DNA from: Camelus dromedarius
Taxonomy: Eukaryota
Assembly: GCF_036321535.1 (NCBI RefSeq)
Contig: NC_087447.1
Location: 12,896,001-12,960,000 of the forward strand
Reading direction: 5' to 3'
DNA length: 64,000 nt
Shown in pieces: positions 1 to 64,000 of this stretch. The position numbers were made by a program, and so were the translations under genes. Positions within the stretch are counted from its first letter, which is position 1. The number at the start of each line of letters is the position of its first letter. The notes beneath the pieces were generated by a model. It was not told the DNA's origin and ran no database searches. It saw only the letters and a list, made by a program, of their open reading frames with translations.

Positions 1-1505
1 CTCTTTAGGAAACTTTGAAGTGGTTTGTTTATTCTCTGTTTACAACTGAAAAAACTGGGTTTATCAAACTGAAGTATCTTGTCACTGCTACAGAATTAGT
101 GCTCACTATATCCTTTGATGTGCATGGAGACTTTTCTTGGCCCTCTCATCTGCTCAACTTTGTAAATATTGCATGTGCTTGAAAAAAGCGCACATATTGT
201 AGGCTTTTGGATGTGTTATTGTACATGTACCAGGCATGGCCTGGGCCCCTCTTCCTCTCTGGAAACATCTCTTGCCTCACCTCTCCTTTCCCTTTTTATT
301 CCAGTTCTGATCTTCTTGTGATTTCTTGAACATCCTAGGAAACCTCCTTGGCATTGTTGTTGGCTATACTCTCTTCCCAGAAGGCAAAGCTTGCATCTAT
401 TTTTCTCTCTTAATCAGTTTATCTGACTAGTGGCACAGGTTCAAAGACTCCCAGGCATGTTAAACCTTTCTTCTCAAATAAATAAATAAATAAACAACCA
501 AAAAAGGAAATCTTAATCATTTTTCAAGTCCCGTGGATGATTCATGAGCTATCTCTTGAATATGTCCCCTTCACTATATTACTCACCAGTAACACTTCTT
601 GCCTGTCTCAGGATAACTTTCCCCCAATATTCTTTGACTTTCCAAAATGCTGAAAACAGGGGAATTTTCTTAAAGCATACTATTTGTGTTCCATTTATTA
701 GCCATAAAGAGGGTCCAAAACATGTTATACTGGCATTGAAGTGTCTGCATATATATATCCCTAAATACCTTTCCAGACTCCTTTTCTACTGCTTTTGCTT
801 TAAAATTCCATGCTAGAGCCAATTCATATATTCTCTTACATTTTAGTAGTCCTTCCCGTTGACCACATTCCTCCATTGCCTGATACTCTAACAGTTTGTG
901 CTCCATATCTTAAATCTTTTTAGCTTTGGGTCACACAGAATAACAGATATAATAAAAGTATTCAGTAAAAGTATGTTGACTGAACTATGACTAATGAGAG
1001 TTACTTGTTTCTATAGCCATTTTTTTCTAACATAAAATTATGATATGCAGTTTAAATATGAAGTTGAAGATATATGTTTTTACTAGAGTGATGGCGTTTT
1101 TAGAACAAAAACTAATGATCTAAGAAAATCAGGCCAAGAACTTCAATTTTTTTCTGAGATAACAATGGATTTGATAAATGCCAGTTGTTGGGGTATTTTT
1201 GGATTTGAGTCCATGTCAGATTCCTTTAAATCCATGGTGAGGACCTTCAGAGTTTATCATGAGAACTTGTTAGAAAAAAAAATATATTTATCAAATTTTT
1301 TGATAATGAAACTATTGCAGCTCACAAGACAATGAATGGTGAGATAGAGTGATTTTCAGTCTTCAAGTCAAACCCAAGACTCACGTTTCAAATTACATGA
1401 GAGTGTCTTGATTACAGTTTTGTTTGTGATTGTATCTGTGATACAATTTTAAAGAACGTCTATTTATTTTCAGGTTAATGTTAGGTTAGAAAAGACGAGA
1501 TTGAG

Positions 1506-2444
1506 TCAAGTGGAGGTTCTTTTCCGCCATATTGACCTTTTTGCTGCATCTTTCACATCCTTATTCCTCAGACTATAAATCAGTGGGTTTAGCATGGGGA
1601 TCACCAACGTATAAAACACAGCGGAGACCTTCTCCTGTTCCAGGGAATACTGAGAGCTTGGCTGGATGTAACTAAAGGTTCCAGAGCCATAGAATAAGGT
1701 CACAGCAGTCAGGTGGGAGGCACAAGTAGAGAAGGCTTTGTGCCTCCCCTCAGCCGAGTGGATTCTCCGGATGGCGATGATGAAGCGAGTATAAGAGACC
1801 ACAATGATAATTAAAGTGAACATTGCAACGACCCCAGAGAATATTAAAAGCAGCATTTCATTGTTGTGGGCATCTGAGCAAGAGAGTTTCAGAAGAGGGG
1901 GGATATCACAGAAATAATGATTCACAATGTTCGGACCACAGAAGTCTAGTTTGAGCAAACCTATTGTTTGTGTCAGGGAGTTAATGAGCCCTCCCAAGTA
2001 AGATACAAGAACCATCAGAATACAAACCCTTTGGGTCATAATGACTGTATACAGCAAAGGGTTGGCTATTGCTACATAGCGGTCATAAGCCATCATAGAG
2101 AGGAGGATGCCTTCTGTGGATCCATACACTGCAAAAAAGGAACTCTGTAGAACACAGCCGGCAAATGTGCTGGACTTGTGTTTTGACAGGAAATTGACCA
2201 GCATTTTAGGAGCAATGACAGTAGAGTAACAGATATCACAAAAAGAGAGGTTGCTAAGGAAGAAGTACATTGGACTATGAAGTTGAGTATTTAACCAGAT
2301 CAACACGATCATCCCCCAATTACCTACCAGCGTGATGAAATAAATAAGAATGAAAAGCACAAAGAGAGGGATCTGCAAATTAGGATTTTCAGTTAAACCT
2401 ACCAGAAGGAATTCCTTCACACCTGTATGATTCCAACCTGCCAT
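1506..2444 (-). CDS. Olfactory receptor, family 5 (OR5J/OR5AQ-like), 312 aa, intact
   Basis: The ORF has the OR motifs [45 protein letters not shown] and [15 protein letters not shown]. The track start at 2492 is a GTG; the first ATG (CAT at 2442-2444) gives MAGWNHT with the N-glycosylation sequon. [15 protein letters not shown] resembles the OR5J subfamily from memory, but the exact orthologue is not certain. Confidence 0.95.
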
Positions 2445-4867
2445 GCATTCAGGTTTGTGTCGTTCTTTAGCTCCAGAACAAGATGATATCACTCAGATAA
2501 AAAAATAAATATATATGATTTCTGCGTGATCTGGATTCATAACAGCAGGTGGCATTTATGTTTACCCTGTAGTTAGATGAAAAAAGATATTAACTTCAGC
2601 AGTGGACCACATGTATACTAGACAATTCATTTACAGTGACTCAAATTTTTGGAACTAGAGCTTATTTTGTTTCCTCCTTCTCAGTTTCTACATCATCACA
2701 GTTGGGATAAGGAAACTCTCTTAGATCGTGAAACTGGTAGCACTGACATTCTAACCCAGATACGCCTCATCTGTATGACATTCACAAATACTCTGCTTAC
2801 CGGGGCTACAAACAGTGCCACTCTGGAAAGAAATTATTTCTTTATCTGTGGCAAACCTGTTTTTTGCACACCCAGTTAAGTCATGACACTGTCTTTCATC
2901 ATATTAAACTCCCTTCCTTTACAGATCTCAAACATCAGAACTTTTTTGAAATCACCTGATGGTCAGATTCCCCACTTGGACAATCAATGACTGTGCTGTC
3001 CAGAAGAGTTGAATGAGGAGGAAGATGTGGATTAATCTTTTCCTTTGCTATTTAGTTTTGAAGCTAATCAAAATTAGTGGTGTGATTTAACTTGAAAACT
3101 TTCTCATTGTGTCCTTGCATTTCCCTTCACATCTTTAAAACAGCAAACCCAAAAACTCAATGGAGAGAGGCAAGTACTCAAACCATGTTGGTCAGATATG
3201 TCCTGCTTTCAAAAACGTAGGCAAAAATGTAGGCTGCCACTTAGTTCCAATTTTTTTTTTTGACGTGATATAATACTAATTCAACAATATTTATGGTTCC
3301 AGGTCAATAAATTAATCCATTCCTGCATACTTTCCTACATTCAATAAATATAAATTACTTACGACTCTGTGACTATTATATACAGATAAATAGATAACTG
3401 ATTATGTTTTATATTAAATGTTTTGTCATTTATAAATTCAAAAGCCTATACATTCATAAAAAATATAATATACTTATACTTTGAAGTAATATATAGCAAA
3501 TGATTTATGACTAAAATTGTTTATAAGGCAAAAGAAGCAAAAATCAAGTAACACACACACAAAACTTAAACAACAATCACAAATAAAAATTTTTTAAAAC
3601 TCACTATCAACCACCACCTTGATGTAATGAAAGACCCAAAACTATACAGCTTAGATAGTCTACCTTTAAAGCATATTCATTTGAAGCTACTTTACTCAAG
3701 CACACTGGAGTTGCAGTGGTAAGAAGCAGCAACTTGTAGCAAAAGCTGTCCTGAGCTCTGGGAATCAAGTTTCTGTGTGCATGCTCGGGTTTTGTAATGG
3801 ACAGGAAGCAGTGACAAAATCAAGGAAAACAGAAAATAATTCTTTAAATATTCTTATTGGAATTATAAAATAAAATTGGATCTAAAAGATTTCCAGAAAC
3901 TATTATTAATAAGATTGGGAAGAAATGATTTTCCTTGTACTATAGATAAAATACGTTACAATTCTCAGATATTCCACTTCCCGTAGAATATCTCGAATTT
4001 TCCAGAAATGTGCAAGTAACTTTAAGTTATGATATAAACCAAATATTAAATACATAAACATACACACAGACACGAAAATATTGAACTTAGGTATTATGTA
4101 AATAGTTTCCCTTTTCCACAAAATGGGAAGAAAATCTTTGAAAGATAAATTCACCACAGGTTAAGAAACTGTTTTCTGGCTGTTGGGGAGTAATACTGAA
4201 ATCCTACAGCTGTTGTGAAGATAAAAGGAAATATCAAAATTTTAAATAAACCTACATCACCATTTCCTAAATATACTCCCAGTTAAGTGAAGTACAGACT
4301 AAGCAGGATTTCTAGAGAAGACTGGGTTTTCATGATTCTTAAAGGATTTATTGTTGAAAGTAGAGCATTTTTATGTTTCCTTCTTTTTCTTTTGGGGGCA
4401 CAAACTGTAGCTCATTGTGCATATGGGAACCTCAGATGTTCAGAGGTTGGATCATTAGCCTCTCTTCTGTTCTCTTGAGACTGGTAATAATCAGAGCTGC
4501 CGGTTTTCTCAACAGTTGTTCAGTAGATAATTCTGCTCTCACTTTGATAAAATATACTTCTTTCTACAAATAACACAATTTTAAAAATGGATGTGTTCTC
4601 TAAAACTCACACATTTAGGATAAAGGCACAACACAGACAATAAACAATTGCAGAAACTAAAGAAATATGTTCCAATGACATAGACCTATTCAGACAAGTG
4701 TTGAAATGTTCTAATGATGAAACAGCTGAAGCTGTCTCTCTTCCTATAAAATGGGAACATTCATACATGCTTTATCTATCTCACTGATTCATTATGAAAT
4801 TGATATAAATTGATGATTATAAATCATCATACTTGAAAAACTTTATCATTTACACTAAAGCTTTATG

Positions 4868-5112
4868 AGAGGGGAGTTTGAGATTTGCAAATAATAACCA
4901 CTATATATAAAAAGAGATAAAAAAACAAATTTCTTCTGAATAGCACAGGGAACTATATTCAATATCTTGTAATAACCTTTAATGAAAAAGAATATGAACA
5001 TATGAATATGAACATATGTATATGCATGAGTGGGACATTATACTGTACACCAGAAATTGACACATTGTAACTGACTATACTTCAATTTAAAAAAATTAAA
5101 TAAATAAAATAA
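4868..5112 (+). mobile_element. 5'-truncated L1 3' end with A-rich tail
   Basis: The L1 3' UTR end ctgtacaccagaaattgacacattgtaactgactatacttcaatt is followed by an A-rich tail. A degenerate TSD flanks it (agctttatgagag / agttttatcagag). Confidence 0.8.
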
Positions 5113-6884
5113 AATAGTTTTATCAGAGATTACACATAAAAATTAATTGTATAATCTTTTAGATTATTAATATAAAAATGTATGATTTTCTTCTCTCTAA
5201 TAATTCAATAATCATCAAGGAGATGCAGACTGTGTCTTAACGATTCTGTTATACCTGTCATTCTACTGAATCAGTAGACTCATAATAGTGTAGGAATTCT
5301 GCACATATTTCACATTCGTTTATTAGCTTTTTACATAATTTTATATTTAGCACTCAATTATGAAAATAATATATCCATTATTTATGTGTTTGGGAGAGGG
5401 TAGTAGATAGTTTTGTTAAGCTTTGTTGTTAACTCATTACAATTTCTTAGGTATTTTAGCATAAAAAGAGAGTAACATATATGCAGGTAGATAAAATAAT
5501 GGTTTTGTGTCAATCCAAATACTGCACAAAATTCAAAGAATTATGACAAAATTACATACAGTTGTGAAGATACTGATACAACATGAGTGTCCTTAGATAC
5601 CAAATAGAAGATATTACTATGTCATAAGAGACCAAAAGACATTCAAAATCCAACAAAATAGTCCATGAGAAAAATAGAGTCAGCTATACAATGAGAGTGG
5701 GGTTGCAGATTCAAAGCAAGAAAAAAAAAAGCAATATGATTAAATGCAATAAACTAATTCCTTCGTAATTTATGAAGTCACTGCTGCAATAACTCTAAAA
5801 AGGGACCGGTGTCAAAGGCAAAAACAATAATCCTATATGCTAGGCAAAAATCTCTTGGCTAACAGACAGCTTTAATCTTCTGAGATGGCCTCTCTGACTT
5901 TTGTTAGTAGGTATAATTATTCCATGAATAAGTATGTTTCACCCGAAGATAAAGTGATAAACTTCAACTAATAAAACACAAAGTTTGAGAAACTTTGTAG
6001 ATTAGATGATCAGACTGATATTTGTAATAACAATTTCAGATACATAATTCAAAAATTGGCTTACAGCTGTTTTATTGTTGTTGAAAATAAAACAAAATTT
6101 GGAGTATGACTTCAGTTTTAAAGCAATCGGGATAACTTAAAAACCCCATAATATTGTATTAAAATATAAGAAGTATTTATAATCTTGTGTTGATTTTATT
6201 TGTTGACCAGACACCTAGTAAGATAAAAAGAAAAAAAAATTAAATTTAAAATATTAAGAGTTTATTTAAGTAAATTTGTGGCAGTCTTTAAGAGCTTTTA
6301 CAAAAGTGATTGCTGCAATTACTAGTTATATAATTAGAATATTATGTTTTGCAATTTGAATCAAAACTTAGAAAAAAGTTGGTTGTTGCATTTGTTAACA
6401 CAACAAAGCATTGCTTATTAAATAATAATATAGAAGATTTTATTTGTGTGCAGTTTTTTTCTGTGTGGAAAAGCCATTGCTGAGAAAAATAACTCATAAT
6501 AAAAAAATATATATGGGGAATTATGTGTTCAGTATTCTGAAACAGAATCACTATTCACATTAGTTAATTTTTTACTTCAGATGGATAATACTTGAAGTTT
6601 AATATACTGATAATTCATCAGTATATATTTTATCAGTGTATTAATTGCTGATTAAAAGCTGAAAAAATTGTTATATCCAGATACCAACGTAACATTTATG
6701 GAGCTCCAGTGACATTGCCTTTAAAATATATACCTTTGTCTGTGCTCTCATGAAATCTAATACTAAACAAGAAAGAGAGATGGAGAGAAAAAAGAAGGGA
6801 GGCAGAGAAGGAAGGTGGGATGGAGGAAGGAAGGGAAGCTCCAGAGTCTTATAATTTATCTTAAAGTCTTATAATTTAATACTT

Positions 6885-6902
6885 TATATATATATATATA
6901 TA
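6885..6902. repeat. (TA)n microsatellite
   Basis: Direct reading of a tatatata run. Confidence 0.9.
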
Positions 6903-8469
6903 AGATAAATTATAAGACAATAGTAGCCGAGAATGACATTAGAATTTCCCTACTATGTATAAATACATTTTTCTACTTAGAACTAGATTTTTTTATTGAC
7001 ACGCAATTCACATAACGTAAATAGTGTTTGTAAATATAAAAAGCCAAATCAGATGGGTTTTTCCTCAGAAACGACAGCGAGGTAAGACTTATCCAAGAGC
7101 GATTCTTTACAAGCCGTCCTATTGCAAAGTCACACGAACATCATCTACAGATAAAGTTAAGGCAGGAAACCCCAGGGAGATGCTGAGGAGATGAGCCTGT
7201 GTTCAGGCCACAGGCTCTGACATGTCATAAAGCTTCAGCCTCATCAGTTGGACTCCTTCCCCTGATTAATCCAGGAAGAAGATGTTGTTCCCTTAAACAC
7301 AGCTAAGATTTCTGATCAGTCAGCGGTCCAAAGTCATGTATTTGCAACTTTAAGTTTGGAACACACAAAGGTTCTCAATCTTGGTCAAATCATGGGAAGG
7401 GCTGATGTGTCCTCATTTATAAATGCTGGGGAGGCATCTTTGGGGGGCCACTCTGCCTACCGCAACCACCAATGTGTAAACAGATTCCCTAGTCACTGGA
7501 AGAAGCTTCTGAGCAATGCCACAAGTCCTCACACTGCAGTCACAGATTTCAGCCTTATTTATGCAATATTTATATCCATGATGGAGATAGTAGTCCCTGG
7601 CTCATTGACTCACATGACATCTTATATCATGGACAATGTGTTCCTATAAGGTTAGTCTTCCTATGTGAACAAATGTTTACCCCTGTCAGGCACACATGAA
7701 CTCTGGATTGCTAACTCAACTGGGCTCACTTTTCCAGGTCTTATTTCCATGCTTCACAGTCAAACTTTGACTTGAACACTAAGAGACAGCACTTTGCAGG
7801 TATGAAGAATTATAAAAGATCTAACTACAACTTCAACAGTGGTCTTTTTACTGGGAGGGCAGTAAATGAGGTGACAAAAACAATTCAAGTCTGCCAAGCA
7901 TGCTATGACAAATAGCCAAGAAGACCATCCAATTCTTGAGGGCAAGTGAATTTTCCTGGAACGCTTGGCTTGGAAAATGTTATACTTCAAAATTATTCTG
8001 TTAAGCTGCCAAGGAAGTATATGCATCCTGGCCAACACATCACATTGTATCTAGATCAACAATGGCGGTCTCCTGCATTGGGGAAGGTCCAAATGATTGC
8101 TGAAATTGTCCCGTCAGGGTCCTTGGACATCTTCTCTTGGAGGATTTTTAGATGGATTTGTCCCTGATTTACTAAACTGCTTCCAGTTTGCCATACCTTT
8201 CTTTTCCTATACATTGAAAAAGTATATTTATACTATCCTAAATATGCATACCTGCATCCCATAGCAATGTCAGGATTGTGCTCACAGTCATGTTTAGTAG
8301 AAACGGTGTGGATTACTGACACAGGTATAAATCATGGAAGCCACTATTTGGGTGAGAAGAGAGGAATTCCAATTAAGGGTTAATTTGTCCAAAAGAAATC
8401 CCTCCTGGTTGCTTTTCTGTAAGCCTCTGAATAGTATATAGATTTGAGAAGTTAAGAAAATAAATTATG

Positions 8470-8912
8470 ATAAAATGCTATCATGGATTAAAGATGGCTG
8501 CAAATTCATTGACACTCTTCCTCTTGAATCCGGGTGGACTTGGTGACTTGTTTCCACATAGGAGGGGTGTTCTGGAATTTCCAAGGCTAAGACATGAGAA
8601 TCTAGCAGCATCACCCTTGGTCTTTTGGAACACTTGCTCATGGACTACTCTGAGGCTGCTTTGAAGAAGAGAATATTTGGAGAGTTTAAAGGGGGGTGTC
8701 CTAAGACTGCCTGAAAAAGAGATGCCCAGACTACCCACAGCTATTCCAGTCTGAGCTATTCAAGTGATCCCAAAGGGCCCGCCAAGGCACTGAAGAGCAC
8801 GGAGACTTCATCCCTGCCCAGCCCTACCCACATGGCAGATTCCTGAGGAAAATGAATGGTTATTGTTTTCAGCCGCTTAAGTTTTGTGGCAGAGCATCAT
8901 ACCACCAGAACG
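8470..8912 (+). mobile_element. MaLR LTR (MLT1-type) remnant
   Basis: atggctgcaaattcattgacactcttcc...gacttggtgacttgttt...tggttattgttttcagccgcttaagttttgtgg resembles the MLT1 LTR layout, including the typical 3' 'ttgttttaagccactaagttttg' motif. Confidence 0.65.
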
Positions 8913-10200
8913 AATGCAGAAGTGGCAACTCAGGTCACATGTTCTGCCATTGTTCACAGCTGCCAGGCTTGGACCCCAGCCCTTGCTCACCTAGAGGTGT
9001 GGTGATGCCCCTGTGTGGCAATGCCAGCTTTTGTTCCCCCTTGCATGATCTCAATTGGACTTGTTTTTCAGCCTCAAGGTCAAACTAAAGGAGAAGCTGG
9101 TGCCCTTGCAACTGATGAATTTTGAATTTGCAGGAAAGAGCTAGAACCCAGGGTTTGGCCATGGCAAATGGTTGCTGGATCCCATCCTCTGATCAGTGAA
9201 AGGAGGGGCGGTTCTTTCCCTAATAATATATTTTAAAAGCCATATATCCCAGTTCTCAATAGTGATGGCTAATCCAGCCAGATTAGTGTGCTTTACTTCA
9301 AAATGAGGTGAATGATGAGAAGAGCACACCTCACACTGCTTCTGTCTCTGTGAGGTGAGAAAGTACCCGGAGGGAGATGGTGTCAGGTCATTTTCCATTA
9401 GTTTGCACGAGAACACATGAAACAAAAATGTGATGACTTTGTAAAGCATAAAATATTTTATCTTCTCATATAGGAAAAATGACATGCTACCATATGTGAA
9501 ATCCTGGGGTTTTTACACAGCAATGATTAAATTTTTATTCGTAGAAAATTTTGTATAACAACGCAAAGGAGCATGTATATATTTAATCAGAACTAATAGT
9601 GATATATCAGTTATAAATTGTGGCATGTCCTCTTCACCATACTTAGCAGTGTTTGTAGCCAACTAAAAGAAAGTATGGATTCTCAACCAATATTCACTCC
9701 AAATCTTTATCTTTACATTATTGTAGCAAACGTTATCTCATGTGTTTCAAGAACATATTGTTTTATTTACTTCTGAGAAAATAATTTACTTACGAATGGG
9801 CTCTTTTGAAGACAAATATTTACTACATCCTTTAAGTATGACATATTTTTTAATCTGATGGCGCTAGGAAAATTGACAGTTTTCAAATCATGTCATAGAG
9901 CTCATTTGCCCTTGACTTCCAGGTCACAGAGAAGGGCAATAAGATGTGAACCTGTTACATACTTTACTTCTGACCTGAATTGCAGATGGTCATTGAAATG
10001 CAGATATTTTTCCAGTGACGTCATCGGTTTTAGTATTTTAGATTTGTACGTTGCATTGCTTTCTTATGATTGAAATGTAACACAGTCTTACAGCGTTCTC
10101 TCTCATCATAGACAGAAGCAGAAAAATCTAGTTCAACGTGATTGTCACAAATGTCCTACTGTATTCTGCCTTTCTCTCAACTCTGACTCACTTCACAAAA

Positions 10201-10202
10201 TA

Positions 10203-10233
<31 letters not shown>
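10201..10233. repeat. (TA)n microsatellite
   Basis: Direct reading. Confidence 0.95.
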
Positions 10234-10234
<1 letters not shown>

Positions 10235-10458
10235 GTTTTCATTTTATGTGTTTAGTTTGTTAAAAGTACATATTAATTTTCTTTGTTTATGCATATTATC
10301 AAAGTACATCTTAGAAGTTAGGGAAATAATGCAGAACAAAATAAAATTGCATCTGAGGTGTTTTTACCAGATTATTAATCTGACACATGTTCAGGCAGTA
10401 ACCTCACCCATGAGTTTCATTTGTGTTATGGACAAAAAATTAGCGTTGAGCAAGTTCG

Positions 10459-10677
10459 GCAGTTCTAAGCCCGGGATAATTTTGCCTCCAAAGGAATATT
10501 TGACAAAGTGGATATTTTCGGTTATCACACATGGGGAATGTGCCACTGAGACCTAGTGAGCAGAGACCAGGGATGCTGCTAAACACCCAAAGTGTGCAAC
10601 TTAGACCTTCCTCCCCTTCTTCTCCCAAGAAAGGAGAATTGGTCCAAAACGTCACTAGTGCCACTTTAAGAAACTCT
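10459..10677 (+). mobile_element. MER20 (hAT-Charlie) DNA transposon fossil
   Basis: ccagggatgctgctaaacac...ccaaaacgtcactagtgcc...aagaaactct follows the recalled MER20 consensus along about 220 bp. Confidence 0.8.
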
Positions 10678-12049
10678 AGGCTAGATCAATTCTTAACAAT
10701 TTTATAGTTTAGAATACACTGTAGTTTACTTATTTTAGACTAATTTATTTTCAAAAATGAAAAATAAGTCAAACTTACAAAGCTCCCATTAAGGAAGCTG
10801 ATTTGATTCTTCATGCAACCTTATGTGCATTAACACAATAGATGGATAATTAGAAGAAATTCACTCATGATATGAAATCTCCTTAATGTTTTTAATTAGG
10901 AAAATACAATAAAATGAAAAGAATGACCAAAATAACCCATACATTTCAGAAACCACTCAAAAATAAGAACAAAGGAATGGCGTTGTACTCTGTACTCTGA
11001 CATTTTTGCCTAGAGCAAATGTTATAACATGATGAAGGGACACAAAGTTAAATGTTAGGTTCCATTTTTTTGGTCTCTGGCAGTATCTCAGAACATTTGG
11101 AATGGTTCACAGATATTTTTAAAATTCCTAATTTCTTATAGTAAACCAAACCCTAATTGTTGTCTTAAAATCAAATAGTAATATAATATTGGTAAAGTAA
11201 TGAGCAATCATATGTCATTACATTGTGACAGACACAAAAAGTTTTACACATATTCTAGGAGATTTATACATATCTGATCATTTAATTCTCAAATTATGCA
11301 TTTACTAGTAGCTTTACATATATTAATTCATCTACTCTTCAAAAAACAACCAATTTCAATGGGTAATTATTTTACCATTTTCATTTACAAGATTACACCC
11401 AGTATAAACGAATCCAGGAATTTATATTTTTATAATTAGTACAAAATGCACAACATTATGTATTCACCTGTATGCATCTTCACCTTTGACAAAATAAAAT
11501 GAAAATCAAATTGAGACTCAAGTATCCAAAGCAACCACAGAAAATGTCTAATTTAATCATTGCAATTGATCTCAGAGAAAGGAGTGTTCATGCTCCAATT
11601 GGTTTGCATTGTCAGTTTACAGAATAAAATAATCAGAGCAATCATTCACTTCTTCTTGACGATAGAGCCTCAAAGATTATGTCAGTAACATCTGGGCAAA
11701 AAATTAGTAATGGGCACAGCTTATAGTCTCCAGGAGCTTTGCAAATGTGTTTGCTTTTCATACATACTTGCTGTGAATGCAATAGCAGAAGATCTATTAG
11801 AACAATCAGTCCAGCCCAAAGAGAAGGAGTGTGCTATAGCCCCACTCTGCTCTAATATTAAAGAGACTATTGTTATGTACCTTCTGTCTCATTTCCTGAG
11901 AGTCAGTGAAACCACCATCACCTGTGACAAATATGAGGAATATCAAATTTCCCTGATGGTAAATGTTCCGTAAGTGCAGAGTCTAGATTTATTTTCCCAA
12001 ACACCAAAAGTTAGATTTACTCACTCATCCAGCCATCCGTCCATCTATT

Positions 12050-12330
12050 CTATCCATTTGTTCATTCATTCATTCATTAAGTAGACATGTAATGAGGAAA
12101 TACCACATACCAGGTGACACATAGGTTTTGGAAAAATCAACCAAGATACATATTACCAGCTGCCAAGAAGTTTCTAATATGGGTGAGTTCAGACAGACCA
12201 ACAGATACCTTCAATGAAACATGATAAAGAATATAATAAATCAATGTACAACATAGTTTAAGAACACTAAATAGAGAGAAATTACTATCATTTATTTTAA
12301 TTCAGGATTGTTTCACAGAGCAGAATTTTG
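12050..12330 (-). mobile_element. L2 3' end remnant
   Basis: An (attc)n tail is followed by degenerate 'tattgagcacctactatgtgccaggc'-like sequence. Confidence 0.5.
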
Positions 12331-12494
12331 TAAGAGGACAAAAGCGTTTTAAAGTATGAAAGATGAAAACTTATCTTTATGTCTGGAAAGTGGAAAGTGG
12401 TCAACACTTAAAATAGTTGACACATGGCATAATATTGATGAGACTGAAGGGTTAGGCTAAGCCTTGAAAATTACTAAAGGATTCAAATTCTTAT

Positions 12495-13433
12495 TCAACT
12501 GAAAGTCCGGTTTCTGTCTAACAGCTTTTTGAGGGCATTTTTTACATCCTTGTTTCTGAAGCTGTAGATTATTGGGTTAACCATGGGGAAGACAACAGTA
12601 TAAAACACTGCAACTACTTTATCAGTGCCTAGGGAATAGCTGGTGGTGGGACGTAAGTACATGAACAGGAGTGTTCCATAGAATAAGGTGACGGCTATGA
12701 GATGGGAAGCACAGGTGGAGAACGTTTTGCTTCTGCCACCTGAGGACTTGATGCCCAAAACAGTGATGAGGATCCAGAAGTAAGAGAGAAATATGACCAC
12801 AAAAGTGCTGGTCTGGATGAAGCCACACAAGGTAAAGAGCAGAAGCTCATTGATATGCGTGTCTGCACAGGATAAAGCCAGCAGAGGTGGGATATCACAG
12901 AAAAAATGATTGATGATATTGGAGCCACAGAATGGCATCCTGAACGTAAGGCAGACGTGTACCATCGAAGTCATACTTCCGCTGACGTAAACCAGCACAA
13001 CGCAGCAGAGACAGACTCTCCGAGACATAAGTGTTGAATAGAGCAGTGGATTGCAGATGGCGGCATAGCGGTCGAAGGCCATTGCTGCCAGGAGAAGGCA
13101 CTCAGCATCAGCAAAACAGCCGAAGAAAAACATCTGCAGTGCACAGCCGTAGGGGGAGATGCTTTTCTTGGATGCTAAGAAATCCACCAGCATTTTAGGC
13201 GTGATGGCTGTGGAATAGCTGAAGTCTAAGAAAGACAAGTTGCTGAGGAAATAATACATGGGGGTTTGAAGGCTCGAGTCGATGTTAACTAGAATTATTA
13301 AGCCTATGTTTCCCATGACCGTGAGTGTGTATACTATGAGAAATACCAAGAATAGTGTGACCCTGAGAGGTAGGTAATCTGTGAATCCAACAAGCAGAAA
13401 TTCAATTGGCATGGTATAATTACTCTCCAACAT
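12495..13433 (-). CDS. OR5AS1: Olfactory receptor 5AS1 orthologue, 312 aa, intact
   Basis: From the ATG at 13433 the protein reads [31 protein letters not shown]...[15 protein letters not shown]...[17 protein letters not shown]...[13 protein letters not shown], closely matching human OR5AS1 as I recall it. The track's 64-aa N-terminal extension starts at a GTG (13625) and is probably non-coding. Confidence 0.93.
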
Positions 13434-13709
13434 CTTCTTGGCTTTCTTGGCTTTCTTGTTTTTCTCATCCGATGTGGATGGTATCAGAACACATGAGTTG
13501 GCTTGAGTGATGGATGAACCAAGAATATCTTTATTCTTCCTTTTAAGGAAGCAAAATACAAGGATAATAAAACCACAGTTAGGGCATTTTCCGTGACGCA
13601 TTTGGCTTGTTTTCTTTTTTGTCACTTCCTTTAAAATAGATAATTAAAAATCTTCACTGATTCCAGATAATGTTATTCAGTGCAGGTGTTTTAAGATGCA
13701 GTGATTCTT

Positions 13710-13822
13710 ATGTTATTTACTTTTTTTTACAGTAAGACCTTATTGTTTATTTTACTTTATTTTATTTATACCAGAAATTGACATGTTGTTAACTGACTGT
13801 ACTTCAATTAAATGTTTTTTTA
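13710..13822 (+). mobile_element. 113-bp L1-derived insertion with a 17-bp target-site duplication
   Basis: aagatgcagtgattctt occurs at 13693-13709 and 13823-13839. The insert contains the L1 3' terminal motif ccagaaattgaca...aactgactgtacttcaatt. Confidence 0.8.
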
Positions 13823-14089
13823 AAGATGCAGTGATTCTTTAAAAGATGTGCACATTAAGAGATGATACTAACTCCTTTCAGGATGAAAGGGAATAAATGT
13901 GGCTCAGCTGATAAGGCCTGGAAGAAGTCGGAGAACTAGCGAGATCCTTATTGGCAAAGCTCTATATTTCCAATCCTAAAATTACACTCTTCCACGTAAA
14001 TAAACATATAGCTGAGAAAAACTCTAGGGGGGAAGTGCTCACAGGTAAACTAGGTAAATCTACAGAAGAGTATCTGTGATCTTGGGAGG

Positions 14090-14210
14090 TAGCTTAACAT
14101 GACAGTTAAGAGCACAGCAGGTATGCGAGAGATGACTGGGTTCAAATCTTAGCTTTGTTACTTACTGCTTGCATGACCTTGATAAAGTTATTTAATCGCT
14201 CTTTGATGGT
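14090..14210 (+). mobile_element. MIR SINE remnant
   Basis: gttaagagcac...ctgggttcaaatcttagctttgttacttactgcttgcatgaccttgataaagttatttaa matches the MIR core. Confidence 0.75.
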
Positions 14211-16719
14211 TAGAAGAATAAACAAATAGATATTTGTAAAATATTTATGTAACTCTTACATAATAAACACTAAAATGAATATTTATTAAATAAAATTTAT
14301 AAAACAAATGAATATATCCTCTTATTTCTTTTTAATTATTTACTCAATAGCTTGAAATACCCAGACAGTTGCCTCAAAATTCATCTTATCTTTGGCATCA
14401 TGGGCACTTGCAAATGAATTGTTTGGCAGCAGTAAATTGTTTACACAGCTCTATAGTGATTGCTTTCCTTTCTCTAGGTTTTTGTCTCTTTCTTATGTCT
14501 GGGGTATGGATATGAAAATGTCTGGTGTGAGGTCACAGGGACATTGTTTTGAAGGACAACTGTATCTCTGCACTTACTAATGAACTTCTAAACTGAGGCT
14601 ATATGGGAAAAATACAGAGACAGAAAAATCACCAAGGAAAAAAATTATGACAGGTGCCAATGTAAAATTAATTATAGTTGATGGAATATTCAGCAGGAAG
14701 TTAAAGATATGTACTTAAAGATATGTATCTTTGGAAGTGGCTTAAGTGTGTAACACTGTAGTGAGTAATAAGGCAAACGAATAACGGAGATCTATTCTTC
14801 CCGCCGTGCATGGGGACTTGAGAATTTCCCCTCTCCCAATAATACGACCTGCAATCTTCTAGGTGCAAGGAGAAGAGAAGTCAGTCAGACTCATAGAAAC
14901 TGATGAAGTTTAGCTTACTTAATGTAGCTTAATTAGACTGTTGGATTTCTTAAAATTCCCAAATAGGCACAGTCACCTTCCCCATCATGGAAATAAGGAG
15001 CACCATGAATCAGGCAGTGACTTTTTGGAAAATGGCATGAGTAAGCTAAGGTCAGATTTCTGTTCCATAAACCCCAGTCACTCCTCCAGCCGCCCCACCA
15101 CCTCTCCCCACAACACAAAGGTGGAAAAACCCTACAGAGTCAGTAAAGATGCATTTTATCTAAGGCAACATTATCTTTGCTACATTCACACCAGACATTT
15201 TGTTGAGGCTTTAGGGAATCAGTCACTTACCTTAGCACCATCTAGAAGTTTGAATTGCAGAATTTATTTTGTGCAAGAAGCTGACAACATTTCTCTCCAG
15301 GTTTCATACGTAAGTCTTAACAAGAGATGAGTATTTATAGTCTGGTCTGTGGCAAGTGGGATATTATCCCAAGATACTTCCCAACCCCAGCGGATTTTGG
15401 ATTGGCAATGACCTTCTTTCCAGTGGTGTGGCTTGAATGATTTTAATGGAGAAAAATGAAGAAGGAAAATGAACATAATTGACTATTGTGTAGGCTGTTT
15501 CATCACTCCATGTGTCCCACACTGAAAGATCTAAGATGAAAAACAACAACAAAATTCCTTGTATTCTACCAGCCGATTAAAATCTGTACATTTTATGATC
15601 TCTATCAGATACTTAAAGATACTTTAAAACACTTAGTTGTATGAGGGAATTCTGAAGTGCAAGGTCAGCACTATTGAGAGGAATCCCAGGCACCCTAATT
15701 TTAGTTTGTTTCTCAATTTTCTGCGGGACTAGAAGGAAATATGCCTCCAGTGATAAGATGTTTTAGTTTTCTTTTGTATATCAGTATTTACAGCAATATT
15801 TATTAATACTTTAAAAAGCAGTTCTAGATTTTAATTTTCTTTAAGTTATTGGCAATGGTGTAGAGCCTGTATCTTAAGACTCCTAAGATAGACAGCATGG
15901 AGAATGGATAAATACAGGATGCCATGCTTACCTGCAAACCATTGGCCTCTTTCCCAGTTCTGGTGGGAAAACTGAAATGAGTTTTGTTCCTGTTAGAAGA
16001 CTGTCTTATTTAACAGATGAAAGATTAGTGCCTTTAGAAAGAAGGACCATCTCTCTTCAACTAAAATAGCGATGTGTGTGAAAAACTAGAAGCTGGAAAA
16101 ATACAGCTTACACATTTTTGGAGTGAGAAAAGCTGTCAAAATTATTTTTCTTTCTTTCTTTTTCATATAGTAAACCTACATGTCTGCCAAAAGGAAATAG
16201 TAAAAAGAAAAAATAGGAAAGAATAGTAATTTCTTAATTAATTTAAAAATGTAATTGCCAAATTTTTTCCTTTTTCTTCCTTTTTTTTTTTTTTTTTAAT
16301 AAGGAATGTGTGTGCCATTAAAACACAAAGATTATCTTTCACTTTAAGGGTTCCAATCATGTTTTACACACAGTGATATTGGCAAAGACAGCAGTAAAAC
16401 AGCTTTGCTTACTTAAAGCACAAAATGAGTTTGCTTAAAGATATTGAATAACTCACAGACTGGATAGAAACCTGGAGAACTCACCAAGAAAACTAGCAGG
16501 AAGCAAAGGAAATAAGACAAGAGTGAGGAGGCCACCACAGGAAGAGTTTGCCTCACCTGTGACAATGGCCAGCCACTCACACTGCCAGGCGTTGGGAATA
16601 ATTTCTCACTTCTGCTGCCCTCAAAGTCAGGAACAAAATTTTGGACTAGCTTAGAGTAGTGTGCATGCCCAAGTTTTAGTTTCTAGGGAGGTGGAAGAAG
16701 AAATATGTTTCCTTAGCCT

Positions 16720-17680
16720 CAGTCTTGGGGGCTGAGAAGACCCTGGGACGTCACCCAATTCCGCGGAGCCATGATTGCTAACTTAGAAGGAAGTCTGTCC
16801 CACATATGAAAGGCTCTAAAGTGACCGAGCCAAGAGCTACAGAGGACGGATGCAACAACTTCACAAGAATGTTGTAGATGGAGCACTGAGCCCGTACCAG
16901 GAAGTCCATCTACATACCGTCTCCTTGGACTTCCCCTTCCCTGCCCAAAGTTCCTATTCCTGAAGTCTCCAAGACTAGTCCTTGACTGGCTCCTGGGGGA
17001 TCTCCTCTAAAACCCTGGAATATCCTGTCTGATAAAAGCATTTCTGTATCCTGGGGTCCACATCAAACAGTTGGTGCCACTGATGTAATTAATGGTGAAT
17101 GCCTGCGGGAGGGTGTAGCTCAGTGGTAGAGTGAGTACTTAGCATACATGAGGTCCTGGGTTCAATCCCTACTATCACCGTTAAAATAAATAAATAACCC
17201 TAATTACCTCAAAAAACTTGATGACTGCTTTGTTTCTTTGCTTGTTTAGGTTTTGTTTTTGTTTTGTACACCTGGGGCTTTGGGCTACCCTGAATTGTAA
17301 TCAGCTTTAACTGTGGGGTGGGGCAGCTTGAGAAAAGATGGTTTTGTGGGCTATCCATGCCTGTGAATAAACCCCTAATAAAACTCTGGACATGGAGACT
17401 TGTCTAAGTTCTTCCTGTTGACAATACTTCCTAAGAGTTGTCAGACAACACTGCCGGGAGAATTCAATTGTCCCACCAACTGAGTGACTCCACCAGGAGA
17501 GGATGGTGGAAGCTCATGCCTGGTCCTCCTTCACGCTGTTCTAGCCACATTTTTCTCTTGCTGATTTCAGTCTGTACCTGTAGCTGTGGTAAACCATGAC
17601 CACGTGTGCGATGGCTTTCCTGGGTTGTGCGAGGCCGTCTAGTGAGTCACCAGGCCTGACAGTCCTGGGCACCTCTGACA
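16720..17680 (+). mobile_element. MER21-like LTR, interrupted by a SINE (5' boundary approximate)
   Basis: The 3' half (gtgactccaccaggagagg...ggaagctcatgcctggt...ttctcttgctgatttcagtctgtacc...tagtgagtcacc...ctgaca) follows recalled MER21 and ends in CA at 17680. Confidence 0.6.
17107..17216 (+). mobile_element. Vic-1-like camelid tRNA-derived SINE
   Basis: gggagggtgtagctcagtggtagag (A box) and ggttcaatccc (B box) are followed by ttaaaataaataaataaccctaattacctc and an A tail, matching the recalled Vic-1 layout. Confidence 0.8.
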
Positions 17681-17944
17681 AAAGTGCTCAATTTGGAAAA
17701 TGTTCCTCAAGCATTTTTCTTTCCTTTTTTTTTAACTTAAGGTTTTAAACTTTTAATTTTTATATGATACTAAATATGAAACTTTATTTTAAAAATAAAA
17801 TATGCAAATCTGGAAACAAAATAAATGAATACATATAAACTTACCTCCTGAGTTAAATTAAAAAAAAAAAAAGCTTTTTGAGTATCGCCAAAATCAGTTC
17901 TCTGTGATCACCCGGTTCTTGCTTCCTTGACAATAACAATCACA

Positions 17945-18720
17945 ATATGATATCACCTCTTACCTGTCAGAATGGCTGTCATCAAAAAGANNNNNNNNNN
18001 NNNNNNNNNNNNNNNNNNNNNNNNNNNNNNNNNNNNNNNNNNNNNNNNNNNNNNNNNNNNNNNNNNNNNNNNNNNNNNNNNNNNNNNNNNNNNNNNNNNN
18101 NNNNNNNNNNNNNNNNNNNNNNNNNNNNNNNNNNNNNNNNNNNNNNNNNNNNNNNNNNNNNNNNAAACACTGATTCAAAAGGATACATGCACACCAATAT
18201 TCATATCAGCTCTATTTACTGTAGCCAAGATGTGGAAGCAACCCAAGTGTCCATCAGCAGACAAATGGATGGAGGAGATGTGGTATATACACAACTGAAT
18301 ACTGCTCAGCCATAGACAGGAATGAAGTGTTGCCATTTGCAGCAACATGGATGGACCTGCAGGGTATTATGCTTTGTGAAATAAGTCAGACAGGGAAAGA
18401 CAAATACTGTATGTTATCACTTATATGTGGAACCTAAAAAATAAAACAGACAAATGAATATGACAAAATAGAAACAGAATCACAGATACGGAGAACAAAC
18501 TTGTGGTTACCAATGGGAAGAAGGAAGGAGGAAGGAGCAAGATAGAGGTAGGGGATTAAAAGGTAGAAACTAAATGAGCTACAAGGCTACATTGTACAGC
18601 ACACGGAATACAGCCAATATTTTATATAAAACTTAAGTGGGGTATAATCTATAAAAATTTTGAGTCACTATGTTGCACACCTGAAACTAATGTAATATTG
18701 TAAACTAAATACACCTCAAA
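17945..18720 (+). mobile_element. L1 3' fragment (ORF2 C-terminus and 3' UTR), spanning a gap
   Basis: The translation LIQKDTCTPIFISALFTVAKMWKQPKCPSADKWMEEMWYIH is the L1 ORF2 C-terminus, and the L1 3' UTR follows. Confidence 0.92.
17991..18164. other. Assembly gap (174 N)
   Basis: Run of N inside an L1. Confidence 1.
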
Positions 18721-18789
18721 AATGATAATAAAGCATTCTTCTGTATTTTTTATGATTCCCTAGCTTTCAATTTTAAAAATAAATTCATC

Positions 18790-19920
18790 TATATCTTTGA
18801 AACTATATTTTACTAATTTGATTTTTATTTTTCAATATTATAAATGCAAGTTATAGTTAGTCTCCTATATTGCTTGTGTTTTTCTTCGATATTATGTTTC
18901 TAAAATTTGCCCATGTTCATAGGTATCCTTGTACTCTAAATTTTGAAATGTTGTAGCATTATTTTCCTTGATGTGTCATAATTGAATTGTGAATTTTATT
19001 TTATCAGGACCAGCGCTGATGTGAGTGTTACTTTAGACGTCACTCAGTGCACGCGTGCAAGCGTTTGTCTAGGTCCACCCCTAGATGTGACACTGAATAG
19101 ATACAGGGTATACATAGGTTCAACTTTAAAATACAACAAAATGTTTTCTAAATTTCTGTTTCATATTTATATTCTCAAGAACAGCACATCATACCTTAGA
19201 TTCTGTATCATTGCTAATGCTTGTTAGGCATGTAACATATTTTGCCAACATAATGGAGGTGACAAATATTTAAATCTTTAACACAGCTGGGATGATTTTT
19301 TTGTCTATTGTATTAGGGAGGGAATCTTTTCTTTTTGAATACAGATAGAACGTTTTCCCCACTGTTTTTGAAAAAATATGTTCTCCATTTATTTTCAGTG
19401 ATACCTTAGAATGTATTACATTTTTATTTATGTGTAGATGTGTTTCTGGACCGTCTAGTCTGATCAGCAGTCTGTTGCTAAGCTTTCCTTCATATAATGG
19501 CAATGAAATCTCCTAGATACTTCTACAGGAGTGGCTTGATCTTTTTGTTCTGGGTTATTCCACCAAAATTTTACAACTAGCTTGTCACTTTTAGAATATT
19601 TTTGAAATTTGGTTGGGAATTGCGTTGTATTTACAGACCAATTTTGCCAAACTTACATCTTTAAAATACTGAATCATTCTCATAAACATAGTGTCACTGT
19701 TTATACAGTTTACATAAAATCTTTTAATGATATTTTATAATTTTCTTGATAAAAGTTTTGAGTAGTTATTGTTGGAGCTATTTTCCAGGATCTTGTATAA
19801 TATAAATGTTATTCTTAAAAAAATTACATTCTCAATATTTTCTGCAGTGATGAGAAAATGCATCAGGCCAGATATTGATCTTATATTTAACAACTCACAC
19901 AAACTATTTTATTAATTTTT
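18790..19920 (-). mobile_element. Old, degraded L1 (L1M/L1ME-type) fragments
   Basis: Antisense L1-like stretches include gtgtttctggaccgtctagtctg and ttggttgggaattgcgttgtatttacagaccaatttt. Confidence 0.55.
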
Positions 19921-22185
19921 ATAATTTGTCATTTTACCCCTTTACACGAGTCTATTCCTTATACACTTAAAAATTTATTTATTTTTTGGAGGGTTCCTTC
20001 ATCTGCTGGCTGCATCCACCAGTGAATTGTTACCTGGAATTGGCAACATTGGACATCATTTTATTTTACATAATTTTAAAGTGACAATCACTAAACTTCT
20101 GCTTATTAGCATTGATGATAAGATGTCAATTCAGTTGTAAGTACTAATTAAAATTATATTTGAACCTCCAAATGCAATTTAGCTAGCTTGCTGTGCATCA
20201 TTACTGACATAAAAGAAGACGAGGAAAAACTCATTTGCAATGGTAAATCTTTTGGAAAGATTTCAAGCAAATAAAGTATAAACATTTAACCACTAAATTG
20301 CGAAAGAAGATATGACTTTAAAGGTAACTGTCCACTCTTTTTGAAAGCATTTTCATTTCACCACCAATTTGGAGTGCTAATGCTGCCACCTTTTGAGATA
20401 GACTAACACTAACCATGCAAAGTGAATGCCCAACGAGTCTCATTAACAATAATCTTTGGTGTATTTTTTAGCTCAAATTTCAAGAGTACACAGAGAAATT
20501 ACTACTGAAGGGATAAGTACTGTAAACAATGGTTATCCTGAGAGATAATTAATAGGGATGAGGACTCCTTCCTAGCTTTTTTTTTTTCACTTTAGTGTAA
20601 TAAATCCCTTTGAAAATTGTGAATTACTACATTTTTGCATTGGGGAAGCTATAGGGCTCAAACTCAGAACGTTTCCTAACTATGTCATTTCTTATTGAAT
20701 CTCAAGAGAAATCAGTAGATATCACAGCTATTTAATGAATCAACATATTTTCATTCTTTTCTATTAAAAAAAAAACACATGCATTTTAGCAACAGAAATG
20801 AAAAAAGGCCCTGTTTGTCCTACATTCTTAAATTACAACTTATTACATATATTTATCTTATTAAATTGAATATACTTATTAGAGCAAAATATTAACATCT
20901 TGAGATTAACCCTTAGATAAAGGACATGCATAAAAATATTCACAATCTAAGAAGTGATGAATCATTAATCTAATCATTTATAAAACTGACTTAAAGATTT
21001 TAAAAGTTACATTTTAAAATATAATCAAGCCTATTCATTAATTTATTCCTTTACCTACAAATATTTATTGAATGTCTACCATATAACAGACACTGTTCTA
21101 TTAACCTGGCCAATAATTATAAAGATTTGTGCTCTAAAAAAGTTTATTAGAAAATTATGAAAGAGAAAAATATAAACGAGTAACTGAAGATGATACATTC
21201 TGTTATTAACGTGTTTTGTGAATACAGTTGTGTAGATTTTTGTGATTAAGGATTTCATTCTATTTTTGATGTCAAAATCTTTGAAATCTTTGAAAAATGT
21301 TGTATTAGAGAGGATACAACATTCTTATTTAATTAAATCAAGATATGTGGAAAGTTGAATTGACAAAAAATAGTATTATCGTTATCGGATAACTCAATGA
21401 TTAACAAAGATGGTTAGTTCATTTAAAGTGAACTTTCAGACTCCTTTTTCGCAGAGTATTTTTTTGGTAATAGATGAGTTACTGACACATGATAATATAG
21501 AACTAACTCTGCATCTCATAAAATGTAACGTCCTTTTGATGAGCACCTGATTTATACATCTTCAAAAGATATAATTATCAAATATGAGAGTTTATCTTTT
21601 TTGTGAATTAATATAAAATTTCTATACTGCCTCATAAGTTAATCAGAAGAAAAATAAATATGTATATAAATACACAGAATGAAGATGTGTAAACTTCTTG
21701 AGCCATTATTAAGTTAAAAAACAAACAAATCCATTAAGTTTATCAAGAAGCAAGTCAGTAATGGAACTGAAGAGAAAGCTGTCAGTAGGAAAGACACCGT
21801 ACAGAATGTAAGGGGCTCAAACTTGGTTACGTCTTTATCCCAAGATGTATTTCATGGTCCCTCCCTCCGTGGAAAATAATTCTAAAAAGCTCCATAGTCA
21901 TCCCTTAAAATATTAATTTTTACATAATGAGAATGAATACATTATAAAAGAAACACCAAGAGCAGCAGTTATTGTCAAGGCAAACTTCCAGCTGGATTTA
22001 AAGCCTGTGAGACCATTTAGAAATTTTCCATTACTGTAGCAGCTTCGGCTGTTTCCCATTCTTCCTGTATTTTCACAAGAGGAGTCATTGGTGGCAGGAC
22101 AGTAATGTTTGCACTTGAGAACCTCATAGTCTCATTAAGAAAGTGACCCCATAAGACATTCTCCCAAGCCTGACAAAGTCATAGG

Positions 22186-23583
22186 AATCAACTTATGCAC
22201 TTATGGTCAAACTGTGACAAAGGAGGCAAAAATATACAGTGGAGAAAAGACAGTCTTCTCAAAAAGTGGTGCTGGGAAAATTGGACAGCTACATGTAAAA
22301 CAGTAAGATTTGAACATTTCCTCACAAAAATAAACTCAAAACGTATTAAAGACCTAAATGTAAGACCAGAAACCATAAAACTGCTAGAAGAGAACATAAG
22401 CAGAACACACTTGGACATTTTTATAGCAATATATTTTTGGATCTGTCTCTGAAGGCAAAATAAATAAGAGCAAAAATAAATAAATGAGACCTAATTAAAC
22501 TTAAAAGCTTTTGCACAGCAAACGAAACCATCAGCAAAACAAAAGACAACCTATGGAATGGGAGGAAATATTTTCAAATGATATGACTGGCAAGATGTTA
22601 ATGTGCAAAATATATAAATACCTCATGCTTCTCAATATCAAAATAAACAAACAACCCAATCAAAATAAATGGGCAGAAGACCTAAACAGAGAGTTTTCCA
22701 AAGAAGACACACAGTTGGCTAACAGGCACATGAAAATTATTATAGAAATGCAAATCAAAATGACAATTAGATATCACCTCACATCTGTCTGAATGGCTGA
22801 TAGTAAAAAGTCTTTAAGAAACAAAGGTTAGAGAGGACATGGAGAAAAGGGAACCTTCGTACACAGTTGGGGGAAATGTAAATTGGTGCAGCTACTATAG
22901 AAAACAGTATAAAAACTAAAAATAGACTACCGTATGGTCCAGCAATTCATCTCCTGGGAAATACCTGGTAAAAACAAAAACACTAATTCAAAAAGATAAA
23001 TTACACACCCACCAATATTCATAGCAGCACTATNNNNNNNNNNNNNNNNNNNNNNNNNNNNNNNNNNNNNNNNNNNNNNNNNNNNNNNNNNNNNNNNNNN
23101 NNNNNNNNNNNNNNNNNNNNNNNNNNNNNNNNNNNNNNNNNNNNNNNNNNNNNNNNNNNNNNNNNNNNNNNNNNNNNNNNNNNNNNNNNNNNNNNNNNNN
23201 NNNNNNNNNNNNNNNNNNNNNNNNNNNNNNNNNGAAAAATACTATATGATAGATAGCTCTTACATGTGGAATCTAAAAAATAATACAAATGAATGTATAT
23301 GCAAAACATAAACAGACTCACAGACACAGGAAGCAAAGCCGTGGTTACCAAAAGGAAGAGGGAAATGGGGGGGCATGCAGTTAGGGGTATGTGTTTAAGA
23401 GTTACAAACTGCCATGTTTAAAAATAGATCAGCAACAAGGACATATTGTAAAGCACAGGAAATTATAGCCATTCTCTTGTAATCATTTTTAATGGTTTAT
23501 AATCTACAGAAATACTGAATCATTATTCTGTACCTTTGAAACGAATGCAATACTGTAAATCAACTATACTTCAATTTAAAAAG
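22186..23583 (+). mobile_element. L1 3' fragment (ORF2 3' part and 3' UTR), spanning a gap
   Basis: The translations [23 protein letters not shown]...[17 protein letters not shown] and [11 protein letters not shown]...RYHLTSV are frameshifted L1 ORF2. The fragment ends in caactatacttcaatttaaa. Confidence 0.95.
23034..23233. other. Assembly gap (200 N)
   Basis: Run of N inside an L1. Confidence 1.
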
Positions 23584-23919
23584 TTAGGTTTTCTTAATCC
23601 ATTGTCTTAATTGCTGAGGTTACAGTGTTTTTTTAAACAACAGATTTAGTTAGTATCCCTTTCCCATTTATTTCACTTAAGAACAGAGTTAGAATGGAGG
23701 TTAAACTTAGCCAGATAAGGGGGGGTACACACACATGTACACACACACACACAAAGGGGAGAATAATAATTTGGCTGTGGGCTGTGTAGTCTTTTTGGAT
23801 AAGCTAAAACTTCAAATAAAGAAGCAATTACATAGCCAATTATTATCATTATTTTTTTTTACTTTGACAAAAAACTTCCAAGTAGCATGGAGGTCAGGAA
23901 CCAGTTTATGATTAAAGAG

Positions 23920-24100
23920 CCATGTGATCATATTTTATTTCCTTTTGAGACTAGAGTTTCTGCCTTTAGAGGATTGACTCCAGCATTAAAACCTATAACC
24001 TAGTCTCCATGGTGACCTGATCCTCCTTAAGGAGAAGCCAGATAAAAGGGCAGCAATCTGTATACACTCAAAAGTTGTCTCCAAATTGTACAGGTAATTC
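23920..24100 (+). promoter_or_regulatory. Candidate OR5F copy A promoter / non-coding first exon
   Basis: The block is conserved with 54615-54795. It contains O/E-like sites (tctccatggt, palindrome tccttaagga at 24024-24033) and ends in a shared donor-like cag|gtaatt at 24093/24094. The function is inferred only. Confidence 0.35.
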
Positions 24101-24915
24101 CAATCATCACTACATTGCATGTCATTTGAAAAATGAAAATGTTTTTCTTTCTGTTTGTAAGCTTCAGGACTTACTCAGGACTCTGATAAAAAAAGAAAAT
24201 AATGGACCAGACAAGGAAGACACTGGGAAGGAAGCTGTAAGTGTCTGGGGCTGTCATTCACAGCCGTGGGCAGGAGCAGTGCCTACTACTGCACGGCACT
24301 GATTTGACAGTGCAGTTTGTAATGAGAACAGCGGTTTGGTTCACTTTAAAAACACCACGAAAACATTCTTAAGACTATATAGATGTCAAAATATTGGTTA
24401 TTTGAAATGGGCTACTTTTACTGCTTGGAGAACAAAAGAGCAAATTCCGGGTGGCAATGCATGGATTTTAGAGTTGAAGAATACACAGAGTGGTCTTGAG
24501 GAGAAAAAAAAAATGCATTTGAGTCAAACTCGTACCTGTTCAGAGAATGGGAGAGACTTCAGCCTGGGCATTTCTATACTTTGCATTTTGGATGTGGGCC
24601 AGTAGAGAAAGAATAGCATATATACATTGCATTTTCAGAAGCTGAAATGGATCATGTGGACTTAGTGATTTGAGACTCTTACAGCTGAGATTCATTCAAT
24701 ACACTCAATTGTTTAATAAATTCCAGTGTTTTCATTTGTCCGTTAAGTTTCCTTTTATGATAGTCACTCTGTTTACTATGCTCTATTATCGCAGGGGTTT
24801 TATTTTTCCCATGTGTTACTAACTTCGGTAACATTTCTATTATTTCCTGGAAACTTTGGGAGTAGGGGGGGATACTGACAGGTAATACAAGTTTAGGCAC
24901 ACTATATCTGTAATA

Positions 24916-25860
24916 ATGGCCAGAAAAAATTACACTTTGCTGACTGAGTTCCTCCTGTTGGGATTAGCAGACACGCCAGAGCTACAGATTCTCCTCTTTC
25001 TGCTTTTTGCTGTGATTTACACACTTACAGTTCTGGGGAATGTTGGGATGATCTTATTAATCAGGATGGAGTCCCGACTTCACACTCCCATGTATTTCCT
25101 CCTGGCTCACCTGTCTTTTATGGACGTTTGTTATTCATCCACCATCACTCCAAAGATGCTGGCAGATTTATTGTCAGAGAAGAAAACCATCTCCTTTGCT
25201 GGCTGCTTCCTGCAGATGTACTTCTTCATAGCCTTTGCCACAACTGAATGCATCACTTTTGGGTTAATGGCCTATGACCGGTATGTGGCCATCTGCAACC
25301 CTCTGCGTTACTCCTTGATCATGTCCACCACAGTCTGCCTAAAAATGGCAGCTGGGTCTTTCACAGCAGGGCTGTTGAACTCCATGGTTCACACAGGTTA
25401 TGTAAGCAGCTTGCCATTCTGCGGGTCCAGGGTCATCCATCACTTCTTCTGTGACAACCCTCCAATTTTTAAGCTCTCGTGTTCTGACACTCACCTGTAT
25501 GAAGTCATTTTGTCCACATTTGCTGGTGTGAATATGGTCGGGACTCTGCTGGTGATCCTCGCCTCCTACGGCTGCATCCTCTTCTCCATCTTTCGGATGC
25601 ATTCCGGGGAGGGCAGGCGCAAAGCCTTCTCCACGTGTGCCTCTCACCTGACAGCCATCATTCTGTTCTGTTCCACCTCCACCTACACTTACCTGAGACC
25701 TAGTTCCAGCTACTCCCTGAGTCAAGACAAAGTGGCTTCCGTGTTCTACACGGTGGTCATCCCCATGTTGAACCCTCTGATCTACAGCCTCAGGAATAAG
25801 GAAGTGAAGAAGGCTCTATGGAATGCAGTTCCTAGGACAAGGATCCCTTCATGTCTGTGA
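24916..25860 (+). CDS. OR5F1: Olfactory receptor 5F1-like, copy A, 314 aa
   Basis: [20 protein letters not shown]...[26 protein letters not shown]...[17 protein letters not shown] matches recalled OR5F1, and all OR motifs are present. Which copy is the true OR5F1 orthologue cannot be decided here. Confidence 0.92.
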
Positions 25861-28800
25861 TTGTTGGGTTAATGTTCTGAACCCAATAGGATATTTAATA
25901 CATTTTCAAATGCTGGTACAAGCTTATGATTTTTCATCAGATTATTTTCTAAGTAATCACGTTCTATTAATACTCAAGTACATATTTCCAACTGGGTTTA
26001 AACTAACTTACCAAACTTATATAAAACTATGGAACTGTCTTCTAATCATTCTCTATTTCCATCAGGTTCTCAAAAATAGAACTTATCTGTAATGGAAACT
26101 TGGTTAAAGAAGAAAAGGATTAAGTATTTAGAGATAAAATCACAGCATCACATGGCTGGAGCCATACGAAGGATCTGTAATTGTCCATATATTTTTTCTC
26201 TATGCCTTCTTTTTCACCACTCACGATTTAAGAGATAGAGCTAGATCACCTATGTCTAGAATGTTTTAAAGTTAATATAGTTTTCCATTTTAATTTATTG
26301 ACTTGTTTCCTGGGGAGATATGTGAATCACATTTCAGGAACATACTTTTAATTGCAACTGTAAACACCATACCTTTTGTTTTCTTTATCTGCCCTTCCTA
26401 CCCATGTAAATTTATTAAATAATACGTGTGAATTTGTACAAACATAAGCTGTCAAGAAAACCGCTGTCTGGTTAGAATGCACCAATTACAATAGCCCTCC
26501 TTCCCCTCTCTTCTTTTCTTCTTGAAAATTCCCCATTCTTCTCTCACCTTATGTCGCCCAGACTCACACAGCCGCACAAAGCCACATGCACAGACATTCA
26601 GCTCCTGCAGAGTTGAATCAGTGCGTAGTTCCAAAGCAGATGGATCAATGTTTAATGGATGAATCTGACACATATTCTTCACAATAGACTCATGGATTTA
26701 CTGCTTACAGAAATCTTATCAATTGACAATAATAATCGATTAATATGTATCTTAATGTTAAAGCTAAGCATTAATGTGGAGGTAGATAGGGAGCTGGCTT
26801 AGTAGAACCCTGGAGGAAACTTGAGTGGGGACCAGGGCTTGCCAAGGAGACAGCGCACACTTAGTTTTTGGGAAGAACTGCCCCATGGTCCTTCCCTTGC
26901 ACTTGCTGCTCAAGTTGCACATGAAAGAAGCTGTGATGTTTGGGTCATCTGTGCTGTTGCAAAGCAGAGCTTCCTTATGACCTGTCACAAGAAGTCATCT
27001 AGCCCTATCATCCATTACCCTCAGTGTTCCATGTAGTTGACCCTGGGCAGAGGAATGGTCATGAAGTCATCCGTGTTACCTGTGTGCCCCTGGGCCATGC
27101 TCTCAGCCCACAGGTCCAGTTGGCTATCTGGCCCTGGAGACCCTGCGGCAGACTGATCAGGCTGTTCTCAGAGATGATTTACCTGCCTTCCCCCCCACCA
27201 GCAAGCGGGCTGCTCGTTGGCTGGACTCTTTCTGCTTTCCCTGTCCTGGGTATTTAGTGGAATCAAGTACAAAACCAAGATATTTCAGTAGTAAGTACTA
27301 ATATTCTATTCCTTCCATTGTGTGCTTTAACTTCTAGTAACACTTAGGAACAGAAACAATGTTTGGGAGATTAAATCCAATTATTCTGAGATTCGGGTTT
27401 TAGACAACCATTTTTTGAGCCCTGTTATCTGATCTCTAATTCTACTCTCGTACGTTTAATTACTCACATTTACAAAGCCTACAAATATTTCCAACTTTGT
27501 GAACTATATCACTTAATGAACTTGGTTAATTTCAATCCATTGTATATGTACTTATGTAATAGAGATTATTTAACCTATAATTGCTTATAAATGTATTTTT
27601 AAATAATCATATTTCCTTGCTTATTTTTCAAAGTGTTTATGTAAAAACATGTTCAAAATATTCTTTATTTCCTTTAAATCAAAAAATTTAAGTTGCAAAA
27701 GCATTGAGATTTCTAGTTGTTGTACTGACTTTGATTTTATCATTCTCTTCTTTCTTTAGAATCTGACAGTATTTATTACACCCTTCCTTATGAATGTCAT
27801 GTTCCTTTTGCCTCTTTGCTACCTGAATTGCTTTCTTTTTTCCTAATGTTCCTAGTCTTTTATTTCAGCTAAATGTTTAATGTTACCACCTTCCACAAAT
27901 ATACAGTTATCAGTCAACGCTTTGCCTAGTCAAGGTTTTTTGAACAGTTTATTTATTAAAACTAATTAAGGAAGTTTGAAATACCTGCCTTTATGCTCTG
28001 TTTTTGTCAATATCCATCAGCGATTTGGTGAGATCAGAGACTGACTTACAAAATCTGTGCATGTCAAAAAGTTGGAAAAGTAGCAAACAAGTTGGAAGAA
28101 TGAAAGAGTCAATATTCAAGAATCACAAGGATCCAAATCAACTACGAAAAATGGTATATTACTAATATATAGAGCTCTGCATTTAGGTCTAATGAGGAAA
28201 CAGTTTTATGTTAATGTATAAACATCTTTATTTAGTTAGTTAAATAGAAACTAACATGCACAAAAATAATTCTGTCTATTAAAGTGGGAAGTTTTACATT
28301 TTGTAAACAAAGTTAGGTAAAAGGTAGCTGTGAGATTAAGTGAGCAATAATACCATTTTACTTCACACTGCTCAAATAAATCAAACATAGTGTATTAACT
28401 CATAATTATGTCTCAGTGGACAGAGCTAAACAATATTATGTCAAGAAAGTAAAACCCAAACAGTCAGGTGTATGGGAAAAACTCAAATATAAAGTAGTTG
28501 ATTAAAGAATACACAATCTGTAGAAAAGGAACATACAGAGAACAAAATATATAGATTTATTGAAACACATAGGTTTATAGAAATAATTTCAAGATAGTTT
28601 TATAGAAAATGTATGAAATGTATCTCATAGAATGTATGGCTTCAGAAAGCAAAAATGTGGTCATTTGCTGCTAAACTTATATATAATTTACTGCTTTGGC
28701 TGAGAAATTGATATGAACTATCTTTTAGGATCCCTTTAAGTTCTGTGATTTTTCATCCTACTGTGAAAACTTTGCATATACCTATGTTTCATCCTTAAAT

Positions 28801-30104
28801 CTCAGAATGGTCTTTGGAATGTTTCAGTCACTTAATAAAAATTATTACCCCTACATGTGTTACTAAAGAGGGAGGTGATGAACCTTGGCCACAGAATTCC
28901 AAGGTTTTGCAACAGGAGGTCACACTGTTGAAGATCTACATCAAACTCCAACTTTCAGAATTCGGTTCCAAGTCCTCAACCTCTTGAAATTGCATGATCA
29001 TTTTAACCTTGTGCTGTAAAACAAATAAACTTATAAAATATAATTCATGAGCCATGTTTGTGTTGAGTGTGTGTCTGATTCATTAACACACTAGTAAGAG
29101 AAAACAGCATGATGAAAAGAACATACATGCTTGGAGAGAGTACGGAAGCACAAAGTTTACTAAGCTGCAAAACAGAATAAGCATCACTGAAAACATGTGC
29201 AGTACAAGCTGAGGTTTTATTTTACATGTCATAGACTATGGTGCCCAAATCACATGTTACAGAGGAGGGCTTGGTGAGAGTTAGTCAAAAGGAAGAAACA
29301 AAACATTTAAAGAGCAAATGCTGAAGACATTTCTATGGCTGTGAGTAGTGACATAACTTTATCCTCCAATCGTAGAGCCCAACAGACAACTAACTTAGGC
29401 TCATAGAACAGTGCTACCAGAGTCAGAAGCAGAGTGACAAGAAGCAAGTTTTAATTTTAAATTGGTCCATTGCCAGTGATTTTTTCCCCAAAGTAAAACT
29501 ACTACTGTGTTGTTTTCCTATTTCTTAATTTTAACCTTTTCCTTGAAAAATGCATACTTATTACATTTTCCCCAATGAGAAGGCCAATAACTTCAAATGA
29601 AACTCATATGAAGTAACTATTTACTGTTGTTCTGTTCAAAGAAGCATGGTAAATTTGATGTGAGGAATAAAATCAAACATGGGATTTTAAAGACACTGGC
29701 CTGCAGGAGAGAGCCTTATTACTAATGTGTGAGTCACTGAGATCAGATTTTGTACCACAGATTGTTTCCTGCACACATCTCTCAGACATCTTGGGGTCTG
29801 TCCCTTCTCAATTTCACTTTCTTTTATTTAAAGTGTAGTTCGTGATTCCCTTCTCTTCATCTTCTTTGTCAATGACAGCATTGCCCCTGTCAGGGATCTT
29901 TATGGGCTGACTAAACCCACCCCTTGTTGGATGCAGATTGAGTTTTGACATTGCACAGATGGATCTGCAAAGAGAGAAACAGCCCACCACCAGCAAGGGT
30001 GTGCTGCATGACGCTGCTTATTTTGAGAGCTGTAACTTACAAGCTGTGCAGTAATTTACATCCAACTACATTGGGCTTAATTCTGCATTAAGCAATGTAA
30101 AACA

Positions 30105-31298
30105 CCATTACAGCTAAGAAATTTCAAGCAAGAAGAGCAAATCTGGAGGCATCACACTTCTTGATTTTGATCTATATTGCAAAGCTGCAATGATTGATAC
30201 AGTATGGTACTCACATACACATCAGCATATAGACAAATGGAACTGATTCGAGAGCCCAGAAATAAACATACACACATGCCATCAACTAATATTTGACAAG
30301 GGAGCCAAGAACACTCAATGGGGAAAGGACAGCTTTTTAATAAATAGGACTGGGAAAATTGTATATCCACATACAAAAGAATGAAATCAGACACCGATCT
30401 TACAGCATACACAAAAATCAACTTAAATTAATTAAGTACACTGCCTGAAACCATTAAACACTTAGAAGTAATTATAAGGGGAGAATTTCTTGGCACTGGT
30501 CTTGGCAATGATTTATTGGATCTGAACCAAAAATACAAGCAAAAAAGCACAAGTAAACAACTGCAACTGCATCAAAGTAAAAATCTTCTGCACAACAAAG
30601 GAAAAAATCAAAAAAATTAAAAGGCTACCTATAAATGGGAAATATATATTCTCAAACCATAAATCCTATAAGTAGCTAATATCCAAAGTATGTCATAAAA
30701 CTCAATAGCAAAAAAATAAATTAAAAAAGATTAAAATTTGGCAAGACTTGAATAGACATTTTTTCCAAAGAAAGCAAACTAAGTGTCCATCAACATATGA
30801 ATGGATAAAAATAAATGGTAAAATATACACACATATATATAATGGAATATTATTCAGCTATAAAAGACAATGAAATTTTGCCATTTGCAATGACATAGAT
30901 GGACCTGGGGCAGATATTATACTTAATGAAATAAATCAGCCAGAGAAAGAGAAACGTTATGTGTTTTGTTTTACATCTGAAATCTAAAAATTCAAACAAA
31001 TGAACAAATACAACAAAACAGAAATAGACTCAGAGATACAGAGAACAAATGAGTGGTTACAAGATGGGGAAAGGGGTGTGGAGTGGGGCAAGCTAGGGGT
31101 ATGGGATTAAGAGGATCAAACTAATAGTTACAAAATTTCAAAAGTGACAAAGATGTAATGTACAGCACTGGGAATGTAGTCAATATTTTATAAAAACTTT
31201 GTATGGAGTGTAATCTATAAAAGTATCAAATTATTATGTTGTATACATAAAATTAATATAAAATTATAAATCTACTATATTTAAAATTAACAAAAAAG
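30105..31298 (+). mobile_element. L1 3' fragment, present in unit A but not seen in unit B
   Basis: ctggaggcatcacacttcttgatttt...gacaagggagccaagaacactcaatgg...ggaatattattcagctataaaa is L1 ORF2 and 3' UTR with internal deletions. The duplication offset drops by about 1 kb across it. Confidence 0.9.
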
Positions 31299-33049
31299 AA
31301 TATATTTGGGCACAATCTCTACTGAAATCCTGTGACCACAACCACATGCTAGCTGGTCTCCCTACTTTCAAGCTCTCTGCCTTGCATTTAAGTGTATCGT
31401 GTTCTTATTTCATACCATCTTTCAGACATTTTATTCATTATCAGCAGTAGAAGATAACGCAGTAGATAAGGCTACTGATTTGGAAAGATTCAATGACACA
31501 GGTGTAATCTCCTGAGTCCCTAAAAAGCCCCAAAGTGTTCTACATAGATGGCGCCATGCTTGGAGCCGAATATGCATCAGTAAATAAGACAAACGCACTA
31601 GAGTCAAGTAATTTATGACGAGAGAGAAAGTCAGATTACGGAATATATTGTAAAACATGACATAATGAAAGTCAAGCTAGAAGTTAAATACAAGAGCGTT
31701 ATAGCAAAAAAAAAAAAAAAAAAAGCCACATTGACTTTGCTGGCAGGATAATGGGTTATGGGCTCCTTCTCATAGAATGTGACTTACCAGCCCCAGCTAA
31801 GAGGTGAACAGGTGCTTGGCAGTCACGCATTGTGACCGATTCATAGGATACAAAGTTTTCTGTGCTCCCTGAAGAGCACGTCACAGCACTTGATGTGGCC
31901 AGATTTACTGAATATTTCAGTAAATAAATTGAGAAAGACTGAATGCATTAATTAATTACATAGCTCACCAAAGATTCATAGCAACAATAAAAATTTGCAC
32001 TATATTCTCTAATTAGCTTTAACGCCCGGATGTCACTTTTCCATCCTGACCTACTTGATATAGAAAACTTCAAACTTAGTGTACTGTCTCGTCTTGTTCA
32101 AATTCATTTTCTTCTTATGTATGTACCTATAACTAAAGGTAAATTCTAGACATGGTGTGAACAGAGGACTTTAACTCATAAACAAGCTAGAGGAAGCAGG
32201 AACACCAGACAGATAATTTTCAAGTTACATTCTTTGAGGTTAAAGATAGTATTTTAATCATTTCAAATGCAGTAGCCATTGTTGGCATATGTAGTTATGC
32301 ATCAACTTTAAGACTGTGAGTGTCGTGTGCAGCCCTTCCCAGTAAGGGAATTGCTCTGGTCTCCAGAGGTGGAGAGGATGGGGAGACTGGTGAAGAGGAG
32401 TGGCCAGGGGGCCAGCGCTCCTCAGACCATATTCCACAGAGGGAGAAACTTCAGTGCAGCACTAACCCAGCCAGGGACAGCCGTGGCTATTTTCTGAGTT
32501 CCCACTTGATAGACAGTTTGTTGAGTTTAAAAGTACAGCATGTCAGGGAGAGATGATGTCTCTACAATGAATATGGGGTATTTTCTACGTAAGGTGCACT
32601 GATTCATTTAAGTTAAGTATGGGTGTCAAGGAAAAATAAGAATGACTGAATATGTCACTTGAATAATTTAAACCAGACATTTACATTATAAAATATATTA
32701 TATATATTTTCTGTCAAAGAGCAGCACATAGTGATTTCTCCATAAAAGAAAAAGGTAAGCAGTTATAATTTTACCCCAGTTATTTTATTATAGTGTGTTA
32801 ACTCAAAAATCAAAAGACATAAAAATGACTTTCTTCTAATATGATTCTTTTATGAGATACATCTTCTGAACTTGAAATATACAAACTATAACTATAAGTA
32901 ATCAGTCATTCACTTTTATAACAGTAAATAAAATATTCAATGGGCATGAAATCAACTTGCTGTTGTGAAAAGTTTTATAATACTTGGTTTTATTTCTATT
33001 ATTCAGAACATTAAGTTCAAAATAATAATTCCAATTAAATGTTCTATGA

Positions 33050-33285
33050 AGCCCGCTGAGTTTTGATTAAGAACATGGACGCTGGCATTACACTGCTGAG
33101 TCTGAAGTCACCAAAGTCACATACTAGCTTCTTGACACTGGGCAGATTACTTAACCTCTCTATGCCTCTGGTTCTTTATGAAAATGTGAATAATAACAGT
33201 ACCTACTTCATTCGGAATGCAATGAATGTGATCATATGGGTAAAATCATTAACACAGGTAGCACATAATATGTTTAAACATTGTT
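33050..33285 (+). mobile_element. MIR SINE remnant
   Basis: gattaagaacatggacgctgg...ctgggcagattacttaacctctctatgcctc...aataataacagtacctacttca matches MIR. Confidence 0.8.
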
Positions 33286-33878
33286 AACAATAAAAAAGCA
33301 GTTTCAAATAATCAGAACTCTTTTATTCTCCGTAGCTACGCTAGTTTCTGCTAAAAAAGAGAAATTGCAAAAGGAGGAACTTAAGTTCTCATGTTGGAAC
33401 CGCGAAAGTCCCATTACTTGTTAATGGTGGAAGTAGAGCAACCAGAAACGAAAATAATCTGAAAAGGTCATCTCCGGGGAAGCTGTCAGACATTAAACAG
33501 GCTTTCGTTTCACTTGCATTTCTATCATAGAGTCTATTTGTCTTATGTGTTCAAAGTACAACTATAAGAGACTGGCACAGATGAGACAGAAAAAAAAGAA
33601 AATTGAAAACTAAAAGCCCAGTAACTTAAAGCGTTTCCCCCCTAGATTTTGCTGCTGGTTGAGACCCACCAGCATAAAGAGGTCTCCTAAATTTAACTCA
33701 GCATTCTGACCAAATGCTACCCTCTACGTTCTTCCCTCTCCTAGATTAAGAAAAGGCTACTTCAGAACAGGATAAAAGACAGCAAAGTTCCAAAAGAGAA
33801 AAAAAAAAGATATCTGTTAAAACACTATCAGTAGGATAATGATCATAATGAGAACGCCTTATAGAGCTACAAGATCTG

Positions 33879-34364
33879 TTTTTTTTTTCTTTTTTAAATT
33901 TATTTTTTAAATTGAAGTATAGTCAGTTTACAATGTTGTGTCAATTTCTGGAATACAGCATAATGTTTCACTCATACATATACATACATATATTTGTTTT
34001 CATATTCTTTGTCATTATAGGTTACTGCAAGATACTGAATATAGTTCCTTGTGCTATATAGAAGAAACTTCTTGTTTATCTATTTTATATGTAGTAGCTA
34101 GTATCTGCAAATCTCAGACCCCAATTCATCTCTTCCCACCCCCTTTCCCCACCACCGTAACCATTTTCTATGTCTGTGAGTCTGTTTCTTTTCTGTAAAT
34201 AAGTTCATGAGTGTCTTTTTTTTTTTTTTTGATTCCACATATGAGTGATTTCATATGGCAATTTTCTTTCTCTTTCTGGTTTTCTTCACTTAGAATGACA
34301 ATCTCCAGGTCCATCCATGACGCTGTAAATGGCGAGATTTTACTCTTACTTTATGGCTCAGTAG
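33879..34364 (-). mobile_element. Relatively young L1 3' end, antisense
   Basis: Poly-T is followed by aattgaagtatagtcagtttacaatgttgtg...ttcacttagaatgacaatctccaggtccatccat. Confidence 0.9.
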
Positions 34365-36947
34365 TGCTGACTGGATAAAGAAGTTGGGGTGTATTTATAC
34401 AACCACCTATTTTAAATCAAGCAGTTAACATAGATGGTGCTACTTCTCAAAACAGCTCCCTGCGTTACATCTTGTTACTGCATATATTTTCAAATAAGCA
34501 AAATTAAGCTCTGATAATTTAAATAAGGACATATCTAGTTTTCATTTTAAGTCACTCAGTGTCAAGATTTTTGGTCAGTGAGTACTTGAATCAAGTTAAA
34601 TGGAACATAATTGTTGAGATTAGTGGAAAATCTACCTTGATGAAGTGACCTGTCAGGAAATACTCATAAGCCATGCCCCCATGTAAGCACCTGGCTAGTC
34701 TTTGGTATATAAAACTGAGTAAGTATATGAGGGTATTTTTTTTTCCTAGAAAACGTTGTATTATCTTTTCTAAAAAGAAGTAAAAATAACAGAGTAATTC
34801 TGTGGTACCCTTAGATTAATTACCACTTCCTTGAGTAATTATCTGCCACTCCGATAGCACTTTATGGTTCTCTCTGCATAGACGCTGCACATTCTAGGCT
34901 ACGACCTGACTCACCTGTCTGAAGTCATCACCCGTCACCACTTATCTCTGAGCTCTGTAATCATGGAAACCGACTCATTTATTTATCATTAATGTCCATA
35001 GTATTTAGTACACTTTTTATTTAACACACATGTAGTATTTATCCATCATAAACTACAAAATATATGATAGAATATACATTGATTTACTGCCTGATATGTG
35101 CATTCAAACTTCTGTCACTGAACATTGAATTCCCCTTTTCTCCAGTTGGTTTTCATAAGATGTAAGTTCTGAAGAAAAATAAAGCATATACACATATATA
35201 GATATAGATATACACATAGCATCTTAAAATTGAGAAGATATAAAATGCAAAGGTAACTACCAAAATGTGAAAAGAAGAGGAAAAAAAAGAGAGAGAGAAG
35301 AGACCAAAATACACAAGGATCTCTAGAGATCACCAGAGAAGACTTAGAGGCGCACACCACGTCTGTGTTGGAGCCACGTATTATTTGAACCCAAACGTCT
35401 CAGGTCCTTGGTCCCTTCTCTTGACATTTCTGAGCTGCAAGCGGGGGTGGGTCAGGAGGGAGTTTTTGCCTTTAGCGTGTGCTGTGAAAATTTAGACAGT
35501 GAATTAAAGAGAATTCACTGAAAGAAGAAGGGAGGAGTTTGAGATCAGTGAGAGCTAGGAAACTTAAAGTAGAAATTAAGTGTTTCAGCTGTTTCGTTTT
35601 TGTGAGAAGGAAGGGGAACTGGGGGGGCTTCAAAGAAGAGAGGGGAGTTGTATTCTGCAGGACGTGAAGGATGTGGGAAATGAAGGACAAAGTAGGACAT
35701 TTATGACAATGTGGGTTTAGGAATACGTGGCAATCTGTTAAAAAGGTCATAGTTTACCGTTAATGGCTGGATGGAAATCACAGTAAGTGATGTCTAGGAA
35801 CCAGTATGGTGGAAGAAAGACTAAACTTGTTTGGTCCAAAAATGCTTAATTATTGAAGGAACTGATGTGATTAAGGCTACACTGCATTTAACACTGCGCT
35901 TTCGGATAGTTATTCACATACAGATGTTTAGAATATATATATCACACATTCACAATGTATTATATATGCCTAATATAACATATACTCAGAAATTCATGTT
36001 TAAAGGTAAAAAACCTATGGAAATGTAAGTCTTACATTTTATCTGGTGTCAGTTGTGTGAACTCTGAGATCACATTCTCTTACACACTTTTATTTCCCTT
36101 TTTCTTATTTAATTACCCCGTAAAGTCTGTAAACTCATTTAAATACTCCTAAAGTCCTAAAATGTGATAAATAAATGTATAGCTTCTTAAGATTATTGAG
36201 GGCCATGGTAGGGGTGAGAAATATTATGATAATTCTTATTCAAATTATTTCCTATTCGAAATTTCTAAATATATGACTTGCTTAGGTGTTTTATTTCTAA
36301 TGTAAATTTCTATATATGCTACATGGAACATTTTTCTATGATGGAGGCAGGGAAGCCCTTTTTATTTTTCTGATCGGTGTCTAAGTCTCTTCCACACAGT
36401 GAGTGGTCCAGGTTGTCCTGAGCTTGGCCTGGCAGCTGAATCTTACTGACCACCCTGCCCTTTGGTTCCCTGAGATGCAGCTTCCAGGGGAGACGTCAAA
36501 TCAAGGGTGAAAGGATCACATAGAGATGATAAATTAGAAGGTGCTAAGCAGAAAAAAATACAAATAAAAAGCAAATAGAGACTGAATTTATCAGGAATGA
36601 GAAACATTGAGAACGTCTTGTTACCCAGATTAGTTCTCATCCTCACAGTAAGCTACCTCCCGTGTTTTGCTCTTATTTTACTGTTGTTTGTTCTGCTGTG
36701 TTCATTTAAACATCCATCACCTTTAATATGAGCAGAATAAATAGAGCTTAAGATTACATTCTGCTTTTATGGTGTGGAATTTTAGAGAATTGGGTTTCAA
36801 ATATATTACCAAAAATACAAAACAAATAAATGAAAAAAATGTGGATATCTATCTTATCTCAATGGATTGGAAATCATTGATTTATTATGTCCCATTTTGC
36901 TGCTGGGCGCAGCAAGTTGAAGTGACTTCTAAATCTTTTATGCATAG

Positions 36948-37904
36948 ATGGGATCCAGAGGACAAAGTCCCCCACAGCGGAACCACACGACACTGGTGGA
37001 GTTCACCCTGCTGGGCTTCTCTGATGTTCCCGACCTCCAAGGATTTCTTTTTGGGCTGTTTTTGATCATCTACCTGATTATTCTGATGGGAAATAGCCTC
37101 ATTATCGTCATAATCAAGATTGACCCTTCCCTTCAGACCCCCATGTATTTTTTCCTTGGGAACTTCTCCTCCTTGGAAATATGCTATGTATCAGTCATTG
37201 TCCCCAGATTATTAGTAGATCTCTGTAAGCAAAATAGAAGTATATCCTTCCTGGCCTGTGCTACCCAAATGTATTTCTTTCTGGTGTTTGGAGCCACGGA
37301 GTGCTTTATTCTGACTGCGATGGCTTATGACAGGTACGTTGCCATCTGCCACCCGTTACTCTACCCCTTGGTCATGAACAGCAGGCTGTGTGTGCGACTG
37401 GCAGCTGGCTGCTGGGTGAGCGGGATCCCTGTTCACGTAGGGTTTACCTCCCAGGTCTTCTCTCTGCCCTTCTGCGCGTCTAACCAGCTGAACCACTTCT
37501 TCTGTGACATACCTCCAGTGCTCAAGCTTGCCTGTGGGGACACGTTTACGACTGAGATGCTGGTTTATGTGGTTGCCATTCTAGTGGTCACTGTTCCGTT
37601 CATGCTGATTCTTGGATCTTACGTGAACATAATCTCCACCATCCTGAGGCTGCCTTCAGCAACTGGGCGAGCCAAGGCCTTTTCTACCTGTTCTTCCCAC
37701 CTCATGGTTGTGGCTTTATTCTTCGGTTCAGGCATCATTACGTACATGAGACCAAAGTCCAGTCATTCCATAGGAATGGACAAATTTCTCTCTCTCTTTT
37801 ACACCATCGTCACCCCAATGTTCAACCCCATAATATATTGTCTGAGAAACAAAGAAGTTATGGTGGCACTGAGAAAACTCCTACTGAAATGGTCTGTGCT
37901 ATGA
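36948..37904 (+). CDS. Olfactory receptor, family 10 (OR10AG/AK/AF group), 318 aa, intact
   Basis: Motifs include [50 protein letters not shown] and PMFNPIIYCLRNKEV. GFSD and ACATQMYFF are typical of OR10. A candidate splice acceptor (tcttttatgcatAG) lies directly before the ATG. Confidence 0.93.
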   Translation: MGSRGQSPPQRNHTTLVEFTLLGFSDVPDLQGFLFGLFLIIYLIILMGNSLIIVIIKIDPSLQTPMYFFLGNFSSLEICYVSVIVPRLLVDLCKQNRSISFLACATQMYFFLVFGATECFILTAMAYDRYVAICHPLLYPLVMNSRLCVRLAAGCWVSGIPVHVGFTSQVFSLPFCASNQLNHFFCDIPPVLKLACGDTFTTEMLVYVVAILVVTVPFMLILGSYVNIISTILRLPSATGRAKAFSTCSSHLMVVALFFGSGIITYMRPKSSHSIGMDKFLSLFYTIVTPMFNPIIYCLRNKEVMVALRKLLLKWSVL

Positions 37905-39344
37905 CTCAAAAACATAACTTCATACATTTTTTCTTCTTATTTATCAAAGACTCCACACACCAATTCCAGAGGCCATGTTTCAGCAACCCTATCACTCTTC
38001 TTCTCTGGAGTCTAAGTAAACACCGTAAGGAAAGCAACGTTTTGCTGATATTTTCAGTGCTTCACCTCAGTCCTCAAAAAACATCTACTGCATAGTAAAG
38101 TTTCAAAAATTATTTTTTAAATATATAACAACATGACTAAAACTGGATTTAGAGAGAGAAAAATGTTTATGTCAAAATAAAGGTAAAGACTTAAACCATA
38201 GTTTTCCCCTTATTTCTTGGGGGTGGTGGTTATTTAATAGATATGCTTTAACAATTGAACAGAAAGATTCATAAATTTCATAAAATCTATGTCTTGTTAT
38301 TGAAAAAGCACTTATCTTTTACACATCTTTATGTGTATAAATATGTAATATATAATATCTGACTTTATTGGTAAGAAAAAAATGAAATAAGATGAAAATA
38401 ATGCATGTATATGAAGTCCTATATAACGCAAGCACACAATTATTACCACTAATGGCATTAATGACAATAAGAGTTCATTTTTAATTAAACCCATCTAAAA
38501 AAATAAAGAAGGAAAACATGTAGTAGATGAAAACTTGGAAAGTATAACTGTATCCAAATGAGACAGATGAGAAATAGCCAAGCTTGTTCTAAAGAAACAG
38601 CATATGAATAATGAATCTGGGATATCAAAAGGAAATTAAGCAATATGTTCCTGAAGTAACTCCAGATTCAGGACATAGAGTGCAGCATTCCTGTCCAAAA
38701 AGAATTAATCAGTGAGTGTTGGATGGACACATAATATAATCACACATAACTAAGATCTGGAAGAACAGAGCCTAACATGATTCTCTGAATATATTTTCAA
38801 TGAAAAAATTCATTAAGAAGAGAAAAAGATTTCATGTGTTGCAAATTAATTTCCTAAAAGTATCAGCACTCCAACCCTGTTTCCTGTAAAAGTCTACAAC
38901 TTGATCCAAGAAGGAAATGTGAGTGAATAATAGAGAGCTCCTCACAGGTGTCTGTGTTGCTACTTCTTGTAGACCAGTAGGGAGCTCACTAGCAGTTACG
39001 TTATTTCTCCAAAATGTTAGTTCCAATGAAAAACATTACAATGCTTGTTTCCAGCTGCCATTTCTACATCAATGACAATGTTTCCTATTTATCCGATCAT
39101 GGATTCATTACTTGATATTTTATCAAGATAATGGTTATCAAGTAACAACAGAAGAAAATATTTTGTAGTTTGCTTAAATTCTAGCTTAACTTCTCTATAT
39201 TTTTTTTCTGAAAAGATAAACTGATTAAAATTATCTTGTGCCATAAATCAATTCACTTAGCACAAATTCAATCTTATATTAGTACTTACCTATGGTGCTC
39301 CAGTGGGCAAAAAGAATAACATATCAAAAATCCCTGGACAAAAT

Positions 39345-39345
39345 C

Positions 39346-39370
<25 letters not shown>
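39345..39370. repeat. (CA)n microsatellite
   Basis: Direct reading. Confidence 0.95.
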
Positions 39371-39376
<6 letters not shown>

Positions 39377-39834
39377 TGCACAAACACAATATTACATGAC
39401 AAAGAATGTTCAGATGATAAGTGTTGTTATTTTGGACAGAGATCATCAGGCTGTTAAAATACTTGATATAGGCTTCAACAAGCAGGGGGGGTCTGCATGG
39501 TTATACTTAAAGTGGACAGTAGGAAATATTTTAGACTTTTGTGATAATGTTACACAGGTACTTATAGACCAATGTGAATTATAATCTTTTAAAATTATAA
39601 CTGCTGTAAAACAATTCATAGTTGGCTGAGGCTCCATCAAAAAAAAAAAGAAAAAAGGAAAAAACACCTAGCAGGCAAACAAATGGGAAAAGCAATATGA
39701 ACAGTAGTCTGTATTTTGTATCCTCAAAAAGGTAAATAGTCCACGTAGGTGAGGTAATAGAGATAACGACAAAAATGAAGTAACTAAGTAATGACTGAGA
39801 AATACATTAGCCATGAATGTATAGACATGTGAAA

Positions 39835-42060
39835 TGGTGAAATGGACAACATTCTTCCCATGAATATGCTGGCTCTATGCCTGAGACAATGTCCTGGTCA
39901 AAGTGCAGATAACTGGAAACAAAGAAGAGCACAGATGTATCGCTGGGCTGAAGAGGCAGTGATCAGCATTCGAGACAACCAGGAGCCCAGGATCTGTCAC
40001 AGGGCACGGAGGTTGAGGGACTAGATGGTGCTGGGGACAGACAGACCTGAATCAAGTGTTCCTGGGAGGCTCTGGAAGACAATGGGATATGGATGGGCTG
40101 GAGGAGGCTACAGAAGGCTTTCAGGAAAGTGACTGCCGTGTATTTGGGGGAGAAATGGAGATACTAGGAATAAAGCTTAGCTTAGAGACACTGGAGTTGC
40201 ATCCCAGCCAGAACTTTTAACACCTGAATGTATTTCAAGCAGCATTTAAGATACAGAACTGCTAGCGCTTTGGAGTAAGACCTGTTCCCCAAAGTCAGGT
40301 CTTTAGTCATCTTAAGATTCACTGTAGAAAAGTCCAAACCTAAGTCTCAACAACACTTATACAGAAGATAGATACAGATGTAAAATTTCCCAAGTTTTTA
40401 GATCTGGGAAATGTCTTGGTCTTTTGACAACTTTGCGCTAACAAAATATAAGACCTAGACATTACAAATACAAGTGATCATCCAATAATGATAGCTTGAT
40501 AGGGAAAAAAAAAACTATAACAATCTTCATAGGAATTTATGAAAATCTAGATTCTCTACAGTGTATCATAGACAATTTAAAATATACAGTAAAAATTACA
40601 GGATATGAAAAACTCAGGAAAACTAAATAGACAAGACAAAATGAATCAACTGAAAATGACTGCAAAATGTCTCAGGTGATGTTTATTGGCGACTTCTAAC
40701 CATCCCTTATAAACATGGCCAAGGACTCGAGAGAGGGTATGACCAAATTTGCAGAAAATTGAGTAAACTGATAATTCCCACAGATCATTAAAATTTTGAA
40801 AAGAACCCCATTAAAATTCTAGGGTGAGAGTTAAAATGAAAGGAAGTGGAATTTAAGGGAAATATAAGTGAAATGAATACTTGATGTAATTAGATTGATA
40901 GCATTTGGACATGTCCAGTGAAATACCAGTGCATTTGAATTTAAATTGTTGGAAACATTACAATCCTAAAATTATTTGTTTAATAATTTAAAAAATACCA
41001 TCTCCTCAAGAACAAGTAGAGTGATATCAAATTGTCTAAAATTTGCATAACTGAAGGCCAACTGCAAGAAAATGATAATGATGGCAGAGAATTTTTCAGA
41101 TTTGTTGGAAAACATCAGTATACATATCTCAGTGAACCTCATGGGAATTAATCAGAAGAAAATCCTGTATATTCATCTATATTCATTATAGTGAGTCAAC
41201 TGTTTAAAGCTAAAATAATGGCATAGTAAGTTCGGGGTTATAATATAGACATGAGCAAAATATGTGATATCAGTAACACAATAAAATTTGAAAAACATCA
41301 AATTATACTGTTATAAGATTATGACATTTTTGGAGTGAGATGTGAAGTGGGTGATGTGAGACATGAAGGATGAAGGGGGACATGGAAAGTGGAAGCGTCT
41401 GTCGTAAAGGATGGGGATTAAAATGGAACAATTTTAACTGTATGTCATCTCTGATAAGTTAAGGATGCACATTTTAATGATTAGCCCTGAGGCAATCCCT
41501 GAAATGATAATAAAAATGTGGTGTATATATCAAAAGGCAGATCTAGACATAAAATAACTTGATTAACCGCCAAATTAGCAGAAGAAAACAGGGCAGCCAA
41601 ATGAAAGAAAAAATGGAAACAAATAGAAAATGGTAGTATATCATAATTACATTAAAGGTGCATGGACTAAGCAGTCCAAGCACAAGATAAATATGAAGAA
41701 AAAAAGGCAGAAACCAACTATATGCTGCCAAATTGAGCAGTGCTTTAAATACATAGACATATATAGACAAGATGGGGTTGAAAGTAAAAGAAGTGAAAGA
41801 GCTGTATGTTTTACACGTAGTAGGTTGTCAATAAATGTTTTTTTGAAGAAGAAAAAAAATGAAAGAAAAAAGACTAAGAAAAAATATATACAGTAAATTA
41901 TAAGGAGCTGGTCCTGAAATTATGTGTAGAGTATAAAGCATGTATCTATCAAAAATAAAATTAGAAGCAAAGAGAACTGTGAAAGGAAACTTGAAAGCGG
42001 GAATATACATATAAGTAGCAGTAATGATACAGGAAAATAAATGTGGAGTGAGGATGACCA
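39835..42060 (+). mobile_element. Old L1M 5'/ORF1/inter-ORF remnant (duplicated at 62240-64000)
   Basis: The L1M inter-ORF motif gataagttaaggatgcac...ccctgaggcaatcc and the ORF2 start-like ccaactatatgctgcc are both present. Confidence 0.6.
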
Positions 42061-42656
42061 TGTCCCAGGTCTCTGTTGAGTCCCTGGGATGTGCCCTGCC
42101 CAGTGTGGGTCCTTGACTCCGCACGGGAAAGAATTCAAGAGTGAATCACAGTTGAGTAAAGGTAGATTTATTTAGAGAGAGACATACTCAATAGAGTGTA
42201 GGCTGTTTCAGAAGGCAAGAGAAAGGCCATAACGTGTGAGGGTTGGGTGCTCAGTAGATATGCACTCCATAGACAGAGTGCAGTCTGTCTCCCTCAGAAG
42301 GGAGAGTGCCATAAGGTTTGTTAGTTCTTATGGACTCAGTAGCTTCTTATGCTAACAAGTGGGAGGATTATTCCAATTACTTTTGGGGAAGGGGCTGGGA
42401 TTCCAGGAACTGAGCCACTGCTCACTTTTAGACCTTCAATGGTTAGCCTTAGAACTGTCATGGTGCCTGTAGGCATATCATTTAGCATGCTAATATATTA
42501 CAATGAGCGTATAATGAAGCTCAAGGTCTACTAGAAGTCAAATCTCTCGCCATCTTGAGCCTCAAGGCACTGGGAGTTGAATCTTCCACCATTTTGGTGT
42601 TAATTGCTGAGTCATTCCTTGAATGGCTGTGCCCTGCCCCCTTCCTTCCTGTCTCA
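42061..42656 (-). mobile_element. ERV1-type solo LTR (MER41-like layout), antisense
   Basis: It has TG...CA termini (tgtcccagg ... cctgtctca). The motifs gggtccttgactccgcacgggaaagaattcaagagtga...tttattt and tctctcgccatcttg are typical of antisense ERV1 LTRs. No clear TSD was found. Confidence 0.75.
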
Positions 42657-43894
42657 GTATGGGACTGGAGATGTTAGACTCATGCTTGAAGTGTTCTCCC
42701 CATGAAATGCACAGAAGAGGGTTGAAACTGAGAAATGTTAAATTACTAAATGTTGCAATGAGAAAGAGGAGTTTTTAGTTAGAAAAAAGTTTTATTGATA
42801 ATAGTTGTTCTTAATTCTTGTTTACAGGGTTTATTAATAAGATGAGTGAGTCTATTCAGGGATTCACATAGTGTCTGAGAAAATCATAATTTGAATAAAG
42901 TAATCTTAGTTTCTATAATACAGAATTGCCTTTGTGTTCACAAATTTTAACCAACAAATGTCTGCCTCTTAAAATTATTACCCCTTAAAGGTAAGTAAAC
43001 AAGTAAAACATGGCCAGATGATGTTAACACAGCATGATTTGCTGTAAGTTCTATTCAGAGGAATTATAGAAAATAAAATAACACAAGTAAGAAATCAATT
43101 GATAAAGAATATGAACAGTTTCCTGCAGGTAATATTGAACCATTAAGAGTGCTTGTTCTTCTAGGACATCCATGTCTTCTGACAGTATTTAATAAATGGA
43201 GAGTGCATGAAATTGTATTCTGTGGAGAGCCTGCAGGGAAGTCTGGCCTACCATGAAAGATTTGTTTGCAGAGACACCAAATTAATTGCAAACAAGAGCG
43301 TTTAACTAGCAATTTAGATGTAAAGAGGGAAAAGGGGCATTCCCTGGGGGAGGAAGGGACTATTTCCTCTGTAAGGAGCCTTGCTCTTTAAAAGCAAGTT
43401 ACGTTCTTGTTTAAACATCTATGGATTGTAAACAATGTAACATTTTAAAATATAGACATTTATCAATGAGAAGGAAGCAACTTCAGCAAAACTGAAAAAG
43501 GTAAATATGTTGATATGCTATTTTAATTCAAGATAATGTTACCAATTTCATGATCAAGAGTCAATAAATAATATCAAACAACTAAAACCATGAGTGTATG
43601 TGGGTAGAAATGATATTTATTATTTAGGATAGCATTATGTAAGGTAGGCTTCTGACTTTCTGAAGTTAAAAGTTAAATTATGTGCGTGAAGCATTTGAAG
43701 TATACAAATTTCTAATTTGTCTCTTAACTATATAATATTGTAAAATCTATTCATTTTAAGAAATAATCTATTAAGAAAACTATAGTCAAAAAGTGATAAT
43801 TTCATTCAAATTAATTAAACATATTTTGCTATACTGTTAATAAAGTAAATGTTGCCATTATAGGTAAAATAATTTCTATGACAAGGAATCACCT

Positions 43895-44532
43895 TGTTAG
43901 AGCAGGTAGATAGCTAGATATGATTAGAGAAAGGGGATGCAGACCAAATTTCAGGAATTAGGCAAAAAGGGCGTGGGCCAAATACAAGAAACCATACATC
44001 ATGTAAACAACAGGGGTGCCTGGGCAGACAAAGAAAAGCGGGAACCTCTGGGTTAATAAGCAGTCACACATTTTGGGGTGACACGTGTCCTGGAGGCTGA
44101 CAAAGAAAGGTGGGAAAAGGCAGGAATCTCCAGTGTCCCCATGTAACCTTTTGCTCATTATGTCCTCGTTTCAATAAAATTAGCCTTGCAGTTTAGAAGT
44201 ACCCATCACGCACCAACACCATGACACTTCCAAACCAGACTAAATAAGGACAAAAATTTCTCCTTCCTGTAGGAAAGTGGAGTTGGGATGAAAATCAGGG
44301 ACTACAACCACAAGTCCTTCCCTCCCCGATGAATATTCTGCCCATTCATTTTTACACTCAATGTAACCAACTTGCCAAAGAAACTAAGGCAGCTGCCCAC
44401 CTGAACCTGCCCGCTCTCCCCTTGAGAATGTACTATCCAGCCCCTAATAAATCCTCTGTTTTCTTTCTTAACCGCCACGTCCTGTCTCTGAATTCTTCCT
44501 GCAAGGAGACAAGAACCTAATTACCTGCAACA
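43895..44532 (+). mobile_element. ERV1-type solo LTR, 638 bp
   Basis: It begins tgttag and ends caaca. AATAAA at about 44446 is followed by a U5-like tgtctctgaattcttcctg...gacaagaacc. The near-TSD is acct/actt. Confidence 0.8.
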
Positions 44533-45515
44533 ACTTGTATTAGTGAATATTCTTCTGTTGGGGGATATATTAAGCATTTATTTTTATACAAAATACAATT
44601 TCCTGCAAAAGAATATTTGTTTCAACTTTGGGGGCCTGTGTTCTATTATTGTTTATGTTGTCTAACAGACCGCAAACAGGGAAGGGGTTGGCACAAGATC
44701 ACTACATTTGCTAATGTTTTAAAATTGATTTTATTTTTCTCTAGGAACATTTTGTTTGGGTTTAAATTTTTTTAAATATCTAATATTTGGGGGATTAAAA
44801 ATAGCTGAATACCAAAAACTTGTGTCTCTTAAGCAATAAGATCTATTGTAATTCAAAAAATTAGAATGAGTATTGCTGGCACATTATGATGTTTAAAATA
44901 AAAGATTTGGCTTTTATATTTTTGTAGTTTTAATCATCCTTTCTCACTTCTTGGAAAATAACCAATTTAACAGTAATTTCTACTTTTAATTTAATTCAGA
45001 AGCATCTATGTAGTAACATATTAGGGCAGAGCCTTGCGCTCTGTTCTTTATAGAATGAATTATTGGATATAATAGCAAAGGTAGAAAAGACATGTAAATA
45101 GTTGGAGGAACATGTTGCTAAATGTTATAGATCAGATATTATATACAAACTGGACTGACTGGAAAAAAAATTTATGGTTGTTAGACAACTAATAATTAAG
45201 CTGAGGTTTTGACTCGAAAAAAATAGCTAATCTGCATTCTCCCTTTTCACACCATAATTAAAAAAAAACATGTCTAAGCATAGGATTCTTATTGGTATAA
45301 TTAGAATGCAGATCTACAATTATAAACCTTTTTTTTTTCCCCTACAGATGCATTTATAACTCCTGGTTTCACATCAAATCTGCCAGAATCACAGAACACA
45401 AGTGTCAGAAAGTAACTAAGAACATGTTAAGACCAAAGCCCATGTCCCAATCCAATTATAAAAGAGGAAAATACAGCCAAGAAATGTAAATCCACAGAGA
45501 GAAAATAATTGGAAA

Positions 45516-46451
45516 ATGACGGAAACAAATCTCACTGTAAGGATGGACTTCGTCCTCCTGGGCTTCTCTGACATTCCCAGGTTCCACTGGCTGCTTTTTG
45601 GGGTATTCTCAGTCATCTACTTGGCTATCCTGCTGGGGAACGGCATCATAGTTCTGGTAACAAGAGCAGATGTCGCTCTTCAGACGCCCATGTATTTTTT
45701 CCTCAGCAATCTTTCCTTCCTAGAGATCTGTTATGTGTCTGTCACTCTTCCTAGGATGCTCATGGACCTTTGGACCCAGAAAGGAAGTATTTCTTTTTTC
45801 AGCTGTGCCACACAAATGTGCTTCTTCCTTATGCTGGGAGCCACGGAGTGTTTCCTGCTGGCTGTGATGGCCTATGACCGCTATGTGGCCATTTGTAACC
45901 CTCTGCACTATCCCCTCGTCATGAACCACAGGGTCTGTGTCCAGCTGGTGGTGGCCTCCTGGATCAGTGGAGCTCCAGTCCAGATAGGACAAACATGGCA
46001 GATATTCTCTGTGTCCTTTTGTGGTTCTAATCAAATCAGTCACTTCTTCTGTGACATCCCCCCATTACTGAAGCTGGCCTGTGGGGACATCTTTGTGAAT
46101 GAGATGGTGGTCTATCTATTTGCTGTGTTGCTTGTCACTGTTCCCTTTTTGTTGATACTTAGTTTCTATATGAGAATTATCTCCACCATCATGAAGCTGC
46201 CATCAAACACAGGGCAGACCAAAGCCTTTTCCACGTGCTCTTCCCACATCACGGTGGTAGTTTTGTTCTATGGATCAGGCACTGTCACCTATTTAAAACC
46301 TAAATCCGATCAGTATGTAGGAATAGACAAACTGCTCTCTCTTTTCTACACCATTTTGACTCCATTGTTCAATCCTATGATATATAGTCTGCGGAACAAA
46401 GATGTCAGAAAGGCAATGAGGAAATTTCTTCCCAAATTATCAGCATTATGA
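45516..46451 (+). CDS. Olfactory receptor 10AG1-like, 311 aa, intact
   Basis: FVLLGFSDIP..HW.LF, RMLMDLWTQKG, CATQMCFFLMLG, PLVMNHRVC and LACGDIFVNE resemble recalled OR10AG1. The full OR motif set is present. The symbol is left blank because this subfamily has many paralogues. Confidence 0.93.
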   Translation: MTETNLTVRMDFVLLGFSDIPRFHWLLFGVFSVIYLAILLGNGIIVLVTRADVALQTPMYFFLSNLSFLEICYVSVTLPRMLMDLWTQKGSISFFSCATQMCFFLMLGATECFLLAVMAYDRYVAICNPLHYPLVMNHRVCVQLVVASWISGAPVQIGQTWQIFSVSFCGSNQISHFFCDIPPLLKLACGDIFVNEMVVYLFAVLLVTVPFLLILSFYMRIISTIMKLPSNTGQTKAFSTCSSHITVVVLFYGSGTVTYLKPKSDQYVGIDKLLSLFYTILTPLFNPMIYSLRNKDVRKAMRKFLPKLSAL

Positions 46452-48289
46452 GGCATTTGAAATAACATAGAAATTATTATTTTATGGATTCAATTTGTAT
46501 GTAGACTTAATTGAAATCTACCTTTCATTTTTTTTCTTTATTTTTAATAATGTAATGGTGTAATTTCCTTTTAATATACCATTCTGTTCCCAGATTTATG
46601 GTAATTATGTTCTATTTCTAACAGTGTTGTACTTTTAAAGATAGGTTTCCTTCTCACCGTGAAGTAGTAAATAGAGATGTGTAACTAAACACCGTGATGT
46701 AATATGTAGTTTGCACTATAATTAAAATTATTCTGTTCTCTTTTTTTGGGTGCCTTTCTAGACACTACTTTAACATTCTCTATTGAAGAAACAAAATATC
46801 CTTAGATGCTACAGAAACATTACTAAGTGATTCCCTCACAGAAATAAAAGCTTAAATGCATATAGATACAAGTTTAAAAGGGACTAACATAAATAATTAA
46901 TATGTAATATAATGCATATTGCAGCACTATTTTTCTAAGCAAAAAAAGGAAAAATGAATGCTCATATTGAGAAATATTTTAATGAACATTGTGCATAGTT
47001 ATAACAAATTTATGGAGTCATTAAAAAGCCCATGTTTCACCTAAACGGTAATGATCCCCGATAATTCATTTCTCCTTGTATACGTGCTTTTTGATCTTCC
47101 CTTCCCACCCTGACTTGATTTAGCTCTATTATTACTTCTGGCGAATGGAACATTAGTCAACATGAACAGTACTTAGACATTAAGACTTGTCCTCTCTAAC
47201 AGTGTGAATCTTTTTATCACTATGTCAAAAAGCCCAGACTAGACTCCTGGACAATGAGAGAGCTCAAAGAAAGAAGCCACAGATGATACACAAATCACAT
47301 AATGTGAAACCAAATTTAAACATACTTACAATATGCTAATTTAAGAGTTTGGAAACTATTATTCAATATGCTCTACTAATTCTTTAAAGCATGTGTTATT
47401 CATAGACTTTTTAAAATCTGTCAATCCCCTTCCATATTTGAATGCACTTTTCATTTGTCATTTTGGAATGCCCACACCTGGTAGGTTTGTTAATTCCTTG
47501 CATATCTAAAAATTTCTTTCACAAAGTGAAATTCTCTGTTTTGAAATAAAAGTCTGTGTTGAGTCCTGCAGATCAAAATTTAAAAGATCACTGGTAATAA
47601 CCCAAAGGGAAAAGCACAAAAGTATCAGATATTGAAACTGTGGCTGAAAATGCATGGCCTAAGTGTTTTTATCTGCAATATCCCACACAATAGCATATGC
47701 ATTTTTAAAAGGAATATATTCGCCAAGATAGATCAAAAGTTGTACTACTTAAAAATCAAGTCCCAGTACTTGAAGCAAATGCAGAATATATTCTGACCAC
47801 AAAGGGATTAATTTTCAATTTGGTTTGTGTCTGTGTGTTACTGGAATGAAAAAAGGGAGCATGAGAAAATTCAAGGTGCGATAGATAAATCCCTTATCTT
47901 GATTGTGGATGTGGCCACAGCAAAATGTAGCAAATTATAAACTGCTGATGTGGGCTTTTGGTTATGCTTCAATTAAACTTTAAAAAAGCTATTTAAATAC
48001 TTTAAAAAATGATTGAAATTGAAATATGAAATTTCAGTGGCAGAAAATAAAGAGAATCTATTACTATCAGACTTGATTTACCAGAAATGCCAATCAAATC
48101 CTTTAACCAGTAGTAACATGATATCAGAGGAAAATGCAGTTCTCAGAAAGAAAGAAAAGGCACGGAACATGATAAATATACAGGCAAAGATTAAATAGTA
48201 CACTTCTATTTTCATTTCATTTAAATACATCTGTGTCTTTAAAGCAAACATTTTACCATTTTCATCATATAGCACCTGATTCGCAATGG

Positions 48290-51200
48290 TAACTTGCTGG
48301 CTTACAGTTAAGAGTTTGGTTTCTATTAAGATCCAGTGGCAGGCAAAGAGTTCTCACCCAAAAAAATCTATCTGCAGAGGATGACAGGGCCTTGATCCAA
48401 AATCCTACAGGCTTGATCTATATATCACCTTTAGGGTTTGCCAGAGGCTTCTAACAGCATCTCTCTCTGTCACAGACACTTTGGGCACCGCTGGGTCCAC
48501 TAGAATGTATGGACCAAGTGGAGGGCAGCTTCCTCAGCAGCCTGGATCTGATGCAGGGCCTTCTCTTGCTCTGGGCTCCACTCAAACCCAGAAGCTTTTG
48601 GGGTCCTTTGGTAAATGGGTCATAGGAACACACTCAGATAAGGAATCTGCTGCCTCCAAAATTCAAAAAGGCCTTTTAGGCATCATGCTTCTTTCTTTGT
48701 TGTAAGAGACACCAGATGCAGCAACTCATCCTTCACTTTAAAAACTTTTTTTTTTTAATTGAAGTATAGTCAGTTTACAATGTGTCAATTTCTGGTGTAC
48801 AGCATAATCGTTCCGTCACACATATACATACATATAGTTGTTTTCATTCTTCACTTTTAAAGAAATATCTTGACATTTCCCCCATCACTGGATGACTAGA
48901 AATTTCCCAGAGATAGAAAGTCCCTGAAATTTAGTCAGATTTGTGGATTTATTTCCTACTCTGTGCTAGGAAAATCTTTACTGATAAACTAGAGTAGTTG
49001 CTACTTCTTGGTCACTGGGCCAATCAGCATAATGCCGTTAGTGTAATGGACCAGCGGTACCTTTTTAGGAAGGGAAACTGATGGAGAGCTCTGCAAACTA
49101 CATTACGACATAGAGCTTGGGAGTTTATACAGCCCTGAGGGGAGAGAGTGAAGGTGTGCTGCTGGTCTTGTGGAAGGAAAGGAAACTGTTTCTGGGGGAC
49201 CTTATGGACAAGCATGAAGAAAAAAAAAATCAGTAGTTCCACACCAGGTTCCAGGGTATGTGGTCATCTGGTTCACCAGCTGCAGCTGACGTCGCCACTT
49301 GGTTAAGCTGACAGTAATCACTGGTGCTCTTCCACATCCTTCTGCACAAGTCAAATAGGAGAGCTGAACGGGAATGTGGTGAGTTACCACTCCGGCGTAT
49401 TCTAAATTCTTGCAGGTGGCACTCACCTCTGTAACCCCTCCAGGAATGTGGTACGGCTTATGATACACCATTTTCCTAGGGATGGTCAGTTCCTGTGGCT
49501 TCTATTTGGACTTTCCCACCATGAAACTCCTCACTGCACAGCTCAGGGAATCAATGCCAACTGATAAATAAATCTACTGCAATTTTGCATTCTGGAGCTG
49601 GGAAAATAAACACAGGATGCTTTCAAGGACTACACTGGACTCACTCTGAGATGGATCTGGGCTAAAACACTATTCATCACTTGATATCAGCAAGGCTCCA
49701 CTCTGACCAGATGGCCACAGTGATGTTTTGGGTCTCAGTGTCCAGCAATTCTGGAAAATTCTGATTCTTTTCTTTTCTCCACTGTAGTTATACTGGTAAA
49801 AGTCCATAAGTCCCTTTGGGGAGGGCTGGGAGAAAGATTAAAATGACACATTTTGGGTATTATACTGACCTTCCTTAAAGGGACCCAACCTACCGCTCAC
49901 TGAAAGGGTCCTGGATCTGTAAATTGGCTCAAGTCTGGGAACTGAGTCATCACTTTCTACTTTAATGATTTTAGTTAGACTTTGTTTCCCTTGATCTGAA
50001 TCTTTTCTGCTTATACATATCAAGTGAAAATTTGATGAGCTTTCTTTTTCACATCTAGGAAAACCCTGATTAACTAGCCAATTCCGTACGTCTGTGTGAA
50101 TCAGACTATTCTGACTCTACCGTCCATTACAGTAACTATGATCACCTTAATTTTGAAAGGTGAGTTCTGCCAGTTGGACAATTCATATTATTGCTTGTGA
50201 ATTTCTGAATTCAATGTCTACAGTTCCCATGGTAAGACTTGGCCTAGAGAGAAGACCAATCCTGGATATCTTCAAGAATTTTGGACTCACTTCGTGAATG
50301 CATTTCTTGCCATGCTGGTAAAAGGTGTGTCTTTTGCACACTCCCAGTGTGAGTGAATAGATCTTAAATGACAAATCCACTCTAGCATTCCAATCTCCCT
50401 AAGACTTTACCTCACTTTCCCTACATTAAACCAAGGCAGGTTGGCCATTACCAATTTGTTCACCATTGGCCACCATTTGCTCTATGTTTCAGCCAAGTTA
50501 ACCAATCAAAATGTTAGAGTCTTTTTTTAACTCCCTGATCCTCAACATGGAATGAGAATCTCTGCTTAGTAGGCCCTCAGCAATGAGTTCAGCGTGATCT
50601 ATCATCATATTCCTTCCACCATTATCCCCCACCTTTAAGATCCACACATGTTCCCCATATTACTAACTGTGTAGAGTACTCAGTTCTTTCTTTTGGAGTG
50701 TAGTCTTCCTCCACATGGGTCACACTTCATGAGCCACTCCATGTGGATCTCACCTCTAAGGGCCTGTGGCTGGGGTAGGAGCGGATAAGAGTCAGCACGG
50801 AGCTGCACAGTGCCTGCCTCAGAAGAGACCATAGCACTTCCCTCAGGCAGTGCAGCATTACTTGCATCATTTGCAGCTTCTCTCCAAGGACACCAGAGTG
50901 GTAGCACTGCTTCTCTTGGCCTTGTTGTCTTCTCAGAATTTACAGGACGATGTCCCTAGCCTCATCAGGGACTTCTCAGATGGACTTCAGGATCCTTTCT
51001 TTTTCCCCATCAGTGCCCTCACTCTGACAGCAGATACCCCGACATGGCCAGGAGATGCTGGGTTGTGCTTCCAGCCATCTCACCTCTGCAGCTACAGGAG
51101 ATGAAGGCAGGCGCAGAAGCTCTGAAGTCATGTATGTGGCACTTGAGTTTGGAATTTGAATCCCTGAGCTTCTCCTTTTCTTTCCTTAATTTGCCCAAAG

Positions 51201-51517
51201 ACATTAGGAACAAGTCAACCTCCTTAGACTTGTTAGCTAGATAAAAATGTGTCAAGGCATCATCCACATAGCCACCCAGACCCTTGCTCCTGTCAGCACT
51301 TTAGTAGAGTGTCCATGGTGCTATTTGTGTGTCTTGATTGTCGGACCACACCACAGACTATCACTGTTTTCTTTACTACTGGAAATAGTTATCAGTGTTT
51401 TAAAATGACACTAATGCTCAATCATCTCTGACCATTAATTGCAGAAATGCCAGAGCCCGTTTAGAAAATGCATCTTTACAATTCTGATTCCCTAGGGCTA
51501 TTCTCAGTAGTAAAGTC
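48290..51517 (-). mobile_element. ERV-L internal region (degenerate gag, protease, RT, part of RNase H link), 3'-truncated
   Basis: Minus-strand translations YHIPGGVTEVSATCKNLEYAGVV and LVHKVPQKQFPFLPQDQQHTFTLSPQGCINSQALCRN match recalled ERV-L RT ([54 protein letters not shown]). Gag-like sequence lies at 50300-51330. There are many stops and frameshifts. Confidence 0.9.
48743..48848 (-). mobile_element. Short L1 3' tail inserted in the ERV-L pol
   Basis: Poly-T plus aattgaagtatagtcagtttacaa is flanked by cttcacttt(t)aaa at 48731-48742 and 48849-48861. Confidence 0.85.
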
Positions 51518-51967
51518 CTCACTAGTCAGCTTCTCCAGAAAGATAGAACCAATAAGATATGTACATACATATGGATAGATTTATTAAAATAATTGTCCCA
51601 CAGGATTACAGAGGCTGGCAAATCTGACATTTATAGGGTGAGCTTGAAGATGTGAGACCCAGGGGAGCCAATGTTCCAGTTAGGGTCTAAAGCACTTTGC
51701 TGCCAAAGTTACAGTGGTATCTGAAGGCAGTACCCCCAGGAGTTCTCTCCAGCACAGGAGAGGCTGTTTCTTCTGTTCTATTCAGGCCTTAAGCTTATTG
51801 CAAATGGCTCACCCACATTATAGAGGGAAACCTGTTTCATACAAAGTTTCCTAATATGAATGTTATTCTCATCAAAACCATCATCCCAGAATCACACAGA
51901 ATCAGGACTGACCATATCTGGGATCTCCAAGGCCCATGCAAGTTGACTTACGAAATTAACCATCACA
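51518..51967 (-). mobile_element. MLT2 LTR (5' LTR of the ERV-L)
   Basis: The minus strand starts tgtgatggttaatttcgtaagtcaacttg and ends ttggttctatctttctggagaagctgacta, as in recalled MLT2. Confidence 0.85.
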
Positions 51968-52299
51968 GATAAATGCAAACATGCAACCTGCCAACCATCA
52001 AAATGACCCTAGATTCATCAGAGTCAGTGAAAGAAGACAAAACATAAGTATTAAAATATCAAGGTATTTAGGAAGTCCTATTATGTCATATCCTGAATTA
52101 AAAGCATAAATATTATAGCAGACACCAGAAGAAAAGATGTATACCAAAAGATAATGAAGAGATATATTTAAAGTAGTAAAAGATAGTGTCAAACGAAAAC
52201 TTCATAGCGACAGAAATATTTGTAATATCTTTCCAGTATATAGACAAAATACAGATTTTTGTGAGGAAAATGAAAATTCAGGAATGGACACACCGTTAT

Positions 52300-52360
52300 A
52301 CTGTTGAGGAGTTACTCAACAGTAACTCCTGTTGAGTAACTGGAGTTACTGTTGAGTAAC
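52300..52360. repeat. Nested inverted/direct micro-repeat
   Basis: A perfect 19-bp inverted repeat sits at 52311-52329 and 52342-52360, and ctgttgag occurs three times. Confidence 0.95.
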
Positions 52361-52964
52361 ACCAGTTTAGAGAACTTTTAATATAAGTTTTCACTCTACT
52401 ATTGTATTTTCTAAGGCGATTTTGCAGTTGGACTTTTCATGCAATAATAATAATAGTCGTGGGAAGAAAGGAAAATTTATACTTCTTATAGTTAACTTTG
52501 AAGGAGACCCATCTTTGCAATGCACACGAGTCTGCTGAAAGCAAGCCTATCACGTGCATGGTAGACCCTCTTCTGCACCTTGGTTCCTGGGCCTGAACAT
52601 GAGGAGTGGTGTCTTCTGCAAAGTCATCACAGGGCCATAGGGTGTCAAAGTGTGACAGCCCAAGCTAAGCTGAGGCCAGGGCTGTAGAGAAACCCACAAA
52701 GATGGGCTGGGCTTAGCTGTGGGAGAGGCAGTAGTTGCTAGGCACTTGTACCTTATTCTCTGAAGCATGCTTGCCCTTGGGCATTCTTTAATTTACGTAT
52801 GATCTTCATAATGCAAAAGGTTAATCTCTGTATTCTGTGAAGTAATGAAGTCATTGCTCTGGATGAAATAATATAAGCACCCTCACAAACAGCATGGCAG
52901 TGACACCAGGGATTTGAACACATCATCTGTGGACCTGAATTAATGGCTGGGATTAGTTTGCTGC

Positions 52965-53410
52965 CAACGCTATCAATCTAAGAAGAACAAAGTTGGCAGT
53001 ATCACCATTGCCAACTTGAGAGTATACTACAAAGCTACATTAATAAAGCAGTATGGTACTAGAGTGCGTGCGCGCGCGCACACACCCACACACACACCCC
53101 AGACACACAGATCAAAGGAACAGAATAGAGAGCACAGAAATAAATCTACAGTTTTATGGGCAGTTAATCCATGATGAAGAAGGCAAAAAGGCACAATGGG
53201 GAAAAGACAGCCTCTTCAATAAGTGGTGTTGGCAAGGCTAGACAGCTACTTGCAAAAGAATCAAGCTGAGTTAATTTATCATGTGCAGAAACAAATTTCA
53301 AATGGATTAAAGGCTTATATGTAAGATATGAAGCCATAACATCTCTAGAAGAAAATGTGCAGTACCCTCCTTGACATTGGTCTTGGCATCTTTCATCAGA
53401 TGCAGAACTG
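52965..53410 (+). mobile_element. L1 ORF2 fragment with an internal (GC)n(CA)n run
   Basis: atactacaaagctaca...gcagtatggtact...[14 protein letters not shown]...[13 protein letters not shown]. Confidence 0.85.
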
Positions 53411-53619
53411 CTCTCCCTCTTCTGACAAGTGGAAGATTGCATTTACTAGAAGAAACACACAAACACACACACACAAATATGTGTTAGTATATATATATGC
53501 ACATTGATAATCTAAGTCACTAAGATAAAATGGAACTTGGCAAGAAAATTAGGCAGCTCAGTATTCTTTCAAGTATTGTTTTCAAGTTGTAATAAATCAA
53601 AAAACAGAAATCTCAATTA

Positions 53620-53920
53620 AATAGAGCTGGAAGACCAGAAGGGGGCCCTCATGGCCTGTGACTATAGCAGAGCCCAACAGGAAGAAGAAAGACCCGCCAT
53701 TCCTGGCAAGGACTCCCCCAATGAAAAGCCACAGACCATTTACTACAGCCCTCCCAAATTCCTTTTCCTCCCTGTAAAAGAGTTCTCCTTCCCTTGCCTA
53801 GTGAGAGTTTCCACATGGCTCACCATGGTTACAGATCCTGAATTGCAATTCTCTGTAGATCCCAAATAAACTCACCTTTGCTGGAGAACTGTTTGACAGT
53901 CTCTTAATTTCAGTTCAACA
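53620..53920 (+). mobile_element. ERV1-type LTR 3' fragment (MER34/39-like)
   Basis: ttgcaattctctgtagatcccaaataaactcacctttgctggaga...ttcagttcaaca is an LTR-type 3' end with AATAAA and a terminal CA. Confidence 0.55.
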
Positions 53921-54614
53921 AAGTCTGTTCTATCATTTCTTAACTATTTTTTAATTGGAGACTCACTTAATAGCTTTAAGTTTTGCTTTTCTCACTTGAA
54001 AAATATGTAAAATAATAATGTCAACCTCAAAGACTGGTATGGAAGATTAACTGAGAATTTAAATGGGAAAGTATAATATACTGCTTGACGCATTATGAGT
54101 TCTCTATGCAAGTAGATTCTCTATGCATATGGACACTCCATGGGATTTATTCCACCTCGTTTACTTATGTATTTAGTTCTGCGAAATCCGTAGTTTTATC
54201 CCCTTGTAAAATCAGAATCTTAGACAATTGCAACAAGCCAATGCAATTCTGAAACCATAAAAAAAAAAGATATATATTGTCCTATTTGCTCAGGGTACAG
54301 TATTTCTTTAAACAAGGCAAGTAATCAGTGTCCCTTTCTCATTAATTACAGTCAAGAACAGACCTGGAGTGGAGATTAAAGTTACCAAGACAAGGGAGGG
54401 GTACACACGCACAAAAACACAAAGGGAAGAAGAATAATTTGGTAGTGGGCTACACACCCACTTGAAATAAGTTAAAACTACAAACAAAGAAGCAGTTAAA
54501 CAACCAATTGAAATAACTTTTTTTTTTTAAGTTGGCAAAAAGCTTTAACTAGCACAGAGAACAGGAAACACTTCATGACGCTAGTCCCATGTGATGATTA
54601 ATCCCATTTTTCTG

Positions 54615-54795
54615 CATGGGATCATGTGTTATTTCCTTTTGAGACTGTAGTTTCTGCCTTCAGAGGATTGACTCCATAATTAAAACCGATTTTCTAGTCC
54701 CCATGGTTACCTGGTCCTCTTTAAGGAAAACAAAATGAAAGGGCAGCAACATGTACATACTCAGAAGATGTCTCACATTTTTACAAAGAGGTAAT
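54615..54795 (+). promoter_or_regulatory. Candidate OR5F copy B promoter / non-coding first exon
   Basis: Homologous to 23920-24100. It has TAATTA at 54677-54682, an O/E-like tccccatggt at 54698-54707 and a donor-like gag|gtaatg at 54790/54791. The function is inferred only. Confidence 0.35.
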
Positions 54796-55670
54796 GCAAA
54801 TATTCACTGCTTTTCACTACATTTTAAAAAATGAAATTTCTTTTCTTTTTAAGCCTCAACTGAACAAATAAGGGACTCCAATAAAAAAGAAAATAATGGA
54901 CTAGACAATTAAGATGCTGTGATGGAAGCTATAAGTATTTGGTGCTTTCATTCACAGCCATGGACAGGTACCGTGTCTGCTCCTACAGGGCACTGATTTG
55001 ACAGTGTACTTTGTAATGAGAACTGTTGTTGGTTCATTTTTAAAACATTACAGAAGCATTCTTAAGAATATCGTATTCTTCTATATATACTCTATATATG
55101 CCATACTGCTATATCATTCTATAAGAATATTATCTTCATCCATTTATATTATAGATGTCAAAATATTGGTTATTTGAAATGGCCATTTTTGTTGCTTGAA
55201 CACATGAGAGAATTTGGGTGGTGATGCATGAGTTTTGGAGTTGAACAATGCACAGACTGATCTTGATGAGGGAAAAAAGTGCATTTGAGTTAAACTCATG
55301 TACCTGTTCAGAGAATGAGAAAGACTTCTGCAAGACTGAGTTCTTGCATTTTGGATGCGGGCTAGGAGAAAAAAAATAGAACATATATGTTGCGTTTGCA
55401 GAAACTGAAGTGGAATATGTGGACCTAGACCAGTGATTTGAGAGCCCTTAAGCCCAGATTCAACACAGACAACTGCTGAATAAATTCCAGTGCTTATTCA
55501 TCTGTCCAATAGTTTTCTTCTCACTTCACTCTATTTACTATGATCTATTATTCTAGGTATTTTTTTTCTGTATGTGATTAACCTCATTAACATTTTTACT
55601 ATTTCCTGTCAACTTTATAAAGTGAAATATTTATACTTAAGGCAAGTTTAGGCACACTGTATCTGTAATA

Positions 55671-56627
55671 ATGGCCAGAAAAAATTACACTTTGCTGACT
55701 GAGTTCCTCCTGTTGGGATTAGCAGACACGCCGGAGCTACAGATCCTCCTCTTTCTGCTTTTTGCTGTGATTTACACACTTACGGTTCTGGGGAATGTTG
55801 GGATGATCTTATTAATCAGGATGGAGTCCCGACTTCACACTCCCATGTATTTCCTCCTGGCTCACCTGTCTTTTATGGACGTTTGTTATTCATCCACCAT
55901 CACTCCAAAGATGCTGGCAGATTTATTGTCGGAGAAGAAAACCATCTCCTTTGCTGGCTGCTTCCTGCAGATGTACTTCTTCATAGCCTTTGCCACAACT
56001 GAATGCATCACTTTTGGGTTAATGGCCTATGACCGGTATGTGGCCATCTGCAACCCTCTGCGTTACTCCTTGATCATGTCCACCACAGTCTGCCTAAAAA
56101 TGGCAGCTGGGTCTTTCACAGCAGGGCTGTTGAACTCCATGGTTCACACAGGTTATGTAAGCAGCTTGCCATTCTGCGGGTCCAGGGTCATCCATCACTT
56201 CTTCTGTGACAGCCCACCGCTGTTTAAGCTTTCGTGTTCTGACACTCACCTGTATGAAGTCATTTTGTCCACATTTGCTGGTGTGAATATGGTCGGGACT
56301 CTGCTGGTGATCCTCGCCTCCTACGGCTGCATCCTCTTCTCCATCTTTCGGATGCATTCCGGGGAGGGCAGGCGCAAAGCCTTCTCCACGTGTGCCTCTC
56401 ACCTGACAGCCATCATTCTGTTCTATTCCACCTCCACCTACACTTACCTGAGACCTAGTTCCAGCTACTCCCTGAGTCAAGACAAAGTGGCTTCCGTGTT
56501 CTACACGGTGGTCATCCCCATGTTGAACCCTCTGATCTACAGCCTCAGGAATAAGGAAGTGAAGAAGGCTCTATGGAATGCAGTTCCTAGGACAAGGATC
56601 CCTTCACGTCTGCGATTGTTGTGTTAA
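55671..56627 (+). CDS. OR5F1: Olfactory receptor 5F1-like, copy B, 318 aa
   Basis: Differs from copy A at 13 nt over the first 945 nt. The codon equivalent to A's stop is CGA, which adds RLLC. Confidence 0.9.
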
Positions 56628-59600
56628 TGTTCTGAACCCAATAGTATACTTACTGACTTTTCAAAGGCTAGATCAAGTTCACAGTTTTCTTTAGAATATT
56701 TTCTGTGTAATCATGATCTATGAACACTCAAGAACATCTGTCCGATTAGGTATAATTTTCCTCTGTAAGACCGTGGAAACTTCACCCAATCATTGCAATT
56801 TCCACTGGGGCCCTATAAATAGGTTTGTTTTTTTTTTTTAAAGAAATGTCGGTTAGGGAAATCAATGGGTTAAGTATTTAGAGGCAGAAGTCAGAAAAAT
56901 CACATGAATCTGGCCATGTAGAATACTTGTACTTGTCAGTTTATTTTTTTCTGATGCATTTTTCATCATTTGTGGTTTGGAAGGATTGTTATGTATCACG
57001 TATGTCAAAATGCTTTAAATTTAAAATAGATTCTCAGTTTATTTTATTTGATTATTTCCTGGATCGGATGCTTATATCAAAATTCAAGAATAGAGTTTTA
57101 ATTGCAGTATTAAATTCCTCAGTTTTTATTTTGTTTATCTCCCCCAAACACAGTCAGTAAAGAATAAATATGGATCTGTGTAAATGTTTACTATTTAGAA
57201 AATTGCTATGTGATCTGAATGCACCAGTCACAATAGTTCTCCTTCAATTCCCTCTTTTACTTTTCAAAAATGTCCTATTCTTTTCTCACTTCTTTATCCC
57301 AGACTGATACGTACGCTCAAAGTCACATGCACACATGTTCAGCTACTGCGGCGTTGAATCGGTGCGTAGTTCCAAACAGGTAGATTCATGCTTAATGGAT
57401 AAATCTGACACATATTCTTTACAACAGACTCAAGGGTTTCCTGCTTATAGAAATAGTCTATCAATGAGCAATAAAAATCAATTAAAGTTAACCTTAAGAC
57501 CAAAGCCAAGCACTAATATGGAGGTAGATGGGGAGTCGGCTTAGTAGAACCCTGGAGGAAGCTGAGTGCGGGCCAGGGCTTGCTGAGGAGACAGCCCACA
57601 CTTACATTTTTGGAGAGCAGTTCTCCACAGTCCTTCCCTCGCACTTGACCCTGAAGTTGTTCTTGACAGCAGCTGTGATGTTCAGGTCATCCGGGATGTG
57701 GCAAAGCAGATGACTTGTCACAGAAGATCATCCGGTTTTACTATCCAGTGCCATCTATGGTCCAAGAGATTGGCCTTGAACGGATGGATGTTCATGAAGG
57801 CATCGTGTTGTCTGTGCACCCCTGGGCCATGCTTCCACCTCACAGGCCCAACTGGTTATCTGGCCTTGAGGCCTTGCAGCAGGCTTACTGGGCTGTTCTC
57901 AGAGAATGTCCGCTCTGTCAATGGGTGGCTCACCTGCATTCTTCTCGATCAGCTGGCCGCATGTTGGATGAACTTCTTCTACTTTCCCTGTCCTATGTGT
58001 TTAGTGGAACCATTTATGGGACCCAGATATTTCACTAGTAAATATTAATATTCTATTCCTCCCATTAAACAGTTCAATTTCTAGTAAACCTTAGGAATAG
58101 AAACATTTTGTGTGGGATGATATCCAATTATTCTGAGATTCAGGTTTTTAGACAAAATTTGAGCCATGTTTTCTCCTCTCTAATTTAGCTTTCTTTACTT
58201 AATTGATCTCAATTACAAAGTCTGCAAATATTTCCAACTTTGGGAGCTATTAGCTCTTAATGATATCGGCTACTTTTTACTTAATTGAATACATGCTTCT
58301 TATGTAAATTTAGATTGTTTTTAACCTGTAATGGCTTGGAAAAAGTATTTTCAAAATTATCTTAGTTTTTTGCTTATTTTTCAAAGCACTTATGTAAAAC
58401 ATGTTCATAATATTTTTGATTTCTTTAACTCAAAAGAAATTTAAATTACAAATCATTAAGAGACTTCTAATTGTGTGTAATTTCTTTCTTTCGCAATCTG
58501 ACAATATTTATTAAGCCCTCCCTTATGAACATAGTATCTTTGATTCTTTGCTGTACTATCTCCATTGCTTCCTGTTTCTCTAATTTTCCTAGTCTTTTAT
58601 TTCGTTTAAATGTATGTTACCACCTTCCCCAAGTATACAGTTATCAATCCATGTTTTGCCTTATTCAATGGTTTTTGACTAATTCACTTGCTAAAATTAA
58701 AAAAGGAAGTTTGAAATGTATGCCTTAGGCTTTGTTTTGCTTGGTATAAATAATGATTAGTTCAGATAAAAGCAGACTTACTTACAAAACCTGGGAATTT
58801 CAGATTTTGGAAATGTTGGAAAAGTAAGTAAACAAGTTGGAAGGAACAAAGTAATCAATATTCAAGAAATATATGGGTCTAAATAAATAATCAAAAAGAT
58901 GAGATTACTAAGAGATAGAGTCCTGCATTTATGCAAAAATATATGCAGAAATAGCTTGATATTAGTATATAAAAATAATTTTTGACTTAGTTTGTTAAAC
59001 TAACAAACACAACATGATTTTCATGAGTCTATTAAAAAAATGAGAAGTTACACATTGTGTAAACAATAATTAGGTAAAGGCTAGTACTGAGATTAAGTGA
59101 AGCAATAATCTCATTTTACTTCACACTGCTCAAGTAAAATCCAAACATAGTATATTAATTCAATCACATTTCAAAGGACACAGAGATAAATAATATTATG
59201 TCCAAAGGCAAAACCCAAATGGTCAGTTGTATGGGGAAAAAAGTCAAATATAAAGTAGTTGAACTGATATAAGAATGTGTAATTTGTAGAAAGGAAATAT
59301 ACAAGGAACTTTATTGAAAATACATAGCTTTACTGTAATATTTCGTTATATAGAAACAATTTTAAAACAAGTAGTTTTATTGAAGCTATATGGAACATAT
59401 GTCAAATAGAATGTGTGGCATCAGACAGCTGGGGTGTAGTCATTTGTTGTTAAACTTAAATATAATTTACTGCTTTAGGTGGGGAAAAGGTATGTAATAT
59501 CATTAGCATTCTCTTTAAATTTTGTGATCTTAATCCTACTGTGAAAACATTGCATGTAACCATGGACCATAAGAACAGTTTTGGGGATATTTCAATCACT

Positions 59601-60589
59601 TAAAAATTATTATCCTTCCGTTTGTTACTCAAGGGATTTCAAGGTTTTACAAATGGGAGATCAGTCTGGTAAGAGCTGTGTCAAAACCTCTGAGTTTGTG
59701 AATTAGGCTTGAAATGTTGAACTTCGTGACACCGTATGATCATTTTCACCTTGTGTGGGGAAACAATACCATTTAAGCATATAATTTATGAGCCATGTTT
59801 GTGTTGAGTGTGTGTCGGGTTCATTAACACACTGGTAAGAGAAAGCAGAAAGATGAAAAGAATGCAGAGACTTGTTCATACGTCTGCTTGATTCTCCTCT
59901 CTGTCCCTGATGTTGGAGTTCAAACTTTTCTCCAATCAATACGGAGAGAGGTACAGCCAACAACTGCCAAGTTTAAAAAATTACAACTACAGACACACAG
60001 AGAGGAAGACTTTCTCTTGGCTCTTATTCCAACAGTTGCAGGAAATGGTTCTGGTTGAACCATGTTTGGTGTAGCATGTACTGTTGAACGAATGAACTGT
60101 GACCAGGGCAGTGCAGTCATGTGGTATATATTGACCAAGAGAAATGTGGGGGATGAAACTGAAGAACACTTTTAGATAATTTATATAGGGGGTGAGTAGA
60201 AAAAAAAATGCATCTCTACTAATTAGGTTAAACCAAGCTGAAGATAGGAAACTCCTAAAATTCTAAGATCTGAGGGCTCTAAAGCAGAATAATCGAGGAC
60301 CAGATCCCAGGAGTAAGGTAAGTATTATCTCTAAACAGTCGTTCAGGGGCAGGTGGCTTTGATATTTTCCACTGATGACTCCCATGGCTTCTGGGGCCCT
60401 TCCTTGGCTTTCCAGCCAAAATTGGGAGAAGTGGAATTCTGGGAGACCTCCTTTTATGTAAGTCAGTCCCCACATACTGTTTTCTCTCCTATTTCTTTGC
60501 CAAAAACCGAGTCACTTGGTCACACAGGCTGCAAGGGAGACTGGAAACACATATCAGCTACTATGGAAAGAATAAAAAAATGAAGGGGA

Positions 60590-61150
60590 ATTGAATTTGC
60601 TAGTCACATTTCAGTCCCTAGCATAATGCAGAACACAACTGTGAGGACCAAGGAGAGCCAGTGAAGGGAATTAAGGAGGAAAATGACATGATTTGACTTA
60701 CTTCATGGAAAAAAATATCCATGGATTAAGACAGAGAAGACTGATGAAGGTGAGAAAGTAGTAAAAATAAAGAAAAATTTTAAGAGTATTTCAATATAAA
60801 AGGAGTACAAAGATATAAACTGAAAAAGTGCTATGAAAACAGAGGGAAATGAGTGACATTAATCAATCTTTAGAGGAGACAGTTGGCATAATTTGATGAC
60901 TGACTAAATATTATGGGTAGAAGAGATGGAGAAGATTTTCAAATGTGGTTGATGCTGTGTACGGTAGAACCAGGAATCAAAACAGAAGAATAGGTTTGGA
61001 AATATAACCTGTACGTAAAGCCTGCGACCACTTATCACAATATGTACCCTATTCAAGCCCTGATCCTGGTCACTATCACTTGTTACATTTGTTGTTGCAA
61101 CCACATCCTAACTGGTCTCCCTGCTTCCACTCTCTGCCCTGCACTAAAGT
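60590..61150. mobile_element. L2 remnants
   Basis: ggaaaatgacatgatttgacttac... is antisense L2-like, and gcaaccacatcctaactggtctccctgcttccactct is sense L2-like. Confidence 0.5.
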
Positions 61151-62239
61151 ATATCATGTTCTTGTTTCATACCATCTCTCAGAGATTTTACTCACTATCA
61201 ACAATAGAAGAGAACACTGATATGAGTACTGATTTGGAAAGATTCAATGATACAGCTGTAAATTATGGAGTCCCTAAAAAGCCCCAGAGTGTTCTATGTA
61301 GATGGCACCATACTTGGAGCTGAACATGCCTCAGTAAACAAGACAAACACCCTAGAATCAAGGAATTATGACAGGAGAGAAAGTCAAATTAGGGAATAAG
61401 CATTAAAACATAATTGAATAAAGGTCAAAGTAGAAGTTATATATGAAAGCATTACACTAGAACTATTTGACTTTGCCTGCAGGAATAATGCTTTGCTTTT
61501 CGTAGAACATGACATGCCAGCTCCACCTAAGAGATGAACAGGTGTGTGGAAGTCAGACATTGTAACTGATTTATAAAACACAAAGTCTTCTGAGCTTCCT
61601 GAAGAGCTTAAAGCAGCACTTCATGTGCCTAGATATTTATTGACTGCTTCAATATGTAAAGGCTGAATGCATGAATTGGGTATTTTACATAGCTTACCAA
61701 AGATTCATAGCAACAATAAAAATTTACACTACATTCTTTCTCCTATTAAATTTAAAGCCCCTATAATGTCATTTTCCCATTCTGACCTGTGTGATATGGA
61801 AACTTAGTGTACTATATCCTCTTGCTCAAATTCATCTTATTTTTTCTTATGTGTGTACCTCTAACTAATTCAATTCTTTGCATTTGTTAGACTGAAGGGT
61901 TTATTTCTTGCTATATATAAGCTAGAAGCAAATATCACCTCCTAGAAGTTGTGCTCGGTTCCTTGCCACATGGGCATCAACATAAGCAGCCAACAGTATG
62001 AAAGTTTGCTTCTTTAAGCAAACATTGGCATTAAGAGCCACCTACCAAGACGGGTGTTACAGGATTATTAACGGATTCATGTACACACAAACACATGCAT
62101 CCTATCACACTTGCTATGCACTTAGACTATTAGCAACTCACATGACAACCTACAGTCAATTGGATGGCACTGAACAAAGCTGTAACTATCAGGAGGCAGG
62201 GACCATGGGGCTCATTTTATAAGCCTGTACACCATAGAA

Positions 62240-64000
62240 GGGAAATTGACAATGTTAGTCCCCTGACCATGCTGGCTTTATGCCTGGAGACAATTTCCTG
62301 ATCAAGGTACAGATAACTGGAACAAATGAAGAGCAGAGATGCCCACTGAGCTGAGGAGGCAGAGATCAGCATTTAAGACACCTAGAGAGGCTAGGATTTG
62401 TTCCAGGGCAGAGAAGATGAGGGAGCTATATGATGACTAAGGGACAGATAGACCTGAATGAAATTTTTTTGAGAGTCTCTGGAAAAATTATGGGATATGC
62501 ATACGCTAGAGGAGGCTATAGAATGCTTCTAAAAAAATGACTGATATGTAATTGAGGAAAGAATAAAGATACTAGGAATAAAGCACAGCTCAGAGACACT
62601 GGGGATGCATCCCAGCCAGCACTCTCCACACTGGAATAATATCTTAAGCAGCATCTGAGACACAGGAAGTGCTGGGGCTGTAGAGTAAGACTTATTTCCT
62701 AAAGTCAGGTCATTAGCTCTCTCAAGATTCACTCTAGAAAAAGTTCCAACCTAAGTCTCAGTGATATCTGTAGGGAAGATAGAATTTGGATGTTGAATTC
62801 CCCAAGTTATTTGGATGTGGGAAACACCTTGATCTCTGGACAACTTTTCACTAACAAAACATAAAACCCAGATTTTACAAGTCAAAATGGCCATCCCATA
62901 ATAATGGTTTGTTAGAATAAAAATTAGCACTCTTCATAGGAAGATATGAGATTCCAAAGACTCTACTACATATCATAAGCTATTTAAAATATGAAGGAAA
63001 AAATACAGGATATGAAAAACTTAGGAAAACTAAACCATAGTCTAGAAAAAAGTAATCAGTTAAAAATGACTGCAAGATGTCTCAGATGACAGATTTAACA
63101 GAGACTTTTAATAATCTCTTAAAATTATCGCCAAACACTTGAAATAAAATGTAACTACATACAATTTGAGTAGGTTGTTCCCATAGATATATAACAACTC
63201 TCAAAAAAAAAATTAATTAAAATTCTACAGTGAAGCGTACAATGAAAGGAAGTGAAATGTAAGTGAAGGGCAAGCGAAATGAAAGGCTGATGGGATTTGA
63301 TGTCGTTTGGACACGTGCAAAGAAATGTCAGTGAATTTAAATTCAAATTACTATAAATAATACAACCTAGAAAGAGTATTTTTTTAAAATTATTTTAAAA
63401 AATTAGAGCCTCAATAACAGGTGGATTTATATCACATTGTCTAAAATAGGCATAACTGAAGGACAAGTGTAGGAAAATAATTACAGTAGCTGACAATTTT
63501 TCAAATTTTTTTTTACAGTTTTTCAAATTGGATGGAAGACATGGGTATACATACCATAATGAGCCCCATTAGAATGAACCAAATAAACTCTGTTACATCA
63601 CAGTGAGACAACTGACTATTTAAAGCTAAAATAATGGCATTGCAAATTGGGGTTCATAATATAGATACAAGCAAAATGTATGACATCAGTAACACAGAGC
63701 ACATCATCTGAGGAAAAGGAGTTATTCTAGGATTATGACATTTGTGGAGTGAGATGTGACGTGGGTGGTGTGAGACATGAAGGATGAAGGGGGACGTGGA
63801 AAAGTGGAAGCGTCCGTGGTAAAGGATGAAGATTAAAATGGAACAATTTTAACCGTAGGTAAACTTTGATACATTAAAGATGCACATTTTTAATTGTTAA
63901 CCCTGAAGCAATCCTTGAAATGATAATTAAAAAAAAGTGGTATATGCAAAAAGACAGCGCAAATAATTTAATTAACCCTTAAATTGGCAGAAGGAAACTG
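62240..64000 (+). mobile_element. Old L1M 5'/ORF1 remnant, paralogue of 39835-41600
   Basis: It aligns colinearly with 39835-41600, including a shared non-consensus segment. Confidence 0.6.

What the first reader, a model, noticed from the sequence alone, without database searches (positions are those of the whole stretch)
24888..25890. Gene conversion tract that almost exactly matches the OR5F coding sequence
Copy A (24916-25860) and copy B (55671-56615) differ at 13 of 945 nt (98.6% identical), with perfect runs up to about 280 nt. Near-identity starts at caagtttaggcac (24888/55643), 28 nt before the ATG, and ends about 30 nt after A's stop. Outside the tract, identity falls abruptly to roughly 70-80%. 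An old duplication with a nearly identical CDS implies recent non-allelic conversion across 30.7 kb and two other OR genes. The 5' edge sits at a possible acceptor (tttAG|gcac), so a cDNA-mediated event is a speculative alternative. Because the assembly has gaps, consensus mixing between the copies must be excluded.
Basis: partly seen in the sequence, partly recalled or inferred. Interest (0 to 1): 0.75.

Follow-up and report, generated by a model that had tools for sequence, protein, structure and literature searches.

The report
Camel OR5F1 twins homogenised by conversion
Two neighbouring camel smell-receptor genes from a very old duplication have had only their protein-coding 1 kb repeatedly copied onto each other, which makes this a clean, cross-species-verified example of an already well-known process (gene conversion between gene copies).

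Summary
The two OR5F1 reading frames (24916-25860 and 55671-56627) differ at 13 of 945 nt. The near-identical tract runs 24888-25889, with 15 mismatches in 1002 nt. The aligned flanks show 26% mismatch (log10 P = -106).

The same pattern, with the same edges, occurs in three other assemblies: Camelus ferus, C. bactrianus and alpaca. Twelve locus-specific differences are fixed across all three Camelus genomes, so consensus mixing in the assembly is very unlikely.

- Flanks group by locus: 538 locus-type informative sites, 0 species-type and 1 cross-type (window versus alpaca).
- Between 24905 and 25889 there are 0 locus-type, 15 species-type and 3 cross-type sites.
- dS between the copies is 0.03, against about 0.30 in the flanks.

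The best reading is recurrent interlocus gene conversion confined to the coding exon. It acted in the Camelus stem and separately in the alpaca lineage, and mostly predates the dromedary/Bactrian split, so it is not very recent. The cDNA idea is not supported: the tract stops 29 nt or less after the stop codon, there is no poly(A) trace, and the candidate acceptor is weak.

Conversion of whole OR coding regions is already described, and this scan has noted similar cases in this genome. I rate this a new member of a known kind, of modest interest.

The parts
24888..25889 (+). Near-identical tract at the upstream locus. The part showing exchange after the camel-alpaca split lies within 24905-25889.
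   Evidence: 15 mismatches in 1002 nt against 26% outside, and the ML changepoints; 0 locus-type, 15 species-type and 3 cross-type sites between the edge markers 24904 and 25890.
55643..56644 (+). The same tract at the downstream locus, offset +30755.
24916..25860 (+). Upstream OR5F1 gene, intact single-exon ORF of 314 aa with a TGA stop.
   Evidence: Pfam 7tm_4 at E = 5.5e-52. 99% identical to proteins named olfactory receptor 5F1 in Camelus.
55671..56627 (+). Downstream OR5F1 gene, intact ORF of 318 aa. It reads CGA where the upstream copy has TGA, which adds 4 codons.
   Evidence: It differs from the upstream protein at N181S, I184L, C252Y and C313R, plus the 4-aa tail.
23601..43895 (+). 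Unit 1 of the old tandem segmental duplication, at 72-79% identity outside the tract. The segment 32137-39838, which holds OR gene 36948-37904, has no counterpart in unit 2.
   Evidence: Self-BLAST. The match was followed beyond the window in C. bactrianus locus L006.
54276..64000 (+). Unit 2 of the old duplication. It runs off the end of the window.
25457..25467 (+). Patch that escaped homogenisation: five fixed differences within 11 nt (codons 181-184). The upstream copy keeps the hippo-like letters. The downstream copy shares derived letters with the alpaca copies.
   Evidence: None of the four other ORs in the window is a donor.
25852..25867 (+). 3'-terminal sites whose two haplotypes (stop/314 aa versus read-on/318 aa) sit at opposite loci in Camelus compared with alpaca.
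   Evidence: The cross-type sites are 25858 and 25867.

Best explanation
The two genes are tandem paralogues of olfactory receptor OR5F1, 30.76 kb apart and in the same orientation. The segmental duplication holding them is old: its flanks differ by about 0.30 substitutions per site, roughly the camel-hippo distance.

Recurrent interlocus (non-allelic) gene conversion has repeatedly overwritten one copy with the other, but only across the roughly 985-1000 nt that make up the coding exon.

Inferred mechanism: a break in one copy is repaired from the paralogue on the same chromosome or on the sister chromatid. Purifying selection keeps the coding sequences similar enough for strand invasion. The flanks were already about 25% diverged and block heteroduplex extension. 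The tract therefore ends at the same places each time and the homogenised island sustains itself.

Shown: at least one near-full-length event in the Camelus stem after the split from alpaca, separate events in the alpaca lineage, and possible small events after the dromedary/Bactrian split.

Inferred: the repair mechanism, the reason for the boundaries, and any benefit of keeping two near-identical receptors.
For: - Tract statistics: 1.5% versus 26.1% mismatch, log10 P = -105.6, with a 280-nt perfect run against a shuffled maximum of 59.
- Synonymous sites are homogenised. dS between the copies is 0.027-0.037 in the three Camelus genomes and 0.057 in alpaca. Camel-alpaca dS is 0.068-0.078 and the flank distance between paralogues is about 0.30.
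- Trees: both flanks split the camelids into an upstream clade and a downstream clade (100/100 each). The coding sequences put all camelid copies together (100/100) and the six Camelus copies together (78/100).
- Site patterns for window plus alpaca: flanks 538 locus / 0 species / 1 cross; interior 0 / 15 / 3.
- Fourteen of the 15 species-type sites are shared by all six Camelus sequences. Eight are derived in Camelus and two in alpaca, spread over 24952-25831, and five are synonymous.
- The identity profile has the same edges in C. ferus, C. bactrianus and alpaca.
- The spacing between the loci is conserved at 30,755-30,784 bp in all four camelid assemblies (coordinates), so there is no crossover product.
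- The stretch holding copy A with its flanks has 94-98% of its sampled 31-mers present in 20 runs from 9 studies.
- Conversion of entire OR coding regions is described in the literature (PMC1995454, citing Sharon et al. 1999).
Against:
- The direction of conversion (donor versus acceptor) cannot be read, since every available outgroup pair is itself partly homogenised.
- Relative to hippo the flank signal is mixed. The 3' flank favours grouping by locus (40 versus 20 and 16). The 5' flank leans towards grouping by species (33 versus 17 and 12). The age of the duplication relative to the camel-hippo split is therefore unresolved.
- The swapped 3'-terminal haplotypes are not explained by simple one-way conversion.
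Confidence: 0.92

Rival explanations
1. Assembly artefact: reads from two diverged copies were mixed or collapsed, so one consensus coding sequence was written at both loci.
For: The window's assembly has gaps. The read-laying test could not be run. An older C. bactrianus protein version carries the upstream-type Cys252 at the downstream locus, which could reflect mixing in a short-read assembly.
Against: - Three other assemblies, from C. ferus, C. bactrianus and alpaca, show the same structure and the same edges.
- The same 12 positions distinguish upstream from downstream in all three Camelus genomes.
- The nearest gap is 1.65 kb upstream of the tract, and the 40.7 kb holding both copies has no N.
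- Twenty runs from 9 studies hold 94-98% of the sampled words of copy A plus its flanks.
Confidence: 0.02
2. cDNA-templated conversion: a spliced OR5F1 transcript was reverse-transcribed and used as the repair template. This would explain why the 5' edge sits at an AG|G.
For: Near-identity starts 9 nt upstream of an AG at 24895-24896. The tract nearly coincides with the coding exon.
Against: - The tract ends 29 nt or less after the stop codon, whereas mouse OR 3'UTRs have medians of about 0.8-1.6 kb (PMC6624953).
- There is no A-run or other retro-copy trace at the 3' edge.
- Identity includes 9 nt upstream of the supposed exon start.
- The AG has only about 8-10 pyrimidines in the preceding 20 nt.
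- Site 24904, inside the supposed exon, has stayed locus-specific since before the camel-alpaca split.
- The short 5' motif is also partly conserved in both hippo copies.
- The same limits recur in two lineages, which homology-limited DNA-DNA conversion explains without any RNA step.
Confidence: 0.03
3. No exchange at all: purifying selection alone, or a recent duplication of the gene, explains the similarity.
For: Both ORFs are intact and encode typical ORs. Coding sequence normally diverges more slowly than flanks, as in hippo, where the coding sequences are 90.9% identical against about 75% in the flanks.
Against: - Synonymous divergence of 0.03 is about ten times below flank divergence.
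- Substitutions specific to Camelus or to alpaca are present at both loci, which selection cannot produce.
- The flanks of each locus are orthologous between camel and alpaca (100/100), so the duplication long predates that split.
Confidence: 0.01

Closest known systems
Conversion of whole coding regions between paralogous OR genes (primate chromosome-17 OR cluster, Sharon et al. 1999 Genomics 61:24, as summarised in PMC1995454; mouse MOR28 cluster, Nagawa et al. 2002 Gene 292:73)
   Same: Tandem OR paralogues whose coding regions are far more alike than their non-coding surroundings. This is attributed to interlocus gene conversion that homogenises the receptor sequence. The content of Nagawa 2002 is from my own recollection; only its reference was seen.
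   Different: - The genes (OR5F1 pair) and the lineage (camelids) are different.
- Here the flanks are about 25-30% diverged.
- The tract limits are shown to recur independently in Camelus and alpaca.
- A 5-site patch and the C-terminal haplotypes escaped or were exchanged crosswise.
Concerted evolution of duplicated genes with a conversion domain shrinking onto the selected region (e.g. globin gene pairs; the theory of Teshima and Innan)
   Same: An old duplication with periodic homogenisation. The boundaries fall where flank divergence stops heteroduplex formation, giving a mosaic of converted and escaped patches. This comparison rests on my own knowledge.
   Different: This is a single-exon chemoreceptor gene. 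There is no evidence here on the selective benefit.
Other conversion-homogenised gene pairs noted by this scan in the same genome (TAAR8/TAAR7 palindrome, OR10D pair, OR10K1/K2, B2M, TUBA3)
   Same: The same signature: gene bodies near-identical inside old, diverged duplications. These are unchecked AI notes.
   Different: Those cases are palindromic or cover only part of a gene. This one is a direct repeat 30.8 kb apart with two other OR genes in between.

Membership tests
Olfactory receptor, OR5F1 subfamily (class II OR, Pfam 7tm_4) | Match to the OR-specific 7-TM profile above the curated cut-off | tested here: met
   PF13853 7tm_4 scores 177.7 and 183.5 bits against a cut-off of 27 for the two proteins.
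Olfactory receptor, OR5F1 subfamily (class II OR, Pfam 7tm_4) | Intact intronless ORF of about 310-320 aa with the [13 protein letters not shown], KAFSTCxSHL and PMLNPxIYSLRN motifs | tested here: met
   The ORFs are 314 and 318 aa, and all three motifs are visible in the translations.
Olfactory receptor, OR5F1 subfamily (class II OR, Pfam 7tm_4) | Closest named relatives are OR5F1 | tested here: met
   The closest hits of matching length (about 310-330 aa), at 81-99% identity, are named olfactory receptor 5F1 or 5F1-like across mammals; interspersed ~500-aa hits at 50-57% identity carry other OR names. The exact sequences sit in clusters named OR5F1 in Camelus.
Olfactory receptor, OR5F1 subfamily (class II OR, Pfam 7tm_4) | Expression in olfactory neurons and response to odorants | not testable with these tools
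   No RNA data were examined.
Interlocus (non-allelic) gene conversion / concerted evolution | Within the tract, paralogues within a lineage are closer to each other than orthologues between lineages | tested here: met
   Coding sequence identity is 98.2-98.7% within Camelus against 95.2-96.6% for camel versus alpaca. The tree groups by lineage. The interior has 15 species-type and 0 locus-type sites.
Interlocus (non-allelic) gene conversion / concerted evolution | Flanks keep the orthology of each locus, so the duplication is older than the speciation | tested here: met
   In both the 5' and the 3' flank tree, the camelid upstream and downstream clades are each supported 100/100. The flanks have 538 locus-type and 0 species-type sites.
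Interlocus (non-allelic) gene conversion / concerted evolution | Synonymous sites are homogenised, so the similarity is not due to selection alone | tested here: met
   dS is 0.027-0.037 between the copies, against about 0.30 in the flanks and 0.07 for camel-alpaca. Five species-type sites are synonymous.
Interlocus (non-allelic) gene conversion / concerted evolution | A discrete tract with statistically significant boundaries | tested here: met
   The two-changepoint model gives 2*dlnL = 421.6. The run-length permutation test agrees.
Interlocus (non-allelic) gene conversion / concerted evolution | No change in copy number or spacing, meaning non-crossover exchange | tested here: met
   There are two loci 30,755-30,784 bp apart in the window, C. 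ferus, C. bactrianus and alpaca (coordinates).
Interlocus (non-allelic) gene conversion / concerted evolution | Donor and acceptor identified, or the event observed directly | not testable with these tools
   All outgroup pairs are themselves partly homogenised. The protein tree gives no clean orthology between upstream-type and downstream-type copies.
cDNA-templated (retro) conversion | The tract covers the transcript through the 3'UTR and may leave a poly(A) trace | tested here: not met
   The tract ends 29 nt or less after the stop codon, and no A-run follows. Typical OR 3'UTR lengths come from PMC6624953.
cDNA-templated (retro) conversion | The 5' edge falls exactly at the exon boundary | tested here: inconclusive
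   The edge is 9 nt upstream of an AG with a weak pyrimidine tract. A locus-specific site at 24904 lies inside the putative exon. There are no transcript data.
Assembly consensus-mixing artefact | The pattern is absent from independent assemblies or data | tested here: not met
   The pattern is present in three other assemblies, with 12 shared locus-specific differences.

The most novel reading that the evidence does not exclude
The exchange may not be purely one-way. The two C-terminal haplotypes (stop/314 aa versus read-on/318 aa, sites 25858 and 25867) sit at opposite loci in Camelus compared with alpaca and hippo. The 5-site patch at codons 181-184 also survived every homogenisation. This would fit either reciprocal exchange, or a long-lived polymorphism shared between the loci and kept by selection so that one short-tailed and one long-tailed receptor variant always coexist. 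In that reading conversion acts as a shuffling device rather than only a homogeniser.
Probability: 0.15. Interest if true: 0.45.

Novelty: new member of a known kind. Interest (0 to 1): 0.3.

Why it matters
The case gives a well-controlled natural example of how far ectopic conversion can reach between direct repeats: 30.8 kb apart, across two other genes. It also shows how flank divergence pins the tract to the coding exon, because the same limits were reused independently in two camelid lineages over more than 10 million years.

There is a practical consequence. OR5F1 copies cannot be assigned orthology from coding sequence alone; the flanks must be used. Birth-and-death counts of OR genes that rest on coding-sequence trees will misdate such pairs as recent, lineage-specific duplications. 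The protein tree shows species-wise pairing of OR5F1 copies in many mammalian orders, which may have the same cause.

The finding does not change current understanding of the mechanism.

Tried and rejected
- Read-level test. I tried to lay Logan contigs from four independent runs on 24300-26500. The remaining work was local computation on data already fetched, plus word-only look-ups.
- Donor for the 5-site patch (25457-25467). The other four ORs in the window are only 54-61% identical to the OR5F1 pair, and none carries the derived letters as a block.
- Dating the duplication against hippo. The 3' flank tree groups by locus (100/99). The site patterns are mixed, with the 5' flank leaning towards species and the 3' flank towards locus. 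I do not claim that the duplication predates the camel-hippo split.
- Finding the donor locus from a 48-protein OR5F1 tree. There are no clean upstream-type and downstream-type clades. Only hippo-downstream falls outside the rest of the cetartiodactyl copies (95/85), which is too weak to use.
- GC-biased direction of the differences. The downstream copy has G or C at 10 of the 13 sites, but polarisation with alpaca and hippo is ambiguous at most of them. I make no claim.
- Literature on camel OR gene conversion. I found nothing specific.
Full report
**Observation**

The window holds six intact olfactory-receptor ORFs. Two of them are 24916-25860 (314 aa) and 55671-56627 (318 aa), both on the + strand and 30,755 bp apart. 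They differ at 13 of the 945 aligned nucleotides.

I made a global alignment of 23601-29200 against 54276-59940. Identity is 62-88% per 100 nt on both sides and 94-100% across the gene. The jump up is at 24888/55643 and the drop is after 25889/56644.

The statistics are as follows.
- Inside the tract there are 15 mismatches in 1002 columns. Outside there are 1161 in 4446 (26.1%). The binomial tail is log10 P = -105.6.
- A two-changepoint likelihood fit returns 24888-25889. Its 2-lnL support is 24888-24905 for the start and 25849-25893 for the end.
- The longest perfect run is 280 nt, against a maximum of 59 in 2000 shuffles.

The only N runs are 17991-18164 and 23034-23233. The two copies and the whole interval between them are therefore gap-free.

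**What the genes are**

Both proteins match Pfam 7tm_4 (olfactory receptor) far above the cut-off. They are 98-99% identical to proteins named olfactory receptor 5F1 from Camelus bactrianus, C. ferus and C. dromedarius, 92% identical to alpaca OR5F1, and 81-87% identical to OR5F1 and OR5F1-like proteins across mammals. The window is therefore a Camelus OR cluster.

The two proteins differ at N181S, I184L, C252Y and C313R. The downstream copy also has a 4-residue extension, because it reads CGA where the upstream copy has a TGA stop.

**The old duplication**

The self-comparison shows that 23601-32136 and 39839-41589 match 54276-61868 and 62242-63998 at 73-77%. Following the downstream unit in the C. 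bactrianus locus L006 extends the match to window 43895, at 72-79%.

So the two OR5F1 genes lie in a tandem segmental duplication of at least 20 kb. The 1-kb tract is its only near-identical part. A 7.7-kb segment carrying the OR gene at 36948 is present only in unit 1.

**Independent assemblies**

I fetched both loci with 10-kb flanks from four assemblies:
- C. ferus, GCA_009834535.1
- C. bactrianus, GCA_048773025.1
- alpaca, GCA_048564905.1
- hippopotamus, GCA_030028045.1

The identity profile of upstream against downstream is the same in all four camelid assemblies. Flanks are about 75%. The coding sequences are 98.2-98.7% identical in Camelus and 96.7% in alpaca, with the same edges. Hippo shows 90.9% in the coding sequence over similar flanks.

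Twelve positions in the tract distinguish upstream from downstream identically in all three Camelus genomes. Spacing is conserved at 30,755-30,784 bp in camelids (coordinates). Twenty sequencing runs from 9 studies hold 94-98% of the sampled 31-mers of 24300-26500.

Consensus mixing in this one assembly cannot produce all this.

Maximum-likelihood trees:
- In both the 5' flank (-1300..-30) and the 3' flank (+1000..+2500), the four camelid upstream sequences form one clade and the four downstream sequences another. Each clade has 100/100 support and stem branches of 0.12-0.15.
- In the coding sequence, all eight camelid copies form one clade (100/100) and the six Camelus copies group together (78/100).

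Informative-site patterns for window plus alpaca are clearer still.

| Region | Locus-type | Species-type | Cross-type |
|---|---|---|---|
| Flanks | 538 | 0 | 1 |
| Interior, 24905-25889 | 0 | 15 | 3 |

The last locus-type site on the 5' side is 24904 and the first on the 3' side is 25890.

Of the 15 species-type sites:
- 14 are shared by all six Camelus sequences;
- 8 are derived in Camelus, 2 in alpaca, and 5 could not be polarised;
- 5 are synonymous;
- they span 24952-25831.

A substitution that is specific to one lineage yet present at both loci needs transfer between the loci after the lineages split. Conversion therefore covered nearly the whole exon in the Camelus stem, and it also acted in the alpaca lineage. 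The first 300 nt of the two alpaca copies are identical.

**Timing**

| Comparison | dS (NG86) |
|---|---|
| Copy versus copy, Camelus | 0.027-0.037 |
| Dromedary-type versus Bactrian-type orthologues | 0.016-0.023 |
| Camel versus alpaca | 0.068-0.078 |
| Hippo paralogues | 0.235 |
| Camel versus hippo | 0.28-0.33 |

The fixed differences between the copies are shared by all Camelus species. The last full homogenisation therefore predates the Camelus crown split and postdates the split from alpaca. By my own rough calibration (crown about 4-8 Myr, Camelini-Lamini about 16-25 Myr, from memory) this is on the order of 5-10 Myr ago, so "recent" holds only in a relative sense.

There are hints of smaller, later events, though they could also be shared polymorphism. 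Sites 25518 and 25578 show species-type patterns between dromedary-type and Bactrian-type genomes. At 25328-25329 the window's upstream copy carries the downstream letters, while C. ferus and C. bactrianus do not.

The duplication itself is far older than the camel-alpaca split: flank distance is 0.30 against 0.045. Whether it predates the camel-hippo split is unresolved. The 3' flank says yes (tree 100/99; sites 40 versus 20 and 16). The 5' flank leans the other way (33 species-type versus 17 locus-type and 12 cross-type).

**Why the tract equals the exon**

This part is inference. Homologous repair needs long, nearly perfect identity, and mismatch repair aborts heteroduplex in diverged DNA. 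By the time of the camel-alpaca split the flanks were already about 25% diverged. Selection and earlier conversion had kept the exon similar. Every new event is therefore confined to the same island, which explains the identical limits in two lineages without any special signal at the edges.

**The cDNA idea**

The motif at 24888-24896 ends in an AG, but several points count against a cDNA template.
- Only about 8-10 of the 20 nt before the AG are pyrimidines.
- Identity begins 9 nt upstream of the would-be exon start.
- Site 24904, inside the would-be exon, has stayed locus-specific since before the camel-alpaca split.
- The short motif is also partly conserved in both hippo copies.
- At the 3' end the tract stops 29 nt or less after the stop codon, with no A-run. 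Mouse OR 3'UTRs have medians of 0.8-1.6 kb (PMC6624953).

A cDNA template is not needed and is poorly supported.

**Unexplained details**

1. Five fixed differences lie within 11 nt (25457-25467). The upstream Camelus copy keeps the hippo-like letters. The downstream copy and both alpaca copies carry derived ones. No OR in the window is a donor. This patch has escaped homogenisation in Camelus.
2. The two 3'-terminal haplotypes have swapped loci. The stop/314-aa form is upstream in Camelus but downstream in alpaca and hippo. The read-on/318-aa form is the reverse. One of the two sites is a CpG transition, but the other is a transversion, so parallel mutation is unlikely. Possible explanations are reciprocal exchange, or sorting of a polymorphism shared between the loci. 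Neither can be tested here.

**Comparison with what is known**

Homogenisation of entire OR coding regions by gene conversion is described. The review PMC1995454 cites Sharon et al. 1999. The mouse MOR28-cluster paper by Nagawa et al. 2002 was seen here only as a reference.

I found no paper on camelid OR5F1. This scan's own notes list several similar conversion-homogenised pairs in the same genome: TAAR8/7, OR10D, OR10K, B2M and TUBA3 (unchecked notes). This is therefore a new, well-verified member of a known kind.

A 48-protein tree shows OR5F1 copies pairing by species or order in elephant, sloth, tree shrew and flying fox, and across all cetartiodactyls. This could reflect the same process elsewhere, but I did not test it with flanks.

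**Verdict**

- The gene-conversion reading is supported, with about 0.92 confidence, and is better described as recurrent and exon-limited than as a single recent event.
- The cDNA reading is not supported.
- An assembly artefact is very unlikely.
- Interest is modest, at 0.3.

Noticed in passing
window 25852-25867 and 56607-56622: The stop-codon state (314 versus 318 aa) and a linked G/T site sit at opposite loci in Camelus compared with alpaca and hippo. The C-terminal haplotypes have swapped loci in one lineage.
   Followed up: partly
window 25457-25467 and 56212-56222: Five fixed differences lie within 11 nt (codons 181-184). They have escaped homogenisation in Camelus. The upstream copy is ancestral-like, and no donor is present in the window.
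   Followed up: partly
window 32137-39838: A 7.7-kb segment carrying the intact OR gene 36948-37904 has no counterpart in the second duplication unit, where only about 370 bp lie between the matching blocks. It is either an insertion in unit 1 or a deletion in unit 2.
   Followed up: no
window 36948-37904 and 45516-46451: These two further intact ORs are 68-70% identical over the coding sequence only, with unalignable flanks. They are an older pair with no sign of recent conversion.
   Followed up: no
window 4873-5114 / 33880-34122, 33896-34003 / 48743-48847, 18236-18719 / 23234-23574 / 30772-31270: Dispersed repeat copies at 69-89% identity, some inverted. Two families abut the two N gaps, which suggests the gaps sit in interspersed repeats.
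   Followed up: no
proteins P0127 versus P0126 (C. bactrianus downstream locus): An older annotation version has the upstream-type Cys252 at the downstream locus. This is either a polymorphism shared between the loci or mixing in a short-read assembly.
   Followed up: no
48-protein tree: OR5F1 and OR5F1-like paralogues cluster by species or order in elephant, sloth, tree shrew and flying fox, and across all 29 cetartiodactyl copies. Concerted evolution or repeated duplication may be general for this subfamily.
   Followed up: partly
These places were not sent to any search tool afterwards.
   Followed up: no
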